Position numbers and translations under genes: made by a program
Notes under the pieces: model-generated
Seen by the model: the letters and a program-made list of their open reading frames with translations, nothing else
Told to the model about the DNA's origin: nothing
The model's database searches: none
Shown here: positions 1 to 64,000 of the stretch, piece by piece
Position numbering within the stretch: the stretch's first letter is position 1
Layout of the letters: every line of letters begins with the position of its first letter
IMG/VR virus record: IMGVR_UViG_3300035507_000332
Source: a virus
Taxonomy: Duplodnaviria; Caudoviricetes
Direction: 5' to 3' (one strand)
Length of the DNA stretch: 64,000 nt

Positions 1-3000
1 ATTCAAAGACGCCAGTTTCAAAACAACCTTCCTGAAGGACATCTTCGGTTTGTACCAGGTTGACAAATCCATCGCTCTCTTAAACGACATGGGTAAGTCG
101 CTTGACGACTTGGATAGAAACCAGTTGCAGAAAATCTCTAATAGATTTGATGAACTGGGGCTTAAGGTCAAAATCTTCAAGGAAAACGGCGAAACTCGCA
201 GTGGCATCGACGTCTTAAAACAAATTAGTCAAGAAAAAGAAGGTAGAGACAAGAATTCTAAGGAATACAAAGCTCTCGATGAAGGCGAAAAACTCGTCAG
301 CAAAGGCACTTCTGACTATGAAAAGAACATGCGCAATGCTGAGAACGCCACTACCGAAGCGTACATGAAGAACGAAGTTCTCAATGACACGCTCGACGCT
401 CAAATTGAGAAATTCAAAACCCTTGGCCAGCAAGCTCTCTCAACGTTTGGTAACACAGCTTTCCTAGATAACGCAAAGGAAAGTTTGAAGGCTATCAACA
501 CCGTCCTTGAATTGATTAACGAATCAATGAGCGACGGTGCGCTGAAATATGCTCTACAGGGCATCTCGGAAGTTATTACAGGTCCAGGCTTAGCCATTGG
601 TATAGCGGTATTGGTTAAAGGCTTTTCAACCGCCTTTACTCAAATTAAAAATTCCGCCGAAGCTTTCCTCGGATTGAATCAGCAACTAAAGCTCCAACAA
701 GAAATCGAAAGAGCTACTCTCCAGTATGTTCAGCAACATGCTGATTTACAAGGAGTGATGATGAAAAGCGAAGCGGATATCCAAAACGTCGCTGTAGAAG
801 TAGCCGCTGCATTCCAAGCTCAAGAACTTTCAGTCAAGAATCTAGCAACAAACCTAGCTAAAGTCGCTGCGCTTGTAAGGTCAACAATGCCAAACCTACA
901 ATCAGTAGGTCAATTAAGCATTGAGTATCAATCAGACCAAGCAAGAAAACTAATTAAGAAAACTGGGTCAATTTCAAACTTAGCTACAGGCGACGACGCA
1001 ATCACCAAGGAAATTACATCTATTAGAAATGGTGTAGGTGGTGCGCAAGGTAAAGACAAGCCTGTTATCTTGGATAACTTCCCACTCAATGGTGTTAAGC
1101 AAACTATTGTTGCCAACACTGGGGAATACATTGTCGATATGGGGAACGGTCGTAAGTCCATCCTCAACCGCAATCAGTACAGAAAGATTCAAGAAGGCAA
1201 AAACTTTGCTAAGGGAACTAATAATGGAGATTTTGATATTCTCGATCCTACTAGCTCGAAATTCCTTAAGAGTTGGGGGGTTAATAGTAATAGAGATTTT
1301 GTCGTAAAGCAAGATGTTATCTTGAAAATTGCTCAAGGCGAGGACAACTTGTTCTCTAAAGAAGCTGCGCCTAGACTTCAGTATAGACCAAAATCTGGGG
1401 AGATCTTATTCGACAACAACGACTTGTTTAATAATACATCGTCGACACCATCTGAGCTTAAGAACTTGAATGAGTTGCCTGAGCAAGAATTAAAAGACGC
1501 TCTTATCAATCAGATGCGTTTTTTCAATACTGCTTTTGAAAAATCCCTATCTGACATCAAAGCTGGTGAAGGAGCATTTGCCGATCTTACCCCTGAACAA
1601 AAGGAGATATATACAAAGAATATCACCGAGGCTCAGAAAAACATTAACAAAAATTTTGTTACAGCGGTCCTAAACTCGAATAGCAAACTTGCAGAGCAAT
1701 TTGCCAAAAACAAAGGTCCTGTTACGACAACTGGTATTAAACCTCAGTCCTTACAAGACGACGAAAACATCAACCCTGAAGGCCCTCAAACTCAAAACGT
1801 CATATCGAACCTTCAGAAAGAAATTCAAAAGAGCGAAGAAGAACAAGAAAGAAAGAAAAAAGCTTCTACCCCCAAAACTCCTAAGAAGAGGCAAACTTGG
1901 AGATCTCTTTGTCAACCTGCTGACAAAGAAGGAGCAGAGTCAGAAGCTTCTGCTTCAACGCCTAATGTTGTCGATCCTCCTGTTGTTAAGCAAAAGACTA
2001 CGAAGCCGACTATAGCTACAGCCAAACCTGTAGCGACTACGACTATGGACGCTGTTATCGCCCAGACTTTGAAGTCGCAACAAGCTCAAGCTAACAATCC
2101 AGTAACGCTAACTTTTACTTCTGCTTCTGCCGCAAAGCCTACGCAAGACATTTCTAGCGAGAAATCGCTTATCGAGCAGAAATTGAAAGAGATTCAAGAA
2201 TCGAAGGCAAAGGTTGATGGGCTGGCGAAGCTGACTCTTACTCCTATTGTTGCTCCTCAGTCTGTTCCTTCTCCTGCGGTAAACCCTACTCCAGGCGTTA
2301 AGGATGTAGCTCCTGTTTTAGTCCCAACTACTGAGCCTAAAACAGAACCTATATCTGTACCTGAGCCTAAGCCTCAAACCACTCTTGAAGGTCTTCTTTC
2401 AAAGACAACGCAAGCAACAGAAGCTGTGCTTCAGGCAAATTTGAAAGGAGTCCTTCCTAATATTTCAAGAGTAATAGGTGAAGGAGATAAACTCTCTGCG
2501 TTCCCAGAAATTGCAGGGAAATCAGCTGCTTTCTCCGAGAGGATGAGCATAGCACAAGAAGAGCTTAAGCAGGTAGAAAACGAATTAACAAAGATTGCTA
2601 CAGGCGCAGCTCCTGCATCTCCAGAAGTTCTTGATAAAGTATCTGCAAGATTAGATAAAATCTTTGCCGATATCCAAGCTGTTAATTCTTTAGCTAGAAC
2701 GCTAGAAGAAGATGTAAATCTCGTCGAAAAAGGAACAAGAAAGAAAAAAATTGAACCTCTTTCTGAAGCAGAAGTTGCTAAAGAAATGACGGACCCAGTT
2801 GAATCTAAGAAAAAAGCTGGTAAATCCTTCGCAAGAAACCATGTTTCCTTCAAGAAGAATCTCGCTTACTCAGATTTGGTGACACATGCGAAGAAAGGAG
2901 ATTTTGAAGATCCGAAATTTGTAAAAACGTTGCCTCTTGGCGTTAAACGAACTTTGGGCGTTGAAAAATACCCCGACAAGACTCCAGAAGAACATAGGGT

Positions 3001-6000
3001 AAAATACACCCCATCACAGTTAGAACATCAAGTCCTAACTCAAATGGAATACTATTCCAGACCAGTTTCCCTTGCTGAACTTAAAGATTTAAAAGACCCT
3101 ATAGTTCAGTCTGTTAAGAGAAACAAGACGAACAATTCTGCACGGAACTATAAATGGCTTTTCGATAAAAAAGAGGTTGATAGATTCTCAGGAAAGGACG
3201 GAGTAAACAACGCAAGAGCTGTTTACGACGCTTTGTTCTATGGTGGTAAGAGCGAAGAAGAAAGAGCTATAAGCAGAAAGAAATGGGCTGAAGAACAGGA
3301 AGCCGTTGATAAGAAGTACGCTAGCAATATGAAGAATCTTCCTTCTATTGCTGATGAGAACATGAGAAGGCGTCTCGGAGAGCAATACGAGAACGAAAGA
3401 CATCAGTTCTACGCTAAACTCAATGGGAAAAGATACTCAACAGCAAACACCGTTGCTACAATGTTTGAAGGCGGTGCAAGTTGGGTTGATGACAAAGATT
3501 TTAACGCAGATAAATGGCTTGGGAGCAAAAACTTTGAAAAAGACAAAACATTAGGTCATACCGTAGCAAAGATAAAAGAAATAGAGAGAAACTCTCAAAG
3601 AAAGTCTCCCGACAGAGGGCATCAAGACTTTAACAGGACTCTCTTTGCTAACAACTGGCTATACGGCAATCCTCTTCAGCAAAACGAAGATGGCTCATAC
3701 TCGAATATAGGCGCAAGAGTCCCCAACGCTAAAACTGTAAACATGAGGAGCAAAGAAAGCATTGACGCCCTCATCAATCAGTATAGAAACGCTCAAGTAG
3801 AAGCCTATAACAAGAGCAAAGAGTTCAAAGAGAAGTATGTATTAACAAATACAACTGACATAAGAAGCGACATGACTACAGAACGCTTCAAGAAAGTCAA
3901 CTCTCTTATCGAAGAACAAATTGCCCTTCTTACGAAAGCAAGAAACGCTCTTATTACTTACGGAGAAGCAGGGAAAGCTATTGAATTAACGCCACCCCCA
4001 GGGGTTACTGGAGTAATTCCTGAACCTGGAGTAGCACCCACGAAAAAGGGACCTGCTGGCCCAAGCGAAGAACACAAGAAAGCTATTAACACTTCTCTAG
4101 GCGAGAAAGGCATGGCAGGAGTAGAAGTCGTCAAAGACAATACGACTGCTCTCATTGGGTTATCCATGATTCTAGGCTTCGTCTCTGGAACAATGGACGA
4201 TTTGGTCAAGTCTGGAAATTCAGCTGCGATTGTTGGTCAAAAGCTTGTTAAGGCATTAGGGACGTTCATTTCCTCATCATTTGTTATCAAGATGATGGGA
4301 GGTGAAGGTATGAACCTTTCTAGCCTATTCAGGGGACGAATGTCTTCCGTTGCAGACTCTCTTAGCAAGTCAAAAGGCGTAGTCGGAGAAATGGCTTCAA
4401 AGATAATGGGAGGGCTTGGCGTTGCTGTATCGAAAGTTTCCGCAGCGTTTATGAAGTTCCTACCTATCATCGGTTGGGCAGCAACTATTTGGCAAGTATT
4501 GCCTGACAGTTGGACGAAGGGTATTACAGAATTCATCGGTCAATCAATTGGACTTATCAAGACTCCTGCGGAAAAAGCAGCTGAGTCGTTGGATAAATTT
4601 ATCGACTCACTCGTTCAAGGAACAGGTCAAATCAGCACATCTCAAATTGCCTCTGCAGGTTTGAAGTACGCAGAAGAATACAAGTCAGAGTCTGATCGAA
4701 AGAAATACGGAGCAGCCGACGATGAAGAAAAGCCTTCTACTAAATCAATTTGGCTCAAGTATGTAGAAGACAGAGCTAAAAAGACGCATAGCACCTTCTC
4801 CCTTACCAGAACCAAACCTGCAGGCTCTATCAAAGACGAACAGCTCTACAATAGCGTCTTTGGAGGGCCGTCTTATGACGTAGTTAAGGACATTGTAGAG
4901 TCTACAGGAATACAGAACTCAAAAGAACAAAAATATGGGCTTCAGAACTTTTTGAATAATTACAAATTCGACAAAAAGCTCCCCGAGGCAATCGCTTACT
5001 ATGGGAAAGAGACTAATGCGTTTGGTCGTAGCTACTATAAAGACAAGGTTTCTACACCAAATGAGTTCTTTAATACCTACTCGTCGCAAGGTAGAGTAAC
5101 CCTCGAAAACCTGCAGTCTATCTCAGGCATGTACAGCAGTATGCAACGAGCAGCAATAGCATCTGCTTTCAAAGAAATGCCCGAAGAGTTAAGAGAAAAA
5201 CTCGAAGACTCAAGCGTATCAGACAAAGAGAAGGGAAGACTTGTAAGCGACTACGCTCAGAAGAGTGGCAAGAAAGCCAACGAGCAGACAAAGGCATTGC
5301 ACGATTTCGTTATGACATTGCCTGGAGTCAAAGATAGTAAAGGTGGCGTTATAGGTGGTGAATACCAAAAGCAACTAAAGAAAATTCTTGAATTTGCTAA
5401 AAACAGCGACTCCTTAGACTTAGGACTTCTTGCTCAACAGTTAGGGTTAGAAAACACGCCTGAAAACATCGAAGCATTAAAGAAGACCATAGACAACTTC
5501 TCAGGAAAGGTTGAAATGGCTCTCTTGAAGCTATCGAAGACTATTGCTGATTTGTCGGTTAAAGAAACGTTGCCGACTGCTCCTGGGCTGCAGAAAATTC
5601 GCTCTGAAATTTTTGGTCAAAAGGCTGATATTGTACGCTTTGGCTCACAAGACCAAGCTATCGCCAAGAGTATTAAGGAACAAAAGCTTTCTGCTGAAAT
5701 CCGAGGCTCTCTTATTAAGGGAATCTCTAAAGCATTTGGAGAAAGTGGACCGACGCCAGAAGCAAAAGAGTCTTGGAAGGAATTGCTCTTATCCGATAAC
5801 CTAAACTTGAACGACTTGCGAAAGCTTACAGTCGAGATGCAAGACGCTTTGAACAAGGCGTCCTTGTCTGCCGATGAAAAGAGTGCAGATGCTATCTCTG
5901 GGCAAAAGGAAGCAGTAGTAGACGCTTTAGCTAAGATAGACAACTACCAAGCGTCGTTCATCAAGTCGTCGCTCGAATCTAGTACACGTTTGCTAGCCCA

Positions 6001-9000
6001 GGTTGAAAAATCGTTCGATACGAGGAAGTTAGAAGATGCAGTCTCTGGAGTATCCAAGAAGCTCAACGAGCTATCCAAAGACTTGCAAGAACTTTCTGAC
6101 GCAAGCAAGATTCGCAAGGAACAACGTAGCGTACTTTCAGCCGCTAAGCCAGAGCTATCTCAATACTTCCAAGCGCAAAATAGCTTCGACGACATAGAAA
6201 CATCCAAGCGAGAGAACGCAATCAACCTAGCTAAGGCACGCCAAGAGTTAATCGAAGCGATGTACAAGCAAGTTGAATCATTGCCGATGGGAGATGTGAA
6301 AAACGACTTCATCAACAAGATTGGCAGCCTCGACTCCTCAGGAATAGCAGGAGAAGAACTAGCCAAGCTTGCTGAAGAAATTTTCACAAACGTCCTCAAT
6401 ACAAAGCAAAAGAACGACAAGGACGAGCAAATTGCGTCTCTCGAAGCATCCCTCGAAAACTTGAAGGGTATTGAAGGAATGCAAGTTGCGTCGTACGAAC
6501 TTCTTTCTACAAGCGAAGCTTTGGATAATTCTGCGAGAAATCTCTCCGAAGCAGGAGACAAGCTCAAAGAAGCGGCTAACGGTGGAAACAATGAAACGTC
6601 GCTGACAGACAATAAAACTCTGACGGACAACTCTTTCTTCGGCAAGGTTAAAGATATGTGGAACAAGTTTGTTCCTCAGAAATTGCAAATTGGAAGCAAG
6701 CAACAGCCCATTCAATCTATTCAATCTGTTAAGGACACAACGACAGGAGTTGCACAGCAAGGGTCAACGTCGCAAATCACTGCGAGAGAACAAATTGAGA
6801 AGATTCAAGAGCTTATCAACAATCTTAGGGCTTCCCAAGACGGTCAAGCTACATTAGCTCTCAATGCGACACAAGATACGAGCAAGTACCGCTCTGTAAT
6901 TAGCTCTACAAACGTAGCTGACACAACCGCCGATCTCTCAAAGGCGAGTGCAACGCTATCCTTGTTTGAGCAATTAGTACGCACCAAGCTTCAGAATTCC
7001 GTCAACATGATAACCATGCGCTTCGACGTGCTTTCCAAGAATTTGGAAAAGCAGAACGAGCGTATCGACCTGAAGACAACGAAGTTAGACGCCGAACTGG
7101 ACAACTTGCCCGACGACCTGAAGCAACAGATGATGGCATACGCCAACTACAATGCTTCGATTGAAAAGGCTAAGAATTCCGCCAAAGCAGATGGCATGAA
7201 GGCAGACCTAGACTTGCTTAAGGAATTCTCATCCCTTAAGAATGCAGGTCACCTAAACGACGTCATCGAAACGTTCAACAAGGGAGACAAAACAGGGTCA
7301 ATCGACAAGTACGCCCAGTACAAAGCCAAGGAAGACGCCGAAGCTGAATACAAACTCGGAGAATTGCTCAAGACCGAGCTTCAAGCCGCAAGCCCTACAG
7401 ATGCTATTGAAAAGCTCTCGGCTATCGTCGCTCAAAACGGCAACGAACAACAGCAAATCCTGGATAAGATTGCTAGCCTCCTTAAGGAAGCTAACGACAA
7501 AAAGGAAAAGGCAGAACAAGAAGCCTCTTCCAAAAAACAACAGGAAGAAACGGCTAAGACCAACACTCCGAATTCCGACAGCAAATTCACTCTGATAAAT
7601 GCTCCTACAGAGACAAAAGCTTTTGCTGATGTCCCAGTTATAGCTAAACCTAGTGAAGGCGTAGAAGACAACCAACTTGAGACAAGCCTCGAAGAAGCGG
7701 TATCCGCTTTGGACGACTTCTCTATAAGCTTGGCAACGACGATAAATTCCTTGTCATCCTTGATCGACCCAGTATCAGGGCTTAAGAGAGAATTGGTCGA
7801 TCTGAAGGACTTCCTCGAAGGATTTAACACAACATCAAGAATAGACAATTTCTTGGATGGAGTGGATACTTATACTCAGAGCCTTATTTCTCCTACGCCT
7901 ACTGTTAGTTTTGCGACTGCAAACCTTCTTTCTGTAGACAATAGCAATCTTCTCACAACTAGCGCATTCCCTAATTCAAAAGCACTTAAAGACCCAAGAT
8001 ACGACACGCAGTCTTTCCCAAGCGAGGCTTTAGGATATGACGAAACAGGCAAGCCAGTAGCAAGCAAACACGTCGTCAACTTCGACCCAAATAAGACGGC
8101 AGGTGCTTATAAACGACCCGATGGTACTTACGTAGCACCAGAGATACGACAAGCAGACAATGGAGAGCCTCATACAGGTGCCGTCATATCTGCCGATCTT
8201 GCTGAATCTAACGAAGGTGATGTTGCCTTACTCAACAAAACCGATGCTATTAGACAATCTGTATCTTCTATTGCCGACTATTCTTCCTCTTCGATAACCT
8301 TGCAGAAAGCAATGATTGAAGGGCAAAAATCTCTGAAATCAACCTTCGACCAAGCAGGTAAATACGCACTACAAGCGTATACCGCAGGAACAGCGACGGA
8401 ACGCTTTGAAGCGCAGAGAAAGGCTAATGTCTACAACGAGCCAGTTAAGGATGTAGCCGCCTACAGCGGAAACAAGAGAGACGCCGAAGGTAATCCTATC
8501 CAAGGCACGTATTGGTCATACCAAGAAGCCACGGAAGACTTAAGTCAAAAAATGGCGAACGCCTCTGCTTCTGGAGATACAGAACAGCTCAAGGAACTTC
8601 AAATCCAAGCTCTTCAACTAAAAAAGAGCCTCAACCAACGTCTGGAATTCAAAACGCTCAACGAAGGTTGGCAAAGCTCCTTGGCGCAGATGAAAGATGA
8701 AGCAGGTCGATTGGAAGAACAGATGGGCAGTTCTATCTTAGACTTGAAGAACGGATTTGTTGACGCTTTCTCTACAGCAATTTCAGGGTCAAAGTCATTT
8801 GGAAATGCCTTCGCCGATGAAATGCTCAATGTTGCTCAAAACATCGTCAAGCAAGGCATCAACAGCTTGATAAGCAATCTGTTTAACAGGCTGTTTAGTG
8901 GAATGTTCACGCAGAACACTGCTCAAGGTATAGATGTTGCAGCATCTGGACTTTTGGGTGACGCATCCTTCCTCTCTACAGGAACAGCAACTAATCAGTC

Positions 9001-10333
9001 TCGATTTGGCTTCGCCACTGGTGGTAAAGTTAATGGAGGGTCTGGAACAAAAGACGACGTTCCAGCCATGCTCACAGGAGGCGAATACGTCATCAACAAG
9101 AAAGCTGTCAAGTCACTAGGAACGAAATTCCTCGACGCTTTGAACAACGGCGGAATCGGGATGTACTCCTCTGGTGGTTACGTTTCAGGAGAATTCGGAG
9201 ACGGATGGGTCAAAGACAAAGAAACAGGCGTTGTCTACCTCGACAACGGTGCTTTAACAGAAACAACAAAGACCAACAACGGCGCAAACGGATTCTACTC
9301 GCCAACGAAGTACGGATACGGACAAATCTCAGGAAGCAATAACCTTAAAGCTTTTGCTATGCAGTCGTTTACGTCTGGAGCCAACGACATAACAACAAGC
9401 GACAGTTCAGGGTCTCTAGTATCCTTGGAAACGGAAAGTATGCAGTTGTCTCAACAGGCACGAGCTGCTGACAACGCAGAAAACCGAGAACTCGAACAAG
9501 ACAAGCAAACCGCTCTCAACCTTGCCTACGAAGAAGACCAACGTAGATACGAATACGAACAACAGAAAAAAGCCCAGAAGAAAGCGTGGAAAAACGCACT
9601 TATCGGACTTGGTGCAACAGTTGGTCTTGGCTATATAACAGGAGCTATTGGCGGAGGAGAAAAATGGGGATTCTCGAACGTTCTAGGCGGAAGCAGTACA
9701 GCTCTTGGACGAGGAGCAGCAAGCCTTGCCAAGTGGTGGAACAGCAATTCTGAAGATGTTAGAGGCGTCTTCCAAAACGCTTCTGCATCAGGCATCAACG
9801 TTAGTTCGTTCAACTTGCTAACATCCAAGAAATCAGACAGTGATAAGAGTAAAACCTCTGAATCGACCGACGAAGATAAAGATAAAAAGCAAAAGGCAAT
9901 TGGTGGTCAAATTACTTCAGGTACAGCAGGACGAGACAACCAAACAATCAACGCCTCTCAGGGTGAATACGTTATCTCAAGAGAAGCTGTAAACAGTGTT
10001 GGTACACCATTCCTTGACGCTTTGAATAGCAACAAGGTCTCCTTCTCCGACGCCTCTGCAACGCAGAATACAGGCAACGGAATGGATATCTCTCAGCTTA
10101 TCACCAAGTTGGAAGAAGTTGTCTCAGCAATCCGAGAAACAGCAGGGACAGGAGGAGAAAGCAATATCACCATTAACGTCTCTTCCACATACGAAGGTCA
10201 ATCCAGTGAAAACGAAGAAGGGGACGGCACAGACGACGACAAGGCACTCGCCCAGAAGATTAAAGACGTCGTTAAGCAAACAATATCCGAAGAAAAGCGA
10301 GTTGGCGGTCTCCTTAGCAACCTAAAGGCATAA
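1..10333 (+). CDS. Giant tail tape measure protein (5'-truncated; frame open from position 2, >3400 aa)
   Basis: Long helical/coiled-coil composition, hydrophobic segments, typical TMP motif FATGGKVNGGSGTKDDVPAMLTGGEYVI and C-terminal ...ISEEKRVGGLL; lies upstream of tail-tip genes. Confidence 0.88.
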   Translation, partial: FKDASFKTTFLKDIFGLYQVDKSIALLNDMGKSLDDLDRNQLQKISNRFDELGLKVKIFKENGETRSGIDVLKQISQEKEGRDKNSKEYKALDEGEKLVSKGTSDYEKNMRNAENATTEAYMKNEVLNDTLDAQIEKFKTLGQQALSTFGNTAFLDNAKESLKAINTVLELINESMSDGALKYALQGISEVITGPGLAIGIAVLVKGFSTAFTQIKNSAEAFLGLNQQLKLQQEIERATLQYVQQHADLQGVMMKSEADIQNVAVEVAAAFQAQELSVKNLATNLAKVAALVRSTMPNLQSVGQLSIEYQSDQARKLIKKTGSISNLATGDDAITKEITSIRNGVGGAQGKDKPVILDNFPLNGVKQTIVANTGEYIVDMGNGRKSILNRNQYRKIQEGKNFAKGTNNGDFDILDPTSSKFLKSWGVNSNRDFVVKQDVILKIAQGEDNLFSKEAAPRLQYRPKSGEILFDNNDLFNNTSSTPSELKNLNELPEQELKDALINQMRFFNTAFEKSLSDIKAGEGAFADLTPEQKEIYTKNITEAQKNINKNFVTAVLNSNSKLAEQFAKNKGPVTTTGIKPQSLQDDENINPEGPQTQNVISNLQKEIQKSEEEQERKKKASTPKTPKKRQTWRSLCQPADKEGAESEASASTPNVVDPPVVKQKTTKPTIATAKPVATTTMDAVIAQTLKSQQAQANNPVTLTFTSASAAKPTQDISSEKSLIEQKLKEIQESKAKVDGLAKLTLTPIVAPQSVPSPAVNPTPGVKDVAPVLVPTTEPKTEPISVPEPKPQTTLEGLLSKTTQATEAVLQANLKGVLPNISRVIGEGDKLSAFPEIAGKSAAFSERMSIAQEELKQVENELTKIATGAAPASPEVLDKVSARLDKIFADIQAVNSLARTLEEDVNLVEKGTRKKKIEPLSEAEVAKEMTDPVESKKKAGKSFARNHVSFKKNLAYSDLVTHAKKGDFEDPKFVKTLPLGVKRTLGVEKYPDKTPEEHRVKYTPSQLEHQVLTQMEYYSRPVSLAELKDLKDPIVQSVKRNKTNNSARNYKWLFDKKEVDRFSGKDGVNNARAVYDALFYGGKSEEERAISRKKWAEEQEAVDKKYASNMKNLPSIADENMRRRLGEQYENERHQFYAKLNGKRYSTANTVATMFEGGASWVDDKDFNADKWLGSKNFEKDKTLGHTVAKIKEIERNSQRKSPDRGHQDFNRTLFANNWLYGNPLQQNEDGSYSNIGARVPNAKTVNMRSKESIDALINQYRNAQVEAYNKSKEFKEKYVLTNTTDIRSDMTTERFKKVNSLIEEQIALLTKARNALITYGEAGKAIELTPPPGVTGVIPEPGVAPTKKGPAGPSEEHKKAINTSLGEKGMAGVEVVKDNTTALIGLSMILGFVSGTMDDLVKSGNSAAIVGQKLVKALGTFISSSFVIKMMGGEGMNLSSLFRGRMSSVADSLSKSKGVVGEMASKIMGGLGVAVSKVSAAFMKFLPIIGWAATIWQVLPDSWTKGITEFIGQSIGLIKTPAEKAAESLDKFIDSLVQGTGQISTSQIASAGLKYAEEYKSESDRKKYGAADDEEKPSTKSIWLKYVEDRAKKTHSTFSLTRTKPAGSIKDEQLYNSVFGGPSYDVVKDIVESTGIQNSKEQKYGLQNFLNNYKFDKKLPEAIAYYGKETNAFGRSYYKDKVSTPNEFFNTYSSQGRVTLENLQSISGMYSSMQRAAIASAFKEMPEELREKLEDSSVSDKEKGRLVSDYAQKSGKKANEQTKALHDFVMTLPGVKDSKGGVIGGEYQKQLKKILEFAKNSDSLDLGLLAQQLGLENTPENIEALKKTIDNFSGKVEMALLKLSKTIADLSVKETLPTAPGLQKIRSEIFGQKADIVRFGSQDQAIAKSIKEQKLSAEIRGSLIKGISKAFGESGPTPEAKESWKELLLSDNLNLNDLRKLTVEMQDALNKASLSADEKSADAISGQKEAVVDALAKIDNYQASFIKSSLESSTRLLAQVEKSFDTRKLEDAVSGVSKKLNELSKDLQELSDASKIRKEQRSVLSAAKPELSQYFQAQNSFDDIETSKRENAINLAKARQELIEAMYKQVESLPMGDVKNDFINKIGSLDSSGIAGEELAKLAEEIFTNVLNTKQKNDKDEQIASLEASLENLKGIEGMQVASYELLSTSEALDNSARNLSEAGDKLKEAANGGNNETSLTDNKTLTDNSFFGKVKDMWNKFVPQKLQIGSKQQPIQSIQSVKDTTTGVAQQGSTSQITAREQIEKIQELINNLRASQDGQATLALNATQDTSKYRSVISSTNVADTTADLSKASATLSLFEQLVRTKLQNSVNMITMRFDVLSKNLEKQNERIDLKTTKLDAELDNLPDDLKQQMMAYANYNASIEKAKNSAKADGMKADLDLLKEFSSLKNAGHLNDVIETFNKGDKTGSIDKYAQYKAKEDAEAEYKLGELLKTELQAASPTDAIEKLSAIVAQNGNEQQQILDKIASLLKEANDKKEKAEQEASSKKQQEETAKTNTPNSDSKFTLINAPTETKAFADVPVIAKPSEGVEDNQLETSLEEAVSALDDFSISLATTINSLSSLIDPVSGLKRELVDLKDFLEGFNTTSRIDNFLDGVDTYTQSLISPTPTVSFATANLLSVDNSNLLTTSAFPNSKALKDPRYDTQSFPSEALGYDETGKPVASKHVVNFDPNKTAGAYKRPDGTYVAPEIRQADNGEPHTGAVISADLAESNEGDVALLNKTDAIRQSVSSIADYSSSSITLQKAMIEGQKSLKSTFDQAGKYALQAYTAGTATERFEAQRKANVYNEPVKDVAAYSGNKRDAEGNPIQGTYWSYQEATEDLSQKMANASASGDTEQLKELQIQALQLKKSLNQRLEFKTLNEGWQSSLAQMKDEAGRLEEQMGSSILDLKNGFVDAFSTAISGSKSFGNAFADEMLNVAQNIVKQGINSLISNLFNRLFSGMFTQNTAQGIDVAASGLLGDASFLSTGTATNQSRFGFATGGKVNGGSGTKDDVPAMLTGGEYVINKKAVKSLGTKFLDALNNGGIGMYSSGGYVSGEFGDGWVKDKETGVVYLDNGALTETTKTNNGANGFYSPTKYGYGQISGSNNLKAFAMQSFTSGANDITTSDSSGSLVSLETESMQLSQQARAADNAENRELEQDKQTALNLAYEEDQRRYEYEQQKKAQKKAWKNALIGLGATVGLGYITGAIGGGEKWGFSNVLGGSSTALGRGAASLAKWWNSNSEDVRGVFQNASASGINVSSFNLLTSKKSDSDKSKTSESTDEDKDKKQKAIGGQITSGTAGRDNQTINASQGEYVISREAVNSVGTPFLDALNSNKVSFSDASATQNTGNGMDISQLITKLEEVVSAIRETAGTGGESNITINVSSTYEGQSSENEEGDGTDDDKALAQKIKDVVKQTISEEKRVGGLLSNLKA

Positions 10334-10334
10334 A

Positions 10335-11192
10335 ATGAGTTACGACTTATCATCACTTCACTTCTCGATAGACGAGCCAGAGACGATTGCGACAAACAGG
10401 TGGAAAGACGTCTCCGTCACAGGGATACAGAATTCGTTTTCAAATGCGACTTCTGTGTTCCTTGGCGGACTCTCTCAAAACCAACCGCAGTCGATTCCAG
10501 TCTACAACGTAGATATACAAAAGCTCTTTCACTACAACGAGCTACTCTTTGACTATCTACAGGGAAGCCACACGGTAAGGCTAATGGACTTCCCATTAGA
10601 CGGATTGTCGGAAGGGGACAAAAAAGAAAGCTCCTACACAAAGCTAGAGGGCAATCTTGCGAACTACTCAATATCAATTACCGCAGGAGAATTTGCCACG
10701 CTCTCAGCGTCGTTCACATGCAAGACACTCGAGTTATCACAGAAAAAAGAAGTATCCTACTACGAGCATAAGCTAGACGAAGAAATCCCCAAGATGGACC
10801 GAATCGCATTGCTCATGGACATCTTCGACGACTCACAGATATATTCTATCACATATAGCGAAGAAAAAACGATAGATGTTAAGCAACCGATCAGCCTAGA
10901 CCGAACAAACATCCTTATTCTCGAATCGCCAGTCATAACACAAAAGATGTCAGTTTCAGGCGTAGTGAGAGACATGGGAGAAATGCCCATGGACGGAGGA
11001 ATCGACCTTATCGACTACTACTTAAAGCAAAAGAACGAAAAAATCGGCTTCAAAGTCTACAAGGAAGACTTGTCTGAAAGCAAAGAATTCCTAGTCACCA
11101 ACCCACGAGTTGATTCATTAAGCATCGACAGTTCGGAGTCAGACTACCTGTTATTCACCTTAGATTTTAGCGGAACAAGAGTTCTATTATAA
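10335..11192 (+). CDS. Tail tube-fold protein (distal tail/tube paralog)
   Basis: Follows TMP; LANYSISITAGEFATLSASF aligns with ITDFSMNFAVGEFPTASVSF of the major tail protein at 53796-55052. Confidence 0.55.
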   Translation: MSYDLSSLHFSIDEPETIATNRWKDVSVTGIQNSFSNATSVFLGGLSQNQPQSIPVYNVDIQKLFHYNELLFDYLQGSHTVRLMDFPLDGLSEGDKKESSYTKLEGNLANYSISITAGEFATLSASFTCKTLELSQKKEVSYYEHKLDEEIPKMDRIALLMDIFDDSQIYSITYSEEKTIDVKQPISLDRTNILILESPVITQKMSVSGVVRDMGEMPMDGGIDLIDYYLKQKNEKIGFKVYKEDLSESKEFLVTNPRVDSLSIDSSESDYLLFTLDFSGTRVLL

Positions 11193-11195
11193 AAA

Positions 11196-12149
11196 ATGGC
11201 TACTCCTCAGAATCCAGACAATCCTATTAGTGAAGACGTTGGGCTATTACCTAGCGTTGATTACGGATACAGGTTGCTACCGTCAAACTTAGACGTTCAG
11301 TGGGCAAACGGCGTTCTTACATGCGCAGTTTTTGACAAAGCTTTTAGTATTTCCCCTCAAGGGTTAAACTCTCAGCGTCTTGTTATTAACCTAGAATTCG
11401 ATCTTCAGCTAGAAGAATGTGAGAAACTAATTCTTGCTCTAAAGAATAACAGAGTCAATTCCGTGATGACTCCTTCGTCATTCATCGACCCATCTGGAGT
11501 ACTGAAAGAGGTAGTTGTTTACGCAGATTCTTTTGAGCTAGGTAGATCTGTATACGGAAGGCAAACCATTAACATTACGTTTGTTACCGACACAGCGTCC
11601 TCGATTTTGAATTGGAAGACTTCTAATTTCGTGGATGTAGACATTATTTCTTCGACTTCTAGCTCAGAAAGCTTGGAGACGTTCGACATTGTGTACGCAG
11701 ACAAGACATTCTACTACATCCCAGAAGACGTATCAAAAGAAACGATCGAAGAAAAATACGAATCAGACATCATCAAAGCGGCGAAAGATGTAGGGTTAGT
11801 TTACTACCTGCCTATGGAGTTAAGGACGCCTGTTAATTTGTCTCTTCAGCCAGACTATTTCATGAATGACTACCAGAATTCTTACCCGATCCGAGCATGG
11901 AAAGGAGACTGGACATACGACTACCAGAACTTGCAGATATCTTGCGAGTCAGTACACACAAAACAGCTAAAGTGCATTCTTCACTTCCTAGAACATCTCT
12001 ACGGACACAAGAATTTTAGAATCTCTGATTTTATGGACGATGAACATTGGTGGAACTGCCAACAGTGGCAACATTCCTGGACTGTAGGAAATTACCACAA
12101 TCTACAACTTGTCATCAACCAGAACCACTTACCCAAGAATTTCAAGTAA
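11196..12149 (+). CDS. Minor tail protein, possibly lambda gpM/distal-tail-like
   Basis: Position in tail operon; C-terminal ILHFLEHLYGHKNF...WNCQQWQHSW resembles gpM-type pattern. Confidence 0.45.
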   Translation: MATPQNPDNPISEDVGLLPSVDYGYRLLPSNLDVQWANGVLTCAVFDKAFSISPQGLNSQRLVINLEFDLQLEECEKLILALKNNRVNSVMTPSSFIDPSGVLKEVVVYADSFELGRSVYGRQTINITFVTDTASSILNWKTSNFVDVDIISSTSSSESLETFDIVYADKTFYYIPEDVSKETIEEKYESDIIKAAKDVGLVYYLPMELRTPVNLSLQPDYFMNDYQNSYPIRAWKGDWTYDYQNLQISCESVHTKQLKCILHFLEHLYGHKNFRISDFMDDEHWWNCQQWQHSWTVGNYHNLQLVINQNHLPKNFK

Positions 12150-13282
12150 TGCGTTTTACAAAAAGAGACGACATCCTACTAGCGTGGGACAAAGGGGATG
12201 AAGACCTCAAAATTTTGTGGTACATCCCACTAATGCAATCAGCGAGCATAGACATATCTACAAACATCGCCTCACGCAGTTTGTCAGGGACATACCAAAA
12301 GCTCAACGACGTAGTTACAGGGCATTCCGTCAACGTATCGCTAGAAATGCTAGGGTCAGGAACGCTTATCAACGAAGAAATTCCGTTCCTCAACACACCC
12401 ACAAGCACAGAGACACAGCTCCTTAAAGACATCAACGAGCCACTCAACTTATTAGTCATCCTCAACGACACAGACGACGACGGAAGCGACTTGATAGAAG
12501 TTATTGAAAAAACCTACTCATCCTACTCCTGGGACGACGAAGAAGAAAAGGAAGAAGAAGGAGAGAAATTCGACCGACAAGTACTGAAAGTCTACCGATG
12601 CTTCATGAACTCCTACAGCTTCTCAGTAGAAGCAGGAGGCATTGCCACGCACAAGCTAGACCTCACAGGAGAAAACATAGACGGCAAGACACGCACAATT
12701 GGCTCAGCAGAAAACACCACCAACCTCAAACCTTCACAATTTGGTGTTGCTAAAGCCATGAAAATTTTCAGTGGAGATGTAGAATTCGACGAGCCAGTCA
12801 CAGACTTTTCCCTCGAAGTAAGCATCGACCGCAAAAAACGCTACACATTCCTATCAGGCGACGAAGAGCCAAGCAAAGACACAAACTACCGCTTATCCCC
12901 ACTTCTCAACGACGCCGAATCCTCAGCAATTTGCAACGTAAGTTTCTCAACAGTCTACATCGGCAAGAAAGAAGAATTCTCAACCGTCAAAGTACGAGAA
13001 ACAGCCTCAATGATGAAGAACTTCTCCTTACGCCTTTTTCAACCAGAATCAGGCGAGGAAGAATGGACCGACAAATACTTCCTCAACTTCTACAACGCCA
13101 TGCTAACCTCAGTATCCGTCAGCGAGACAATCGACGGACGATTAGGGGTCAACTACAAGTATAGCATAGAAATACCCACCAAGACAACTAGTGGCAAGGT
13201 GGGTATCACAACAAAAACGTCAAACACTTTCCAGGAACAAATGGAAGCTATTTCTTCTCAAGAAGAAACAGATACTCCGTAA
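12149..13282 (+). CDS. Tail tube protein paralog
   Basis: ATG in TAATG overlap; colinear similarity to major tail protein (QSASIDIS; FMNSYSFSVEAGGIATHKLDLTGEN; NAMLTSVSVSETID). Confidence 0.6.
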   Translation: MRFTKRDDILLAWDKGDEDLKILWYIPLMQSASIDISTNIASRSLSGTYQKLNDVVTGHSVNVSLEMLGSGTLINEEIPFLNTPTSTETQLLKDINEPLNLLVILNDTDDDGSDLIEVIEKTYSSYSWDDEEEKEEEGEKFDRQVLKVYRCFMNSYSFSVEAGGIATHKLDLTGENIDGKTRTIGSAENTTNLKPSQFGVAKAMKIFSGDVEFDEPVTDFSLEVSIDRKKRYTFLSGDEEPSKDTNYRLSPLLNDAESSAICNVSFSTVYIGKKEEFSTVKVRETASMMKNFSLRLFQPESGEEEWTDKYFLNFYNAMLTSVSVSETIDGRLGVNYKYSIEIPTKTTSGKVGITTKTSNTFQEQMEAISSQEETDTP

Positions 13283-14366
13283 CATAATTCTTGGACGCTT
13301 TTTTGTGCTTAGTATCGGGGAATCGCTTGTAGTACGTCTCAAGACAAGTGATTCTGCCAAGCTTCGCCAAGCCTTGGAGGAAATCGCTTTTGCTGATAAA
13401 GCCTTCGTTGTTGAACGATATAATGCAGAATTTCGCATTAAGCTCAGCCACAAGCTTAAAGAATTCCTCGTGGATATAGGCTCGCTTATTGAATTTAGAA
13501 CGATTCCAGTTTTTGGGAATACCAGTCGTTTTAGAGAATCCAGTATCAGGCAAAACACCGTCAACAAGGAGATTCAGCATAAAGTAATTACTACCGTAAG
13601 GATGCTGATTATAAGGAGGGTCAAGATAAGCAATGTCCACATTTCCCACTTCCTTAGCAGCTTCTCTAGCGTCGAGTTGAAGCACGTGTGAGTCGCACTC
13701 AAACTCAGACAAGAGGGGTAGGTTAAGCTGAATGGGGGACAGGATACGAGAGAGGGCATTAGACCCTCTACCACCGAACTTGCCGACTCCGTCGCTCTTG
13801 TAAAACGACTTAAACACTCCCGACGTATTAACCTTAATTGAAGCTTCGCTCAATAATGGGGCTAGAAGGAGGGTTTGGTGGTCTTGTGGTAAAGAGTTAA
13901 GGTAATAACGTGCGGAGTCCAGGAAGAGGGCATTCTGGGGCGTATAGAAGCATCTTTCTCCTCGTTGGATGTTTTCCATACTATCAGGGGCATAATTCTC
14001 AGAGATAAAACTATGGATCGGATTATTTTTTATCTTGTCGAGAACTTCGTCCCTAGAGCTTGTTAGAGCTTCCCAGTCAACCGAACTCTTATTGGTGAGA
14101 TAGCACTCATTGATAACCCTAGAATAAGCTTCGAGGTCATTAGCGTAAACGACATCGGAGAATCTCTTCAGGTATCGAGCGACAATCCCAGAGCCAGAGA
14201 AAACGTCAAAAGTAGACACTTTCTTCTTGCCCAGGGAATTCTTTGCAATCTCAATCCCCATACCGATGAAATCCAAGAGTTTTCTCTTGTTTCCAAGGTA
14301 GGTGATTAACTGTTCACGCAAGTATTCACCATTTTCGTCACTCTCACGTGGGGGAAATGTGAACAT
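13248..14366 (-). CDS. DNA adenine methyltransferase (D12/COG3392-like), orphan
   Basis: YLGNKRKLL, motif I DVFSGSGIVA, motif IV YLDPPYN; no adjacent restriction endonuclease. Confidence 0.92.
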   Translation of the reverse strand: MFTFPPRESDENGEYLREQLITYLGNKRKLLDFIGMGIEIAKNSLGKKKVSTFDVFSGSGIVARYLKRFSDVVYANDLEAYSRVINECYLTNKSSVDWEALTSSRDEVLDKIKNNPIHSFISENYAPDSMENIQRGERCFYTPQNALFLDSARYYLNSLPQDHQTLLLAPLLSEASIKVNTSGVFKSFYKSDGVGKFGGRGSNALSRILSPIQLNLPLLSEFECDSHVLQLDAREAAKEVGNVDIAYLDPPYNQHPYGSNYFMLNLLVDGVLPDTGFSKTTGIPKNWNRSKFNKRAYIHEEFFKLVAELNAKFCIISFNNEGFISKSDFLQGLAKLGRITCLETYYKRFPDTKHKKASKNYVTEYLFLLEKK

Positions 14367-14372
14367 ATGCTG

Positions 14373-14726
14373 TTAAGGTTTTTTCTTAAAGTTACGACGC
14401 TTCTCAAAGGATTTTTTGCGTTCCTTGTTGTAGCGAGCTTTTACAGGGTCTACTCCGCCATTTTGCGCAGCTCTCTTCTCAGAGAGTTCTTTGCTACGCT
14501 CGATGGTTTCGCCGATAGTCTCGTTAGGGGTGGAGTATTGAGCTAGTTTATCGACGTTGTAGATATCCAGTGGTACGCTAGAAGTCTTACAGTTGACAAC
14601 CGAAGGAATTCTAGTAACCCACTCACCGTTGACAATTAGGCAGTCGCCTATCCGAGGAGCTGACTTCATTTCAAAGAACAGCTCAACGATTTCGCCGTTT
14701 TCCTTAGAGAATTGGTATAATGGCAT
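14373..14726 (-). CDS. Hypothetical protein, FmdB-like N-terminus lacking Zn-ribbon cysteines
   Basis: MPLYQF...E.FFEM start. Confidence 0.4.
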   Translation of the reverse strand: MPLYQFSKENGEIVELFFEMKSAPRIGDCLIVNGEWVTRIPSVVNCKTSSVPLDIYNVDKLAQYSTPNETIGETIERSKELSEKRAAQNGGVDPVKARYNKERKKSFEKRRNFKKKP

Positions 14727-14729
14727 AAC

Positions 14730-15092
14730 CTAAAATTTGATGGCAATATGTAATTCACTATCTTGAAGGTAGGCAGCAACCTTCTCAGGGTGAATTGTAT
14801 ATCCGACATCTACCTTAACTGGGTCGAGTTTGCATGAAGCAACAGAAAAGTCAATCTTAAAGTATCCCTTTTCGCTAATTTTTAAGGCAATATCTTTAGC
14901 AGGGATTTGTCCTACAAAGAAGGTAAAGCTTTCAATACCTCCTATGTGTTGATGCTTAAGCTGTTCGCCGATGCGAACTATTTCACCAGTCGCATACATC
15001 ATACGACTAGGCTTTTCGACAATAGAGATTTCCGTCATGAATATATAGGATGGTAAGCAGTTGATACTTCCACGAAAACGAAAGGTTTGCAT
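14730..15092 (-). CDS. Hypothetical protein
   Basis: ORF packed in minus-strand operon. Confidence 0.6.
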   Translation of the reverse strand: MQTFRFRGSINCLPSYIFMTEISIVEKPSRMMYATGEIVRIGEQLKHQHIGGIESFTFFVGQIPAKDIALKISEKGYFKIDFSVASCKLDPVKVDVGYTIHPEKVAAYLQDSELHIAIKF

Positions 15093-15430
15093 AAATAAGC
15101 ACCTACCCAGCGTCGGGAAAGTTTCTTGCTCGTATTGATGACGGTCTCTGAGCCTTTTTCATTGGAAATTCGCAAGTGACGAACAGGCGAGAAATTCCAT
15201 TGCGTGCGGAATTCTTTTTCAACCCACACATTTTCAGAGTCGCCAACGTAGATCGCAAAAAACTCACCGCTCCAGTAATTCATCGAAGAGGCGTCATAGT
15301 CTTTACGCAGGACAACGTCCCCGAACTTAACGTCTTTAGTGAGAGAATTTTGGGCGAGGGTGAATAACTCATCAATGTATTTTACATCGAAGACCTTCTT
15401 TTCTGATAAAAAAACACGGTAGAACGCCAT
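15035..15430 (-). CDS. Hypothetical protein
   Basis: ATG at 15430, just downstream of the ssb terminator. Confidence 0.55.
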   Translation of the reverse strand: MAFYRVFLSEKKVFDVKYIDELFTLAQNSLTKDVKFGDVVLRKDYDASSMNYWSGEFFAIYVGDSENVWVEKEFRTQWNFSPVRHLRISNEKGSETVINTSKKLSRRWVGAYLCKPFVFVEVSTAYHPIYS

Positions 15431-15447
15431 GATAGTGCATAGTACAA

Positions 15448-15484
15448 CAAAAGCCCCACCTTTGTGAAGAACAAAAGTGAGGCT
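15448..15484 (-). terminator. Intrinsic terminator after ssb
   Basis: Minus-strand stem AGCCTCACTTTTG/CAAAGGTGGGGCT followed by TTTGTTG. Confidence 0.6.
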
Positions 15485-15511
15485 CAATGATGTCACTACC
15501 GAAGAAGTTGT

Positions 15512-16153
15512 TTAGAATGGGGGCGCATCTTCTTCAACAGGAGCTTGATATCCGTTTTGAGCGGTAGCGTAATGTTGGGGTTGTTGCTGAGGTTGCTGAT
15601 TATTGCGGTAGTAACCGTCCTGAGAAGGGCGAGGACCACCAGGCACCAAATTAGGCGTCAAATGATTGCCATATTGAGGTGCTTGCTGTTGCTGTTGGAA
15701 AGCAGGAGCAGGTTGTTGTTGGGATTGTTGAGGTTGGAACTGTTGTCCACCTTGAGCTTGCTGTTGAGGAGCTTCGCCACCATTGTTATCTTGTTGGTTA
15801 AGGCGACGACCACAGAAGCAAACATCGTCAGCAATGATGCGCCAGTTGGAAATTTTATTACCTTCCTTGTTGACGTATTCGTCGTATTCAAGAGAGCCAT
15901 TGATAAGGATGGTATCACCCTTAGAGAAATACTTGGATACGAACTCAGCAATCTTGCCGAAAACAGATACGTCCATAAACCCACCATTGGTAGGATTATT
16001 TGGGCGAGTACGACGGTTTTCAACAAAAACACGGAGACGTCCGAAGGCGTTACCGCTTTGAGATGCACGGAGAGTCAATGGCTCGACAACTCGTGCCTGT
16101 AGGGCTACAACGTTAAATGATGCCATATGGTTTAAGTTCAGAACTGCCGACAT
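15512..16153 (-). CDS. ssb: Single-stranded DNA-binding protein
   Basis: OB-fold pattern (FNVVAL, FMDVSVFGKIAE, KGDTILINGSL), Q/P-rich linker, acidic EEDAPPF tail. Confidence 0.93.
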   Translation of the reverse strand: MSAVLNLNHMASFNVVALQARVVEPLTLRASQSGNAFGRLRVFVENRRTRPNNPTNGGFMDVSVFGKIAEFVSKYFSKGDTILINGSLEYDEYVNKEGNKISNWRIIADDVCFCGRRLNQQDNNGGEAPQQQAQGGQQFQPQQSQQQPAPAFQQQQQAPQYGNHLTPNLVPGGPRPSQDGYYRNNQQPQQQPQHYATAQNGYQAPVEEDAPPF

Positions 16154-16160
16154 TATAGCC

Positions 16161-16775
16161 TTATTCGCTCATTCCGTCAAGAATGAAATGTCGGAGGTCT
16201 TTGTTGTGTTCGATAAATTCGCTTGTAATTTTCACAAGGAATTCTTTATGCGAGCCAGCGGTCAACCATTCCAAATGCCAGTCGGCACGGTTTTTTAACA
16301 CAGTGTTGTTTAGTTCTTCACAGGAATTAGCAGGTGGAATAATTGTTCCAAAGCAATCATATCGAGTGATATACAACAACTTGGCGTCGTATAAAGGGCT
16401 ATCGAGGAAAAAGTTTAGTTCGTTCTCAAAGCGACAGTCGCAAATCACATTGAGAGGGTTGTCCTTGTGCAAAGAAGCGGCATGAAGAATTGACGAAGAA
16501 ACTTTATCCACCCATACGTTAGAATTGATAGCACGTGCAAGATTAGCATACGCCACCATTACTGGGCGGAATCCTTCTTTCTCAACAGGAGTGAGATCGA
16601 CAATCTTTTTATGAAAAAGCTCTTCGCAGGGTTCGTCGAGACATTCCTTCACCTTATCGGCAAAGCCGTATCTCTTAACGTGCAAATCTCCATAAATCTT
16701 TTTGAGGCAAGAAAAAAACGTATCCTTGCCAGAAGTTGCGTTACCTGCAATCAATAAAACTCTTTGCTTTTTCAT
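16161..16775 (-). CDS. Deoxynucleoside monophosphate kinase
   Basis: P-loop AGNATSGKDT, FADKVKE, VWVD, ICDCRFENE. Confidence 0.8.
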   Translation of the reverse strand: MKKQRVLLIAGNATSGKDTFFSCLKKIYGDLHVKRYGFADKVKECLDEPCEELFHKKIVDLTPVEKEGFRPVMVAYANLARAINSNVWVDKVSSSILHAASLHKDNPLNVICDCRFENELNFFLDSPLYDAKLLYITRYDCFGTIIPPANSCEELNNTVLKNRADWHLEWLTAGSHKEFLVKITSEFIEHNKDLRHFILDGMSE

Positions 16776-16787
16776 GTGGGCTAGTAA

Positions 16788-17210
16788 TTACACATCAGAG
16801 AGAATTCCAGAGATGACTTCTTCACCAAGATGTGCAGACGTGTAGTCGGAATCAGAGAATTCCGTTTTTAATATTTCGCCTGTTGTATACACCCACTCAA
16901 AATCTTCAAGCGCAAAGTATAAAGTGGCTATACTTTTATCAATCTTGATAAGAGCTATATCCAAAGCTTCGGGGTTATGCACAAAGACTTTACGCAAAGC
17001 TTCGATAACCTTTTGCTCAGAATTGGCTCTCGTAACAACAGTGATTGCACCTACCCAACACCAACGCCAGTCGTTTTGGAATCTTTCAGGCAATTGGTGT
17101 TGCTCAAAGATGCGGACAACTCCTTCTTTGGTGTCCCTCTCGTTGTGGCAGATAGTAAAGTTCGAGAAAGGAATCTGCCTAGCTACTTGCAAAAAACGTT
17201 CGTACTTCAA
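16788..17210 (-). CDS. Hypothetical protein
   Basis: ORF in operon. Confidence 0.55.
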   Translation of the reverse strand: MKYERFLQVARQIPFSNFTICHNERDTKEGVVRIFEQHQLPERFQNDWRWCWVGAITVVTRANSEQKVIEALRKVFVHNPEALDIALIKIDKSIATLYFALEDFEWVYTTGEILKTEFSDSDYTSAHLGEEVISGILSDV

Positions 17211-18052
17211 AAGTCAAAAGTAAGGTCTTGGAAAGGAGAATCTGCTTTTTGCAGGATCGGGAGAATTTCCGCCTTGTATACATCAAGGATATCTGTTCCT
17301 TCGAGCGAGCAAATTTCACTTTCATTGAATTCTCTGACTACACCACCTGAACGGAATTCACTCATGAAATGAAAGCAAGAAGGTTCTGCTTGAGCGAGGT
17401 TAGGAACTTGCGTGCAATATCGGTCACACATTTCGCCGTCGATTTCTACAGTATCAACAACAAAATCTCCCTCACCTTCGTAGAATCTATCTTGGTAAAA
17501 CTTAGGCAAAGTAATTGGGCGACGAATCCAACCACCACGACCAAGTTTTCCGATAAGTGGCACAGGATGGTAAATCAAAAACTTATTTCTGTAGACCAAG
17601 GTATTGTAGGCGCAGTAACTACCTTGCAGATATCCTTTCTCGACAATGGCGTCAAAGTGAGAGCCAAAGACATCCGCAATATAAACCAAGTCACCATCGA
17701 TTTTACAGGCAAGAACGTCATCTAACTTGCTTTCCGTGATGAAGTCCCTAATTGCGTCTACAGCAAAGGTGTTATAGGTCGATAAGTAGTTTTCTTCAGG
17801 AGACGTCCTTAAGTCTTCAAGAGAGTGGGAAGCGTCAACATGGTAAGGGTATTCATTAAAGACTAATTCCATGCCATAGTCTTTCTTGAATGTGTCTTGC
17901 CAGTCCTTAAGGTAATTGATGCTATTGTCTGTTTGATCGACCTTAGAGTAGGTAACAAACAAGTAGTCCAGTACAGGAGCAACAGACAAAGCACAAGCTA
18001 CAGCTGTTTTCTCCTCATTACAGAGGCGAAGGCATCCGATTTTAGTTGTCAT
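17207..18052 (-). CDS. CgtA-like (GT82/PF06306-type) GT-A glycosyltransferase
   Basis: CLRLCNEE, DQTDNS, YPYHV, ENYLSTYNTF, KIDGD follow the recalled CgtA pattern (IRVKNE, DCTDGS, YPY, NKLYSYYNY, KIDVD). Confidence 0.65.
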   Translation of the reverse strand: MTTKIGCLRLCNEEKTAVACALSVAPVLDYLFVTYSKVDQTDNSINYLKDWQDTFKKDYGMELVFNEYPYHVDASHSLEDLRTSPEENYLSTYNTFAVDAIRDFITESKLDDVLACKIDGDLVYIADVFGSHFDAIVEKGYLQGSYCAYNTLVYRNKFLIYHPVPLIGKLGRGGWIRRPITLPKFYQDRFYEGEGDFVVDTVEIDGEMCDRYCTQVPNLAQAEPSCFHFMSEFRSGGVVREFNESEICSLEGTDILDVYKAEILPILQKADSPFQDLTFDF

Positions 18053-18561
18053 TTCAAAAGCAGGTGTTGGCACATATCAAGAAAGCCATTTTGTTCCCCG
18101 AAGAATTCAATGTACTTATCAGCTGTCAAAGCATTGAGGTAGGTAAGAATTCCAGTGCCTTCAAAAAAGTCCTTAGGCAAGGAATTTTGAACAAGAGGCT
18201 CAAGCTCGGTAAAACCTTCTTTTTCGATAAGTCGCTCAGCTCGTGATTTGAGCATAGAAGGGTATTCTTCCTCGGCGTAGTAGATAGTTTTGCGGTTTTC
18301 TGTATCCCACTTCTTCCACATTGCCGAAGGATAGAACGTCGAATTTCCACGCTTAAAGCTATAGTCAAGAGTTACTATTGCAGGGAAACTCTTTCTATCT
18401 GCAAGACCCTTTTTGCTATCTTGAAACTCGACTACTCGAAGGAAGCAAAGAGCATAAGCTATTTGTCCAGCAACAAGGTCATTTCTCTTTTCAAGACTCT
18501 TGAGAATTTCTTCCCTTAAGTCTGTGGCAAGTAGTTCGATTTGCTCCTCTTGTTCTATCAT
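18049..18561 (-). CDS. Hypothetical protein
   Basis: ORF in operon. Confidence 0.6.
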   Translation of the reverse strand: MIEQEEQIELLATDLREEILKSLEKRNDLVAGQIAYALCFLRVVEFQDSKKGLADRKSFPAIVTLDYSFKRGNSTFYPSAMWKKWDTENRKTIYYAEEEYPSMLKSRAERLIEKEGFTELEPLVQNSLPKDFFEGTGILTYLNALTADKYIEFFGEQNGFLDMCQHLLLK

Positions 18562-18577
18562 GGCTTTCTGGGGTTAG

Positions 18578-19102
18578 TTATTTCCCAGTAGAGCCGAATC
18601 CTCCAGACCCACGAGTTGTTTCTTCTAAGGTCTCGGAGAATGATACTTCTACTGGAATTCTCTTAGCAAAGATGATTTGCCCGATCTTATCGCCCTTCTG
18701 GTAGATCTTCTTCATATTTGGCACGATGTAAAGTCGTCCGTCAATGATTCTGTAATCTGAAGGCGCAGGTAAGTAGTTAAAGCGAAGACAAATCTCTCCT
18801 CGATAACCATTATCAATTACACCGACAGAGTTGCAAAGCTGTAGTCTATACTTGCTCACTGATGAACGTGGATATGCTAGTGCAAACACGTCCTTATCTT
18901 CTGGTTGCATGTATATGCCTGTGTGGTACTCGATGTAGTCAATTGCCATGTATGCTTCGCAATTGAGCGTCGGTAAGTAAATAGAATCGCCCTTAATGGT
19001 TGGTTCAAGAATTGCAGTTACATCAAACCCTGCATCTTCTGAATGTGCCGTAGAGAATTCTACTTTACCTGTTTGCAAGAGTGTTACCTTGGTTGATTGC
19101 AT
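18578..19102 (-). CDS. dut: Trimeric dUTPase
   Basis: AGFD, PRSS, GVIDNGYRGEI, GDKIGQ, RGSGGFGSTG motifs. Confidence 0.95.
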   Translation of the reverse strand: MQSTKVTLLQTGKVEFSTAHSEDAGFDVTAILEPTIKGDSIYLPTLNCEAYMAIDYIEYHTGIYMQPEDKDVFALAYPRSSVSKYRLQLCNSVGVIDNGYRGEICLRFNYLPAPSDYRIIDGRLYIVPNMKKIYQKGDKIGQIIFAKRIPVEVSFSETLEETTRGSGGFGSTGK

Positions 19103-19109
19103 TAAGAGT

Positions 19110-19137
19110 AGGGTATCAGGTGGAATTCTATAGTCAA
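19110..19137 (-). promoter_or_regulatory. Sigma70-type promoter of dut operon (near-leaderless)
   Basis: TTGACT-16nt-TACCCT, 7 nt before ATG; -35 flanked by inverted repeat GGTGGAATTC/GAATTCTACC. Confidence 0.5.
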
Positions 19138-19370
19138 GGAATTCTACCTCAATGCCTTTTAGGCATACCTCTCCTTAAGAACATAACTTGGTTGGGTTGA
19201 TGCAATGGTTGCCCTAATGCAAGCACAGTTGTTCACCCAGCCTATTGCTCCTCGTCACTCATCGAACATAGTCCGATGAGATGCCAAGGACCCTACATGC
19301 AGTAACGATTTAAATTTGTTTTTAAAAGAATTTAAAGGACAAAAAGGAACGCAGGAAGAAAGCTCCGAGC

Positions 19371-19533
19371 AGCTAGACGCTTGCTATAGGCAGGGGTAGC
19401 ATCTAAGGCTTAGGCTGAAACTGTATGCCTTAGCTAGGGTAGCGTCTAAGGCCTATAGCAGCTAGAGGTAAGCTATAGCTAAGGCTAGCGTCTAAAGCTT
19501 TAGCTATATATGGTAGCTATAAGTACCTCTAGC
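19371..19533. repeat. Iteron-like repeats and palindromes
   Basis: TAGC(G/A)TCTAA(G/A)G at 19397, 19440, 19486, inverted partial copy at 19374; GCTAGAGGTA/TACCTCTAGC inverted pair 19461-19533; AT-rich tract at about 19308-19336. Confidence 0.7.
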
Positions 19534-19549
19534 ATAGAAGGTATACCGA

Positions 19550-19942
19550 TGAGGTGGCCGCCGGTAACAGAGCCTTGAGCAGGTAGACTTACACCCCCCT
19601 TCGGGAAAGGGAGGCGTAAGTTGAAGCTCAATTGAGGTTTTCGCCGTATAACGGTCGCTCTCACAGTCTAGAACTAAACAGGAGGAGTATCTTCATTTCT
19701 GGTTGCGGTCACTCTGTAAACCAGTCAGCTTTCGGCTGTTCCTCCTGCTACACCACATTTTTCAATGTCAGTGGCGGGGTGTCCCCATCCAGAATCACAG
19801 TAGATTTCCGTGCAGGGATTTGAATCGCTTTGTTTTTTCTACAGAATCGCCGCAATCGGAGTTTCCTTGCCGTACTGCTTGTCTATTCTGCCCTCTGCCA
19901 TATAGGAAGAGCCGAGGGTACGCTGTCAATCACGTATCTACG
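19550..19942 (-). ncRNA. Putative structured non-coding RNA (~400 nt), unassigned family
   Basis: Dedicated promoter, no credible ORF, nested stems with G-U pairs only on the minus strand (19587-19621 hairpin; 19679-19747 multibranch); ends approximate. Confidence 0.55.
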
Positions 19943-19946
19943 AGTG

Positions 19947-19975
19947 ATGTTACACAAAAACTGCGCAAGAGTCAA
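19947..19975 (-). promoter_or_regulatory. Sigma70-type promoter firing into the non-coding region
   Basis: TTGACT-17nt-TAACAT with extended -10 TG; overlaps a GTGTAA motif. Confidence 0.65.
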
Positions 19976-20026
19976 CAAAAAGTAAAAATTTTTTCTTCAA
20001 CTCATAAACAAGACCATGAATAAACG

Positions 20027-20055
20027 TTGACTTTAGGCGCATTATGGGTTAAAAA
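20027..20055 (+). promoter_or_regulatory. Putative promoter of replication operon
   Basis: TTGACT-17nt-TAAAAA, ATG at 20066. Confidence 0.45.
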
Positions 20056-20065
20056 AGCACTTGCC

Positions 20066-21256
20066 ATGAAGAGAGAGAAACTCCCTAGTATTCAAGATTC
20101 AACAGTCTTCTCTTATGCGACAACCCCAGAAAGGTACGAGTTTGCTTGGGAAATCGCCGAAGAGTTGTACTACAAGTTTTATATCAAAGGGTTATTCAGG
20201 AGCTTTGCAAAACGATATAACGCATTTAACGATTCTCTTAAAGGCATTGGAACGCTAGAGAAGCGAGACATCCAGTCAATGTTCTGCGACCTCTCCAGGC
20301 ACGTCGAAGGAGTCTACATAGCGGACAAGTACAGAAGCACCGACTGGGTAGCAGAGGCAAACGAGTTTGCAACAACCTACAACTACTTCGTGCGCAAGAT
20401 AGCAGTCAACATGGACAAGGTAGGATTTGCAATCTCTGCCGACGACTATGTAATCAACAAAGAAGAGCTAGTGGACAAATCTCTCTACAACGGCAAAAAG
20501 CTCATCTCAAAGATACGTCGAGAAGAAAAGGCACGCTTTGCGAAGATCGAAGAAAGAAAGGGAGTACCAGAAAACGCCCAGAATGCCCCTAAAACGCTCG
20601 ACCCTGTCTTAGCCGAAGAATCAGACATGCTCGACCTACAACGCAATTTAAGGGGCATTAAGAGGCTTTGTAACGAGTTTTCAGGCGAGCCATTCATTCC
20701 AGAGAGTGACATCAAGAGAATTCGATACGCTGCCGAACACATCCGAGAAGAGATAACCAAGAAGGCAGAATCGAATACTTTGACGAAATCCGACGTTAGC
20801 AAGTACATGTACGACCTTTGGGAAATCGAAGGGGTCAACAGAGACATGTTCATGAGCTACCAAGAAGCCTACGAACAAGAAGCTCTCAAGGAGAATTTTG
20901 GCTTTTCAGATACAACAGAAGGTGAATTCCAAGTAGTTGAAGAAATTCACGACTTAGACCACGTAGAGCTAGAAAAGCACGAAACACACGTTGAGAACGT
21001 TCGAGAAGCTATAAAAGCAAAGTATATCCCTAAGCTTAAGGCGTTAAAAGAATTCAGAGAAACATTTAAGGACAACAAGTCAATCGAAGTCCTCATCAAA
21101 GAGATAACGGCATTGGTTGACTTTGCCACGAAGGCATGGAAAGATAATGAATGTCTCCTGTCCGACTTTGTCTCCTTCGAGGAGAAAATGGTATCAGTAG
21201 AAGAAGCAACCGCACGCTTCGTTTGTACAGGAGAATATCACACTAACGAACAATAA
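20066..21256 (+). CDS. Hypothetical helical protein
   Basis: Long ORF; ATG after promoter preferred over TTG at 20027. Confidence 0.7.
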   Translation: MKREKLPSIQDSTVFSYATTPERYEFAWEIAEELYYKFYIKGLFRSFAKRYNAFNDSLKGIGTLEKRDIQSMFCDLSRHVEGVYIADKYRSTDWVAEANEFATTYNYFVRKIAVNMDKVGFAISADDYVINKEELVDKSLYNGKKLISKIRREEKARFAKIEERKGVPENAQNAPKTLDPVLAEESDMLDLQRNLRGIKRLCNEFSGEPFIPESDIKRIRYAAEHIREEITKKAESNTLTKSDVSKYMYDLWEIEGVNRDMFMSYQEAYEQEALKENFGFSDTTEGEFQVVEEIHDLDHVELEKHETHVENVREAIKAKYIPKLKALKEFRETFKDNKSIEVLIKEITALVDFATKAWKDNECLLSDFVSFEEKMVSVEEATARFVCTGEYHTNEQ

Positions 21257-21259
21257 TTT

Positions 21260-22495
21260 ATGGCCAAAAAAGACGACGAAATAGCAGAAGTAGACTCCTC
21301 AAAATTCTTGAAGAGCTTCATGCTCAACAAGCAGAACAAGTCCCTCTACTACAAGAAGGTCGAACACGACTACAGAATTTCCAGTGGAAGCATCTTACTT
21401 GACGAAATGATTGGAACACTTGCGCCATGTATGTTCCGATTTTATGGCGCATCAGGAGGCGGAAAGACATCCTGCATGTTGTCCTACATGAAAGACTTCC
21501 TCGAAACAGTCCCCAAGGCAAAAGGCATCTACTTCAAATCCGAGGGACGATTCAGCGACACGCTCCGCAATAACTCAGGTATTTCCTTTGTAGACGACGA
21601 GATCGACTGGCAAGACGGCAAGTGCATCATCATTGAAACAAACTTCTACGAAGGGGTATTCAACCTAGTAGAGCAACTCATCAAGGGGAATTTTGACAAC
21701 AAATTCTTCTTCATTGTAGACTCAATGGACGGACTCATCTTGCAAGGCGATGGAGAAAAAGACTTCAGCGAAGCAATCAAAGTAGCAGGTGGAGCAACCC
21801 TCTCAACTCTTGCCATGAAAAAGCTCTCTGTTCCACTCTCAGCAGGAGGACACTACTTAGGGCTTATTTCTCAACAACGAGCCAACATCAAGACAAACGC
21901 CTATACGCACGAAGTCAACCAGATGAAGCTCGACTCCTCAGGAGGTAATGCTCTCATCCACTTCCCAGACGTCATCTTGGAATTCTACACGGTCAAGGTA
22001 GACAGTCAGTACTTTGAATCCAACGAAGACTTCAACCCAGCACGTCCGAAGGCAATCAACGACTTCGACAAAATGAGCAAAGACCAACCAGTAGGACACA
22101 TGGTACGAGGCTTTGTTCGCAAGTCAGATAGTAATGTTCAGAACATGCCCTTGGCTTATCCTATCCGATACGACCGTCCAGGAGAATGTATTTGGTGGGA
22201 AAGAGAAGTCATGCTTAAGCTTATCGCCGACTCTTGGATTTCCATTAAGACAACAGGCAACGTCGTGCCAGAAGACGGATTCAACGAACTCCTCAGCAAC
22301 TACGACATTCCAGAATTTGAGCCTACCAAGGGCAAACTCAATGCCGAACGTGCGCTCAAAGAATCAGGCGCATTAGAGTTATTCTGGAAGCTTTTTAAGA
22401 AAGAAAACCGAGAACGTCACATCGTAGACGAAAAAGGCAGACGCTGTGGCTTTATGGTCATCAATGCTATCACACAAAAGGTAGATCTTGACTAA
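21260..22495 (+). CDS. RecA/UvsX-like recombinase
   Basis: ISSGSILLD, Walker A GASGGGKTS, Walker B FIVDSMDGL, ISQQR, SGGNALIHF. Confidence 0.85.
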   Translation: MAKKDDEIAEVDSSKFLKSFMLNKQNKSLYYKKVEHDYRISSGSILLDEMIGTLAPCMFRFYGASGGGKTSCMLSYMKDFLETVPKAKGIYFKSEGRFSDTLRNNSGISFVDDEIDWQDGKCIIIETNFYEGVFNLVEQLIKGNFDNKFFFIVDSMDGLILQGDGEKDFSEAIKVAGGATLSTLAMKKLSVPLSAGGHYLGLISQQRANIKTNAYTHEVNQMKLDSSGGNALIHFPDVILEFYTVKVDSQYFESNEDFNPARPKAINDFDKMSKDQPVGHMVRGFVRKSDSNVQNMPLAYPIRYDRPGECIWWEREVMLKLIADSWISIKTTGNVVPEDGFNELLSNYDIPEFEPTKGKLNAERALKESGALELFWKLFKKENRERHIVDEKGRRCGFMVINAITQKVDLD

Positions 22496-22908
22496 TGAAA
22501 TTCCTCTCCCTCAACGGCAAGCTCAAGACTTTGCGCTCTCCCTCGAAGTACCTCATTGATTGGAACAAACAATCAAGAAGTAAGTTCCAGATGGAAGCCA
22601 AGAAGTTTTTAAACCAGTATTGGTTGATGGATATTGTTTTTGAAGAATTTCCTGTTGTCGGGACAAAGCTAACCCTTGATTTTTATAACGCTACGAGAAG
22701 AGTAGCAGTCGAAATTCAAGGAGCACAGCATCAGAGATACAACCGATTCATGCACGGAGGTTCAAAGATAAACTTCCTAGACCAACTCGAGCGAGACGCA
22801 AAAAAGCTTGAGTTCTGCGAGAAAAACGATATACTCCTTGTCGAGATTTACCCCGAAGATAAAATTTGCGAAGAAACGTTCGCAAAGTTTGGAGAAAACA
22901 TTTTATGA
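22495..22908 (+). CDS. PD-(D/E)xK endonuclease (DUF559/Vsr-like)
   Basis: LDFY...AVEIQGAQH...QLERDAKK. Confidence 0.75.
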   Translation: MKFLSLNGKLKTLRSPSKYLIDWNKQSRSKFQMEAKKFLNQYWLMDIVFEEFPVVGTKLTLDFYNATRRVAVEIQGAQHQRYNRFMHGGSKINFLDQLERDAKKLEFCEKNDILLVEIYPEDKICEETFAKFGENIL

Positions 22909-23216
22909 GCGATGATTCACTACTGCAAGAAGATACTAACCCTGAAGAAGTTGAACTACCCGAATACAAGAAATTAGACACAATACCATCTGCTCTTCGT
23001 AGAGCAATCTACGAGATGTCAGGAGGGGCTGACTACAACAAGGGATTCTACCTCTTTGTATGCAACGCCGATGGGTTCATTGAAACGTACTCATTCTGCG
23101 AAGGGGCTATCGAAGACGCCATTATTCAGAACATGGTTTATACGATTGCACAGCACAATGCTAAGCGTCAACAAACCTTGCTCACTCGGTCATTAGGAGA
23201 TTTGGGTAATGCTTGA
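22905..23216 (+). CDS. Hypothetical protein
   Basis: ATGA overlap, operon packing. Confidence 0.6.
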   Translation: MSDDSLLQEDTNPEEVELPEYKKLDTIPSALRRAIYEMSGGADYNKGFYLFVCNADGFIETYSFCEGAIEDAIIQNMVYTIAQHNAKRQQTLLTRSLGDLGNA

Positions 23217-25671
23217 GGGTCTTTCGTATAGCAACAAGTTCAACCTCCTAGACACAGAAAAAGCTCTCCTCGCCCTGATTCTCACGAAGAAGGGTGTTAT
23301 TGATGATATTATCAATATCCTCAAGAGGGAAGACTTTGAAAACGGTGAAAACACCATTCACCGAACAGTCTACAGCTTGTGTGTTCAGTGTTATGAACGA
23401 TATCGGTACGTCTCGATTCCAGCCGTCATTGACGAGATTAAGAATTCTGGCGTGATACGTCTCTCTGGGGCAATCAACATGGACATTAGTCAATATGTTG
23501 AAAGCCTTGGTACAATGCTCATCCGTGACGACAATCACATTGGGCTAGCCAACATCCTCAAAGACGCATCCAAGCGCAGAAAAATTTTCGTTGCAACAGC
23601 TGATATTCAGAAGTATCTGCTCAAGACTCCCTTCGATAACGCAGGGGAAACGGTACGCAACGTGGAAAAGATTTTCCAGGAATGCGTTAGTACCATTGAG
23701 CGAGGCTCTGAAGTACCTGTCAACATTTACGACGACATTGTTGACGCAATCGAAGAGACAACCAACCAAGATGCCCTCACAAAGGGCTTAGAATGCCCTT
23801 ATCCGACGATTCAGAAGATTTTTGGGTCTCTCCTTCGTCCAGGGAACATCACCCTGTTTACGTCACGTTCTGGCGTGGGTAAGGCATTATGTGATACAGA
23901 GGAAGTCTCTACCAAGTACGGTGGTTGCAAACCTATTTCTAAGCTCAAGGAAGGTGAAATCATCATTTCCCAGGACGGACGAGAAACAAAAGTCAAAGGC
24001 GTCTATCCTCAAGGGTTTAGAAAATGCTACCGAGTACGTTGGGCAGATGGTCGTCAGTACACCCTTTGCGACAAGGAACACTTGTGGACAGTCAATCTCA
24101 GAAATGGAGATATCGACGTTCTACGAACAGCTCCTGCAGAGAAGATTGAGCCATTTGTTTCATCCGATGTGAATATCTACGTGGAAACGTCACCAGTAGA
24201 ATACTACCACGACCCAGGTATCAGAGGTACAGACGGTACGTTCTACAACTACGGTAAAGCCTTTGGTGACTCTTATTCCAACGACGACGGAACTCACAAG
24301 TCACTTCAAGACTTGCCACTAAGCACGATCTCAATGTCAAGACGCTTGGCATTCATGAAAGGCTTCACCCTTGGCAATACCGCTGTGACATTCCCAGAAG
24401 GGAAGATAACTCAACATAGATACTCAAGCTACTTTGAGAAAGGAGTTGTCCTCTCAAGCGTCACATCAGTATTCACCACGGAAGAACTCAAGGATGCTGA
24501 AATTTTCCTCGACTGTATCCGTTCAATTGGTGGAGTGGGCGTTATTTCCAACCGACGTACTCCGTTTAAGCGTTGTACAAAAAATGGTTACGTGCCTGTT
24601 CAGAATGCCTATGATGTGCATTTTATCTCAATGCGCCTCTACAGAGAACTAGGATTCTTAAGCGATTCCGACAAAGACTACCAGTTCAGAGACTACGTGA
24701 GAATTTCCGCCATGGAAGAAGAGCGTAGCAAGATGCCATGCACGTGTATCTATGTGGACGACGAATCCCACTTGTACACCCTCAAGAATGGCGTTTTGAC
24801 TCACAACACTCAAATCACCATGGACTTAGCCACAAAGGTATCTGATAGATTTGGCGTGCCAGTTCTTCACTTCGATAATGGGGAAATGAGCAAGCGAGAA
24901 CTTCAGTACCGCCGTATCTCATCTCTTGGTAAAATCAACTACTACGACATCGAGTCTGGGCGTTGGCAAGAGTACTCAGGCAACATGGCGAAAATCAAAA
25001 ACGCCATAGCCGCAACCAAAGGCAAGCAATTGTATTACTACCAGGTTGCAGGTAAGGAGTACGAAGAAATGCGAGATATTGTCAAGTGGTTCTACGAAAA
25101 CGTCGCCAAGGGAGGACAGATGATATTCTGCTTCGACTACCTCAAGCCACCACAAAACGGCACAAGAGAAGACGAACACAAGTACCTTGGACGAATGCTC
25201 GACAAATTCAAGACGCTTATCCACGACGAAATTCTAGTCAACAGAAAGCCTGTGATATCAATGCTTACGTCGGTTCAGTCAAACCGAATGGGCGTTGTAT
25301 CCAAGAAATCATCTGCAGACATGGACGACTCAGAAAACGTCTTTGGTCTATCCGACCGACTGATTCACTATGCGTCTCACTGCGCAATCTTGCGTAACAA
25401 GACTATTGATGAAATTCAGATGGAAGGCGAGGAATTTGGCACTCACAAATTGATTTTTGTCAAAGGTCGATTCCTTGGAGAAGACCCCGACGGATACTTG
25501 AAAATGGTCGAGATGCCAGACGGTTCTCTGCGGAAGAATTCTATCAACCTAGAGTTCAAGAACTTCGCCGTGACAGAAAAGGGAGACTTACGAGACGTCG
25601 CCAAGTCTCTTATAGCAAAGAATTCAAAGTTTAAGAAAGATGACTCAGCAACAATCGACGCCCCATTTTGA
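23209..25671 (+). CDS. dnaB: Replicative DNA helicase DnaB, intein-containing
   Basis: N-terminal DnaB domain, Walker A SRSGVGK|T split by intein, FDNGEM, CFDYLK, QSNR. Confidence 0.92.
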   Translation: MLEGLSYSNKFNLLDTEKALLALILTKKGVIDDIINILKREDFENGENTIHRTVYSLCVQCYERYRYVSIPAVIDEIKNSGVIRLSGAINMDISQYVESLGTMLIRDDNHIGLANILKDASKRRKIFVATADIQKYLLKTPFDNAGETVRNVEKIFQECVSTIERGSEVPVNIYDDIVDAIEETTNQDALTKGLECPYPTIQKIFGSLLRPGNITLFTSRSGVGKALCDTEEVSTKYGGCKPISKLKEGEIIISQDGRETKVKGVYPQGFRKCYRVRWADGRQYTLCDKEHLWTVNLRNGDIDVLRTAPAEKIEPFVSSDVNIYVETSPVEYYHDPGIRGTDGTFYNYGKAFGDSYSNDDGTHKSLQDLPLSTISMSRRLAFMKGFTLGNTAVTFPEGKITQHRYSSYFEKGVVLSSVTSVFTTEELKDAEIFLDCIRSIGGVGVISNRRTPFKRCTKNGYVPVQNAYDVHFISMRLYRELGFLSDSDKDYQFRDYVRISAMEEERSKMPCTCIYVDDESHLYTLKNGVLTHNTQITMDLATKVSDRFGVPVLHFDNGEMSKRELQYRRISSLGKINYYDIESGRWQEYSGNMAKIKNAIAATKGKQLYYYQVAGKEYEEMRDIVKWFYENVAKGGQMIFCFDYLKPPQNGTREDEHKYLGRMLDKFKTLIHDEILVNRKPVISMLTSVQSNRMGVVSKKSSADMDDSENVFGLSDRLIHYASHCAILRNKTIDEIQMEGEEFGTHKLIFVKGRFLGEDPDGYLKMVEMPDGSLRKNSINLEFKNFAVTEKGDLRDVAKSLIAKNSKFKKDDSATIDAPF
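23884..24807 (+). mobile_element. Class 3 intein (308 aa) in DnaB P-loop with degenerate LAGLIDADG domain
   Basis: Starts Ala (ALCDTEEV), block B EHLW, block F CTCIYVD, ends THN/T. Confidence 0.88.
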
Positions 25672-26722
25672 CGTGCTAAGCTTCTTGCAATCAATGGGAT
25701 ACTCACCCACGTTGCAAGGAGAATTCTACCGATGTGCGGCTATTTACCGAGATGGAGACAATCCAACCGCTCTCAGTATCAACAAGAATACTGGACGATG
25801 GAGCGACTTCGTCTCAGGTATTAGCAACGCACCCTTTGAAAAACTTATCGACCTCACGCTAGGAGATGAGAGCAAGCCACTTGTAGACGAATTCAAAAAC
25901 GCTACATCAATGGGAATGCTAGAAGTTAAGCACCAGTTTTCCAAGGAAGAATACATGAAAGACGACGTCTACTCACCTCACTTGCTCAAGAACTTACTCA
26001 ACCTCTATACGTTCTACGAAAAGCGAGGGATTAGTCAAAAGACTCAAGAAGCCTACGCTTCAGGTTACGCCTCCTCTGGAAAGATGTACGGACGAATTGT
26101 CTTCCCTATCTACAACGAAGAAAATCAACTGATTGGCTTTGCAGGTAGAGACGTCTATTCCAGAGACACAAAGAATTGCCCGAAGTGGAAACTTATTGGC
26201 AAGAAAAAGAATTTCGTATATCCTTTCCACTTACCAGGGATGGACGTTCAATTCATGGACGACTTCAACAACAAAGGTCGAGAAGTCATTCTAGTTGAAA
26301 GTATTGGCGACAGCATGGCATTGTACCAGAACGGCATGAGAAACAACCTCGTGTGCTTTGGTCTTGCTTGTCAAGAATCCCTAGCCGCTTTCTTGAATCA
26401 CCTCAACCCAGACATGATAACGATTGCCTTCAACAACGATGCGAATTCGTCTATCAACCGAGGGTTAGTTGCGTGTGTGAAGACGTATTTGGCTCTTACA
26501 GGGCTTTTTAGTCCCGACAAGGTAAGAATCAAGCTCCCTCTGCGAAACGACTTTGGAGACATGGTTATGAGCGGAGAACAGGACATCTTCGACCGTTGGA
26601 AGGTGAAAGGAATCGACATGAGCAAGCAAAGAGCCTACATGAAACAGATGGTTCTCAAAAACCCAGAGCTATTCACCAAGAAAGAAGCAGGACTAGCCAA
26701 AAAAGTATTTGTGGAGGACTAA
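25640..26722 (+). CDS. DNA primase (DnaG/TOPRIM)
   Basis: RIVFPIYN..LIGFAGR, VILVESIGDSMAL, IAFNND, NDFGD; follows dnaB. Confidence 0.87.
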   Translation: MTQQQSTPHFDVLSFLQSMGYSPTLQGEFYRCAAIYRDGDNPTALSINKNTGRWSDFVSGISNAPFEKLIDLTLGDESKPLVDEFKNATSMGMLEVKHQFSKEEYMKDDVYSPHLLKNLLNLYTFYEKRGISQKTQEAYASGYASSGKMYGRIVFPIYNEENQLIGFAGRDVYSRDTKNCPKWKLIGKKKNFVYPFHLPGMDVQFMDDFNNKGREVILVESIGDSMALYQNGMRNNLVCFGLACQESLAAFLNHLNPDMITIAFNNDANSSINRGLVACVKTYLALTGLFSPDKVRIKLPLRNDFGDMVMSGEQDIFDRWKVKGIDMSKQRAYMKQMVLKNPELFTKKEAGLAKKVFVED

Positions 26723-26724
26723 AG

Positions 26725-27777
26725 ATGCCAGAACGAGACGCACCAAAAACCGCTTTATCAGCCTCACGTATCAAGACGTTGGAGACTTGCAGTTGGCTGT
26801 ACTATTGCAAGTACGTCCTCAAGATTCCAGACAAGTCAAACGAAGGCGCAATGAAAGGGTCTGTGACCCACGCCGTGATGGAAGTTTTAGGCGATCGAGC
26901 CAGACGCCAAGGATATTTTGACCGAATTGCCTACACGCAAGACGTTGACAGCGTGCCGTCAATTAGCCGAATGATATCTTGGTACGCCAACAAACTAGGC
27001 ATTGGTTCGCCAGAGAATCTTGCGGACATCAAAAACATGTGCCTTGCAGGTATCAACTACGACTTCTACGGAGACAGCTGTGGGCAACAAGAAGGACACT
27101 CAGAAATCGAGTTCAACATTGTTAAGAACGAAGGAGGGAAATTCTACAAGATTAGAGGCTTCCTCGACAAGCTGTTCATCTACGATGGAGGTCGGCAAGC
27201 TCTCATCCGAGACTTCAAGACATCCAAGAAAGTCTATGTAGGCGAAGAAGTTACAAACAACTTACAGCATTTCTTTTATTCATTAGCAACACGTCATATG
27301 TTTCCTAATGTGGAGAAATCACAAACTCAGTTCTTATTCTTGCGTCACCCGATGAACGCAGAAGATTCTTCAGGAGTCATTAACATTGATTTGAATGATA
27401 ATGATATTGTAGAAGGCTTTGAATATGAACTAACTGATTGGCAAATTCTCGTGGACAATTTTAATTTGCGAGATGCGCTTGCAGGAATAGCTTCTGACAT
27501 GCCATACCCCACGGACGGAACGTTTGGTGGTCCTCTAGCGTGTGGGCGTGCTAAATGCCCGAATACCTTGAAAAAGGACGGCACGCCTATGTGGTATTGC
27601 CCAGCGAAATTCCCCTTTGAATACTACAAGATTTTGCGTCGATCTGATAACGCATTTATCGCCTCTTGCTTTATCGAAGATAAACAGGAAATGATGCAAA
27701 AATATCCAAGAGAAGAGTATTTGTACAAGTGGGAGGTTTATTCTGGTTGTCCTACTTATAATCGTGCGAACTATTAA
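26725..27777 (+). CDS. PD-(D/E)xK RecB/Cas4-like exonuclease
   Basis: LSASRIKTLETCSW, GSVTH, RGFLDKL, IRDFKTSK, Q..FY, C-terminal cysteines. Confidence 0.85.
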   Translation: MPERDAPKTALSASRIKTLETCSWLYYCKYVLKIPDKSNEGAMKGSVTHAVMEVLGDRARRQGYFDRIAYTQDVDSVPSISRMISWYANKLGIGSPENLADIKNMCLAGINYDFYGDSCGQQEGHSEIEFNIVKNEGGKFYKIRGFLDKLFIYDGGRQALIRDFKTSKKVYVGEEVTNNLQHFFYSLATRHMFPNVEKSQTQFLFLRHPMNAEDSSGVINIDLNDNDIVEGFEYELTDWQILVDNFNLRDALAGIASDMPYPTDGTFGGPLACGRAKCPNTLKKDGTPMWYCPAKFPFEYYKILRRSDNAFIASCFIEDKQEMMQKYPREEYLYKWEVYSGCPTYNRANY

Positions 27778-27781
27778 GTTG

Positions 27782-27816
27782 TTGACTTAAAAGGAGAGTC
27801 ATGGTAAACTCTCCTT
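27782..27816 (+). promoter_or_regulatory. Sigma70-type promoter of dnaE overlapped by a 9-bp inverted repeat
   Basis: TTGACT-17nt-TAAACT (TG extended), ATG 8 nt later; AAGGAGAGT/ACTCTCCTT. Confidence 0.65.
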
Positions 27817-27818
27817 CG

Positions 27819-30800
27819 ATGTCACAACAACCAGTTATACCGTTTTTTAAAACTCATACGTCTATTGGTAAGTCGCTTTTACGTATCAAGGACGTATTCC
27901 GTTTAGCACAAGAGAACAAGCTTGCTCTAGTCACTCTTATTGAAGACTCGATGATTGGCTTCCCAGAAGCACTTCGACTCAGTAAGAAGACTGGAATCAA
28001 GCTTGTTTTTGGTATCCGCTTTGATGTATGCAACGACCTCTCCGACCCCAAGGAGAAGATCGAGAATTCTCGTAGCAAGATGATTGCCATTATGCGCAAC
28101 GACGAAGGCTACAAGGATTTGATTAGCTTATACTCAGAGGTTCATACCAACGAATACGATTGCACGGACTACAAGAATCTCGCCCACTACTTCACGGATT
28201 GCCAAGACACGCTCTTATTTGGCTTACCCTTCTACGACTCATTCATTGCCAAGAATAGTCTCACGACATCCGATTGCTTGCCTCAGTTTGGAAACTACAA
28301 GCCATTCCTTTGCGTAGAAGAAAATGGACATCCGTTCGACGATATTATCAAGGCTCGTCTTACTCACTACCAGTACATCCACGGCAACCGAGTTCAGCCT
28401 TGCAAGTCAATCTACTACGAAAACTACCAAGACTTCGACGCTTACACGACGTACCGATTGATTTGCGGACGTTCCGTTTACGGCAATGCCTCCTTGGATA
28501 GGCCGAATTTACCGTACTTCTTCTCCAACCGTTTCTGCTTTGAAGACTGGAAAAACAACACTCACCAGGAGGTAGAAACATACGTACGTTTTGAAGACTC
28601 CTCTCTCAAGGGGAAGAAGCTCGTTGTCTTCGATACTGAAACAGAAGGTCTCAATCTTCATTCATCCAAGCCTTGGCAGATTGCGTGGGTAGAAATGCTC
28701 AACGGTAAAGTCGTCAACAAAGAGATGCACTATCTCGCCTGGGACGATATTAACGTATCCAAGGAAGCGGCAGCTGTTACAGGATTTGACATTAACGTCT
28801 ACAACGCCAAGAAAGAAGACCCCAAGCTTATCATTGAAAAGTTCTGGAAGCTCATTTCCGACCCTAACGTGGTCGTTGTAGGGCAGAACGTGCTTGGCTT
28901 CGATATCTTTATGCTCGAAGAAGTGAGACGCCTTGTAGGGCTTCCTACGGACTTCTCCTACCTTAGCCGAGTTTGTGACACGGTTTCATTGTCTCGTGCG
29001 TATTTGTGCGGAATAGCCAAGTCTCCAGAAGAGTCGATGGTAGAATTCTGCTTCAAGATGCTTAACTACAAGCCAGAGAAGAGAATCTCCGTCAAACTCA
29101 ACAAAATGCTTGCTCACTTTGGTATCGACTACGACGAAAGTAAATTGCACGACGCTCTCGTTGATACAGAGATGACCGCCGAGCTTGCTTTGCGCCTATT
29201 GAGAGTTCTTGGCTTTGAAGAAAACCCACCTTTCAGCCTCTCCGTATCCTCTGTAAAGACGCCAGAATGCACGCCGATCTTCCGAGATACAGACCGATAC
29301 GAAACACCTATGTTGGAAGGCGTTATTCTTCCAACAGCAGACATTCCTGCAGAAGAAGCAGAAGCACTTGGTCTCCCTTCAACTTGCACGTCTCTTGAAT
29401 TCCTCCGAGCATTGTGCAATGACGGATTCAAGCGCATTGGTATCGACCAGTATCCCAACTTCGACGACTACAAGAAACGCCTAGACTACGAACTTCAAGT
29501 CTTAGATGCTTGCGGATTTGTCGATTACATGCTCCTTAACCGAGAAATTATCCAACACTGTAAGCAAGTTGGAATCCCCACAGGTAAAGGTCGTGGTTCT
29601 GCAGCAGGTTCGCTTGTATTCTATCTCCTCGATGTAACACGTGTTGACCCTCTGAAGTATGGGCTTATCTTTGAACGATTTGTATCAATGGCTCGTGCTA
29701 AGAAGATTCAAGGTAAAGACGGAAGAACTTACTTGGATGGTGGTCTACTCGCTGACTGTGACTTGGATATTTCCTACGCCGACAGACCTAAAGTTGTAGA
29801 CTTTGTGTTCGAGCGATTCAACGGTAACGCCTGTAAAATTCTCACTGTAGGAACACTTTCTGGGAAGTTGTGCATTAAGGAATGTATGAAGCTTGTCGGT
29901 GGCTTTGCGGAAGAAGACACGAAGCCAGTCTCAGACATGATTCCCAAGCAATACGGAGTCGTAAAGCCTCTCAAAGAAGCCTATGAATCATCCGAGGACT
30001 TCAAGAAATTCTGCGACGACAACAGAAAAGTATTTGACATTGCCCTGCGCCTAGAAGACCTCAACAAGAACACAGGCGTTCACCCTTCAGGTATTGCTAT
30101 TTCCGCATTCCCACTCAAAGAAACGATGCCACTTCAATTGACCAAGGATGGCGACCTAGTTTCTAGTTTTGAAATGGCGGATGTGGCGTCAATCATGGTT
30201 AAGTTCGACTTGCTTGGCTTGCGTACCCTTACGCAAATCAAAGCAACCTGCGACATGCTAGGCATGGACTACACCAAGTTGGACTACACCAACCCAGAGA
30301 TTTACAAGTTCATCAACAAGGACATCATCCCCAAGGGCATTTTCCAAATTGAAGCCGATACAAACTTAAAGGTCGCAATGGCTGTTAAGCCCGAAAATTT
30401 GGAAGAACTCTCTGACGTTGTGGCACTTGCTCGCCCAGGCACGCTCGCTTATCTAGGTGACTACGTAAAAGCCAAGGAAACAGGCGAAATGCGTCATTCT
30501 GGTGACGAAGGAATGGACTCGCTACTTCATGAGACTAAAGGGCTTTTGCTGTTCCAGGAAACGTTGATGATGATTTCCCACAAGGTGTTTGGATTTACCC
30601 TTGAGGAGTCCGAGATGCTGAGAAAAGTTGTGGGCAAGAAGAAAGTGGACCAGATGCCTGCCTTCGAGTCAAAAATTATGGAAGGCGCAGAGAAGAATGG
30701 CGTATCCAGAGAAGCGGCTTTGTATTTTTGGCAGGTATGTCAGGAATCGGCAAACTACTCTTTCAATAAATCACACAGCTTGTGCTATGCAGCAACAGCT

Positions 30801-31895
30801 GCAGAAACAGTCTATCTAAAGTATTGGTTTCCGAAGGAATTCTACTGTTCACTTTTGGAACAAGCGACCGCAGAGCCAGACCCCTTTGCTGAAATTGAGA
30901 AAATCACTCAAGAATTGCCCAACTTCGGAATTAGACTCCTACCACCAGATTTAGCCAACTCCGAGCTAGCCTTCTCCATTGAAGGAAACGACATTCGCTA
31001 CGGCTTAGGTTCAATCAAAGGCGTATCCTCACAGACGTTCCAGAAGATAGTCAACTTCCGCAACGAGACACAGAGAGATATTTGCGACATCTATACCTCA
31101 GCCAAGCGAGCAGGTCTATCAATTGGCGTGCTAAGTTCATTTGCCCAGGCAGGGCTATTTGATAGTTTCCTCAATGGGAAGAGACGATGCTACTTGGTGT
31201 ACATGCTCCAGACTATAAACGCCATTACGCCACGCCAGAGAGAAGCTGTATTTGCGATCTACAAGTACCGTCACCAGACCGACCCGAACGTAGACCTCAT
31301 GCAAATCATCCTAGAATGCGCTAAAAACGGCTCAGTGGACTCAAACGGTAGAATCTTATTCCGAGGAGGAATCGAGCCTGTACAGGGCAAAATTTTCAAG
31401 TTTAGAGCAATCTACGACCAGAACAGCAAGATGCCAGATTTTGCGGATTGGTTCTACGAGAAGAAAGTACTAGGCTACTCCTATTCCCAGAGCGTGAAAG
31501 ACCTGTTCGAGGAAGACAACGCCAGACTTATCGACTCTATAGAATTCCAACAGCTACCCAACAACGCCAAAGTCAAAGTAGTTGGATGGGTAGGAGAAGA
31601 AGTCAGCGAAGGCAAATCCCGAAAGAACAACTCCAAGTATTGGCGATTCTCCATCAACGACGACAACGGCAACATAACTTGTTTAATGATGGACGTAAAA
31701 ACAAGGTCGTACACAAGGGAAAGTTTAACCAAGTACTTAAACGAAGGTGGCAAAAAACCAAGCAAGGGCAACATCATCTCGATTGTCGGCTCAAAAAGTA
31801 ATGACGTCATATTCGTTAATTCGCTTGCCATTGTAGAAGAAAAGATTTATACGAGGTTCTCAGAGCTAAAGGACGAAGATGCCAGCAAACCCTGA
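27819..31895 (+). CDS. dnaE: DNA polymerase III alpha with inserted DEDDh 3'-5' exonuclease
   Basis: PHP-like N-terminus, FDTETEG/GQN..FD/HDALVD, GRGSAAGS, FERF, DCDLD, KFDLLGLRTL, FNKSH, OB fold. Confidence 0.93.
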   Translation: MSQQPVIPFFKTHTSIGKSLLRIKDVFRLAQENKLALVTLIEDSMIGFPEALRLSKKTGIKLVFGIRFDVCNDLSDPKEKIENSRSKMIAIMRNDEGYKDLISLYSEVHTNEYDCTDYKNLAHYFTDCQDTLLFGLPFYDSFIAKNSLTTSDCLPQFGNYKPFLCVEENGHPFDDIIKARLTHYQYIHGNRVQPCKSIYYENYQDFDAYTTYRLICGRSVYGNASLDRPNLPYFFSNRFCFEDWKNNTHQEVETYVRFEDSSLKGKKLVVFDTETEGLNLHSSKPWQIAWVEMLNGKVVNKEMHYLAWDDINVSKEAAAVTGFDINVYNAKKEDPKLIIEKFWKLISDPNVVVVGQNVLGFDIFMLEEVRRLVGLPTDFSYLSRVCDTVSLSRAYLCGIAKSPEESMVEFCFKMLNYKPEKRISVKLNKMLAHFGIDYDESKLHDALVDTEMTAELALRLLRVLGFEENPPFSLSVSSVKTPECTPIFRDTDRYETPMLEGVILPTADIPAEEAEALGLPSTCTSLEFLRALCNDGFKRIGIDQYPNFDDYKKRLDYELQVLDACGFVDYMLLNREIIQHCKQVGIPTGKGRGSAAGSLVFYLLDVTRVDPLKYGLIFERFVSMARAKKIQGKDGRTYLDGGLLADCDLDISYADRPKVVDFVFERFNGNACKILTVGTLSGKLCIKECMKLVGGFAEEDTKPVSDMIPKQYGVVKPLKEAYESSEDFKKFCDDNRKVFDIALRLEDLNKNTGVHPSGIAISAFPLKETMPLQLTKDGDLVSSFEMADVASIMVKFDLLGLRTLTQIKATCDMLGMDYTKLDYTNPEIYKFINKDIIPKGIFQIEADTNLKVAMAVKPENLEELSDVVALARPGTLAYLGDYVKAKETGEMRHSGDEGMDSLLHETKGLLLFQETLMMISHKVFGFTLEESEMLRKVVGKKKVDQMPAFESKIMEGAEKNGVSREAALYFWQVCQESANYSFNKSHSLCYAATAAETVYLKYWFPKEFYCSLLEQATAEPDPFAEIEKITQELPNFGIRLLPPDLANSELAFSIEGNDIRYGLGSIKGVSSQTFQKIVNFRNETQRDICDIYTSAKRAGLSIGVLSSFAQAGLFDSFLNGKRRCYLVYMLQTINAITPRQREAVFAIYKYRHQTDPNVDLMQIILECAKNGSVDSNGRILFRGGIEPVQGKIFKFRAIYDQNSKMPDFADWFYEKKVLGYSYSQSVKDLFEEDNARLIDSIEFQQLPNNAKVKVVGWVGEEVSEGKSRKNNSKYWRFSINDDNGNITCLMMDVKTRSYTRESLTKYLNEGGKKPSKGNIISIVGSKSNDVIFVNSLAIVEEKIYTRFSELKDEDASKP

Positions 31896-33387
31896 CGATT
31901 CAGAATTAACATTGGGCCAGCCTTCCGATAGGTTTTTTAAGATTGTATCCGAATTTTCCAAGAGGCTATATATCCTAGTTGAAAAAGGAAGCGGACACGC
32001 TTGGTCGTTGAACAATTTTATAGCGATATTGTTTTACCACCCAAGTTCGTTTGTACAATCATTCCTAGAGAAGAACAACATATCAACGGACGACTTCCCA
32101 GATGGGAGCGACAACGTGAATGTTTTTCCAGGAAGGCATAAGCCCAAACAAGCGGCCGATGCGGTGACGGATTTTGTCATGGACTACATCCGATGCGGAT
32201 ATCCGATAGATTACGTCACCGAAGACCATTTCATTCTTTATGCGCTCAAGGAGAACAAGGCGTTCAGAAAGTACTTTTCTCAATTCATAGAGGTCGATGG
32301 GTTCGTCAGTTACTTAGAGTCAGTATCCAAGATTTACGAAGGTGACATCCAAGCAATCACCGACGTCTCCGTCTTCGATGCTATCAATACCGATGGCGAG
32401 GACGACGATGATGATTTTGACGAACTCCCCGACGCTCTAAGAGAATATCTATCAAGGCAAAAGGCGCAATCAATGGAAGATCCACTCAACAAGGAAATCA
32501 CGGATGAAGACGTATTAGGGTTCTTTACCGACGTCACGGAAGAAGTCTCCGAAATGGACGTATCACCTGCGATTTGCCGAGAACGAGAGATCGACGATTT
32601 GATTCACATCCTCAACAAGCGTACCAAGCCAAACTGCATTCTCACAGGCGATGCAGGGGTCGGCAAAACAGCAGTGGTCGAAGGATTGGCTTATAACATC
32701 CAAAAGAACATTGGCAATTTAGGACGCCTAAAGGGGTGCAAAATCTTCTCATTGGACATCTGCAAGCTCATGGCAGGTACAGCTTACCGTGGGCAAGCAG
32801 AAGAGCGTATGAACAAAGTCATGGAGTACTTCGCCAAAAACGAAAACGTGGTACTCTTTATCGACGAAATTCACATGATTGTAGGCGCAGGTGGCAAGTC
32901 ATCCGACGACTCCTGCGATTTAGCAAACGCTCTCAAGCCACACCTCTCACGAGGGAAAATCATTTGCATTGGCGCAACGACTCAACAAGAATACGAACGC
33001 CACATTAAAAAAGACTCTGCGCTAGAACGACGATTCTCCGTCTTGGAAGTCAAAGAGCCAACAGCCGAGCAACTCAACAAAATTATGGATGCCCTCAAAG
33101 TTAAGTTCGAGGCATTCCATGGCGTCGAGTTCGACAAAGACACGCTCGATAACGTCATTTACGTCTGCAAGGAATTGATGCCTAACAGAAAGTTCCCCGA
33201 TAAATCGATCGACGTACTTGACTCTTACGGCTCATACCTTAAGATTAAGGAAGTCAAGCCTTCCAAGGAGAATTTCCTAGACTTCATTGTCTCAAAGGTA
33301 GTTCCACCAGACAACAGCTCAATGGTTGGTTTTGGCGTCAACAGATCCGCTAAAGTTTTAGACCTCATCAAGGACAAGATAAAATGA
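31879..33387 (+). CDS. ClpA/ClpB-type AAA+ ATPase (single AAA module)
   Basis: GDAGVGKT, LFIDEIH, IGATT, DSALERRF, PDKSID. Confidence 0.88.
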   Translation: MPANPDDSELTLGQPSDRFFKIVSEFSKRLYILVEKGSGHAWSLNNFIAILFYHPSSFVQSFLEKNNISTDDFPDGSDNVNVFPGRHKPKQAADAVTDFVMDYIRCGYPIDYVTEDHFILYALKENKAFRKYFSQFIEVDGFVSYLESVSKIYEGDIQAITDVSVFDAINTDGEDDDDDFDELPDALREYLSRQKAQSMEDPLNKEITDEDVLGFFTDVTEEVSEMDVSPAICREREIDDLIHILNKRTKPNCILTGDAGVGKTAVVEGLAYNIQKNIGNLGRLKGCKIFSLDICKLMAGTAYRGQAEERMNKVMEYFAKNENVVLFIDEIHMIVGAGGKSSDDSCDLANALKPHLSRGKIICIGATTQQEYERHIKKDSALERRFSVLEVKEPTAEQLNKIMDALKVKFEAFHGVEFDKDTLDNVIYVCKELMPNRKFPDKSIDVLDSYGSYLKIKEVKPSKENFLDFIVSKVVPPDNSSMVGFGVNRSAKVLDLIKDKIK

Positions 33388-34523
33388 GTGAAGTCGAAGG
33401 AAATCTATATTTGTGGACCCCACCAGAGATTAGTTCCTCAGAGAAGAACGTAGTCAATGACATCATTGACCAAATCAACGCTGGGTCTATTGTAAAGATT
33501 CAATCTGAAGGCGTAGAAGCTTTAGAGTACCATTGGAATTACGACTCTTACAAAGTCCGCACGAAAGAGGACAACCAAGAGTTTGTGATGAAAATTAGCT
33601 TTGGAGACTCTGCATCATTGTCCAAGGAGTACGACGTCCTAAAGAAGCTTGCTAACACAGGAGCAGTTCCTTACGCAATGGCACTTCATCCAGTAAGATT
33701 CTTTTCAGACGATGGTATTGCCACGCTAACGAAGAAGATTGATGGAGTAGATTTGTTCAATCTTGGAATCCACGAAATGTTCTCTCACGACGAAGCTGTG
33801 GAAGAATTTTTCATGGCACTAGGAAAGATTTATGCGACAGATATTTCTTCATTAAAATTCATTCCTAGAGAGACGACAATCACGAGTTGTGTTGGAAATC
33901 TTAGAGGAACTTTTGGAGAAGAAGCGGCCGAGAAATTCAACAAAATCTTCAACGTAAAAAAGTTTGAAGATAGTTTTGAAGAGTTAAGGCTAGAACTAAC
34001 AGCTAAGGCTTCTCAGTACAACTTGGACTGCATTGTTAATAGCGACCTAAATCCATTTAACATCATGGGGTTTGGTGGTGACGATATCAACGCACCAGGT
34101 GTTTACATCAACAATTGGACAGGGTGCTTTGTAGGGAATCCTCTGTACGACTTTTACAACCTGATTATCGAGAACAGGCTGTTTTCAGAAAAGCCTCGCA
34201 TAGAGAAAATTTTCTTTTCAATGATGAAGAAAATGATTCCTGAAGTAGCGAAGGAGATGGAGGAACTTTCTATCGAGTACCTTAACTACTTCCAGGTGCT
34301 TCAGTTTTGGAGATACGTTGAGGAGTACTTATCCTTGTCAATTGAGACTCTGATAGGCAATAATGTTTCTATACGCTCTATGATGCTCAAGCAGAAGATA
34401 GAGTCTATTAGAAGAGGGATTTTTAAGATCTCACCTAAATTTGAGAAAATGTTCTCTGAATTTTGTATCATCTGCGACAAGATAGGAGAACAAAAACAAA
34501 AGAAAGAAGAGAACGATGATTAA
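33384..34523 (+). CDS. APH/choline kinase-like phosphotransferase (degenerate motifs)
   Basis: FVMKI...E...LKKL, NSDLNPFNI, YINNW, GNPLYD. Confidence 0.55.
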   Translation: MSEVEGNLYLWTPPEISSSEKNVVNDIIDQINAGSIVKIQSEGVEALEYHWNYDSYKVRTKEDNQEFVMKISFGDSASLSKEYDVLKKLANTGAVPYAMALHPVRFFSDDGIATLTKKIDGVDLFNLGIHEMFSHDEAVEEFFMALGKIYATDISSLKFIPRETTITSCVGNLRGTFGEEAAEKFNKIFNVKKFEDSFEELRLELTAKASQYNLDCIVNSDLNPFNIMGFGGDDINAPGVYINNWTGCFVGNPLYDFYNLIIENRLFSEKPRIEKIFFSMMKKMIPEVAKEMEELSIEYLNYFQVLQFWRYVEEYLSLSIETLIGNNVSIRSMMLKQKIESIRRGIFKISPKFEKMFSEFCIICDKIGEQKQKKEENDD

Positions 34524-35094
34524 CATATTCAAGCCAAATGGCTCAAACTCTGGACACGCCGCATTTTTCAAGTACCACCCTACAACGGACATGGTATTCT
34601 TGGAAATGATTAAGCAGTCAAACTGGGATTCCGTCAACAAGAAGGGAAGCTTCAAGCAAGACAGAAAAGACCCTGCAAAATTCATTGCAGTAAAGCTAAG
34701 TATGTTCGAGCTTGGCAGTATCATCAACTGCTTTGAACGACGCACAAATTTCAGTACCGTTCACATGGGAACGAACGGTAGCATCGGAATCAACTTAAGC
34801 GTCAAAGACAAGGTAGACCGCAACACCAACCAACCGATTGGCAAGTTCTTTTCCTTGGGTGTGACACGCTCAAAAGAAATCAAATTCTGGATTTCCATCG
34901 AAGAAAACGAAGCAGTCGTGCTGAGAGAGTTCTTCAAATATGTATTGACTTTGCACGCCAAGAAAGTTATAGAGGACCAACAGAAGATGTTTGAATCTTC
35001 CAGAAATCAACCACAACAGTCCTATGCCCAGGAAGCCTACCCAGAAGCCCAAATCCAAGACCAACAAGGCTGGGGATACAACCCAGGATATTGA
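34516..35094 (+). CDS. Whirly-like ssDNA-binding protein
   Basis: KLSMFELGSII and GKFFSLGV...ISIEENEAVVLREFFKYVL resemble recalled plant Whirly domain segments. Confidence 0.5.
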   Translation: MINIFKPNGSNSGHAAFFKYHPTTDMVFLEMIKQSNWDSVNKKGSFKQDRKDPAKFIAVKLSMFELGSIINCFERRTNFSTVHMGTNGSIGINLSVKDKVDRNTNQPIGKFFSLGVTRSKEIKFWISIEENEAVVLREFFKYVLTLHAKKVIEDQQKMFESSRNQPQQSYAQEAYPEAQIQDQQGWGYNPGY

Positions 35095-35974
35095 GAATTT
35101 TACGCTCGAAGGATTTACAGAAGTTGTCATTGAAACTCCTGAGCCTCAACCAGAAGAAGAGGTCGTTCCAGAAGTTGTAGAAGCAACGGAAGAGCCACAA
35201 CCAGAAGAGGAAACTCCTGAAGAAGAACAGCCTCAAGAAGAGAGCCTCGACGCCTCTTGGTTTGTGAAGAGAGAAAGGGAATTGCCTAATTGGCGTTCCC
35301 TTATCAATGAAAAATTTCTGTACATCAACGAAGGGTTTTACAACAAGCGAGGGATTGCAATCCCTGAAAGTGTAAAAGATGCTGAAGACGATGGAGTCGT
35401 CGTTCGCCTGATCGGTCTAAAAGATTTGGCGACACGCCACGGTTACACGTCTATCAGTTACGAAATTCCCTTTACAGATGAGTCTAACTGCGTTGCGAAA
35501 TGTAGTATTCAGTGGAGTCCTACACCTTATAATAACATGTGTGGAACTACAACCGAGGGAGTCGCTTCCTCAAACAAGGATAATACTCACGGCTTCGCTG
35601 TAAGATTCAAAGAAGCAATTGCATCCAACCGAGCTTTTGCACGTGCGGTGCGAGACTACTTCGGAATTTTCTCCGTCTGTGAAGAAGAATTGGATGAATC
35701 ATCGGTAAAGAAAGAAGCCGAGCAGATTCAATCCAAGAGTAAAACCGCCAAAGAAATTCGAGCAAACAAATCTTTAGAAGCCAACGTTTCAAAGATTCTG
35801 CAGGTAGACACTATCGAGGAGTTTTTGAATTGCTGGGTGAAGCCAAGAATCGAGCAATACGGAATCGACGAGAGCGTTCTCTTCGCTACCTCCTATGAAT
35901 CAATCTCGTCGGATATTTGTAGGAAGCTCAATTCGGTCATCCAGAAGGAAGCTAAAGAGAAAGGAGAGGCGTAA
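35024..35974 (+). CDS. Putative Rad52/Erf-like single-strand annealing protein with acidic N-terminus
   Basis: GLKDLA..., C-terminal AIASNRAFARAVRDYFGI; context in replication block. Confidence 0.45.
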   Translation: MPRKPTQKPKSKTNKAGDTTQDIENFTLEGFTEVVIETPEPQPEEEVVPEVVEATEEPQPEEETPEEEQPQEESLDASWFVKRERELPNWRSLINEKFLYINEGFYNKRGIAIPESVKDAEDDGVVVRLIGLKDLATRHGYTSISYEIPFTDESNCVAKCSIQWSPTPYNNMCGTTTEGVASSNKDNTHGFAVRFKEAIASNRAFARAVRDYFGIFSVCEEELDESSVKKEAEQIQSKSKTAKEIRANKSLEANVSKILQVDTIEEFLNCWVKPRIEQYGIDESVLFATSYESISSDICRKLNSVIQKEAKEKGEA

Positions 35975-35989
35975 GCCTCTCCTTTTTTT
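35961..35989. terminator. Bidirectional terminator
   Basis: AAGGAGAGGC-GTAA-GCCTCTCCTT plus T-tract between convergent genes. Confidence 0.85.
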
Positions 35990-36200
35990 ATTTGTAATAG
36001 ATGGTTCTTTCTAGTTCTCTGAATTCTTTTTCGGAATACCAGATCTCATCAGTCTGCGGAGTGTACTTCCCCTCCTCCGTCTGAATCGTCACTCCCTGTT
36101 GAAGTTTCAGCAAGGTGGGCTGATAGATATTCAAGTCTTTCATTGAGACTGACGATGCGGTTTCTGAGCAACTTGCAAGTATCAGAGCTAGAGCCAGCAT
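35988..36200 (-). CDS. Outer-membrane spanin-like lipoprotein (Rz1-like)
   Basis: MLALALILAS-C lipobox; overlaps upstream gene in another frame. Confidence 0.6.
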   Translation of the reverse strand: MLALALILASCSETASSVSMKDLNIYQPTLLKLQQGVTIQTEEGKYTPQTDEIWYSEKEFRELERTIYYK

Positions 36201-36339
36201 CACGCAAGCTTTCAAGCTTCGAGATGAGTTCGTATTTTTCATTTTCGTAAGCGTCGATTTGCGTGTAGAGCGTTGTTTTGTTTTTAAGTCTAAGGTACTC
36301 TAAAGCAACGAGCAAAAGATTATTCAGCAGTTGAATCAT
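36049..36339 (-). CDS. Inner-membrane spanin-like protein (Rz-like)
   Basis: N-terminal hydrophobic stretch plus coiled coil, between holin and lipoprotein. Confidence 0.5.
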   Translation of the reverse strand: MIQLLNNLLLVALEYLRLKNKTTLYTQIDAYENEKYELISKLESLRDAGSSSDTCKLLRNRIVSLNERLEYLSAHLAETSTGSDDSDGGGEVHSAD

Positions 36340-36544
36340 CTTTCTTTTCTTCTTGCTTTTCCTTGTAACTCTTGACAGCCTTGTCGATAGCTTCGACAGC
36401 TTGTTGAACTTCGTCTACGATCTCATCATCCTTTGTTGTAGTCGTCTTCTTAACAATGATAGAAGCGATGGCGATAAGAACGAGAGCGATTGGAAGAATA
36501 GTAGCTTCCCAGTTCGTAAGGAAGAAATTGATAACGTTTTCCAT
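36320..36544 (-). CDS. Holin-like small membrane protein
   Basis: Single TMD followed by TTTTKDD and charged tail; heads spanin pair. Confidence 0.6.
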   Translation of the reverse strand: MENVINFFLTNWEATILPIALVLIAIASIIVKKTTTTKDDEIVDEVQQAVEAIDKAVKSYKEKQEEKKDDSTAE

Positions 36545-36550
36545 ACTCTC

Positions 36551-37330
36551 TTAATTACAGTAAGGAGAGAGAATGTAGTCGGAATCGACTTCGCACCGTT
36601 CGTGGACTTTACGGAAAAAGAGATATCCGTGATTCCTTAATGCTCTGATGTAAGCGTTGCGGATATGGAAATAAGTTCTAGGCTTCAGGCGTGGGACAAG
36701 ATGCTTGTACTTTTCAGGCGTCTCTACCCAAGTGACGTGAGTGGTAGTCTTTCTCTCATACGGTAGAAGAGCTTCCTTCAAGAATGAAATGTAGTAGTGT
36801 TCGTCAGAGAAGAATACCAACCTACATCTTTTTTCTAGTTCTTGGGCGTTAGAAACGAAGAAATGAGCCGTATCTCTATCCATTATCCACCATTGAGAGG
36901 CGAGGGCGAAATTAGCTTTGCTGAAGCCTTTTACAGTTTTGAAATGAGAGCGCATCCAACGGAATTCTAAGTTCTCACGTGCGTTTTCAATCGAGAAAGC
37001 AGGGAGCTTCATCGATTGTAGGATATCAATTGTTTTTGTGATATTGTAGAGAGGGCAGTGAGATTCGCTTAGGAGAACGAAAATTTTATTGTTCTTATTC
37101 TTAAAAGCTTCTTCTAACAGAGCGTTCGTTGCCTTAACTAGAGACAGCTCACTCCAGTCTGTTTCAAAGTGTTTTTCAATTACCCTATTGTCAATCCAGG
37201 GAATGAAAGATTTTTCTTTTTGGTGGACATAGAGATTCCACCGTTCGTCTGATTCGTCAAAGAATTTTCTCCACAAGTTAGGCTTAGTAAACCCACTCGA
37301 AGTTAGTAGCAAGAAAGCAACGGAATCCAT
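36551..37330 (-). CDS. Core-2/I-branching family (GT14) glycosyltransferase
   Basis: VAFLLL, LYVH, TDWSELSLVKA, FVLLSESHCPL, SQWW, DEHYY, FFRK. Confidence 0.85.
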   Translation of the reverse strand: MDSVAFLLLTSSGFTKPNLWRKFFDESDERWNLYVHQKEKSFIPWIDNRVIEKHFETDWSELSLVKATNALLEEAFKNKNNKIFVLLSESHCPLYNITKTIDILQSMKLPAFSIENARENLEFRWMRSHFKTVKGFSKANFALASQWWIMDRDTAHFFVSNAQELEKRCRLVFFSDEHYYISFLKEALLPYERKTTTHVTWVETPEKYKHLVPRLKPRTYFHIRNAYIRALRNHGYLFFRKVHERCEVDSDYILSPYCN

Positions 37331-37848
37331 TTTGTCATATCTACACAACCGACATCTTTGCCTCCTACCTTAAGGTCGTCAATGCCGAGTCTTTTTAAGA
37401 ATCTTAAGTACAAATTTTGTTGGTCTCTTTTAATGAGATCGAAGACTGCGTATTTCACCCCTAGTTCCCTAGAGGCATAAGCCGCTCCTATACGAGTAAA
37501 TTCTAACGTAGCGAAAGGGTCGTCTTTTGAAAAAAACATATACTCTACGTAAATAGAAGGAGTATCTCTGAAAGAAGTCATTCTAAACGGCATAAACCAA
37601 AATTCTTTATTGCCTAGTTCGTCAACAACATCGACTACAACTGTTTTTGTTCTACCGTCATTTTTGAGAGAAGAATCTATAGGGTCGGTAACAGCTGTAA
37701 TTTTTTGCCGAAGAGAAAGGTTCTGGAGGCTTAATTCCATTTTTGAAAACCTATCTATTACAATGGCTTTCATCTTTTCTCCTGCGACAGGGTCGTCTAA
37801 GAAATGAATAGAGGTAACATTATATTTCCCTTTCACAGCAAAAGACAT
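37303..37848 (-). CDS. Hypothetical protein
   Basis: ORF upstream of GT14. Confidence 0.5.
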   Translation of the reverse strand: MSFAVKGKYNVTSIHFLDDPVAGEKMKAIVIDRFSKMELSLQNLSLRQKITAVTDPIDSSLKNDGRTKTVVVDVVDELGNKEFWFMPFRMTSFRDTPSIYVEYMFFSKDDPFATLEFTRIGAAYASRELGVKYAVFDLIKRDQQNLYLRFLKRLGIDDLKVGGKDVGCVDMTKWIPLLSCY

Positions 37849-37953
37849 TATATACTTTCTAAAAAAAAGCGAGAACAAATTTGCGATTTTGTAGTCTATA
37901 TAGTATCACCACCTAATATATCTTAGCGAGGTGGTCGCCAACAACAACACAAA

Positions 37954-38199
37954 ATGCACAACATGAACAGACTAGAGAAAGAAGCTTGTGACGAAATTTG
38001 GGAAGCCATTCGCTTAATTAGTCAAGCTTATGGACGCCTAGACGATATTGTCGAGAAAGCTGAGGAAGACGGCATTGATTCTTGCGAACTCTTTGTATCT
38101 GTGGAAGATCTAAGAGATGAGATTGGATGCCTCTTTGAAGACTCGATTGCCGAGTTAGAAGAAGACCTTCGAGACGCTTTATACGACGAAAGCTTCTGA
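37954..38199 (+). CDS. Small acidic hypothetical protein
   Basis: A-rich leader, followed by terminator. Confidence 0.6.
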   Translation: MHNMNRLEKEACDEIWEAIRLISQAYGRLDDIVEKAEEDGIDSCELFVSVEDLRDEIGCLFEDSIAELEEDLRDALYDESF

Positions 38200-38208
38200 T
38201 TGTGGACT

Positions 38209-38244
38209 CACCCTCTAGGAAAATTTCTTAGGGGGTGTTTTTTT
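38209..38244 (+). terminator. Intrinsic terminator
   Basis: CACCCTCTAGGA...TCTTAGGGGGTG then T7. Confidence 0.75.
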
Positions 38245-38292
38245 CTTGAGTGCCTCTCTGTAAAAAGTGTACCGTGTGTAAGACTATTAGAG

Positions 38293-39453
38293 ATGGCGAT
38301 TCAAAGATATGTACCAGAAACTGTAGGAGACGACCCCTCCGAGTTCCTACAGGGGTATCACGACAATTTTACGGAGTTGATGTCCTTTGAGCCGTCGGCG
38401 ATTATTACTCTGTACACTTTGTCCTACGGAGAAACAACTTATAGATTCTTTCCTGGAAACGTCGAACAGGCAAAAGATGGCAAGCTAACAGGCTTTCCCT
38501 TCTCGAAAGAGCTTATTTACGATGGGGAATATTACTTCCCTATTCCTTGCGAAGACGAAGGATTTGAAGCGAGTATTGGCAACAAATTCCCCAGACCTAA
38601 ATTCCGAATTTCTAACGTCGTCAACAAATTCAGAAATCCCAACGAAGGAGAAGAAGGAACAGGGTATCTTTCCTACCACCGATTTATCTCTACAATCATG
38701 CGCTCCTATAACGACTTGAAGGACGCACGACTTAGAAGAAAGAGAGTCTTTTTGCGATTCCTTGACGGAGAGAATTTTGCAGGAGGAGAAAACCCATTCG
38801 GCATCCCAAACCCATTTGCTCTCATTGAAGACTCTGCGTGGGTTATTTATCAGAAGACGTCAGAAAACAAGTACTATGTAGAGTTCGAGCTTTCCTCTGT
38901 ATTCGACGTAGAAACAGCATACACTCCTGCTAGAAGATTGTCTTGCAAGTTTTGCTCGTTCGATTATCGAGGCGATGGTTGTAGGTACTCTGGATTACCG
39001 ATTTCAGACAAAAACGGAGATTGGTTTCAGTATAAAAATTCTAAATCGAAAACCTACTACGATGTAAAACTAAGAGTTTCTAGCCCTGTTGCTATCCTAG
39101 AATACGATCCGACTTCTTCCTATAAGATCGGAGATTGCTGTTACGTATCATCAGAGAAGACTTATTGCGAGACTCTGACTAATAGCGAGCCAGAATACGT
39201 AATTGATGGAGCAAACACCGATATGGTTGCGCTAAGGACTTACTATGTTTGCATCAAAGCGAACAACGCTTTAAACGTTAGAGAGCCAGGAAAGAACACA
39301 GATTATTGGCTTACTGACTGTTGCGGAAAAACGTTAGACGATTGTAGAAAAAGATTCGGGAACACAGAAGCAGAACTATATTCTGACAAGCAAATCAATT
39401 ACCCCTTGCCTTTTGGTGGATTCCCAGGTATTAACGGAACTAAATACGCATAA
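38293..39453 (+). CDS. Tail tip protein L (lambda gpL-like)
   Basis: RPKFRISN, EFELSS, CSFDYRGDGC, DCCGKTLDDCRKRF, LPFGGFPG. Confidence 0.88.
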   Translation: MAIQRYVPETVGDDPSEFLQGYHDNFTELMSFEPSAIITLYTLSYGETTYRFFPGNVEQAKDGKLTGFPFSKELIYDGEYYFPIPCEDEGFEASIGNKFPRPKFRISNVVNKFRNPNEGEEGTGYLSYHRFISTIMRSYNDLKDARLRRKRVFLRFLDGENFAGGENPFGIPNPFALIEDSAWVIYQKTSENKYYVEFELSSVFDVETAYTPARRLSCKFCSFDYRGDGCRYSGLPISDKNGDWFQYKNSKSKTYYDVKLRVSSPVAILEYDPTSSYKIGDCCYVSSEKTYCETLTNSEPEYVIDGANTDMVALRTYYVCIKANNALNVREPGKNTDYWLTDCCGKTLDDCRKRFGNTEAELYSDKQINYPLPFGGFPGINGTKYA

Positions 39454-39872
39454 TGAAGATCTTTAGTTTTTGCGATACGATAGAAGAGGCTTTGGCTGAA
39501 GTAAAAGACTTTTGCAAAGATTTGGCGGTTTTAGAAAGTTGTGGGTTCTTAGGATACTCTCCTAAAGAAAAAGCTTTTGTCATGGCAGGATGCGACAACA
39601 AAAGCGACAAGCCAGAGGAGAGCTTTCTCATCAACCCTTACGACCATATCGAGTTTATCTCGAAGTATAAAATTATTGCTATTTTCCATAGCCACCCTCA
39701 AACAGAAGAGCCTTCAGATAACGACAGAGCAGCTTGTAAAAACAGTTGCTTGCCGTTCTTGATTTACGGCGTTCATTCCGACGATTTTTCCCTTCTTGCT
39801 CCTAAAACTGTAGACAAGAAGTACATTTATCTAAAAGGATTAAAAGAACTAAAAGAACATTTAAGTAAATGA
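39453..39872 (+). CDS. Tail assembly protein K-like JAB/MPN metalloprotease (no NlpC/P60 domain)
   Basis: ESCGF, HSHP, PSDND. Confidence 0.85.
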   Translation: MKIFSFCDTIEEALAEVKDFCKDLAVLESCGFLGYSPKEKAFVMAGCDNKSDKPEESFLINPYDHIEFISKYKIIAIFHSHPQTEEPSDNDRAACKNSCLPFLIYGVHSDDFSLLAPKTVDKKYIYLKGLKELKEHLSK

Positions 39873-40444
39873 TTATTGAGATAGATGGAATGCTTGGCAA
39901 AGAATTTGGGGACCAAGAGACGCATTTTCACGAAGCAAAAGACATTCTAAAAGAGCTTTGCTCTAAACTAAGAGGATTTAAGGAAACTGTAATTACCTTG
40001 TCTGAAAAAGGCATGGACTATATCTTAGTTAAGGATAAAGGGAAATACAAAATTCTACCTATACTTTGTGGTGCAAAGAGTTTCTGGAGTAAATTTTTCA
40101 CAATTCTAGGCGTAGTAGCTTTAGCTGTGAGTGTTGCAGGGATAATTGCTGATACGGCAATTCTTGGCGTTACCTCTGGAACATGGGGGCTTATTGGTGC
40201 GTCTCTCTTGACTATTGGGTCGTTGCTAGCAAAACCAAGTGCGCAAAGCGTTGATACAAGTTCTCCTACCTCTGCAGGTTCTGCGTCAACAAATTTGGGA
40301 GGAGAAAACCCAGATGCTAACGGCACACCTATTCCTATTGGGTATGGGAAGTGCTTAGTTTCTCCTGTGTCTATCTTTCAATGCCTTGATTCTATTAGAG
40401 GTAACGCTGATATTACTTCGCACCTTAACCTTTCTGGTAGATGA
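39869..40444 (+). CDS. Tail assembly protein I-like
   Basis: GMLGKEFG, PILCGA, hydrophobic segment, GTPIPIGYG. Confidence 0.82.
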   Translation: MIIEIDGMLGKEFGDQETHFHEAKDILKELCSKLRGFKETVITLSEKGMDYILVKDKGKYKILPILCGAKSFWSKFFTILGVVALAVSVAGIIADTAILGVTSGTWGLIGASLLTIGSLLAKPSAQSVDTSSPTSAGSASTNLGGENPDANGTPIPIGYGKCLVSPVSIFQCLDSIRGNADITSHLNLSGR

Positions 40445-43362
40445 AGCATTTTGAATTTAAATCTCTTATTCGAGGAAGCAAGGGTAAAGGTGGCAGTAGT
40501 GGTACTGTTGACCCTGCTTATTTGACGCCTCCTAGCGTTACTTCTGGAGACGCAATTATCAACAATATGACGTTCCAGTCTCTGGACCTCATATCCGAAG
40601 GACCTATTCAAGGATTTGTCGACGAGCAAGGATATCAGACTTACGTGTCAGATGGCTCTTTTTTCAAGTCTGTTTATTTGGATGAAAGCCCGATTAGAAA
40701 CGGCAATGGCAGCTACAATTACCAACGAGTAAAAGCCGATGCTAGGTTAGGGTATTCCGATCAGTCGTATATTTCTACGATTAACCGTCCGTCGATGGAA
40801 TATTCTATTAGCAAGACCTTATATGGACCTTATGTCTATAACACAGGAGAAAACTTAGCGAAATACGGCAAAAGCTCTGTAGACAACCGTCCTGCTGTAA
40901 AACTTGCTAACTCTACATCAAAGGGGACTAACTATTCTTATTGGGCGGACGAATCCGTTTCTCATTCTGGATTAGAGGCCCTTTGGGAAACATATACAAT
41001 TAAAGACAAGAGTTGTAGATATTTTTCATTCACTCTTGGCGTTAGTTCTCTTTATGATACGGCGTGCGTAGATACAGAACACGGTTACCAGGATGGGCCT
41101 GTTTTTGAAACAGACTGGTGGTCTGGGAAGTTACACGTAACATCCAGCGATTCTGTTTACAAAGCAGGTGAAACTTACGGGACTATTGTAGAATTTACGG
41201 TTGAATGGGGAAGATTAACTACAAGTGGCGTTGAACAACTCCGAGGCTCTAAGAATTTTACTATTTGGGGGTATGCTCAATCGACATCTTACATCGACTT
41301 CGGCTTAAACAACTACAACACGAATCCAAGTAAAACGTTCTATGGTGTTTTACAAGGGAACATGCAGACGTTTGATTTCCCTAGTGGATGGGATGGGAGC
41401 GATACTGAATACAAATTTATCCGATTCAAGAGAAAGACGCCAGAAACTTATTCAACGCTCATCAAGAGAAACATTGGTATTTCTAAGGTTACAGAGTACA
41501 CGCCTGTTTTCGTCAAGTATCCGTTGTGTGCATTAGGAGCTATCAAGGGCGACTCTAAGATTTTCACTCAAGTACCTAAGAGAAACTACCACGTTCGGTT
41601 GATGAAGGTGTTTACACCTAACAATTATCGACCTCTTATCACCTCTGGGGGCAAGATCTACGACAGAAGACGATATAAGGTAGCAGCGAACAAACCAAAG
41701 ACAATTGAAACTCTGACGGTCTATAAAGACACGTGGGATTACAAGACTCTCATCAAGCAATGGACGGACAACCCAGTTTGGATTGCGCTTGACTTGCTTA
41801 CTAGCCCTCGATACGGGCTAGGGGCTTACATTACGATGGAAGACATTGACATGTTCTCATTCTACGAAGCGGCTAGGTATTGTGACGACGTAGATGATGA
41901 TGGACTGTTCGTAGGAGCTTCTGATGGATACGGAGGGCTAGAGCCTTTGTATCATTGCTCTGTTCATATCAAGGAGCGCATGAACACATTGGAAGTTTTG
42001 AATTCAGTGCTCAGCTTGTTTGACGGCTCTCTTTACTGGGAGAGTGGGAAGATTTCCATTACCTACACAGCTGCCGCCTCACGAGTTCGAGCGATGTTCA
42101 ACAATCGAAACGTCATTGACGGCGTATTTTCCTATACATCAACCAAGCGAGATTCTCGATTCAACGTCGTTGAAGTTACCTATCAGGACCAGACAGACTT
42201 ATATAGAACTTCTATCGAGTACCGAACAAACGAACAAGACGTCAAGCAAAATGGTCCGATTAAAAATGCGATGAATGCTTGGGGCTGTACGTCTAAAGGA
42301 ATGGCGAGACGTATTGGAGATAGGTACTTAACGGCGAACAACCGAGATATTCAATCTGTATCTTTTGCGGTTGGCTACGAAGGCTTATTGTTGCAACTCA
42401 ACGACATCATTGTCATTGACGATGACTTAATGAATCTTACTGACAACTACGGTAGGTTGGTGAATGTAGAATACGTCGAAGACTTGATTAGACCAGGGAA
42501 TCCAGACGCCTACGAAGATGAAGACAAGGAAGACATCTACGACAAGTATTGCGTGCTAACAGTAGATACAGTCATCGACAACGAGAGATACGACGAAATT
42601 CTCAACATCTCAGTCTACCGCTCTAACCCTAACATTAAGAAAACAAGCGCAGGGGCATTCAGCCCTGAAACGATTTATTCTTATACAATTTCAAAGTGGT
42701 GGGTTGACGAAGAGAAGGGATACACCTACTTCAAAATCGACAAGAAGTACATCGGCGAAGAAGTGGGAGGGTTTATGATAGGCACAACCGTCTCTATCCA
42801 GACAAAGGATTACGCCTCACAAATCTTCCGTATTGCCACTGTAACCGACAACAACAACGGTACGTTTAACATTACAGCTACATACGTTTCTCACGAGGAA
42901 TACGCAGAGATTGCCGAGAAGCTTGCTAACCACTATTTGACAGTTGCAGAACTAAACGGATTGCCTATCATTTCCAACAATGGTTCTATTCTGAATCCAG
43001 ACGCTGATGACGAAGAAGACTATTCCGACGCACGAATGGAACAAATTAACAGCGAATACGACAAGATGATGGGTATTCTCAAAGCTCCTGACAAATTTGA
43101 TGTAACTGGATACATCGACGACACTCGACCTGTTAATGGGGTCTACATGGGAGATCTTTTCTTAAATTGGGAACTTGTAGATAACGCTTCTGGATATCAG
43201 ATCAAGGTAAAGAATTCATCAAACAAGGTTGTTTATAATGCTACTGTAGATGACCCAGTTGGTTCTGCTAATTCTCGACTTGAAAGTGCTACTTCGGATT
43301 ACAATGCAGCGAAAGCGGCTTTGGATGCCTTTTACGAAGAGAATCCAAGATACAAAGTCTAA
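40441..43362 (+). CDS. Tail tip/host specificity protein J-like
   Basis: DLISEGPIQGF, WTDNPVWIALDLLTSPRYGLG, YCD, GCTSKGMARR; partial FnIII at end. Confidence 0.9.
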   Translation: MKHFEFKSLIRGSKGKGGSSGTVDPAYLTPPSVTSGDAIINNMTFQSLDLISEGPIQGFVDEQGYQTYVSDGSFFKSVYLDESPIRNGNGSYNYQRVKADARLGYSDQSYISTINRPSMEYSISKTLYGPYVYNTGENLAKYGKSSVDNRPAVKLANSTSKGTNYSYWADESVSHSGLEALWETYTIKDKSCRYFSFTLGVSSLYDTACVDTEHGYQDGPVFETDWWSGKLHVTSSDSVYKAGETYGTIVEFTVEWGRLTTSGVEQLRGSKNFTIWGYAQSTSYIDFGLNNYNTNPSKTFYGVLQGNMQTFDFPSGWDGSDTEYKFIRFKRKTPETYSTLIKRNIGISKVTEYTPVFVKYPLCALGAIKGDSKIFTQVPKRNYHVRLMKVFTPNNYRPLITSGGKIYDRRRYKVAANKPKTIETLTVYKDTWDYKTLIKQWTDNPVWIALDLLTSPRYGLGAYITMEDIDMFSFYEAARYCDDVDDDGLFVGASDGYGGLEPLYHCSVHIKERMNTLEVLNSVLSLFDGSLYWESGKISITYTAAASRVRAMFNNRNVIDGVFSYTSTKRDSRFNVVEVTYQDQTDLYRTSIEYRTNEQDVKQNGPIKNAMNAWGCTSKGMARRIGDRYLTANNRDIQSVSFAVGYEGLLLQLNDIIVIDDDLMNLTDNYGRLVNVEYVEDLIRPGNPDAYEDEDKEDIYDKYCVLTVDTVIDNERYDEILNISVYRSNPNIKKTSAGAFSPETIYSYTISKWWVDEEKGYTYFKIDKKYIGEEVGGFMIGTTVSIQTKDYASQIFRIATVTDNNNGTFNITATYVSHEEYAEIAEKLANHYLTVAELNGLPIISNNGSILNPDADDEEDYSDARMEQINSEYDKMMGILKAPDKFDVTGYIDDTRPVNGVYMGDLFLNWELVDNASGYQIKVKNSSNKVVYNATVDDPVGSANSRLESATSDYNAAKAALDAFYEENPRYKV

Positions 43363-43392
43363 AGACATCCTCAACAAATACAAATAAAACAA

Positions 43393-43713
43393 ATGAGTAT
43401 TTCATCTAACATTCTTAATTCTGCTTTAGCGGCTACAAGCAAATACGACAAATTGACTCTTCTCGAACAAGCTGTGGAAGAAGCGAGAGCAGAGCTTCAA
43501 GAAGCAACTAGTGAATATCAAGCGGTTAAGGACACAGAGAGTTCGTCCTTGACTATTGAGCTATCCTCTGATTTGTATAGCGTTTCAATTTGGACGGTGA
43601 ACGCAGGGAATTTACCTAGCCGTTACCCAAATACGGTTCAATACTATTTGGTCGATGAAGGCTTAAAACTTAGAAGTCCAGAAATTACAGATATTACTGT
43701 AGAAGGAAATTAA
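43393..43713 (+). CDS. Small protein completing the gpJ FnIII domain (in frame with gpJ)
   Basis: Coiled coil then SLTIEL..LYSVSIWTVN.GNLPS (FnIII E-F-G strand pattern). Confidence 0.55.
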   Translation: MSISSNILNSALAATSKYDKLTLLEQAVEEARAELQEATSEYQAVKDTESSSLTIELSSDLYSVSIWTVNAGNLPSRYPNTVQYYLVDEGLKLRSPEITDITVEGN

Positions 43714-43714
43714 A

Positions 43715-46549
43715 ATGGCTGACGAAGAAGAAGTAACAGAAATAACGCTTGGTAGTTCCGCAGAAATCGGAAGCCTTAAAGTGTTCAGCTATTCTATAAG
43801 CGGAAGACCTTGTATTTATATTGAAGGAGAAGATAGAGCGCACAACATCTTAACTTCCCAAGGCGACTATCAAACTTCTGTTTTTCAGCCGTTTCTTCAG
43901 ATTTGGCGAGGGTATGGTACAGAAGAGGGGCAATACGACAAAACTGCCTACTATCTTCTGGACGAGTATAGGACAAACCCCATATATGAATTCGATGCAG
44001 AGCTGAATGTTAGAAAGTATAGGTTTTTGATTCGCCTATACGACAAAATGCCGTTGGAAGACGAGTATACGAATTTTGACCAAGCAATTGTAGATGTAAC
44101 GATTTCTGCTCCTTTCTTTCAATACGTCGCTGTCCAAGACTGTAGAGAAAGAGCTAGTGATTCAGACTCTCCTGAAGAGTACGAATTTGAGTCTATTGAA
44201 GGAAAAGCTTCTGTTTTCGCCTACATGAAGGCAGGTACTAGCATTGAAAGAATTGAAGTATATGCTTCTACTGAAGGTGAAGACTTCGAGCCAAGTGCGG
44301 ACAATTATATTAAGACGATCTACCCTAACGCCAACGAGTACAACTTAGGACAATCGTATAATAAAGTACAGTTCGATATTACCAACGAAATCGAGTGGTA
44401 CCAAGATTATTATATCAAGCTTATCCCTTATGATAATATTGGGCCAGGTGCTACATATACTACGTATGGTTATATTTGCGGATCTACAGGAGGAGATTCC
44501 TGCTTGATGGTAAAATGTATTGACTTTATTGTTGACGAAGGATACGGAGGAGGAACTTCGTACATCGAAGAGAATACGGTCTTTTACAAGTACGTTAATG
44601 AGTGTCCATACCCGATAGATTCTTTCTATACGACAGACTGGAATACAGCTTATTACGAACTATCTGCGTCCTCTTATTATGGGACGTATTATAGAGAGTA
44701 CATGTTCGTAGCAAACCCTTATGGGGATTATGCAGAGAGTTCGGTTGGGGGAACTCACCTCGAAGTTTTTAACTCTGTGTTGGACATGAATGTTAGGCAC
44801 TACATCATTGGCAAGGCAGCGGCTTTGGTAATTGATGTGAATGGTCCAGAATACGCAGACACTAGACGAGAGATAGAATTCGACGCTTGCGATTGGGGTA
44901 CTGTGCAAAACACAATCCAAGAATATAATTGCCAGGAAAAGAAAGACTCAGATAAAGAAAAGGCAAAAGAGTATTACCTACAATATTTAGAAGATTGGGA
45001 TAATGGGCGAAAGAGTTTGATTCAAGTCTGGTTCAATATTGGCAACAAAGATATTTTCCAAGCTTATTCAGAGATAACAGCGTTTTCTATCTATTCTATC
45101 TATAACGAAGAAGGCCTGAACGCCTTAAAAGATACTCGAATAGCTATTGGTTATCAGTGGCAGAGCGCAAACGGAGAGTATGTTTTTATTCCTCTCATTT
45201 TTTCAGAGCCAGTAGAACAAAGATTCTCCGAAGAGTACGACACGTCAGAATATAACAGCACTTACAAGGATATCATCCCAACGAGAAGAATTGTAGAGAA
45301 TAGATATACGTTCTCTCAGTACCCAGAAAACTTCTTCGGAGAGGACAATGCAGATAAGCAGGTTGTTTTCAGAAAGACTGTTGTTTCTGGGCAAGGAGGA
45401 CTTTCTTCTGAGTATTTTTCTAAAGTTACAAAGGATAGGTATTACGTTTATTTCTATAGAGCAAAGCCAGCAGAGGATGGAAGTTATGTTCGTTTAGCGG
45501 AAGAGCCGAAATTCTGGTATGGTCTAATGGCTAATACTACTACTTACTCTAATATAACAAACACTGCTACATATCCTACCACAAACAAAGAGAATTTGTT
45601 ATACGGAAGGTTTAAGTTCTTTTACGAGTCTTCCTTTACAGGAGAAATTTCCGAAAGAATTTTCAATATGCCTATTGCGAGTTCTATAGAAGCGACAACA
45701 CAAGGCCAAGTTTGTACGACATATGCTTTTCCTGCACGAGGGGTTAGGCAACCTCAATATTCTTACAAGTCAAAATACGAGGGGGAATTACTAGACGCTG
45801 AAAAAACGGAATACATCTTCGATTATGGGTGGCTCATGATTGGGGACGTTAATGGAGAAGACGTCTCAAAAATCAAGACAATGAGCTTTATTGTTCCTAA
45901 CGAAGAAATCCAAGGCGATATTGTAGCGAGAAGAGTTAGATTGGAATTTCACTACCGATCGGATGATTATGAAACTTGCTATTGGAGTACTTCTGGAGAG
46001 GCTCAAGAGGATACCTATGAAGTAGATGGTATTACGTATTATGGGGTAAAATTCTCAAGCATTGATATTCCCTACTACAAAGATTCTAAAACAGGGTGGA
46101 AGGTCTATGCTATCGAGCAGGATGATACAATCTTGCCAAGGAGTTTCCCTGTTTGCGTTTCCAACGGAATCATTACTGTAAAGCATGTTTACAACAACAG
46201 TAACCACAGGTACACGAAAGACTATAACGACAAAAAGAAAGAAATGCTTCAAAACGGTTCTGCAATAGATGAGATCGTGAAACTTACTTATAGCTATCCA
46301 GATTTGCCTCCGAGCGAGCCAGAGCATACACGGAATCTTCTTATTGTAGGTGAGTGGTTTGGGCTGTTTTCTACAAACGAATCAAAAGAGTGCAATATCA
46401 CGTACAACAAGAGAAAATACGGCGTTACAAGACCGATTGTTACAGATTGCTTCTTTAACGCCAACCGAGTTGGTATGTACATGGAACTTGAGCCTTACTG
46501 GACGTTTGATAACCCTGTTAAGGTGAAGGGATTCCGCAAGACTTACTAA
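43715..46549 (+). CDS. Large acidic Tyr-rich tail-associated protein
   Basis: Directly follows tail tip genes; YYIKLIPYDNIGPG FnIII-like segment. Confidence 0.55.
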   Translation: MADEEEVTEITLGSSAEIGSLKVFSYSISGRPCIYIEGEDRAHNILTSQGDYQTSVFQPFLQIWRGYGTEEGQYDKTAYYLLDEYRTNPIYEFDAELNVRKYRFLIRLYDKMPLEDEYTNFDQAIVDVTISAPFFQYVAVQDCRERASDSDSPEEYEFESIEGKASVFAYMKAGTSIERIEVYASTEGEDFEPSADNYIKTIYPNANEYNLGQSYNKVQFDITNEIEWYQDYYIKLIPYDNIGPGATYTTYGYICGSTGGDSCLMVKCIDFIVDEGYGGGTSYIEENTVFYKYVNECPYPIDSFYTTDWNTAYYELSASSYYGTYYREYMFVANPYGDYAESSVGGTHLEVFNSVLDMNVRHYIIGKAAALVIDVNGPEYADTRREIEFDACDWGTVQNTIQEYNCQEKKDSDKEKAKEYYLQYLEDWDNGRKSLIQVWFNIGNKDIFQAYSEITAFSIYSIYNEEGLNALKDTRIAIGYQWQSANGEYVFIPLIFSEPVEQRFSEEYDTSEYNSTYKDIIPTRRIVENRYTFSQYPENFFGEDNADKQVVFRKTVVSGQGGLSSEYFSKVTKDRYYVYFYRAKPAEDGSYVRLAEEPKFWYGLMANTTTYSNITNTATYPTTNKENLLYGRFKFFYESSFTGEISERIFNMPIASSIEATTQGQVCTTYAFPARGVRQPQYSYKSKYEGELLDAEKTEYIFDYGWLMIGDVNGEDVSKIKTMSFIVPNEEIQGDIVARRVRLEFHYRSDDYETCYWSTSGEAQEDTYEVDGITYYGVKFSSIDIPYYKDSKTGWKVYAIEQDDTILPRSFPVCVSNGIITVKHVYNNSNHRYTKDYNDKKKEMLQNGSAIDEIVKLTYSYPDLPPSEPEHTRNLLIVGEWFGLFSTNESKECNITYNKRKYGVTRPIVTDCFFNANRVGMYMELEPYWTFDNPVKVKGFRKTY

Positions 46550-46550
46550 C

Positions 46551-46591
46551 AAAGAAAAACCGCTAGGTTGCCCTAGCGGTTTTTTCTTTTT
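46551..46591. terminator. Bidirectional terminator
   Basis: AAAAACCGCTAGG/CCTAGCGGTTTTT between convergent genes. Confidence 0.85.
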
Positions 46592-47952
46592 CTTTGGTTA
46601 TTCCTCATAGAGAGGCAGACGCCACCACAATCCCAGATTCTGTTCATCTTAGCTCTTGAAGATCGGCGGAGGCGTTTGTTAGCGAACGCTTGAGAATACC
46701 GCTTATTGTCGATGGTATAGAAGAATTCAGGGTGAGACGGAGGCTTCATCGAAAAGCCAGCAGAGGCAAGCTCTTTACCATTATCCCACCGACGATTCAA
46801 GCGAGCATAGACATCACCCTTGTAGCGACGGAAGAATTCATCCATGATAACCTTCCAGCAATCTTTGATATCAAAGTTAGGCAAATGACAATACCGCTCT
46901 AAAATCCATTCTGAGGGCACAGATTGCGTCTTCTCGTGCTTAGAGAACGTCATTAGGGCAATTAGTCTATCTCCGTCATAAAGGCCCATTCTGACGTAAC
47001 TAGGAGACGGTCCTTCGAGATGATACCGCTTTAGGAATTTTTTAGCATCGGCAGTGAGGACAAGTTTGACAGTACAGAGGTTCGCATCAATGACATGTTC
47101 GTTACGTCCGAGAACGTCCTTCAGCATAGCAGTGACGATAGAACGTTTATTACGCCACTCATCCTCGAAGATATGGATAAGGCGAACTCCGTGGGATTCA
47201 GCATCCTTCGTTTTAGAAACGTGGTAAAACTTATCCTTGCCACGTTCTTCGGTATGCCAGTAGAGACCGTCACATTCAATGCCAAGCTTCTTATTGGGGA
47301 TGTAGATATCGATTTCTCTATCACCAAGAATTCTCTTAGTATTGGGGACAATGGTAAAGTCCAACGTAGCGATATACTCAATGACTTCCTTCTCAAATTG
47401 AGAATTGGTAGAGCTATGGCACTTAGGGCAAGTAAGGAATTTGTCTAATTGGGTAGACAGCACCGAGAACGTTTCATCACAAGAGAGGCAGTGGATTTTG
47501 AATTTCTCACGGCAAGCCTTGCCCTTGTACTCCTCCTTCGTAAAAAGAGGCTCTAAACCATTAGCGTGAAGTCTTTCAGCCAAACGGTTATAACTATTAG
47601 CCAGAGCAGCAGGACGCCTTTTCCCACGGTAGATTTCAGACTTGCGCCAACAAGCTTTGCAACAGTAGTCGCTTGTTGTTTTTACCACCTTCGAGTAAGG
47701 AATGAAATTTCCACAGGTGAGGCATCTTCTCAACTCAATACCCTTGATACAGCTATGAAACCACTTAAACGGCGATTCATAAGCTTTATTGCTATAGAAC
47801 TTAGACCTACAAAATTTCCTAAGTCTCTTATCTCTTTTAAAGCACTCTCGGAGTTCAGCTAATGATAGACCAGCATAATATTCTTTGAGGCTTTCTACAG
47901 TGAGGTTTTTATCTTCGGGGAAGAGAGGTCTGGGGTTCCAGCGGTTGGACAT
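46573..47952 (-). CDS. Hef-like free-standing endonuclease (Zn ribbons + PD-(D/E)xK + C-terminal domain)
   Basis: CxxC repeats, EIDIYIP..LGIECDGLYWH, IHIFEDEW, RIWDCG. Confidence 0.75.
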   Translation of the reverse strand: MSNRWNPRPLFPEDKNLTVESLKEYYAGLSLAELRECFKRDKRLRKFCRSKFYSNKAYESPFKWFHSCIKGIELRRCLTCGNFIPYSKVVKTTSDYCCKACWRKSEIYRGKRRPAALANSYNRLAERLHANGLEPLFTKEEYKGKACREKFKIHCLSCDETFSVLSTQLDKFLTCPKCHSSTNSQFEKEVIEYIATLDFTIVPNTKRILGDREIDIYIPNKKLGIECDGLYWHTEERGKDKFYHVSKTKDAESHGVRLIHIFEDEWRNKRSIVTAMLKDVLGRNEHVIDANLCTVKLVLTADAKKFLKRYHLEGPSPSYVRMGLYDGDRLIALMTFSKHEKTQSVPSEWILERYCHLPNFDIKDCWKVIMDEFFRRYKGDVYARLNRRWDNGKELASAGFSMKPPSHPEFFYTIDNKRYSQAFANKRLRRSSRAKMNRIWDCGGVCLSMRNNQRKRKNR

Positions 47953-47955
47953 AAA

Positions 47956-48663
47956 TTAGTTTTTGGAATCTTCTTTAGCTTCTTGAAGAGCGGAGAGTTT
48001 TTCCACAGAGAGGATTCTGTAAATTTTACTTGGTACTTTAGTCATAGCATCAACATCTTCAGAAGACAAGATAGTTTTGCGAAGATAATGAATACAAATG
48101 AAACCTATAGTAATTCCTTCTTCCGAATTTATAGGTAGAGTGTAAACAGTTTCAGTACCACTGTTAGCAAGTATTTGAGTGAGATAGGGGTCGTATTCTT
48201 CGCTATCAATATCCGATTGAAAAATGTAAGGTTCGGTAGGAGAGCCAACCTTCCAACGACGGAAAATGACATAGGGAAGATTTAAAAACCAAGGGGAAAC
48301 ACTACAAACGCCTTGGTCTAACGATTCAAAAGCGCAGGATACTTTTAACAGGTGGTTGCCATTCGCAAAAACCTCCCCATTATGGTAAAGAAAAACAAGC
48401 ACCCTATCTGCGCTAAAGCGTTGTCTTGTATCTGCAAGGAAAGTTTGGATGATTCTATTTTTGCTTATTGTATCTCCAACAGTTTTTTGGCTTTTTTTAA
48501 CACAATTTTCATTGACAGGTTCTTGTTTTTTATCCACTCTTTTCAAGAAGTGATAACCTGTTCCACCGACGCAAGCGGCAGCGATATAGCCAACAAGATT
48601 GGTTATCGAGATAATCGAGTCGTGAACGTTGGAGTCCGCCAGTAAATCTATAAATTCTAACAT
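47956..48663 (-). CDS. TMD + GAF-domain protein, T4 T-holin-like
   Basis: N-terminal TMD; ADRVLVFLYHNG...KVSCAFE...IGFICIHY GAF pattern; GTGTAA motif upstream. Confidence 0.55.
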   Translation of the reverse strand: MLEFIDLLADSNVHDSIISITNLVGYIAAACVGGTGYHFLKRVDKKQEPVNENCVKKSQKTVGDTISKNRIIQTFLADTRQRFSADRVLVFLYHNGEVFANGNHLLKVSCAFESLDQGVCSVSPWFLNLPYVIFRRWKVGSPTEPYIFQSDIDSEEYDPYLTQILANSGTETVYTLPINSEEGITIGFICIHYLRKTILSSEDVDAMTKVPSKIYRILSVEKLSALQEAKEDSKN

Positions 48664-48693
48664 TTTATAACCTCACCGCATAAAGATTTAACA

Positions 48694-49491
48694 ATGGGGA
48701 CAGTTTTTTCTATTATTTACACCGAGGATGAACGGTTACCGTGGTTCTCGGCAGAATCTTTTAGAACAAAGGTAGAAAAGCACGTCAGAGAAGTGTATCC
48801 AGGTAGAGACGTAGAATTTGAAGTGCTACCTAAAAGCAAAGGTACACAAGAATCATTCAATGCTCTGAAATTCCGCCACACAAACAAACAAGGCGTGGCT
48901 CTCATAGATACGGATTTTCGCTTTGTGACGTTCGATGGTTGGGCATTGTGCATTGAGAAATTCATGCAAGGCTTTTCAGTAGACCTACCATTCTTCAAGG
49001 CGGTACAACAGAACAGCAAAGCAAAAGCATTCCTAGACGACCAGTTCGACTGCTTAGAAAAGAGCGTGGACTTCTCCTTACTCAAAGACGAGTCATTGGA
49101 AATGCTACGCAAGCGAGGGAATGCCGAAGGCAAGTTGTACATTTACGAATTTTTCTTCACGTGGGAATACCCCTACTACAGAAAAGTTAGGTCTACAGAA
49201 ATTATTGCCAAGGGATATACGGAAGTCCGTAGAATCTACTGGATGGAAAATCCACGGATGAGAGAAATCTTGACTAACGAACTCAAGAAAGAGTTGGCAG
49301 AGTTCGCCTTGGCAGATGCACGAGAGTCTACAGATACAACAAACTTCAAGACTCTCATCATATTCAGAAGCCTAGGGGCAGACGCTCAAGAGGTAGAGAT
49401 CGACTTGAGCAACAGAGGTTCTCTCATTTGCCGAGAAGCATGGGGAGAAGCGGTATTTGGTTCAGAAGACTATGTTTTGAAGAATTTATGA
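48694..49491 (+). CDS. Hypothetical protein
   Basis: Long ORF. Confidence 0.6.
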   Translation: MGTVFSIIYTEDERLPWFSAESFRTKVEKHVREVYPGRDVEFEVLPKSKGTQESFNALKFRHTNKQGVALIDTDFRFVTFDGWALCIEKFMQGFSVDLPFFKAVQQNSKAKAFLDDQFDCLEKSVDFSLLKDESLEMLRKRGNAEGKLYIYEFFFTWEYPYYRKVRSTEIIAKGYTEVRRIYWMENPRMREILTNELKKELAEFALADARESTDTTNFKTLIIFRSLGADAQEVEIDLSNRGSLICREAWGEAVFGSEDYVLKNL

Positions 49492-49940
49492 AGATAGACT
49501 TGGTTTGCGTATTTGTTCCTAAGCATAGTCCGTATTTTGCAGACGATGCAAAGCTAAAAGAATTTCGGGTATGGCTACAGAGATATCACCCTGAAGCCGA
49601 CATCATATACATGTGCGGAGATTGGAACAGAAGTCAGCAGATAAACGAATTCATCGACTGCGAATTCACCCCAGAAAAGAAGGACAGCTTCCTTGCTAAC
49701 GTCATCCGCAACACCCTCTACGAAATCCACAGGAGAGGTATAGACAACGTAAGGCACGTTTATTTGCTCTTAGATGTAAAACCATTCTACGAGAAAGAGT
49801 TGATTACAGACCTAAAGGTAGAAGTAGACGACCACGTGCTATACGGAGAAGTCCTAGACGTAGATGTTCTACTAAGCATGACGCTTGGGCGTGAGCCAGA
49901 GAAGCATGTAAATTTCAAAGCAAAATCATTCAAGCTGTGA
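49488..49940 (+). CDS. Hypothetical protein
   Basis: ATGA overlap. Confidence 0.6.
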   Translation: MKIDLVCVFVPKHSPYFADDAKLKEFRVWLQRYHPEADIIYMCGDWNRSQQINEFIDCEFTPEKKDSFLANVIRNTLYEIHRRGIDNVRHVYLLLDVKPFYEKELITDLKVEVDDHVLYGEVLDVDVLLSMTLGREPEKHVNFKAKSFKL

Positions 49941-50512
49941 TTCTTCAACTGATTGACGATGGCAAAGCCACGAGGCAACAAATCGAGGATGCGCTTAAAG
50001 CGATTGAGGCAAAGATAGACGACATACAGAGATTCTACTTTGCCTTTGAGGACAGCGGATTTAACTTCAGCGATGGCGGAGTCTACTACCGATTCCACGA
50101 CTACATCAGAATTCCCAACGATATTGACGAGATAAAATTCTCACTCAACAAAAAGAATTTCGAGCGGAATTTTGACGTATTCTTTTCATTCTTCGGCAAG
50201 ACAAACCAAGATATCGAAGCTACGTACGACAACGAAAGTTGCCTAAACGGCGTCATCTTAGAGTTGTTTTTGAAAGCGTGGGATGAGAAGATGTACCCAC
50301 TAGAGCCACTGTACCTACCAACGTCAGAGACTCTTCATATTATCAGAGAAGGAGAAGATTCTTTCTTTCAGCTTGAAAAAGCAAAGTTGACTCCACCTAA
50401 TGGGGTTATTTCCTTACCAGAAGGACCGAACGCATGTGTAGGCGAGAGAATGACTTACATCTATTGGCGTGATACCGTCTGGAAGGTAGAAACAAATAGA
50501 ATATTTTTATGA
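49937..50512 (+). CDS. Hypothetical protein
   Basis: GTGA overlap. Confidence 0.6.
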   Translation: MILQLIDDGKATRQQIEDALKAIEAKIDDIQRFYFAFEDSGFNFSDGGVYYRFHDYIRIPNDIDEIKFSLNKKNFERNFDVFFSFFGKTNQDIEATYDNESCLNGVILELFLKAWDEKMYPLEPLYLPTSETLHIIREGEDSFFQLEKAKLTPPNGVISLPEGPNACVGERMTYIYWRDTVWKVETNRIFL

Positions 50513-51228
50513 ATGGGCGTTTTAAAAAGATGTGTCCAAAAGTCTACGTAGTCTCATTGCCTACAGACATCAGGAGACGTGCGCACACAGAGGACATACT
50601 CAAACCTTACGCTATTGAGCCAGAATTTATCGACGGCGTAATTGTCGAAGATATAGGCGAGGATATGTTCAAGCACCCAGGGTTCTACAAAGATATTGGG
50701 GATGCTACAGAGGAAGAAGTTCTCACGTACAGAAAGAGAATTTGTGGGGTGACTCAGGCGCATTTGCACGCACTAAAGAAAGGCATAGAAAATGCGGAAG
50801 AAGAGAACTCTCTGATATTCCTCATTCTGGAAGACGACATCGAACTTTGCGAAGACTTCGACGAAGCAGTTATCAACCTTTACGACAAGCTCGAATCCGA
50901 CAACAGAAATTGGATAGCGTGCAACCTACAGGTGCGCATGTATAGCTCAATGGCAGGCAAAAACAAGAAAGACCAGATAGCCAACGATACCTACTACAAA
51001 GGCACGACATGGGGACACCAAGGCTACATGTACAATTGCCGTGAATTGCCTAGGCTCAAGGACTTTTACCACGTCCTCAAGTACGGATGCCAAGAAGAAA
51101 TTGACAACTTCTACACACGCTTAGTCAATCACTTCAACCTTTATGGGTCTATTATTCCGATTGTTGCCCAGAAGGACGACTTCGTATCCAACATTTCCAC
51201 TAGAAACGACTACATCAACAACATATGA
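50509..51228 (+). CDS. GT25 family glycosyltransferase
   Basis: KVYVVSL...RRR, FIDGV, H...LK, LILEDDI, GYM, ID. Confidence 0.85.
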   Translation: MNGRFKKMCPKVYVVSLPTDIRRRAHTEDILKPYAIEPEFIDGVIVEDIGEDMFKHPGFYKDIGDATEEEVLTYRKRICGVTQAHLHALKKGIENAEEENSLIFLILEDDIELCEDFDEAVINLYDKLESDNRNWIACNLQVRMYSSMAGKNKKDQIANDTYYKGTTWGHQGYMYNCRELPRLKDFYHVLKYGCQEEIDNFYTRLVNHFNLYGSIIPIVAQKDDFVSNISTRNDYINNI

Positions 51229-51539
51229 CCCCTATCTACGGCAAACCAGATTTTGAGAAAATTGTTGAACGAGGCAAGGGAATTATTGTCGTCAAATTTT
51301 GGCGAGAGAATTGTCCGCCATGCCAGAGAGTATCACAGCTCCTTCACGATTGGGAAGACCTGGAAGAAGTACCTGCGACCTACTATTCAGTGAATCCAAA
51401 GGACAGAGGCAATTGGAACATCTGTAGGAAGTACAAGGTACAATTCTTCCCCACTGTATTGACATTCAAAGACGGAGTCCTTATAAATACATGCGAAGGC
51501 TCATTACCAAGTAAAAAAATGGTTTTGGGGCTGGATTAA
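51225..51539 (+). CDS. Thioredoxin
   Basis: VKFWRENCPPC, YKVQFFPT.L.FKDG. Confidence 0.85.
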   Translation: MTPIYGKPDFEKIVERGKGIIVVKFWRENCPPCQRVSQLLHDWEDLEEVPATYYSVNPKDRGNWNICRKYKVQFFPTVLTFKDGVLINTCEGSLPSKKMVLGLD

Positions 51540-51563
51540 GTGTAATTATAAATTCATTATCCG

Positions 51564-52076
51564 ATGGCAACCAAGCACATAACATTACTCGAAGCATTAG
51601 TGGCGATAAAGCGGCTTCACTCAATGAGATTTGAATTGCGCAAGAAGCTAGAGCGACTAAACGTCCACGCACCTAAAAATTCTTCTTTAGTATCTTCCAT
51701 ATTCTCCAAGTACATCTTGGTGAGCAGAGCGATGCCCGATCTTCAAGGAAAGATTTGGGACGCCAACCACGGAACGAACACAATCCTAGCTCACATCAAG
51801 CACGCAAAGGAAGAGATCGACTTTTACAACAAGTTGATGGAAGAAAATTCTCAAGAAGAACAATCAACGGTTAATGGCAAACAGGGTAAGTTACAGTGCT
51901 TGCTAACCTTCTCTGAAATTGAAGTGGTTATAGAAAATTTGCAAGCTAAAGTTTTCGAGTGGGAAAACAAGTTAGCTCAGCACAATTTTGAGCAAACCAT
52001 TGAAGTAGAAGAAGAGTATCTGAGTCTCATTGGTCCGTACAGCCAAGCGACAAAGCAATACTCAACGGATAACTAA
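51564..52076 (+). CDS. Coiled-coil hypothetical protein
   Basis: ORF with GTGTAA motif upstream. Confidence 0.6.
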   Translation: MATKHITLLEALVAIKRLHSMRFELRKKLERLNVHAPKNSSLVSSIFSKYILVSRAMPDLQGKIWDANHGTNTILAHIKHAKEEIDFYNKLMEENSQEEQSTVNGKQGKLQCLLTFSEIEVVIENLQAKVFEWENKLAQHNFEQTIEVEEEYLSLIGPYSQATKQYSTDN

Positions 52077-52167
52077 GGCGGAGACATCCCCCATTTTTAG
52101 AAAAACAACTACAAAGAAAAAGAATTTTCACTAACAACTTTTATAGGGGAAATTTCTTGTAACGCCT

Positions 52168-52205
52168 TGAGCCTGTGGTTTAGCTAACTGCAGGCTCATT
52201 TTTTT
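52168..52205 (+). terminator. Intrinsic terminator
   Basis: TGAGCCTG/CAGGCTCA then T7. Confidence 0.75.
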
Positions 52206-52299
52206 ATTTCACAAAGATTAAAATTTTCCTTGCCTAAAGTGTAAATTTATGTTGCAGACTTCAACAGTCTGCCAACAACAAACACACGAGGAAAAGAAA

Positions 52300-53121
52300 A
52301 TGTACAACATGTTTGGGGGAGGAAGTCCCTATGTGGCAACTATGCCGATGGAGCCAGCAGGCACAGCAAAGTCAGACAACTCTTGGGGAGCAAACAATCC
52401 GTTTGTGTACCTGATTTGGATGTGGGCATTTGCGATGTTCGGTGGTGGCTGGGGTAATGGCTTTGGACGCAACGGAAGCGGTTTAGGCCAAGGTTTAGGA
52501 ATGGCAGAAGGGTTTACCGCTTCACAGGTAGACGACATCCGCACGAAGGTAGGGGAGATAGCCTCCTCGATTGAATGTGGCAATAGTGGTCTAATGTCAG
52601 CAGCAAACCAGATTGCCGACCAAGCTCGACTTAACGGAATGCAAATTTCCGACGTCAAGTCGTCATTGCTCAACGCTTGTTGCGAATTGCAACACAATCT
52701 TTCCACTCAAGGATTGCAGTTTGCAAACCAGATGCAACAGTGTTGTTGCGCACTTGAAAACAAGATCGGTGAAGTAGGTTGTGGAATGGAAAAGGGTCTG
52801 TTGAATCAAACGATTCAGCTCAACAACAACCATTCTAACACAATGCAAGCTTTCGCCAACATCTCTGCTCAAATTGATAGACAGACATGTGCGATCAGCG
52901 ATGGCTTGTGTACGACACAGCGATTGATTTCAGCAGAAGCACAGACGACACGCCAACTAGTTCAAGACTTGCACATGCAAGATATTCTTGCGCTTAAGGA
53001 TGCCGAGATTGCAGCATTGCGAGACAAGGTCCAACTAACTCAAAGCGAAAATATTGCGACCGTCGCTTCAATGACGGCGGCAGACAAGATTATTGCAGCG
53101 TTGAAGACAACCTCTGCGTGA
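52300..53121 (+). CDS. Gly/Cys-rich coiled-coil phage protein (GGGWGNG...CCC type), function unknown
   Basis: Hydrophobic FVYLIWMWAFAMFGGGWG segment, CC/CCC coiled coil, TRQL..D motif. Confidence 0.65.
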   Translation: MYNMFGGGSPYVATMPMEPAGTAKSDNSWGANNPFVYLIWMWAFAMFGGGWGNGFGRNGSGLGQGLGMAEGFTASQVDDIRTKVGEIASSIECGNSGLMSAANQIADQARLNGMQISDVKSSLLNACCELQHNLSTQGLQFANQMQQCCCALENKIGEVGCGMEKGLLNQTIQLNNNHSNTMQAFANISAQIDRQTCAISDGLCTTQRLISAEAQTTRQLVQDLHMQDILALKDAEIAALRDKVQLTQSENIATVASMTAADKIIAALKTTSA

Positions 53122-53158
53122 GAAGAAATAGAACTACCTAACCAAGAAGGAGGTTCAA

Positions 53159-53734
53159 ATGTTCCCGACAGGAGGATTCAACCCGATGCAGATGGCAGGC
53201 TTGAGCGGATTACCAAATCCGTTTGCAAGCGGAGGGTACAGCAACGAACATCAGCTTCAGCACCACAACAAGGAAATGATGAAGTGGTTCGAGAAGTGCC
53301 TAGTAACAATAGTGGAAGAAGGCGAAGGCGAATTCCTGGAAGCTCTGAACAAAAAGATAGGGCAGATGGAAGAAGCCGAGCAATCATGGATGAGACGACA
53401 CGCTAGAGAAGTCTACGAAGTCGATTACCCAGACCACCACAAGAAGCACCACAAAAAGAAGCACTACTACGAGGAGGAAGACGAGGACGAAGACATCAGT
53501 CAATTTTGGCTCGAGCTAGAAGAGCTAGAAACAAAGTCCAAGAAAATTCCAGGGTTCAACATTCGTGCGCACCTAAAGAATGAGTACAGCAATTTGAACG
53601 ACGAGGAGTTACGAGTAGTCACGCACCTTTTTGACAAGGGTGGGTTACATAAGCTTGCGAAGGAAGCAGGTATGTCCACTAGAGAATTCTTAGAGATTAT
53701 CTCCGAGGCAGCAGAAAAAATCGACTGCGATTAG
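53159..53734 (+). CDS. Hypothetical protein with His/Lys and acidic tracts
   Basis: AGGAGG Shine-Dalgarno; partner of preceding gene. Confidence 0.65.
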   Translation: MFPTGGFNPMQMAGLSGLPNPFASGGYSNEHQLQHHNKEMMKWFEKCLVTIVEEGEGEFLEALNKKIGQMEEAEQSWMRRHAREVYEVDYPDHHKKHHKKKHYYEEEDEDEDISQFWLELEELETKSKKIPGFNIRAHLKNEYSNLNDEELRVVTHLFDKGGLHKLAKEAGMSTREFLEIISEAAEKIDCD

Positions 53735-53737
53735 TCA

Positions 53738-53773
53738 CAAAAAAAAGGAGTCATCTTTGCGGATGACTCCTTT
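53738..53773. terminator. Bidirectional terminator
   Basis: AAAGGAGTCATC/GATGACTCCTTT with A tract. Confidence 0.85.
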
Positions 53774-53795
53774 AATTATTTTTTAGAATTGATGA

Positions 53796-55052
53796 TTAGA
53801 TATCTTCGTCGTCACCATCAACCGTAGCGGCGGCAGTATTAGTAGCCTTAGCTTCGATTTCAGAGTAACAGAACACACCGTTTTCAGTATCGGTACGGCT
53901 ACCGATCTGAGTTTCAAGCGTAAGAGAAGCCGTGGTGTTCTGACCGATAGAAGAGTTAAAGGACTGTTCAGAGATGGTGCAGTTCTTAACCTTGTATTCG
54001 AGAGCGACCTTGGTCTTGTCCTTTGGATTCTTCACGGAGATGATAACATCAACCTTGGGGTTCTCTTCCAAGATTTCAGAGAGAGACGTGCCAGAGTTGA
54101 TGCCGTTCATGATAGCTTCGATCTGAACAGAAACCGTCAGAGGGAAGGTAATAGAACGAGCGTAGAAGAAACGAGTACCAAGCTTTTGCAAACCTTCACG
54201 AGACATAGGAATCGAGATGTTTGCGCTCTGGATGTACGAGCCAGTATCCTTCAGCTGAGCGAAGTCGATAAGGGTAGCTTCTTGTTCATCGGTCGTGCCG
54301 TGCTTCAAAAGCTTAACCGTAACGTCGCCAGGACGAAGGGCAGAAATTTCAGGGCTTTCCGTATCATAGTACTTTTGGAAAGTGTTAAGCTGAATTTCCG
54401 TAGTGTTAGGTTCGCCAGTAGCCAAGTCAACGTCAGGCATGGTGGTCTTGACTTCGACTTCGTCGTCGCCAGCTTCGATAAGAACGGCGTTGGTATTAGA
54501 GCCTTCAAAAGAAACAGATGCGGTTGGGAATTCACCCACAGCAAAGTTCATAGAGAAGTCAGTAATGTTCATACCACCGTAACCGAGGACAGCCACGTTA
54601 CTAGTAGAGCCAGCAGCCAAGCTCCAAGGCTTAACGTCGGCAAACTTAAATTGGTTCGTATCTTCACCTTCTTCAGCGATAGCAGAGAAGATGTCGAGGC
54701 CAGTGGAAGTATCTTCCAAGTGGCCACCAAGGAAAGAGTCATTCTTGTCCCAAGTACCGTCTTCACCCTTAGTACCACGGTTTACAACGAAGTTAAGAGC
54801 TTCTTCGTTAAAACCTTCAGAGAGGTAGTATTCAGTAGAAGCGGAGACCGTAGGAGCTTCCAAGTTAATACGGTCGATAGCAGCGAGCTGACCGAATTCG
54901 TTAATATCTTGGAAGGAAATGCTGTTCGTCGATTGGAAAGACTGAACACGATAGAGCTGTTGAAGAGCTTCTTCTGGATTTTCTGCGGAAGCAGGAACAA
55001 CCTGAAGCCCGATGCTCTGATAAATCAAACGATTACGCTTGTGTTTTGCCAT
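53796..55052 (-). CDS. Major tail tube protein (internally duplicated tube domain)
   Basis: RNRLIYQS start, two beta-rich repeats, strong codon bias, own terminator and GTGTAA motif. Confidence 0.7.
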   Translation of the reverse strand: MAKHKRNRLIYQSIGLQVVPASAENPEEALQQLYRVQSFQSTNSISFQDINEFGQLAAIDRINLEAPTVSASTEYYLSEGFNEEALNFVVNRGTKGEDGTWDKNDSFLGGHLEDTSTGLDIFSAIAEEGEDTNQFKFADVKPWSLAAGSTSNVAVLGYGGMNITDFSMNFAVGEFPTASVSFEGSNTNAVLIEAGDDEVEVKTTMPDVDLATGEPNTTEIQLNTFQKYYDTESPEISALRPGDVTVKLLKHGTTDEQEATLIDFAQLKDTGSYIQSANISIPMSREGLQKLGTRFFYARSITFPLTVSVQIEAIMNGINSGTSLSEILEENPKVDVIISVKNPKDKTKVALEYKVKNCTISEQSFNSSIGQNTTASLTLETQIGSRTDTENGVFCYSEIEAKATNTAAATVDGDDEDI

Positions 55053-55102
55053 GGCTTAGAAAAAAAGCAGGATTGATTTGTGAGAAATTCCTCTTTCATG
55101 GT

Positions 55103-55129
55103 TTACACAAAATCCGCTATGATGTGTAA
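55103..55129. promoter_or_regulatory. Divergent pair of GTGTAA putative late promoters
   Basis: TTACAC 55103-55108 toward tail tube gene; GTGTAA 55124-55129 toward GT pair. Confidence 0.55.
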
Positions 55130-55163
55130 TCCTCATATAGGAAACACACCTCAGACACCGCTC

Positions 55164-56129
55164 ATGTCAGACAAAAAGATTGAAAATATCGGGATTGTCA
55201 TCCCTGCTTACAAACGCCCCATTGAGACACGCCAAGCTATTTTTTCAGCACTTCACCAAAGCTATAAGTGCAAGGTATTTGTCTCAGTAAAGGGATACTC
55301 AGAAGACAGTTACAAGCGATTCTTCCTAGAAGAATTTGCCAAGGAAATTGAAGCAGGAGACTTAGTTCTTAGCTTCTCGACTAACAAAGGGCAAATTTCC
55401 AACACGCTCGACTGTATCCGAGATGCAGACATCAGCGATATTGACTACTTCGTAAAGATGGACAACGACGACGTCTATCTTAAACAGTACGTGGCAAACG
55501 TTGTAGACTTCTTACAGTACGAAGCCGAAAGCGAATTCTACCCCGATGTAGTTGGTACGTTCTCTTGCAATATGGTTTACCGCAATGCACGTGGTGACTT
55601 TTTTGCACCTAAGCGAGAAGGCTACCTCCTTGGACCGACAATTTGTTTCTCAAAGAAGGTGGTAGACATTCTCTTCAAGGTTGAGCAAGGCGACTACAGC
55701 GACCTTGAAGAAATTGGTCTTGACATCACGCAGTTCAACAACATTTCCGACGACCGATTCGTCTTTGAACTTGGCAAGAAGCTTGGCGGAGCAGTTGACT
55801 ATGGCAAAACCGACTACTTGTATATCAACGAAATCACACCTTCCTGTTGGCGAGGCTCTGACTATATTTCAGCAGCGAACAAATCCGCAACGCTCGAAGG
55901 TAGTTTTGGCTTAGAAGAAGAACAAGTATTGCACGTCTTCCACCCAGGTTGGAGCGGATACCTCATCATCCAAGGAGAACGATTCACAAGAGAAAACGGA
56001 GACCCAGGAGACGTCCTAGAATTCGACAGCGAAGGTATTTGGGTTAAGTGGGACAAATGGGGCAAGGAATACTTCCGTCTCAACCCCAACAAAAACTACT
56101 ATATCTACGAAGGCGAGTCTAAGTTGTGA
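55164..56129 (+). CDS. GT2-like (GT-A) glycosyltransferase with C-terminal WDKWG domain
   Basis: IVIPAYKR, ALHQSY, YFVKMDNDDVY. Confidence 0.82.
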   Translation: MSDKKIENIGIVIPAYKRPIETRQAIFSALHQSYKCKVFVSVKGYSEDSYKRFFLEEFAKEIEAGDLVLSFSTNKGQISNTLDCIRDADISDIDYFVKMDNDDVYLKQYVANVVDFLQYEAESEFYPDVVGTFSCNMVYRNARGDFFAPKREGYLLGPTICFSKKVVDILFKVEQGDYSDLEEIGLDITQFNNISDDRFVFELGKKLGGAVDYGKTDYLYINEITPSCWRGSDYISAANKSATLEGSFGLEEEQVLHVFHPGWSGYLIIQGERFTRENGDPGDVLEFDSEGIWVKWDKWGKEYFRLNPNKNYYIYEGESKL

Positions 56130-57103
56130 ACAGAGACTTTAGATTTGCGCTCCTCCTAACCACCTACAAGCGGTTATGCGAGGGGCAACTTCAGATATTC
56201 AAGATGCTCAACCAGAGCTACGAGAATTTCCATTTATTCGTAGCTGTGAAGGGGTGCTCTGAATACGTATTCAACAAGAGTTGGCTTCCCTACTTTCAAA
56301 AGCACATCGACGAAGGGAAGCTAACTCTGCGTCGATTCCCTAACAAAAACCAAATGAGCAATTTGGTCGATTGCGTGCGAGGACTAAACTTGCGAGGGTA
56401 CGACTACTTTTGCAAGATCGACGACGACGATTTCTACGACGTCAACTACCTCAAGCGATGCAACGAAGCAGCCAACGAGAGCAACGGCAAAAACTTATTT
56501 TGGATGGACAGGTCGTGCCGTCTAGTTGTCAACAGGCACGACGATTTTTACCGCTTCAAAAAGAACACCCAGTGGAATTCTTACTGGGGGCCAACGCTTT
56601 GCGCAACAAGGTTTGTATGGCAGGAATACATGAACTTGGAAAATGGAGAGGAAGACTTGCCCACATACATTGGCAAGAACAACCTACCAGCGATGCCAAG
56701 GCATAAAGACTGCGGATTCCACGAAGACAAACTGCTCTACTCAATGATGAGAGCTTTTGGTGGGGTCTACAATATTCGCAAGAATGGTATTCCCTACGTA
56801 ATGTTCAACGAGAGCAATGCGTCAGTTACACGAGGGGGGTTTGTCAACGGTTGGTTCCAGACAGAAAACTTTGACGTAACTAAGTCCGAGCTAGCCGAAG
56901 AACAAATTTTTTATTGCAAGACCCCCGATTTTGAAGACGACGTACGAGTATTTATGGGGTACGCCTGGGGAGTAGCAAGCGGAGCAACAGGCAAGGTAAT
57001 TAGTCTCACAGACACCGAGCTAGAAATCGACTGGGATAAATTCCTACCACAAAAATACATCCGACAAGAAGACGGTTCTTGGTGGTCTGACGACCCGATT
57101 TAA
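56126..57103 (+). CDS. GT2-like glycosyltransferase, paralog of preceding gene
   Basis: LLTTYKR, LNQSY, YFCKIDDDDFY, GPT, ED; same C-terminal domain. Confidence 0.82.
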   Translation: MNRDFRFALLLTTYKRLCEGQLQIFKMLNQSYENFHLFVAVKGCSEYVFNKSWLPYFQKHIDEGKLTLRRFPNKNQMSNLVDCVRGLNLRGYDYFCKIDDDDFYDVNYLKRCNEAANESNGKNLFWMDRSCRLVVNRHDDFYRFKKNTQWNSYWGPTLCATRFVWQEYMNLENGEEDLPTYIGKNNLPAMPRHKDCGFHEDKLLYSMMRAFGGVYNIRKNGIPYVMFNESNASVTRGGFVNGWFQTENFDVTKSELAEEQIFYCKTPDFEDDVRVFMGYAWGVASGATGKVISLTDTELEIDWDKFLPQKYIRQEDGSWWSDDPI

Positions 57104-57124
57104 CAATCCTCGGTGTAAACTAAG

Positions 57125-57340
57125 ATGATGCACCGTAATTACAAGAAAGAGTTCCAGAGCCACATCCGAGGCCGCCTCACCAAAGACCAACGCAAAACCC
57201 TAATGCTCAGCAGAGAAGCAGATGCCGTGACGGCATTTGCCAAATTGTCTATTGCCGAGCAAACACAAGTTGTTAGAGACTTAAAAGCCAAGGGTTTTGT
57301 GGCTCAAGCGGAATTCTTAGAGAAGAGAATCGGTGAGTAG
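57125..57340 (+). CDS. Small hypothetical protein
   Basis: GTGTAA motif directly upstream. Confidence 0.55.
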   Translation: MMHRNYKKEFQSHIRGRLTKDQRKTLMLSREADAVTAFAKLSIAEQTQVVRDLKAKGFVAQAEFLEKRIGE

Positions 57341-57362
57341 CAATCCAACAGGTTAGAGAAAG

Positions 57363-60300
57363 ATGTCGGAGTTTTCTTCAGTATATTATGTTGTACACCC
57401 ATCCAAAGGGCTGATTCCGTTTTACGGAGATTTTGCGTCCAAGAAAGATATTCTTGACGCAATTGGTCAACTTGGAGGGACGTTTAAGCCACTTGTCGTA
57501 TCATCGTTGCCTGATGCAGGGGAGGATGGGTTCATTTATTTTGTACCTAATGGGGTAGATGCAGGGGACAACCAACATAACGAGTACTTATATTTCAATG
57601 GGCGATGGGAGCTTATTGGGTCAACAGGAATCGACCTAACAGGCTTTGCCACTGAAGAAGCTCTGAACACGCATACGAGCAACTCATCCATTCACGTCAC
57701 AGCAACCGACAGGAATAGATGGGACTCGAAACAAGACGCAGGGGACTACGCTACAAACACCGATCTAACGACAGGGCTTGCTTCAAAGCAGGACGCAGGA
57801 GACTACGCCACCAACACGGCACTAACGACTGGGTTAGCTAAGAAGCAAGACGTCGGCGATTACGCCACAAATACTGCTCTAAAAGAAGGTCTAGCCACCA
57901 AACAAGACGTCGGAGACTACGCCACAAATTCCGATCTCACCAGTGGGCTTGCGACGAAGGTAAACACAGCGGAATTTTCCACTCACACAAACAACGGAGA
58001 TATCCACGTTACCCTCGACGACAAGAGCGTATGGAATTCCGCACCAACCAACTTAAAGCTACACACTGGAGATTCTGACATCCACGTTACAGCGAAGGAC
58101 AAAGCAAAGTGGAATGCGAAACAAGACGCAGGTGACTACGCCACCAACACCGCTCTAACCGAAGGATTAGCCACAAAGCAAGACGTCGGCGATTACGCCA
58201 CGAATACGGCACTTACCGAAGGACTCGCCACGAAACAAGCTGTAGGAGACTACGCAACGAATACAGCTTTAACAGAAGGGCTAGCCACCAAGCAAGACGT
58301 TGGCGATTATGCAACCAACGAAGCTTTGGCGACAGGTCTAGCCACGAAGCAAGATGCAGGTGATTACGCCACAACCGACGAACTGACTACCCACACAGGC
58401 AACACGGTTATTCACGTCACACAAGAAGACCGAGACCGATGGGACGCAGGTTCAAATGAAGGAGTCGAAGCCTCAATTGCAGAAGTCTCAGCCAACCTAA
58501 CCACACATACAGGTAATTCCGACATCCATGTCACAGCAGAAGACAAGGAAAAGTGGAATTCTTTGCCCACCCAGTTAGATGTAACTAACTCTGTTAATGA
58601 CGCCAAAGCTTCTCTTCAGTCCGACTTGCTCACCCACACAGGGAACGCAGCGATTCACGTCACCACAGAAGACAAAGCAATTTGGAACGCCAAGCAAGAT
58701 GCAGGTGACTACGCCACGAACGACGCATTGACGGCAGGACTGGCTACCAAACAGGATGCAGGGAGCTATGCTACAACCGATGAATTGGCAAGCCATACAA
58801 GCGACACAGAAATCCACGTCACAGCAGAAGACAAAGCCCGATGGGACGCAGGCTCAAACGAAGGCGTAGAAGCGTCTATAAGCGAGGTCAAGGACTTTCT
58901 TGGCACTCACGTAGGCGACACGTCTATTCACGTCACCACGGACGAGAAAGACGCCTGGAACGCCAAGCAGGGAGCAATCTCAACCGTCAACGTATCCAAG
59001 AGCGATGACGCTTCATCAATTGCCGATGGAGCATTGAACGTCAACTTACCTACGGATTGGTTCACTCAAGCTGAGATCGACACAAGCGACTTCGTCACCT
59101 TAAGCGGAGACCAAACTATTACAGGGAACAAATTCCTCAAGGGTGGCGTTGCCGCTTATTCCGCTGTAATGTTCGTCAATTCCACGAGTTCAGGAGACGA
59201 AACGATTGGCAGTATTTATCCAAGCTCAACGTCATACCCATTTGTATTCCTCAAGCCTGCATACTTCAGTGGCACGCAAAACGTATTCAAGAACAACGTC
59301 ATTGTCGGTGGGCAAGTAACAGCAGGAGCTGCTTCTATAGGAAACCTTGCCACAACAGGGTACGCCAAAATTGGTACAGACTTGACAGTAGATGGCCACG
59401 CTACAATCAATGGGTTGGTCACTACCATCAATAGCCAAGACCTCTATCTTGACGGACATATTCACTTGTCAAGTTCTGGCGGTAAATTTATTGATGGACA
59501 CTCTCTTTTCCGAGGCAGGGCTGAATTTTCAGGCTCGGTAGATATTGTCTCCGACACCAAGGTAAACGTCGATAGTAGCTCTATCCTTACGGTTGCCAAG
59601 ATGCAAACCGACACGGCGAAATTTACCTCAGATGAAATTTCCAACCAGGTAACCACCAAGAAGTACGTCGATAGCAAGATCGACTATGAAGTAAACACTC
59701 CTAGGCAATTTGTTATTTCCAGAGCAGAGTCTTGGAGTTCAGTCGCAGGTTGGTATTCTCAAGGAGAAGGCTTTTTGAGTATTCCTGGAATCGACACAAT
59801 CGACTGCTCCTTATACTCTTGCTCATCATGGGACGAAGCGTCGTTCTCCTTTACAACTCAGGGGAATTCCTCAATGTTGAGTTTGACGATTCCTGTGGGT
59901 ACGAATTCTTCAGGGAGCACGAACAACGGCACGGTAACTTCAGGCAATTATGTAACGCTTGACACCGACCAGAATATTTCAGGGAACAAATTCTTTGATG
60001 GGCATGTTACTTTCCAAGGACCGTTCGTGGTTTTTGATGTAGACGACATTTCTTTCTCAGGGAGCGTATCAGTTCGAGACCTTGAAGTTAGAGGCTCTTC
60101 TAACTTCTACAGCCAAGCGAATTTTTCTGGAGATGTCAATATCCAAAGCACTGGAAGCTTAAAGAATTCTGGGAGTACATACCTCAATGGTTACAACAAA
60201 GTAAACGGTTGGACATACCTTAATAGCTACAACAGCGTAAACGGTTGGACTGACTTTTATTCAGCAGCTTCTTTTCATAACGTAGCTCTTTTTGGTAGCG

Positions 60301-61658
60301 ATGGGCATATTCAAGTAGATTCTAGGTGGGTGGGAATTTCCTCTCCTAACGTCGATTTCTACACGGTCAGTGACGGTCACGCTCAAAAAATTACCCTTGG
60401 AAACAACAGTATCCTAACCGTTGCCCAGGTACAGACAGACTCATCTAAGTTCTCTAGCGACGAACTTAGAAACCAAGTCGTGCCTAAATGGTACGTCGAT
60501 CAGTTGATTGACGGACACTTTGATGGGCATACTTCTACATCTGGGCGGTATGTAGATCTAACATCCAACCAAGAAATTGATGGTTACAAAACATTTAACA
60601 ACATCACTTACTTCAAGTCCGACATCAGTGTAGATGGGCATATTTGGCTACAAGACATGTTTTGGGCTAATAACGATGCTTGGTTCTATAGCAATGTTTA
60701 TTTTCAAGGCGTCCCAACTTTCTATAGCGATGTAAATCTTACAACTACGTCAAAGCTTACCTCTAATGGTGTAGCTAAGTTTAATGGAGTTGCTACTTTT
60801 AGTTCTTCAGCTTCTTTCAAAGGTGTAACTTCGTTCGCTGATTCCGTCTATTTCAATGGAGGGAGTAGCGGAGCAAAGACAATGTTCAATACGTCGGTAA
60901 CCTTTAGCGGAACAAGTCTTTACATCGGAACAGACGAAACGAGCATTGGTGGGAGCGTAAAATTTATCGCTGGAGATGTTGCGTTTAACAATCAAAGCGT
61001 AGGATTCAACACGCCTGTTACGTTCGACAAGCTTCATAGTACGACTTTCAACGGTAGCACTTCTTTCAACAAAGACGTCTCTTTCAATGGAGATCTTTCC
61101 TTTGGTGGTGAAACAACAACCTTTGCGTCGAGCCTAAGTAAGTTTACAGGAAGCCTAGCGAGCTTCCAGAGCGATGCGCTATTTGCTTCACAGGTAGACA
61201 TGAACAGCACGGTAAACAACCGAGGCAAGGTGAATGTTTATGGAGGTATGTACATTGGCAGAGAAGAAGACTGGAGTGCACTTGACATTGCTCAAGAGCA
61301 AAAACCAGAAGTAACTCAATTCCGGCCTTCTTTAAGAAGCGTCAATGGACAACTCATTGAATTCCCAAGGCTTGGTTGCGCAGATGGGACTCAAGAAAGT
61401 TGGTTCGTGGACAACACGACAAGAGTAACTACTGTCTTCCCATGGTGGCCGACTTCTGGTTATGAATCTGACAGCTTCTCTGACGAGAATTTGGAATATT
61501 CCAACTATCAGAATAACCTTTACCTTTGCAATGCAGGTATGGTCAAGTACCTAGTAAAATCAGCTTTGGAACTCATGGGGTACGACGTTTCAGTACTTAA
61601 GCCCGAATACTTCACTAAGGCAGTAGACGAATACTACAACAAATACGGAGAATACTAA
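57363..61658 (+). CDS. Long tail fibre/receptor-binding protein
   Basis: VSSLP..G..GFIYFVP...WELIG N-terminal module, shaft repeats, three xQxIxGxKxF modules, beta-rich C-terminal half. Confidence 0.85.
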   Translation: MSEFSSVYYVVHPSKGLIPFYGDFASKKDILDAIGQLGGTFKPLVVSSLPDAGEDGFIYFVPNGVDAGDNQHNEYLYFNGRWELIGSTGIDLTGFATEEALNTHTSNSSIHVTATDRNRWDSKQDAGDYATNTDLTTGLASKQDAGDYATNTALTTGLAKKQDVGDYATNTALKEGLATKQDVGDYATNSDLTSGLATKVNTAEFSTHTNNGDIHVTLDDKSVWNSAPTNLKLHTGDSDIHVTAKDKAKWNAKQDAGDYATNTALTEGLATKQDVGDYATNTALTEGLATKQAVGDYATNTALTEGLATKQDVGDYATNEALATGLATKQDAGDYATTDELTTHTGNTVIHVTQEDRDRWDAGSNEGVEASIAEVSANLTTHTGNSDIHVTAEDKEKWNSLPTQLDVTNSVNDAKASLQSDLLTHTGNAAIHVTTEDKAIWNAKQDAGDYATNDALTAGLATKQDAGSYATTDELASHTSDTEIHVTAEDKARWDAGSNEGVEASISEVKDFLGTHVGDTSIHVTTDEKDAWNAKQGAISTVNVSKSDDASSIADGALNVNLPTDWFTQAEIDTSDFVTLSGDQTITGNKFLKGGVAAYSAVMFVNSTSSGDETIGSIYPSSTSYPFVFLKPAYFSGTQNVFKNNVIVGGQVTAGAASIGNLATTGYAKIGTDLTVDGHATINGLVTTINSQDLYLDGHIHLSSSGGKFIDGHSLFRGRAEFSGSVDIVSDTKVNVDSSSILTVAKMQTDTAKFTSDEISNQVTTKKYVDSKIDYEVNTPRQFVISRAESWSSVAGWYSQGEGFLSIPGIDTIDCSLYSCSSWDEASFSFTTQGNSSMLSLTIPVGTNSSGSTNNGTVTSGNYVTLDTDQNISGNKFFDGHVTFQGPFVVFDVDDISFSGSVSVRDLEVRGSSNFYSQANFSGDVNIQSTGSLKNSGSTYLNGYNKVNGWTYLNSYNSVNGWTDFYSAASFHNVALFGSDGHIQVDSRWVGISSPNVDFYTVSDGHAQKITLGNNSILTVAQVQTDSSKFSSDELRNQVVPKWYVDQLIDGHFDGHTSTSGRYVDLTSNQEIDGYKTFNNITYFKSDISVDGHIWLQDMFWANNDAWFYSNVYFQGVPTFYSDVNLTTTSKLTSNGVAKFNGVATFSSSASFKGVTSFADSVYFNGGSSGAKTMFNTSVTFSGTSLYIGTDETSIGGSVKFIAGDVAFNNQSVGFNTPVTFDKLHSTTFNGSTSFNKDVSFNGDLSFGGETTTFASSLSKFTGSLASFQSDALFASQVDMNSTVNNRGKVNVYGGMYIGREEDWSALDIAQEQKPEVTQFRPSLRSVNGQLIEFPRLGCADGTQESWFVDNTTRVTTVFPWWPTSGYESDSFSDENLEYSNYQNNLYLCNAGMVKYLVKSALELMGYDVSVLKPEYFTKAVDEYYNKYGEY
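57670..58970 (+). repeat. Coding repeats in fibre shaft
   Basis: 11 copies of KQD(A/V)GDYAT-type units (mostly 19 aa/57 bp) and 8 copies of HxxxxxIHVT..D...W. Confidence 0.9.
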
Positions 61659-61663
61659 GAAAA

Positions 61664-62512
61664 ATGACGCAGCACCCTACATTTTGTTGGTTTAGTTTTC
61701 GCCGAGACGCTAGCCACCTGTTATACAGCGTGGCTAGCATACGGCGGTTATATCCAGAGTCGCAGAAATTTGTTTTTGACGACGGAAGTTATCCACTACC
61801 CAAGCGAGCCAAGAGAGTTTTGACGAACTGGGGAGTCAACGTCATCACGACAACATTTCCCCGAAAAGGGAATTTGCGAGGATGGACATGTGCCTACAAG
61901 ATAGCCGAATGCTACACATGGCTAGCGAACATCACAGGGAGTGAGATCGTCGTCAAGGTAGACTCAGACACCATATGGTTAAAGAAAGGGTGGCTAGAGA
62001 AATTTGCCGAAAGCGGATGTGTACTAGGCGGAATGCGGAGCAAATGCCGACGAGGAGTATGTGGCGTCTCCTACGCACTCAAGCGAGAAGGAATCGACCT
62101 TCTCATGGAGAGCTACAAAAACGAGCTAGAATCCCCATATTCCACCGAGGAAGACTTTGAAGTATGCAACCGCATATCCAAAGCCAAAGGAGGGAATGGA
62201 GACGACATCATCTACAAAGCACCCTACAGCCTATGGGGGATACATCCAGAATGCCCCGATGCAGTAGGCGTGGCGGTAGACTGGGGACAAAACTGCGCCC
62301 AGTTCATAGCCGACACAATGGAAGTAGTTGTTTTTGCCTACGACCCACCCAACCCACCAGGGTGTAAAACAGATGAAAAAGGCCAACCAGTAGCAACCAA
62401 AGCAGGAACACCGCTTTGGCTACGAGCAAGACTTTTAAGAGCCTCTTCAATGAGAAACATCTTAAAGCGTGTAATTCAAAATCAGGACAAAAGATGGCAG
62501 ACGAACGATTAA
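61664..62512 (+). CDS. Putative GT-A glycosyltransferase
   Basis: SVASIRR, FVFDD, VVKVDSDT (DxD), EED. Confidence 0.6.
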   Translation: MTQHPTFCWFSFRRDASHLLYSVASIRRLYPESQKFVFDDGSYPLPKRAKRVLTNWGVNVITTTFPRKGNLRGWTCAYKIAECYTWLANITGSEIVVKVDSDTIWLKKGWLEKFAESGCVLGGMRSKCRRGVCGVSYALKREGIDLLMESYKNELESPYSTEEDFEVCNRISKAKGGNGDDIIYKAPYSLWGIHPECPDAVGVAVDWGQNCAQFIADTMEVVVFAYDPPNPPGCKTDEKGQPVATKAGTPLWLRARLLRASSMRNILKRVIQNQDKRWQTND

Positions 62513-62913
62513 CACTACGTTTCCACGGAAACGACTGGGATAAATTTGACATGCAGATTAGTTGGGTAGATGCGGATGGATTTTCCATGCTAGCAGACAC
62601 AACAAGCGAAAGCTTGACAGAAGACCAACTCAAGGTAGTAGCGGCGATTGCAGGCCCATTAGTTGCGTTAAAAGCAGACTGGATGGCCAAGCAAGTCATT
62701 GTGACGAAATTCCGAGACAGCCTCAACCTAATTGTCATTGCCGAAAAAGAAAAGAACGGACAAGTGGCGACCAAGGTATTTACCGAAAACGACCTCGAAG
62801 AACTGCGCATTACCGACGAAGCGTCAATTGCATTGTTCGACGGCATTGTAGCCTCCGTACGTACGGAAGAAACGACCGAAGAAACAGCAGACACCGAAGA
62901 AGTTTCCGAATAA
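62494..62913 (+). CDS. Fibre-associated small protein (possible chaperone)
   Basis: Downstream of fibre; GTGTAA at 62469; resembles recalled Akkermansia prophage proteins. Confidence 0.45.
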   Translation: MADERLTLRFHGNDWDKFDMQISWVDADGFSMLADTTSESLTEDQLKVVAAIAGPLVALKADWMAKQVIVTKFRDSLNLIVIAEKEKNGQVATKVFTENDLEELRITDEASIALFDGIVASVRTEETTEETADTEEVSE

Positions 62914-62934
62914 CCAACGCCAAAACATCTTACC

Positions 62935-62965
62935 AAGAGAGGGGCGAGCAACCCCTCTCTTTTTT
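62935..62965 (+). terminator. Intrinsic terminator
   Basis: AAGAGAGGGG/CCCCTCTCTT then T tract. Confidence 0.8.
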
Positions 62966-62994
62966 GTCCCTAGGTGTAAGTATATGAGTAGAAT

Positions 62995-63531
62995 ATGAGC
63001 ATGAGGATAGCACTTGACATTGGACACGCAAATGGGACAGGCGCACGAGGAAACGGACTAGAAGAACATGCAGTTGCAAAGACAATCGTATGTGCTTTAG
63101 CGTCAAAGTTATCCGCAATGGGGCACGACGTAACCGTCATCGACTTCCCCGAAATGAGCAACCGAGACGACCTAAACGCCACGGTAAAAGCAGCGAATTC
63201 AGGGAACTACAACCTAGGCATCTCAATCCACTGCGACTGTTCAGACAGTTCAGCTGCAAGAGGGGGACACGTATGCTACTTCCCTTCATCGAAGAAGGGC
63301 AAGGCGTTAGCAGAAGCAATAGCAAAGCCACTTTCAACCTTACTACCTGGAAGAGCTAATACGACGGTAGAGCGAGGAAATTTGGCAGTATTAAAACAAA
63401 CCAACCCAGTATGGGTATTGTGCGAATGTGGGTTTATTAGCAACGAAGGAGACGCACAAGTAATGAAGGACAATCCTGGAGCAATTGCAGAAGCCATTGC
63501 GCAAGGGATTAAAGTTTACCTCGAATCATGA
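62995..63531 (+). CDS. Endolysin, N-acetylmuramoyl-L-alanine amidase (Amidase_3)
   Basis: IALDIGH, E, ISIHCD, VLCECGFISN. Confidence 0.92.
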   Translation: MSMRIALDIGHANGTGARGNGLEEHAVAKTIVCALASKLSAMGHDVTVIDFPEMSNRDDLNATVKAANSGNYNLGISIHCDCSDSSAARGGHVCYFPSSKKGKALAEAIAKPLSTLLPGRANTTVERGNLAVLKQTNPVWVLCECGFISNEGDAQVMKDNPGAIAEAIAQGIKVYLES

Positions 63532-63749
63532 ATACTATAGAATTAGAACTCGGTGAAAAAATTCTTCGAGAACATAGCTCTGAGCGCACTCGGTGTACTG
63601 TTTACACTCGGGTCATGGGCTACCATCGCCCTGTTGAGACGTTTAATAAGGGCAAGCAAGGAGAATTCGAAGACCGCACACACTTCATTGAGCCTACCCA
63701 CGACAATGAGCCGAGCAATCTGCATCATCCCAGCGAAGAAAAACTCTGA
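63528..63749 (+). CDS. Stand-alone NrdD C-terminal glycyl-radical domain
   Basis: CTVYTRVMGYHRPVETFNKGKQGEFEDR. Confidence 0.8.
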   Translation: MNTIELELGEKILREHSSERTRCTVYTRVMGYHRPVETFNKGKQGEFEDRTHFIEPTHDNEPSNLHHPSEEKL

Positions 63750-64000
63750 GAGACTACCTCAGAAGAATTTCTTACCTCTAGGGGGCGTTCCATTGTGGAT
63801 ACACACAGTGGAACATGCCCTCAAGGAAGACTTTGAATTTGTAGTCAGTACCGACAGCCAAGAAATCATCGACGAATGCAAGAAAAAAGGTTGGCGATAC
63901 TTTGAAGAAACGGTTGACGACTCAGACATGAGCAACTGCGTACGCCAAGTCCTCACCGAGTACGAAGACTACGACTACTACATCATTCTACAGCCGACCT
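63706..64000 (+). CDS. NeuA-like acylneuraminate (CMP-sugar) cytidylyltransferase, 3'-truncated; absent from ORF track
   Basis: Manual translation MSRAICIIPAKKNSERLPQKNFLPLGGVPL...VVSTDS...IILQPT. Confidence 0.85.
   Translation, partial: MSRAICIIPAKKNSERLPQKNFLPLGGVPLWIHTVEHALKEDFEFVVSTDSQEIIDECKKKGWRYFEETVDDSDMSNCVRQVLTEYEDYDYYIILQPT

What the first reader, a model, noticed from the sequence alone, without database searches (positions are those of the whole stretch)
19550..19975. Unannotated ~400 nt structured minus-strand RNA with its own promoter
Seen: TTGACT-17-TAACAT promoter points into DNA with no credible ORF. The transcript folds into a ~16-bp hairpin (19587-19621) enclosed by UUGAGC/GCUCAA; its irregular pairs are G-U on the minus strand but A-C mismatches on the plus strand, which fixes the strand. 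A multibranch domain is closed by CAGGAGGA/UCCUCCUG (19679-19747) with two inner stems. It does not look like tRNA, tmRNA or a group I intron. Inference: a new ncRNA class, or a replication pre-primer (G6 tract near its 3' end, as in ColE1 RNA II or T4 origin R-loops).
Basis: partly seen in the sequence, partly recalled or inferred. Interest (0 to 1): 0.8.

Follow-up and report, generated by a model that had tools for sequence, protein, structure and literature searches.

The report
New large structured phage RNA gene
The ORF-free gap between the two replication-gene clusters of this uncultivated phage holds a real, roughly 390-nt, intricately folded non-coding RNA gene with its own promoter; it is conserved with many compensatory base-pair changes in about nine related phage lineages, matches no known RNA family, and its function is still unknown.

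Summary
Window 19550-19975 (minus strand) holds a sigma-70-type promoter (TTGACT-17-TAACAT) followed by a ~390-nt RNA. It has about eleven helices, a three-way junction and a candidate pseudoknot.

Homologues lie at the same syntenic place, between dUTPase and an orphan gene next to the UvsX-like gene. They occur in eight further phage lineages whose UvsX-like proteins are only 41-59% identical. One strain carries a second copy, about 65% identical, with its own promoter.

Covariance models built only from the distant relatives find the window's RNA (E 8e-13, 9e-6, 0.2 for the three domains). In the model-fitted alignments 94-98% of cells pair, against 26-52% when partners are slid. 57 of 74 pairs change on both sides. 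G-U outnumber A-C pairs 67 to 10, which fixes the minus strand.

There is no Rfam match, no conserved ORF, no tRNA and no terminator. This is a new RNA family.

Function is inferred only. The favoured reading is a cis-acting RNA at the adjacent repeat/AT-rich candidate origin (about 0.35). A free-standing ornate RNA or RNP is almost as likely (about 0.3).

Expression could not be tested.

The parts
19947..19975 (-). Promoter of the RNA: -35 TTGACT (19975-19970), 17-nt spacer, -10 TAACAT (19952-19947). The inferred start is about 19940.
   Evidence: The same TTGAC[A/T]-16..18-TA... promoter occurs in all homologues. In strain L007 it reads TTGACA-17-TAATAT inside a diverged patch.
19842..19936 (-). 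5' domain. P0 is UACGU/GCGUA (19936-19932 / 19923-19919). P1 is CCCUCGGC/GCAGAGGG (19918-19911 / 19898-19891). P2 is CAGAAU/AUUCUG (19890-19885 / 19847-19842). P2 encloses P3, GCAGU-A-CGG / CCG-AUUGC (19878-19870 / 19859-19852), which has a bulged A.
   Evidence: Model R2, seeded only from distant relatives, hits 19821-19919(-) at E 7.7e-13. 97.3% of cells pair and 17 of 22 pairs change on both sides. P2 and P3 are also recovered by RNAalifold on a plain MAFFT alignment.
19818..19841 (-). Conserved single strand UAGAAAAAACAAAGCGAUUCAAAU. GCG at 19828-19826 is the 5' side of the candidate pseudoknot.
   Evidence: Near-invariant in all lineages. The partner pair 19828:19705 covaries as GC:3, UA:3, AU:2.
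19751..19817 (-). P4, a variable hairpin (19817-19783), and P5, CGCCAC/GUGGUG (19776-19771 / 19756-19751), whose 5' strand is the conserved CCCCGCC.
   Evidence: Independent MFE folds of ten sequences give the same two hairpins. P5 pairs were counted.
19679..19747 (-). Three-way junction. P6 is CAGGAGGA/UCCUCCUG (19747-19740 / 19686-19679). P7 is CAGC-CGAAA-GCUG (19738-19726). P8 is CUGGUU/AACCAG (19724-19719 / 19704-19699), with a conserved 14-nt loop UACAGAGUGACCGC (19718-19705).
   Evidence: Model R1 hits 19677-19779(-) at E 8.8e-6. 94.4% of cells pair and 28 of 33 pairs change on both sides. All six P8 pairs covary on an unfitted alignment.
19550..19658 (-). 3' domain. It holds the GCGAC motif (19658-19654) and P9, CGACCG-UUAUA-CGGCG (19657-19642). 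P10 is the long hairpin (19621-19587) with a conserved GGGGUG. The P11 region is GGC[UCUGUUACCGGCG]GCC (19574-19556) with a conserved CCGG. R1 (19653-19634) and R2 (19569-19551) form a weak internal direct repeat flanking P10.
   Evidence: Model R3 hits 19555-19654(-), weakly (E 0.22). In the fitted alignment 98% of cells pair and 12 of 19 pairs change on both sides. The R1/R2 repeat is strong in relatives. The last conserved position is about 19550; the 3' end is not defined.
19300..19549 (.). Context only, not shown to be part of the RNA. Two tandem long hairpin/repeat units (19382-19460, 19461-19533) and an AT-rich run (about 19300-19350) lie directly downstream of the RNA. This is a candidate origin or regulatory region.
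   Evidence: families D1-D3, inverted repeats I2, I6, I8, I9, I16. The region is 100% identical between strains. Relatives have an AT-rich repeat region at the same place. No terminator separates it from the RNA.
20027..21256 (+). Divergently transcribed neighbour gene: an orphan all-helical protein of 409 aa. It is more likely 396 aa, starting at the ATG at 20066. It is always next to the RNA gene, so it is a candidate partner or initiator. No function is shown.
   Evidence: Homologous to the 599-641-aa protein at the same place in relatives. The family has only 5 clusters among 1.84 billion proteins. No Pfam or PHROG match and no PDB fold match.

Best explanation
Shown: 19550-19975(-) is a genuine, independently promoted gene for a ~390-nt highly structured non-coding RNA. 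It founds a new family confined, as far as searched, to a clade of uncultivated siphophages. These phages encode DnaE, DnaB, DnaG, a UvsX-like recombinase, SSB and dUTPase.

The RNA has two domains. The 5' domain is P0-P3 plus an invariant A-rich strand. The core is P4-P5 and the P6/P7/P8 three-way junction. The two are probably tied together by a pseudoknot between the P8 loop (..GACCGN) and N'CGAUU of the A-rich strand. A less conserved 3' domain follows (P9, P10, P11).

Inferred (my probability about 0.35): the RNA acts in cis at the neighbouring replication origin. Host RNA polymerase starts at the consensus promoter early in infection. With no terminator, it transcribes through the folded domain into the repeat/AT-rich region immediately downstream. 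The folded RNA, perhaps with the adjacent orphan protein, then helps open or prime that region, as an R-loop or pre-primer or as a platform for loading the initiator or helicase.

The confidence below is for this mechanism. My confidence that it is a real structured ncRNA gene of a new family is about 0.9.
For: Reality of the RNA:
- An nhmmer profile of the window copy plus the L007 paralogue hits only the syntenic gap, minus strand, in L061-64, L066, L072 and L071 (E 1e-12 to 2e-19).
- Models R1 and R2, seeded only from the L061 group, find the window, L007_B, L071, L067 and L074 full-length and nothing else in 199 kb.
- R3 is weaker. Its one match in L071 lies outside the gap and is a false positive, it has no match in L067 or L068, and the window match is E 0.22.
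- Pair counts in the three fitted alignments are 94.4%, 97.3% and 98.1% paired, against 36-52% for slid partners. 28/33, 17/22 and 12/19 pairs change on both sides. No shuffle out of 500 reached the observed values.
- On alignments not fitted to the structure, P2, P3 and P8 covary.
- The pseudoknot pair is always Watson-Crick, with three types (L074).
- All three SNPs between strains inside the core lie in P3, and each keeps pairing through G-U.
- Strand: 67 G-U against 10 A-C cells.
- The promoter is conserved in all lineages.

Origin-linked mechanism:
- The RNA sits at the divergence point of the two replication-gene clusters.
- No terminator-like site follows it in four lineages.
- Repeats and/or AT-rich DNA lie directly downstream in every lineage.
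- Direct repeats that evolve in concert flank the P10 palindrome.
- The G-run in P10 is conserved.
Against:
- Cumulative GC skew shows no turning point at the locus.
- Known phage origin transcripts (T4 oriF/oriG, T7; established knowledge) are not elaborately folded. A conserved pseudoknot and invariant loops are more typical of RNAs that work through a 3D fold, such as ribozymes, RNP scaffolds and ornate RNAs.
- The 3' domain next to the putative origin is the least conserved part.
- Strain L007 carries two tandem copies, which is odd for an origin.
- AT-rich DNA downstream may simply be the promoter region of the dUTPase operon.
- The pair counts for P1, P5-P7 and P9-P11 come from model-fitted alignments, which lean towards the structure.
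Confidence: 0.35

Rival explanations
1. A free-standing, trans-acting 'ornate' RNA. The ~390-nt transcript is processed to a stable species that works through its 3D fold. It could be an RNP with a phage or host protein, such as the clade-specific orphan protein next door. It could also be an RNA-only oligomer, for example through the conserved palindromic CCGG of the P11 loop. In this reading it has no direct role at an origin.
For: - High structural complexity, with invariant loops and a pseudoknot.
- Its own consensus promoter.
- A second diverged copy with its own promoter behaves like a self-contained gene cassette.
- CCGG is conserved in the P11 loop in most lineages.
- Precedent: GOLLD and ROOL are large phage or prophage RNAs of unknown function that assemble through kissing loops (PMC12286853).
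Against: - No terminator or other defined 3' end in any of four lineages scanned.
- No tRNA island nearby, unlike GOLLD and ROOL.
- P11 is not clearly formed in L074 or L071.
- No protein partner is identified: the orphan protein has no recognisable fold.
Confidence: 0.3
2. A cis-acting leader of the leftward early operon (dUTPase, dNMP kinase, SSB and others). The folded RNA would stay with, or act on, the transcribing polymerase or the downstream mRNA. Possible modes are processive antitermination in the manner of HK022 put or lambda nut, or a large riboswitch-like sensor that controls the nucleotide-metabolism genes.
For: - Same orientation as the operon, with no terminator between them.
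- The RNA promoter is closer to consensus than the promoter-like site next to dUTPase.
- The position right after a divergent early promoter pair resembles pL/nutL (established knowledge).
Against: - 250-440 nt separate the RNA from the next gene on that strand, and more than 1000 nt in L067. That spacer has its own promoter-like sites.
- In L067 the next gene is not dUTPase.
- There is no counterpart after the rightward promoter, whose gene starts at once.
- It is five times larger than put and has no expression platform overlapping a ribosome-binding site or a terminator.
Confidence: 0.15
3. A DNA-level element with no functional RNA. The helices would be hairpins of single-stranded DNA (G-T wobble is tolerated there too) or protein-binding repeats of an origin or single-strand initiation site. 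The promoter would serve only the downstream genes.
For: - Direct repeats R1/R2 evolve in concert around a palindrome.
- The locus lies in the replication module.
- Strand asymmetry cannot separate RNA from one strand of ssDNA.
Against: - About eleven nested helices, a three-way junction, GNRA-type loops and a pseudoknot are conserved over about 390 nt. This is far beyond known ssDNA initiation signals.
- The promoter keeps a fixed position and orientation just upstream in all lineages.
Confidence: 0.05

Closest known systems
GOLLD and ROOL RNAs (large ornate phage or prophage ncRNAs; PMC12286853)
   Same: Phage-encoded, hundreds of nucleotides long, with many covarying helices, pseudoknot or kissing-type contacts and no known function.
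   Different: No covariance-model match. It is smaller: about 390 nt, against roughly 580 nt for ROOL (my recollection) and over 800 nt for many GOLLD members (PMC12286853). It is not near tRNA genes. It lies in the replication module. Its distribution is very narrow, one phage clade.
ColE1-type RNA II pre-primer (established knowledge)
   Same: A several-hundred-nt folded transcript from a sigma-70 promoter that runs into an origin without a terminator. A G-rich segment matters for the hybrid.
   Different: No sequence or model similarity. No antisense RNA I-type promoter was found inside. It is phage-borne, not plasmid-borne. Its G-run is paired in a hairpin. The hybrid and RNase H processing are untested.
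T4 oriF/oriG and T7 primary-origin transcripts (established knowledge)
   Same: Phage origins where a promoter-driven transcript enters an unwinding element and primes or activates replication.
   Different: Those transcripts have no conserved elaborate fold. Here the fold is the most conserved feature.
HK022 put and lambda nut leader RNAs (established knowledge)
   Same: Structured RNA immediately downstream of an early phage promoter, acting in cis on the polymerase.
   Different: put is about 70 nt with two stem-loops and occurs after both pL and pR. Here the RNA is about 390 nt and lies on one side only.
Catalogue of over 10,000 candidate structured RNAs in viruses and phages (PMC10690425)
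   Same: Comparative prediction of phage intergenic structured RNAs from IMG/VR.
   Different: Those candidates are 29-151 nt long and needed at least 3 unique IMG/VR regions. IMG/VR scans found no relative of this RNA. Overlap with a fragment cannot be excluded, because I did not read the supplementary alignments.

Membership tests
Any Rfam 15 family (including GOLLD, ROOL, OLE, HEARO, raiA, RNase P, tmRNA, 6S, group I/II introns, RNAI) | Covariance-model match at or near the family's gathering score | tested here: not met
   No match at gathering thresholds in the 64-kb window. At E<=10 in 18900-20200 there are only four chance-level hits (best 18.6 bits against a gathering score of 45), and none lies in 19550-19975. 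No match at E<=0.05 in five homologous loci.
GOLLD / ROOL | Encoded in phages or prophages, often beside tRNA islands | tested here: not met
   It is phage-encoded, but ARAGORN finds no tRNA in the whole window. The neighbours are replication genes.
GOLLD / ROOL | Homo-oligomeric RNA-only assembly through kissing loops | not testable with these tools
   The only lead is a conserved palindromic CCGG in the P11 loop.
ColE1-type RNA II primer | Transcript runs from its promoter into the origin without termination | tested here: inconclusive
   No terminator-like site in four lineages, and repeat/AT-rich DNA lies downstream. That the region is an origin is not shown, and GC skew is uninformative.
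ColE1-type RNA II primer | Antisense regulator (RNA I) transcribed from the opposite strand within the 5' part | tested here: not met
   The promoter scan finds no plus-strand promoter-like site in 18900-20300. This is a consensus scan only.
ColE1-type RNA II primer | Persistent RNA-DNA hybrid cut by RNase H to give the primer | not testable with these tools
   Needs DRIP or RNase H mapping.
Group I intron | Interrupts a gene, with exons that join to an ORF; P3-P7 core with a G-binding site | tested here: not met
   No model match. The element lies between divergent genes, is not inside an ORF, and has its own promoter.
Protein-coding gene / small ORF | An ORF conserved in frame among homologues | tested here: not met
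   The longest ORFs differ in strand, frame, length and sequence among nine homologues. Stops occur in all frames under tables 11 and 4 and under TAG=Q.
put / nut antitermination leader | Short two-hairpin RNA following both early promoters | tested here: not met
   The element is about 390 nt and lies on the leftward side only. The rightward gene starts about 35 nt after its promoter-like site.

The most novel reading that the evidence does not exclude
This is the first member of a new class of large pseudoknotted phage RNAs whose folded structure is itself the active agent. It could be a catalytic RNA, an RNA-only assembly, or an origin-specifying RNA that replaces or guides a protein initiator together with the clade-specific orphan protein. 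On that reading it would be neither a passive primer nor a leader.
Probability: 0.3. Interest if true: 0.9.

Novelty: categorically new. Interest (0 to 1): 0.8.

Why it matters
Large, intricately folded bacterial and phage RNAs are rare. Nearly every one studied (RNase P, group I/II introns, OLE, GOLLD, ROOL, HEARO/omega RNAs) has revealed unusual biochemistry.

This one is short enough for structure probing and cryo-EM. It has a clear promoter, a strong comparative model and a fixed genomic partner set: a replication module plus an orphan protein found only with it. If it acts at the origin, it would be the first phage example of an elaborately structured origin RNA. If it is free-standing, it adds a third family to the enigmatic ornate phage RNAs, in a different genomic context.

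'Categorically new' refers to the RNA family, which meets no defining feature of any known family. Whether its mechanism is new remains unknown.

Tried and rejected
- Rfam, at gathering and permissive thresholds, on the window and on homologues: nothing.
- tRNA/tmRNA scan: none.
- Alternative genetic codes (table 4, TAG=Q): no protein-like ORF.
- blastn of the gap against 50,697 phage records: no match.
- tblastn of the UvsX-like protein against the same records: no match. The best DnaE hit is 33% identical, to a Moorella phage.
- The search for related loci in IMG/VR with the orphan protein, the UvsX-like protein, dUTPase and a UvsX alignment: no true relative.
- Exact-motif scans of IMG/VR and the JGI metagenomes with three conserved RNA motifs: only chance hits inside coding regions.
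- Scan of GTDB genomes with the UvsX alignment: one distant contig from a Flavobacterium MAG (32% identity), without the RNA.
- A second copy in the window's own genome: none.
- Enrichment of the TTGAC-N16-TGTAA promoter form elsewhere in the window: none.
- GC skew as an origin marker: uninformative.
- MAFFT plus RNAalifold on the whole central region failed to align the variable hairpins. Covariance models were used instead.
- RNAalifold proposed pairing N'CG with CGA of the GCGAC motif. I rejected this: that pairing breaks in L066, whereas the P8-loop partner covaries perfectly.
- UUGAGC/GCUCAA enclosure of P10: not conserved.
- AlphaFold2 model of the orphan neighbour protein (pLDDT 74, all-helical) plus Foldseek against the PDB: no match at E<=0.001.
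- Pfam and PHROGs on the orphan family: nothing.
- Type III toxin-antitoxin array, CRISPR mini-array and retron msr/msd were considered for the downstream repeats and rejected. There is no toxin, cas or reverse-transcriptase gene nearby, and the repeat period (43-46 or 89 nt) does not fit.

Full report
**Context**

The window is part of an 80.9-kb IMG/VR virus record, estimated 56% complete. The finding lies in a 924-nt gap without credible ORFs (19103-20026). If the neighbouring gene starts at the ATG at 20066, as in the 396-aa forms, the gap is 963 nt.

- To the left, on the minus strand, are dUTPase (18578-19102), two unknown genes, a dNMP kinase, SSB and a DNA methyltransferase.
- To the right, on the plus strand, are an orphan 409-aa gene, a UvsX/RecA-like recombinase, an HNH protein, a DnaB-like helicase, a DnaG-like primase, a PD-(D/E)XK nuclease, a DnaE-type polymerase with an exonuclease domain, and an AAA ATPase.
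- Lambda-like tail genes follow.

The element therefore sits at the divergence point of the replication module of a large siphophage. This phage has no cultured relative: there is no UvsX hit among 50,697 phage records, and the best DnaE hit is 33% identical.

**The observation**

- The promoter TTGACT-17-TAACAT is at 19975-19947(-).
- The hairpin is at 19621-19587.
- CAGGAGGA/UCCUCCUG (19747-19740 / 19686-19679) encloses two stems.

Taken alone these features are weak. The promoter scan finds as many sites as in shuffled sequence. The folding z-score is -2.5 on the minus strand and -1.5 on the plus strand. Rfam finds nothing. There are no tRNAs. No frame is open under tables 11 or 4 or under TAG=Q.

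**Homologues**

The orphan neighbour protein belongs to a 90% cluster seen on about 20 contigs. Most strains have an identical gap.

Strain L007/L008 carries an extra ~590-nt insertion just upstream of dUTPase. The insertion is a diverged paralogue of the element, about 65% identical, and it includes a TTGACT-17-TAACAC promoter.

Relatives of the UvsX-like protein at 59-41% identity led to contigs with the same gene order and an ORF-free gap of 690-1757 nt at the same place. These are L061/62/63, L064, L066, L067/68/69, L071 and L072. A profile search with the orphan protein added L074.

An nhmmer profile of the two window-type copies hits only that gap, on the minus strand, in L061-64, L066, L072 and L071 (E 1e-12 to 2e-19). 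L067 and L074 share the motifs and are found by the covariance models.

**Structure and covariation**

Independent MFE folds of ten sequences give the same architecture. I built three covariance models using only the L061-group sequences as seed and searched all loci.

| Model | Region | Window hit | E (window) | Other hits |
|---|---|---|---|---|
| R2 | P1-P3 | 19821-19919(-) | 7.7e-13 | L007_B 1e-9, L071 4e-8, L067 6e-6 |
| R1 | P5-P8 | 19677-19779(-) | 8.8e-6 | L007_B 1e-6, L071 5e-5, L067 0.3 |
| R3 | P9-P11 | 19555-19654(-) | 0.22 | L007_B 0.017 |

R1 and R2 gave no match outside the syntenic gap in 199 kb. R3's only match in L071 lies outside the gap and is a false positive.

Pair counts on the resulting alignments:

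| Alignment | Cells paired | Slid partners | Pairs changed on both sides |
|---|---|---|---|
| R1 | 94.4% | 36-45% | 28 of 33 |
| R2 | 97.3% | 37-51% | 17 of 22 |
| R3 | 98.1% | 38-52% | 12 of 19 |

No shuffle out of 500 reached the observed values. These alignments are fitted to the model, which inflates pairing. However, P2, P3 and P8 show the same covariation on plain MAFFT alignments.

A tertiary contact is indicated. The last base of the invariant P8 loop (UACAGNNUGACCGN, window 19705) is always Watson-Crick to the base before CGAUU in the invariant A-rich strand (window 19828). The pair types are GC:3, UA:3, AU:2, and L074 adds another U:A. Close relatives differ here: L066 has U:A and L072 has A:U. 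The flanking G-C, C-G, A-U and G-U pairs could extend this helix across one C-A mismatch.

**Strand**

Over 651 cells, 96.2% pair when read as minus-sense RNA and 87.4% when read as plus-sense. There are 67 G-U against 10 A-C cells. The three SNPs that separate the window from L007_A inside the core all fall in P3 and keep pairing only through G-U on the minus strand.

A TTGAC[A/T]-16..18-TA... promoter precedes the element in every lineage. It is retained, and even improved to TTGACA-17-TAATAT, inside a patch that is otherwise about 35% diverged between strains. No ORF is shared among the homologues. The element is therefore a minus-strand RNA gene.

**Extent**

The 5' end is inferred at about 19940. 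Conservation runs to about 19550. No intrinsic-terminator-like site follows in the window, L007, L061 or L071, so the 3' end is undefined.

**What lies around it**

Downstream of the RNA the window has two tandem long hairpin/repeat units (19382-19533) and an AT-rich run. Relatives have extremely AT-rich repeats there. The L061 group also has a conserved palindrome, CAATTTGCTTGTCAAATTG, near the dUTPase promoter.

Within the RNA's 3' domain, the P9 hairpin plus its tail recurs after P10 as a direct repeat that evolves in concert within each lineage. The repeat scores 40 against 15±3 for shuffles in L072 and is weak in the window.

The divergent neighbour gene encodes an all-helical orphan protein. 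Homologues of 599-641 aa always occupy this position. The family has only five 50%-identity clusters among 1.84 billion proteins, no Pfam or PHROG match and no PDB fold match.

**Mechanism**

Nothing computed here shows what the RNA does.

- Favouring a cis role at an origin: its position in the replication module, read-through into repeat/AT-rich DNA in every lineage, the concerted direct repeats around a palindrome, and the conserved G-run.
- Against that role: uninformative GC skew, the fact that the origin-proximal domain is the least conserved, the tandem second copy in L007, and a fold far more elaborate than known origin transcripts need.

My probabilities are: origin-linked cis action 0.35, free-standing ornate RNA or RNP 0.30, leader of the leftward operon 0.15, DNA-level element 0.05, and something else such as an anti-defence decoy for the remainder.

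**Comparison with known systems**

It meets no defining feature of any Rfam family. It resembles GOLLD and ROOL in being a large ornate phage RNA of unknown function (PMC12286853), but it is smaller, unrelated and not near tRNAs. It resembles ColE1 RNA II in layout only.

A published catalogue of phage structured-RNA candidates covers motifs of 29-151 nt that occur at least three times in IMG/VR (PMC10690425). This RNA has no IMG/VR relatives, so it is unlikely to be in that catalogue as a unit.

**Verdict**

This is a real, well-supported new family of large structured phage RNA. Its function is open and it is of high interest.

Noticed in passing
L007:1590-2050 (minus strand); the same in L008: One strain carries a second, ~65%-identical copy of the whole RNA gene with its own TTGACT-17-TAACAC promoter. 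It is inserted in tandem between the first copy's downstream region and dUTPase. The insertion is flanked on the left by a copy of GTGGAATTCTATAGTCAAGGAATTCTACCTC and on the right by a diverged copy of it. This suggests capture from a related phage by recombination at the dUTPase promoter.
   Followed up: partly
window 19653-19634 and 19569-19551 (minus strand); stronger in L072, L066, L061 and L074: An internal direct repeat flanks hairpin P10: the P9 hairpin plus an 8-10-nt tail recurs after P10. The two copies differ between lineages but match within each lineage, which is concerted evolution. They could be duplicated protein sites, alternative pairing partners, or DNA iterons.
   Followed up: partly
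window 20027-21256 (+): The orphan all-helical protein is homologous to 599-641-aa proteins at the same place in relatives but lacks their ~220-aa central region. The family has only five 50%-identity clusters in 1.84 billion proteins. The true start is probably the ATG at 20066 (396 aa), as in other strains and in the alignment.
   Followed up: partly
window 20028-20060 (+): TTGACTTTAGG.GC.T.ATGGGTTAAAAA is conserved between strains inside an otherwise diverged patch. It lies back-to-back with the RNA promoter, with 52 bp between the -35 boxes. It is probably the rightward early promoter, leaving almost no leader before the ATG at 20066.
   Followed up: no
window 19926-20026 and 19120-19200, compared with 19200-19925: Between the window strain and L007, the RNA core and the downstream repeats are nearly identical, while the flanking promoter regions are about 35% diverged. 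This is a recombination mosaic with boundaries at the edges of the RNA and repeat block.
   Followed up: no
window 19382-19533: Two tandem units of ~75-89 nt each fold into a long imperfect hairpin. The outer arms are 19461-19470/19524-19533 and 19382-19391/19451-19460, each with nested inner arms. There is no counterpart sequence in relatives, which have AT-rich repeats there instead.
   Followed up: partly
L061:~2683-2703 (+); also in L064, L066, L072, L074: A conserved palindrome, CAATTTGCTTGTCAAATTG, sits inside a longer inverted repeat (TACTAGAGT...ACTCTAGTA) just upstream of the dUTPase promoter in the L061 group. It looks like an operator. It is absent from the window.
   Followed up: no
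L064, L067, L068 (DnaE genes): The DnaE polymerase genes of some relatives carry Intein_splicing and LAGLIDADG Pfam hits and are longer (1431-1669 aa). In L071 the exonuclease and polymerase are encoded by separate genes.
   Followed up: no

What the first reader, a model, noticed from the sequence alone, without database searches (positions are those of the whole stretch)
55103..64000. Phage-encoded glycan-building system interleaved with tail genes (candidate virion or host-surface glycosylation)
Seen: two paralogous GT2-like genes share a divergent GTGTAA promoter pair with the major tail tube gene; another DxD GT directly follows the tail fibre; a NeuA-like CMP-sugar synthetase follows the endolysin. 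Elsewhere lie GT25 (50509), GT14 Core-2/I-branching (36551) and CgtA-like (17207) genes: six GT-like genes plus a sugar activator. Known: GT14 includes mucin core-2 beta-1,6-GlcNAc transferases, GT25 LOS galactosyltransferases, CgtA and NeuA serve Campylobacter ganglioside mimicry; capsid/tail tube glycosylation is known in mycobacteriophages. Inference: the phage builds a branched, possibly sialylated, mucin- or ganglioside-like glycan on its virion (immune shielding, or bait for a mucin-foraging host), or remodels host LOS for superinfection exclusion.
Basis: partly seen in the sequence, partly recalled or inferred. Interest (0 to 1): 0.85.

Follow-up and report, generated by a model that had tools for sequence, protein, structure and literature searches.

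The report
Akkermansia phage glycan-building gene set
A large uncultivated phage that most probably infects the gut mucin-eater Akkermansia carries, among its tail genes, an unusually big kit of sugar-adding enzymes (including a new, miniature sialyltransferase-like family) that mirrors its host's own surface-glycan genes; what the kit decorates is still unknown.

Summary
In 53.8-64 kb a tail tube gene (fold-confirmed) sits back to back with two paralogous GT2-like genes. These are followed by a tail fibre, a GT-A-like 282-aa gene, an amidase endolysin and a CMP-sugar cytidylyltransferase. GT25 and GT14 pass Pfam cut-offs; the "CgtA-like" call is only a lead.

Just past the window lie three 177-aa paralogs. 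Their confident model matches GT29/GT42 sialyltransferases best, and their homologs are usually fused to a cytidylyltransferase.

The endolysin is 65% identical to that of an Akkermansia muciniphila phage; the next best phage hit is 37%. The GT2-like, cytidylyltransferase, sialyltransferase-like and CgtA-like genes, and more weakly GT25, have homologs clustered in an accessory Akkermansia locus. That locus also carries GT6, GT10, GT11 and GT31 domains.

So this is a host-related glycan assembly kit in a roughly 145-kb Akkermansia siphovirus. The acceptor is unresolved: tail proteins are slightly favoured over host lipooligosaccharide (LOS) or capsule. No NeuB was found, and the GTGTAA "promoter" is unproven.

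Other first-stage notes of this scan flagged the same genes; none had tested them.

The parts
53796..55052 (-). Major tail tube protein (418 aa), a tandem-duplicated tube fold. It carries an 18-residue disordered, Thr/Ala-rich C-terminal extension that the listed aligned relatives lack.
   Evidence: AF2 model; Foldseek. Family of 375 homologs without a Pfam domain. C-terminal comparison. Bidirectional terminator at 53744-53773.
55053..55163 (.). 111-bp divergent control region between the tube gene and the GT2 pair, with an inverted GTGTAA pair (55103-55108 on the minus strand, 55124-55129 on the plus strand).
   Evidence: Sequence. Motif statistics. Promoter function not shown.
55164..56129 (+). 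GT2-like glycosyltransferase a. The maximal ORF starts at 55080; the likely start is ATG 55164. DxD-type motif DNDD. A small C-terminal 'WDKWG' domain.
   Evidence: Pfam PF00535, 26.9 bits; confirmed. Of 16 nucleotide differences to the near-identical record G000, only 2 change an amino acid, which indicates purifying selection.
56126..57103 (+). GT2-like glycosyltransferase b, paralog of a.
   Evidence: 27% identity to a, E 2e-26. 30-35% identical to internal domains of Akkermansia multi-domain GTs.
57125..57340 (+). 71-aa protein of unknown role.
   Evidence: No family hit.
57363..61658 (+). Tail fibre (1431 aa) with DAGDYATN and HTG..IHVT repeats. Its distal half is the main site of strain variation.
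   Evidence: PHROG tail proteins. Repeats. 172 of the 202 differences to G000 lie here.
61664..62512 (+). 282-aa GT-A-like 'fibre partner' protein with invariant DD and DSD motifs.
   Evidence: Alignment. hhalign against an Akkermansia GT2 alignment: probability 81%. The same family directly follows fibre-like genes in Akkermansia phage DTMo-2021a and in a prophage-like island. It lies next to the cytidylyltransferase in phage record G155.
62494..62913 (+). Probable 139-aa acidic protein. The 141-aa ORF 62562-62987 in another frame looks spurious.
   Evidence: ORF translations.
62935..62961 (+). Terminator-like hairpin that closes the GT2-fibre unit.
62995..63531 (+). N-acetylmuramoyl-L-alanine amidase endolysin.
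   Evidence: Pfam Amidase_3, 100.7 bits. 64.9% identical to Akkermansia phage DTMo-2021a; the next best phage hit is 37%.
63528..63749 (+). 73-aa stand-alone NrdD C-terminal glycyl-radical domain.
   Evidence: Pfam NRDD, profile positions 532-562. 72-79% nucleotide identity to sequence in 13 of 151 sampled genomes of the Akkermansia family.
63706..64000 (+). CMP-(non)ulosonate-type cytidylyltransferase. It runs on to window-equivalent 64347. Three sialyltransferase-fold paralogs follow at 64348-65943, which are L002:3565-1970 on the minus strand of the near-identical record.
   Evidence: PF02348, 60 bits. Best PDB match is N. meningitidis CMP-Neu5Ac synthetase. Paralogs.
50509..51228 (+). GT25-family glycosyltransferase.
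   Evidence: Pfam PF01755, 30.2 bits. 42% identical ortholog in the syntenic phage record G157.
36551..37348 (-). GT14 Core-2/I-branching family glycosyltransferase, next to the tail-tip genes.
   Evidence: Pfam PF02485, 79.5 bits. 50% identical ortholog in G157. No homolog found in 101 Akkermansia genomes, an uncontrolled null.
17207..18073 (-). 288-aa GT-like protein, 'CgtA-like' as a lead only.
   Evidence: No Pfam hit. Atlas feature match to CgtA clusters, 0.97. 31-33% identical to stand-alone or fused Akkermansia proteins in the same locus as the other homologs.

Best explanation
This is a phage-encoded glycan assembly kit in a roughly 145-kb long-tailed siphovirus of Akkermansia. Soluble single-domain glycosyltransferases are encoded inside and beside the tail-gene units, and a late timing is inferred from that. 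They comprise two GT2-like enzymes, a GT-A-like fibre-partner protein, GT25, GT14 and a CgtA-like protein. Outside the window there are a GT11-like protein, a further paralog pair and two sulfotransferase-like proteins. They would use host nucleotide sugars to build an oligosaccharide of the kind Akkermansia puts on its own surface. The phage's own cytidylyltransferase would activate a 2-keto-3-deoxy acid sugar supplied by the host, either salvaged sialic acid or Kdo. Three miniature GT29-like transferases would add that sugar as a cap. The acceptor I favour, weakly, is the virion tail: the tube protein's extra C-terminal tail and/or the fibre. That would give particles a host-like or mucin-like coat. 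Shown here: gene identities, folds, homology to the host locus, and the host link. Inferred: late timing, donor sugar and acceptor.
For: Enzyme identities. Sialyltransferase fold of the 177-aa paralogs: pLDDT 94.5. All matches ranked 1-29 shown by Foldseek are GT29 or bacterial (GT42-type) sialyltransferases. VIA-align gives ST6GalNAc2 Z 12.3 over 168 of 177 residues, then ST3Gal-I 11.7 and ST8SiaIII 10.4. Nine of 10 longer homologs carry CTP_transf_3 on the same polypeptide, N-terminal to the domain in eight. The family profile reaches a phage protein that itself passes the Pfam GT29 cut-off. An H-x4-E element is conserved. Host link: endolysin 65% identical to A. muciniphila phage DTMo-2021a, next best 37%. 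The same fibre, then 282-family, then endolysin arrangement occurs in that phage and in a low-GC island of a complete Akkermansia genome. The ST-like family was found in 13 of 101 Akkermansia genomes, against at most 1 of 250 Bacteroidales and 0 of 250 genomes of the order of a Faecousia MAG. Homologs of five kinds of the phage's glycan genes cluster in one Akkermansia locus. Support for virion targeting: GT genes sit inside tail-gene units. The tube protein next to the GT2 pair has a unique disordered Thr/Ala-rich C-terminal extension. CMP-sugar/ST-like modules lie near fibre or receptor-binding genes in four phage lineages. No transmembrane segments are predicted. Many different GTs suit de novo glycan building. 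Mycobacteriophages glycosylate capsid and tail tube with their own GTs (PMC12363180, citing Freeman 2023). GT2a and the 282-aa gene are under purifying selection between two strains.
Against: No data on transcripts, virions or LOS exist. The Akkermansia homologs probably act on lipid-linked LOS or capsule, so the phage enzymes may do the same. The tube C-terminal correlation rests on one phage against its relatives. The syntenic relative G157 lacks the GT2 pair, the 282-aa gene and the CgtA-like gene, so the kit is not a fixed unit. The 282-aa protein could be a fibre chaperone rather than an enzyme. One of the three ST-like paralogs lacks the conserved His. The donor sugar is unknown: no NeuB in the phages or in Akkermansia, and published A. 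muciniphila LOS has Kdo but no sialic acid (PMC11436972). No CRISPR-type matches were found to support the host call.
Confidence: 0.42

Rival explanations
1. Host-surface remodelling. The enzymes extend or cap the infected cell's LOS or capsule, which are the probable receptors of the fibre. Other phages, and the phage's own progeny, would then no longer adsorb to infected cells, debris or vesicles. This is receptor masking, as T5 Llp or Cor do for protein receptors.
For: The closest cellular homologs sit in an Akkermansia glycan locus alongside GT6, GT10, GT11 and GT31 domains. That content fits the fucose-, alpha-Gal- and GalNAc-rich, Kdo-containing LOS described in PMC11436972. Receptor-masking genes are classically linked to receptor-binding genes (my own knowledge of T5 llp-pb5 and cor), which fits the repeated adjacency to fibres. 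Between two strains, differences concentrate in the fibre's distal part and the adjacent genes. Capsule and phase variation in Akkermansia are thought to be driven by phages (PMC13343947).
Against: Masking usually needs one enzyme, not about thirteen plus sulfotransferases. No integrase or lysogeny genes were seen in the 80.9 kb held, and the GT genes look late, which leaves little time for LOS export. The GT14 gene found no Akkermansia homolog in 101 genomes (uncontrolled null).
Confidence: 0.35
2. No coordinated system. The genes are independently acquired accessory genes with separate or minor roles. Some are not enzymes: for example, the 282-aa protein may be a fibre assembly chaperone, and some ST-like paralogs may be inactive.
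For: The genes are scattered over more than 60 kb on both strands. The complement differs between syntenic relatives. The 282-aa family has no family-level hit and always trails a fibre-like gene. One ST-like paralog lacks the conserved His.
Against: The cytidylyltransferase and ST-like triplet form a tight module that recurs in another phage and as fusions in Akkermansia. Homologs of most of the genes are neighbours or fused in one host locus. Purifying selection acts on GT2a and the 282-aa gene. The 282 family also sits next to the cytidylyltransferase in G155.
Confidence: 0.12
3. DNA hypermodification. The transferases glycosylate modified bases of the phage genome to evade restriction.
For: Large lytic phages often glycosylate DNA (my own knowledge of T4 and relatives). 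A DNA methyltransferase lies at 13248-14366.
Against: The families found (GT14, GT25, GT29-like, GT11-like, sulfotransferase, CMP-sugar synthetase) are glycoconjugate enzymes with homologs in a host surface-glycan locus. No hydroxymethylase-type gene was met in the proteins scanned, but not every ORF was scanned.
Confidence: 0.03

Closest known systems
Mycobacteriophage virion glycosylation (Che8, Corndog, Myrna; Freeman et al. 2023, as summarised in PMC12363180)
   Same: Phage-encoded GT-A-type glycosyltransferases that, as I recall (not checked here), lie near the structural genes. There, tail tube and capsid subunits are the acceptors and the coat shields virions from antibodies.
   Different: Those phages carry a few GTs. 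This one has about 13 GT-like genes, a CMP-sugar synthetase and two sulfotransferase-like genes. It has a Gram-negative Verrucomicrobiota host. No glycosylation has been observed here. That the glycans sit on C-terminal extensions in mycobacteriophages is my recollection; the paper was not readable here.
GT29 (animal and poxvirus) and GT42 (Campylobacter Cst-I/Cst-II) sialyltransferases; Maf flagellin nonulosonate transferases
   Same: Same fold (Z 12.3 to 8.7). An N-terminal motif resembling sialylmotif L, and an H-x4-E element like motif VS. Use of a CMP-sugar is implied by fusions to cytidylyltransferases.
   Different: Only about 170-177 aa, against about 270 aa for a GT29 catalytic domain. 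No membrane anchor. Below the Pfam GT29 cut-off (11.9 bits). The family is found in Akkermansia and phages. Donor and acceptor are unknown.
Akkermansia accessory multi-domain glycosyltransferase locus
   Same: Holds homologs of the phage's GT2-like (30-35% identity), cytidylyltransferase (38-42%), ST-like (26-36%), CgtA-like (31-33%) and GT25 (25%) genes, and of the GT11-like protein and the 243/255-aa pair.
   Different: In the bacterium these are fused into 750-1075-aa proteins together with GT6, GT10, GT11 and GT31 domains. In the phage they are separate small genes, several of them duplicated. I found no paper describing this locus.
Chlorovirus PBCV-1 and cyanophage glycan and LPS genes
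   Same: Viruses that carry several glycosyltransferases of their own rather than relying on the host's (my own knowledge).
   Different: Different hosts and enzyme families. PBCV-1 glycosylates its capsid by an experimentally shown route. The cyanophage genes have no proven target.

Membership tests
GT29 sialyltransferase (Pfam PF00777), for the three 177-aa paralogs just beyond the window | Sialyltransferase-type GT-A variant fold | tested here: met
   AF2 pLDDT 94.5. Foldseek ranks 1-22 shown are GT29 structures, then GT42. VIA-align: ST6GalNAc2 Z 12.3, rmsd 3.2 A, 168 residues aligned.
GT29 sialyltransferase (Pfam PF00777), for the three 177-aa paralogs just beyond the window | Score over the Pfam gathering cut-off (23 bits) | tested here: not met
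   No Pfam hit. 11.9 bits on profile positions 57-89 only. A distant family member, L009:5113-5742, does pass with 36.7 bits and is reached by the family profile at E 2e-12.
GT29 sialyltransferase (Pfam PF00777), for the three 177-aa paralogs just beyond the window | Sialylmotifs L, S, III and VS, including the catalytic His of H-x4-E | tested here: inconclusive
   In the 37-row alignment, N8, R28 and G41 are invariant. D24 and D45 occur in 35 of 37 rows, TT112-113 in 30-31, H151 in 25 and E156 in 30. H-x4-E is present in one paralog and H-x3-E in a second; the His is absent in the third. Equivalence to the GT29 motifs was not checked residue by residue on structures.
GT29 sialyltransferase (Pfam PF00777), for the three 177-aa paralogs just beyond the window | Transfers a sugar from a CMP-activated donor | not testable with these tools
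   Indirect only. CTP_transf_3 is fused to the domain in 9 of 10 longer homologs, and the cytidylyltransferase gene is adjacent here and in G155.
GT2 (Pfam PF00535), for 55164-56129 and 56126-57103 | Pfam cut-off, and a DxD motif after a Rossmann-like N-terminus | tested here: met
   First gene: 26.9 bits against a 23.3 cut-off, motif DNDD. Second gene: no Pfam hit of its own, but 27% identical over 313 residues, with DDDD at the same place.
GT-A glycosyltransferase, for 61664-62512 | Recognisable GT-A family or fold | tested here: inconclusive
   Invariant DD and DSD motifs. hhalign against an alignment of 23 (27 extracted, length-filtered) Akkermansia GT2 proteins: probability 81%, E 1.3e-5 over the first 93 columns. 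Negative controls gave 0.1-0.2%. The Pfam-positive GT2 pair gave only 5.5% in the same test. No Pfam, PHROG or PDB hit.
GT14 Core-2/I-branching (PF02485), for 36551-37348 | Pfam cut-off over most of the domain | tested here: met
   79.5 bits against 23.4; residues 10-215 match profile positions 1-237 of 250.
GT25 (PF01755), for 50509-51228 | Pfam cut-off | tested here: met
   30.2 bits against 24; N-terminal 118 of 199 profile positions.
CgtA beta-1,4-GalNAc transferase (PF06306), for 17207-18073 | Pfam cut-off | tested here: not met
   No hit at E 0.01 or in the six-frame search (that search rang in no control genome). Its Akkermansia ortholog scores 19.5 bits against a cut-off of 21. Atlas feature similarity of 0.97 to CgtA clusters is a lead only.
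CMP-sialic acid, CMP-Kdo or CMP-pseudaminic acid synthetase (PF02348; NCBIfam PseF, KdsB) | Family-level domain, and equivalog-level specificity | tested here: inconclusive
   PF02348 is met (60 bits). All equivalog models fall far below their cut-offs: PseF 55 against 206, KdsB 49 against 255. PDB matches in order are NeuA of N. meningitidis (E 2e-6), another NeuA, then KdsB. The sugar is therefore undecided.
Phage virion glycosylation system (mycobacteriophage type) | Glycans attached to virion proteins by phage GTs | not testable with these tools
   Only gene context and the tube protein's C-terminal extension bear on this.
Siphovirus tail tube protein with fused tandem domains (T5 pb6 / P74-26 type), for 53796-55052 | Tube fold, duplicated | tested here: met
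   Foldseek E 3e-10 to 3e-4 against SH-Ab15497, P74-26, DT57C and T5 pb6, with 390-436 aligned columns.

The most novel reading that the evidence does not exclude
Virions of an Akkermansia phage are coated, on the tail tube and/or fibres, with a fucosylated, branched, acid-sugar-capped and perhaps sulfated glycan that imitates mucin or the host's own mucin-mimicking LOS. The coat would be made by a phage-borne assembly line that includes a previously undescribed miniature GT29-like transferase family. It would serve as bait for a mucin-foraging host, as an anchor in mucus, or as a shield from antibodies.
Probability: 0.22. Interest if true: 0.9.

Novelty: new variant of a known kind. Interest (0 to 1): 0.74.

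Why it matters
Akkermansia is a keystone gut mucin degrader and a candidate therapeutic, yet almost nothing is known about its phages. A large lytic-looking phage carrying a copy-like set of its host's surface-glycan enzymes would give a handle on three things. The first is what Akkermansia phages recognise. The second is how the bacterium's host-mimicking glycans are built: the accessory locus with GT6, GT10, GT11, GT31 and GT29-like domains appears undescribed. The third is whether phages in mucus wear glycans. The roughly 170-aa sialyltransferase-fold domain, usually fused to a CMP-sugar synthetase, would be the smallest enzyme of this fold I know of (my own knowledge, not surveyed) and a compact tool for glyco-engineering if it is active.

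Tried and rejected
- Megablast of the region against 50,697 phage records found nothing.
- Sequence searches of PDB with the tube protein, ST-like paralog, 282-aa protein, GT2a and their profiles gave no usable hits.
- Shallow hhalign runs among the phage's own GT-like families were all non-significant.
- The word-indexed homolog search for the ST-like paralog found only itself. Two IMG/VR scans with too-broad or too-narrow alignments failed.
- Extending the sequence past the end of the held record by an exact-match scan failed. The GT6 triplet claimed by other first-stage notes could therefore not be seen, and Pfam GT6 finds nothing in the 80.9 kb held.
- No tRNAs were found.
- No CRISPR-spacer-like perfect matches to window 1-40000 or 44001-64000 were found in 151 sampled genomes of the Akkermansia family. 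Only conserved-gene matches appeared. Window 40001-44000 was not searched.
- I first mis-framed GT2a, which suggested an excess of amino-acid changes. In the right frame the differences are 14 of 16 synonymous at codon level, so the idea of diversifying selection was rejected.
- The 141-aa ORF 62562-62987 was rejected as spurious.
- A domain tree of the ST-like family was only a quick, poorly resolved one. It shows that the three paralogs are a lineage-specific duplication and gives no donor direction.
The Freeman 2023 paper was not held.

Full report
**Setting.** The window is the reverse strand of bases 3913-67912 of an 80,876-bp IMG/VR virus record (CheckV 56% complete). Window and record are identical for the first 55,336 bases and then differ at 202 positions, so they are two strains of one phage.

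**What kind of phage.**
- A 3,755-aa ORF runs into the window start. Two conserved genes precede it. In the syntenic relative, a homolog of the tube gene lies nearby. I read the ORF as the tape measure protein.
- Lambda-type tail-tip genes (minor tail protein, tail assembly protein, central fibre J) lie at 38.2-43.4 kb.
- A replication block lies at 20-35 kb: recombinase, helicase, exonuclease and a DnaE-like polymerase.
- The 418-aa protein at 53796-55052(-) had no family hit. It belongs to a family of 375 metagenomic proteins. Its model (pLDDT 76.5) matches fused-tandem tail tube proteins best: SH-Ab15497, P74-26 and T5 pb6, E 3e-10 to 3e-4.
This is a long-tailed siphovirus of about 145 kb.

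**The region of the finding.**
- The tube gene ends at a bidirectional terminator at 53744-53773. It diverges from a rightward unit across a 111-bp gap.
- The rightward unit holds, in order:
  - GT2-like a, with a likely ATG at 55164. It passes Pfam GT2 at 26.9 bits against a 23.3 cut-off.
  - GT2-like b, 27% identical to a.
  - A 71-aa gene.
  - A 1,431-aa fibre, with PHROG tail hits and fibre repeats.
  - The 282-aa gene.
  - A probable 139-aa acidic gene.
  - A strong terminator at 62935-62961.
- Next come the Amidase_3 endolysin and a 73-aa stand-alone NrdD C-terminal domain.
- Then comes the cytidylyltransferase (PF02348, 60 bits), whose probable start is 63706.
- GTGTAA is not over-represented. 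However, 13 of its 31 copies in the record lie close to a same-strand ORF start, against 2.7 expected. Eight copies lie 10-33 nt upstream of a start. It may be part of a start-proximal signal. A promoter role is not shown.

**Beyond the window: a miniature sialyltransferase-like family.**
- Three tandem genes of 176-177 aa directly follow the cytidylyltransferase. They are 51-57% identical to each other.
- They have no Pfam or PDB sequence hit.
- An exhaustive profile search found 105 cluster representatives.
- With 37 of these as the alignment, the model is very confident (pLDDT 94.5).
- Foldseek's matches ranked 1-29 shown are all sialyltransferases. GT29 comes first (ST8SiaIII, ST6GalNAc2, ST3Gal-I), then Campylobacter Cst-I and Cst-II.
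- A search independent of Foldseek gives ST6GalNAc2 Z 12.3 (168 of 177 residues, 3.2 A). It then gives ST3Gal-I 11.7, ST8SiaIII 10.4, ST6Gal1 9.8, Maf 8.8 and Cst-I 8.7. Pyrophosphokinases of the same superfold are interleaved.
- Nine of ten longer homologs carry a CTP_transf_3 domain on the same polypeptide, N-terminal to this domain in eight. This fusion argues that the domain uses a CMP-activated sugar.
- The family profile reaches phage protein L009:5113-5742 at E 2e-12. That protein itself passes the Pfam GT29 cut-off (36.7 bits).
- The window's own paralogs reach only 11.9 bits on the motif-L part of the GT29 profile.
- Conserved positions include N8, R28 and G41 (invariant), D24, D45, a TT pair and an H-x4-E element. 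One paralog lacks the His.
- I therefore describe them as a new, minimal, GT29-like family, not as members of GT29.

**Which sugar.**
- The cytidylyltransferase is nearest to N. meningitidis CMP-Neu5Ac synthetase in PDB, then to KdsB.
- It aligns full-length only to PseF among the NCBIfam models. All models score far below their cut-offs.
- NeuB was not found in five phage records of this group or with this module, one of which CheckV rates 100% complete. It was also not found in four Akkermansia genomes.
- The sugar must therefore come from the host: Kdo, or sialic acid salvaged from mucin. This is inference.

**Other glycan genes.**
- GT25 (50509) and GT14 (36551) pass Pfam.
- The 288-aa protein at 17207 fails the Pfam CgtA test. 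It resembles CgtA clusters only in the language-model search.
- Before the window start, the record has two paralogous Sulfotransfer_2-like genes; one scores 33.3 bits against a 22 cut-off.
- It also has a 277-aa protein that aligns to the GT11 region of an Akkermansia protein. It has a 243/255-aa paralog pair that aligns to the C-terminal domain of another.
- None of these proteins has a predicted membrane segment.
- The 282-aa protein has invariant DD and DSD motifs. With 28 family members, it matches an alignment of Akkermansia GT2 proteins at 81% probability over its N-terminal 93 columns. Negative controls score 0.1-0.2%. This is suggestive, not proof.

**Host.**
- A scan of 185,579 species genomes with the ST-like pattern returned 16 loci. 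Eleven were Akkermansia, Akkermansiaceae or Verrucomicrobiales. Four of the others sit on contigs of 10 kb or less, consistent with mis-binning; the fifth is a weak partial hit.
- The profile found the family in 13 of 101 Akkermansia species genomes. It appeared in 1 of 250 other Bacteroidales and 0 of 250 other genomes of the order of a Faecousia MAG.
- The endolysin's best match among 50,697 phage records is Akkermansia phage DTMo-2021a, whose host is A. muciniphila NBRC 114322. Identity is 64.9% over 98% of the length; the next best hit is 37%.
- In that phage, a fibre-like 714-aa gene is followed by a member of the 282-aa family.
- A complete Akkermansia genome has a roughly 45-kb island of GC 0.45-0.49 in a 0.545 background. 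Its genes run in the order fibre-like, 282-family (45% identity), two small genes, endolysin (52% identity). This is the same order as in the window.
- The phage's low GC (0.44) thus matches that of the prophage-like island in Akkermansia; phage DTMo-2021a's sampled region is GC 0.555.
- I rate an Akkermansia host as probable, about 0.8. No CRISPR-type match was found.

**The host locus.**
- In A. muciniphila-labelled and other Akkermansia genomes, one locus encodes the following:
  - A 756-aa protein: GT31 + methyltransferase + GT11.
  - A 786-aa protein: a domain 35% identical to GT2-like b, plus GT6.
  - A 1,075-aa protein: GT10 + cytidylyltransferase (41% identity) + ST-like + a small domain + a domain like the phage's 243/255-aa pair.
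  - A 268-aa protein 31-33% identical to the phage's 288-aa protein.
  - A 969-aa protein: GT10 + GT2-like.
  - A GT25-like protein, in a second genome's locus.
- In A. glycaniphila, the cytidylyltransferase, ST-like and CgtA-like parts are one 782-aa protein.
- The published A. muciniphila LOS has three Kdo, several fucoses, alpha-Gal, beta-GalNAc and GlcNAc. Its authors suggest it mimics host glycans (PMC11436972; also PMC13135019). That this locus makes LOS is my inference.
- I found no paper on the locus or on phage GT29-like genes.

**Comparative pattern in phages.**
- Syntenic relative G157 shares 45 genes with this phage. It keeps GT14 (50% identity), GT25 (42%), a cytidylyltransferase-like gene (27%) and a sulfotransferase-like gene (27%). 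Its fuller record G154 also has an ST-like gene.
- G157 lacks the GT2 pair, this fibre, the 282-aa gene and the CgtA-like gene.
- Unrelated phage G155 has a cytidylyltransferase, three tandem ST-like genes and a 282-family gene close to its receptor-binding proteins and nrdD/nrdG.
- L009 has four ST-like genes, radical-SAM enzymes and an aminotransferase after tail fibres that carry an endosialidase-chaperone domain.
- A probable phage contig (L017) has a fibre homolog next to a cytidylyltransferase-ST-like fusion.
- The module thus recurs beside fibres.
- The three paralogs here are a lineage-specific duplication, in a quick tree with 99% support.

**Strain variation.**
- Of the 202 differences between window and record, 172 fall in the fibre's distal part, causing 66 amino-acid changes.
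- GT2a has 16 nucleotide differences but only 2 amino-acid changes. The 282-aa gene has 7 and 1.
- These genes are therefore under purifying selection and lie in the variable host-range module.

**Interpretation.**
- The system-level reading is well supported, at about 0.8. It is a host-related glycan assembly kit with its own CMP-sugar activation and sialyltransferase-fold capping enzymes, in an Akkermansia siphovirus.
- The acceptor is not decided. Several points lean towards tail proteins:
  - the placement of the genes inside tail-gene units;
  - the number of different enzymes;
  - the absence of membrane segments;
  - the tube protein's unique disordered Thr/Ala-rich C-terminal extension, where close relatives end at ...YSEYTL;
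  - the mycobacteriophage precedent (PMC12363180).
- Two points lean towards LOS or capsule remodelling for receptor masking: the homology to a host surface-glycan locus, and the classic linkage of receptor-masking genes to fibre genes.
- I put the odds at roughly 0.42 against 0.35.
- Other first-stage notes of this scan (e1-5748444, e1-5748460, e1-5748449) had flagged the same gene set. I could test only the part that lies within the record available to me.

Noticed in passing
window 63528-63749 (+): A 73-aa stand-alone copy of the NrdD C-terminal glycyl-radical domain (RVMGY motif) sits between the endolysin and the cytidylyltransferase. It is 72-79% identical at the DNA level to sequence in 13 of 151 sampled genomes of the Akkermansia family (taken, by the Pfam NRDD hit, to be nrdD 3' ends). 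It may be a 'spare-part' radical domain like E. coli YfiD/GrcA, or a gene remnant.
   Followed up: partly
L003:8032-8661 and L003:7366-8016 (about 6.5-7.7 kb before the window start): Two paralogous genes (46% identical). One passes the Pfam Sulfotransfer_2 cut-off (33.3 against 22 bits). Carbohydrate sulfotransferases would be unusual in a phage, to my knowledge (not checked in the literature), and they fit a mucin-like product.
   Followed up: partly
L022:1310-12941; L024:1663-11317; L013:1780-8203; L016:7269-9617: An accessory Akkermansia locus of 750-1075-aa multi-domain glycosyltransferases. They combine GT31, GT11, GT6, GT10, a cytidylyltransferase, the ST-like domain, and CgtA-like and GT2-like domains. 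The ST-like domain occurs in about 13% of sampled Akkermansia species genomes. I found no description of the locus in the literature searched.
   Followed up: partly
window 55950-56129 and 56930-57103; also Akkermansia L022:5932-9159 residues 774-821: A small C-terminal domain (about 50 aa, with a conserved 'W-D-K/R-W-G..E.F' motif) is shared by both GT2-like proteins, by some stand-alone ST-like homologs (P0129, P0133, P0141, P0142) and by the Akkermansia fusion proteins. It may be a targeting or oligomerisation module. Its role is unknown.
   Followed up: no
window 55337-63124: Window and held record are identical for 55.3 kb and then differ at 202 sites. 172 of these fall in the distal part of the fibre gene. 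This looks like a strain-level host-range hot spot or a recombined module.
   Followed up: yes
window 1-10333, continuing 934 bases upstream: A 3,755-aa ORF, probably the tape measure protein. It would imply a tail of roughly half a micrometre. The relative G157 has a 2,561-aa homolog (46% identity).
   Followed up: partly
whole record; for example window 51540, 52239, 57113, 62974: GTGTAA is not enriched overall but sits 10-33 nt upstream of eight start codons. 13 of 31 copies lie near same-strand ORF starts against 2.7 expected. It may be a start-proximal regulatory or late-promoter element.
   Followed up: partly
G183:C1:2985000-3030000 (L051-L053); L104 (Akkermansia phage DTMo-2021a): A low-GC, prophage-like island lies in a complete Akkermansia genome. 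An isolated Akkermansia phage is also informative. Both place a 282-family gene directly after each large fibre-like gene, twice in the island. The family is multi-copy (up to 6 copies) in Akkermansia genomes.
   Followed up: partly
window 46573-47952 (-): An HNH/homing-endonuclease-like gene lies inside the tail region, with three homologs scattered in phage record G155.
   Followed up: no
IMGVR_UViG_3300045988_183135 (G154, 173 kb): The record holds the tube-gene region twice in opposite orientation and is classed as having inverted terminal repeats. It is probably a fold-back assembly of a roughly 145-kb genome, so its '100% complete' label should be read with care.
   Followed up: no
L008:9418-10656: An IS605 OrfB/TnpB-like gene sits next to the ST-like triplet and nrdG in phage record G155.
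   Followed up: no
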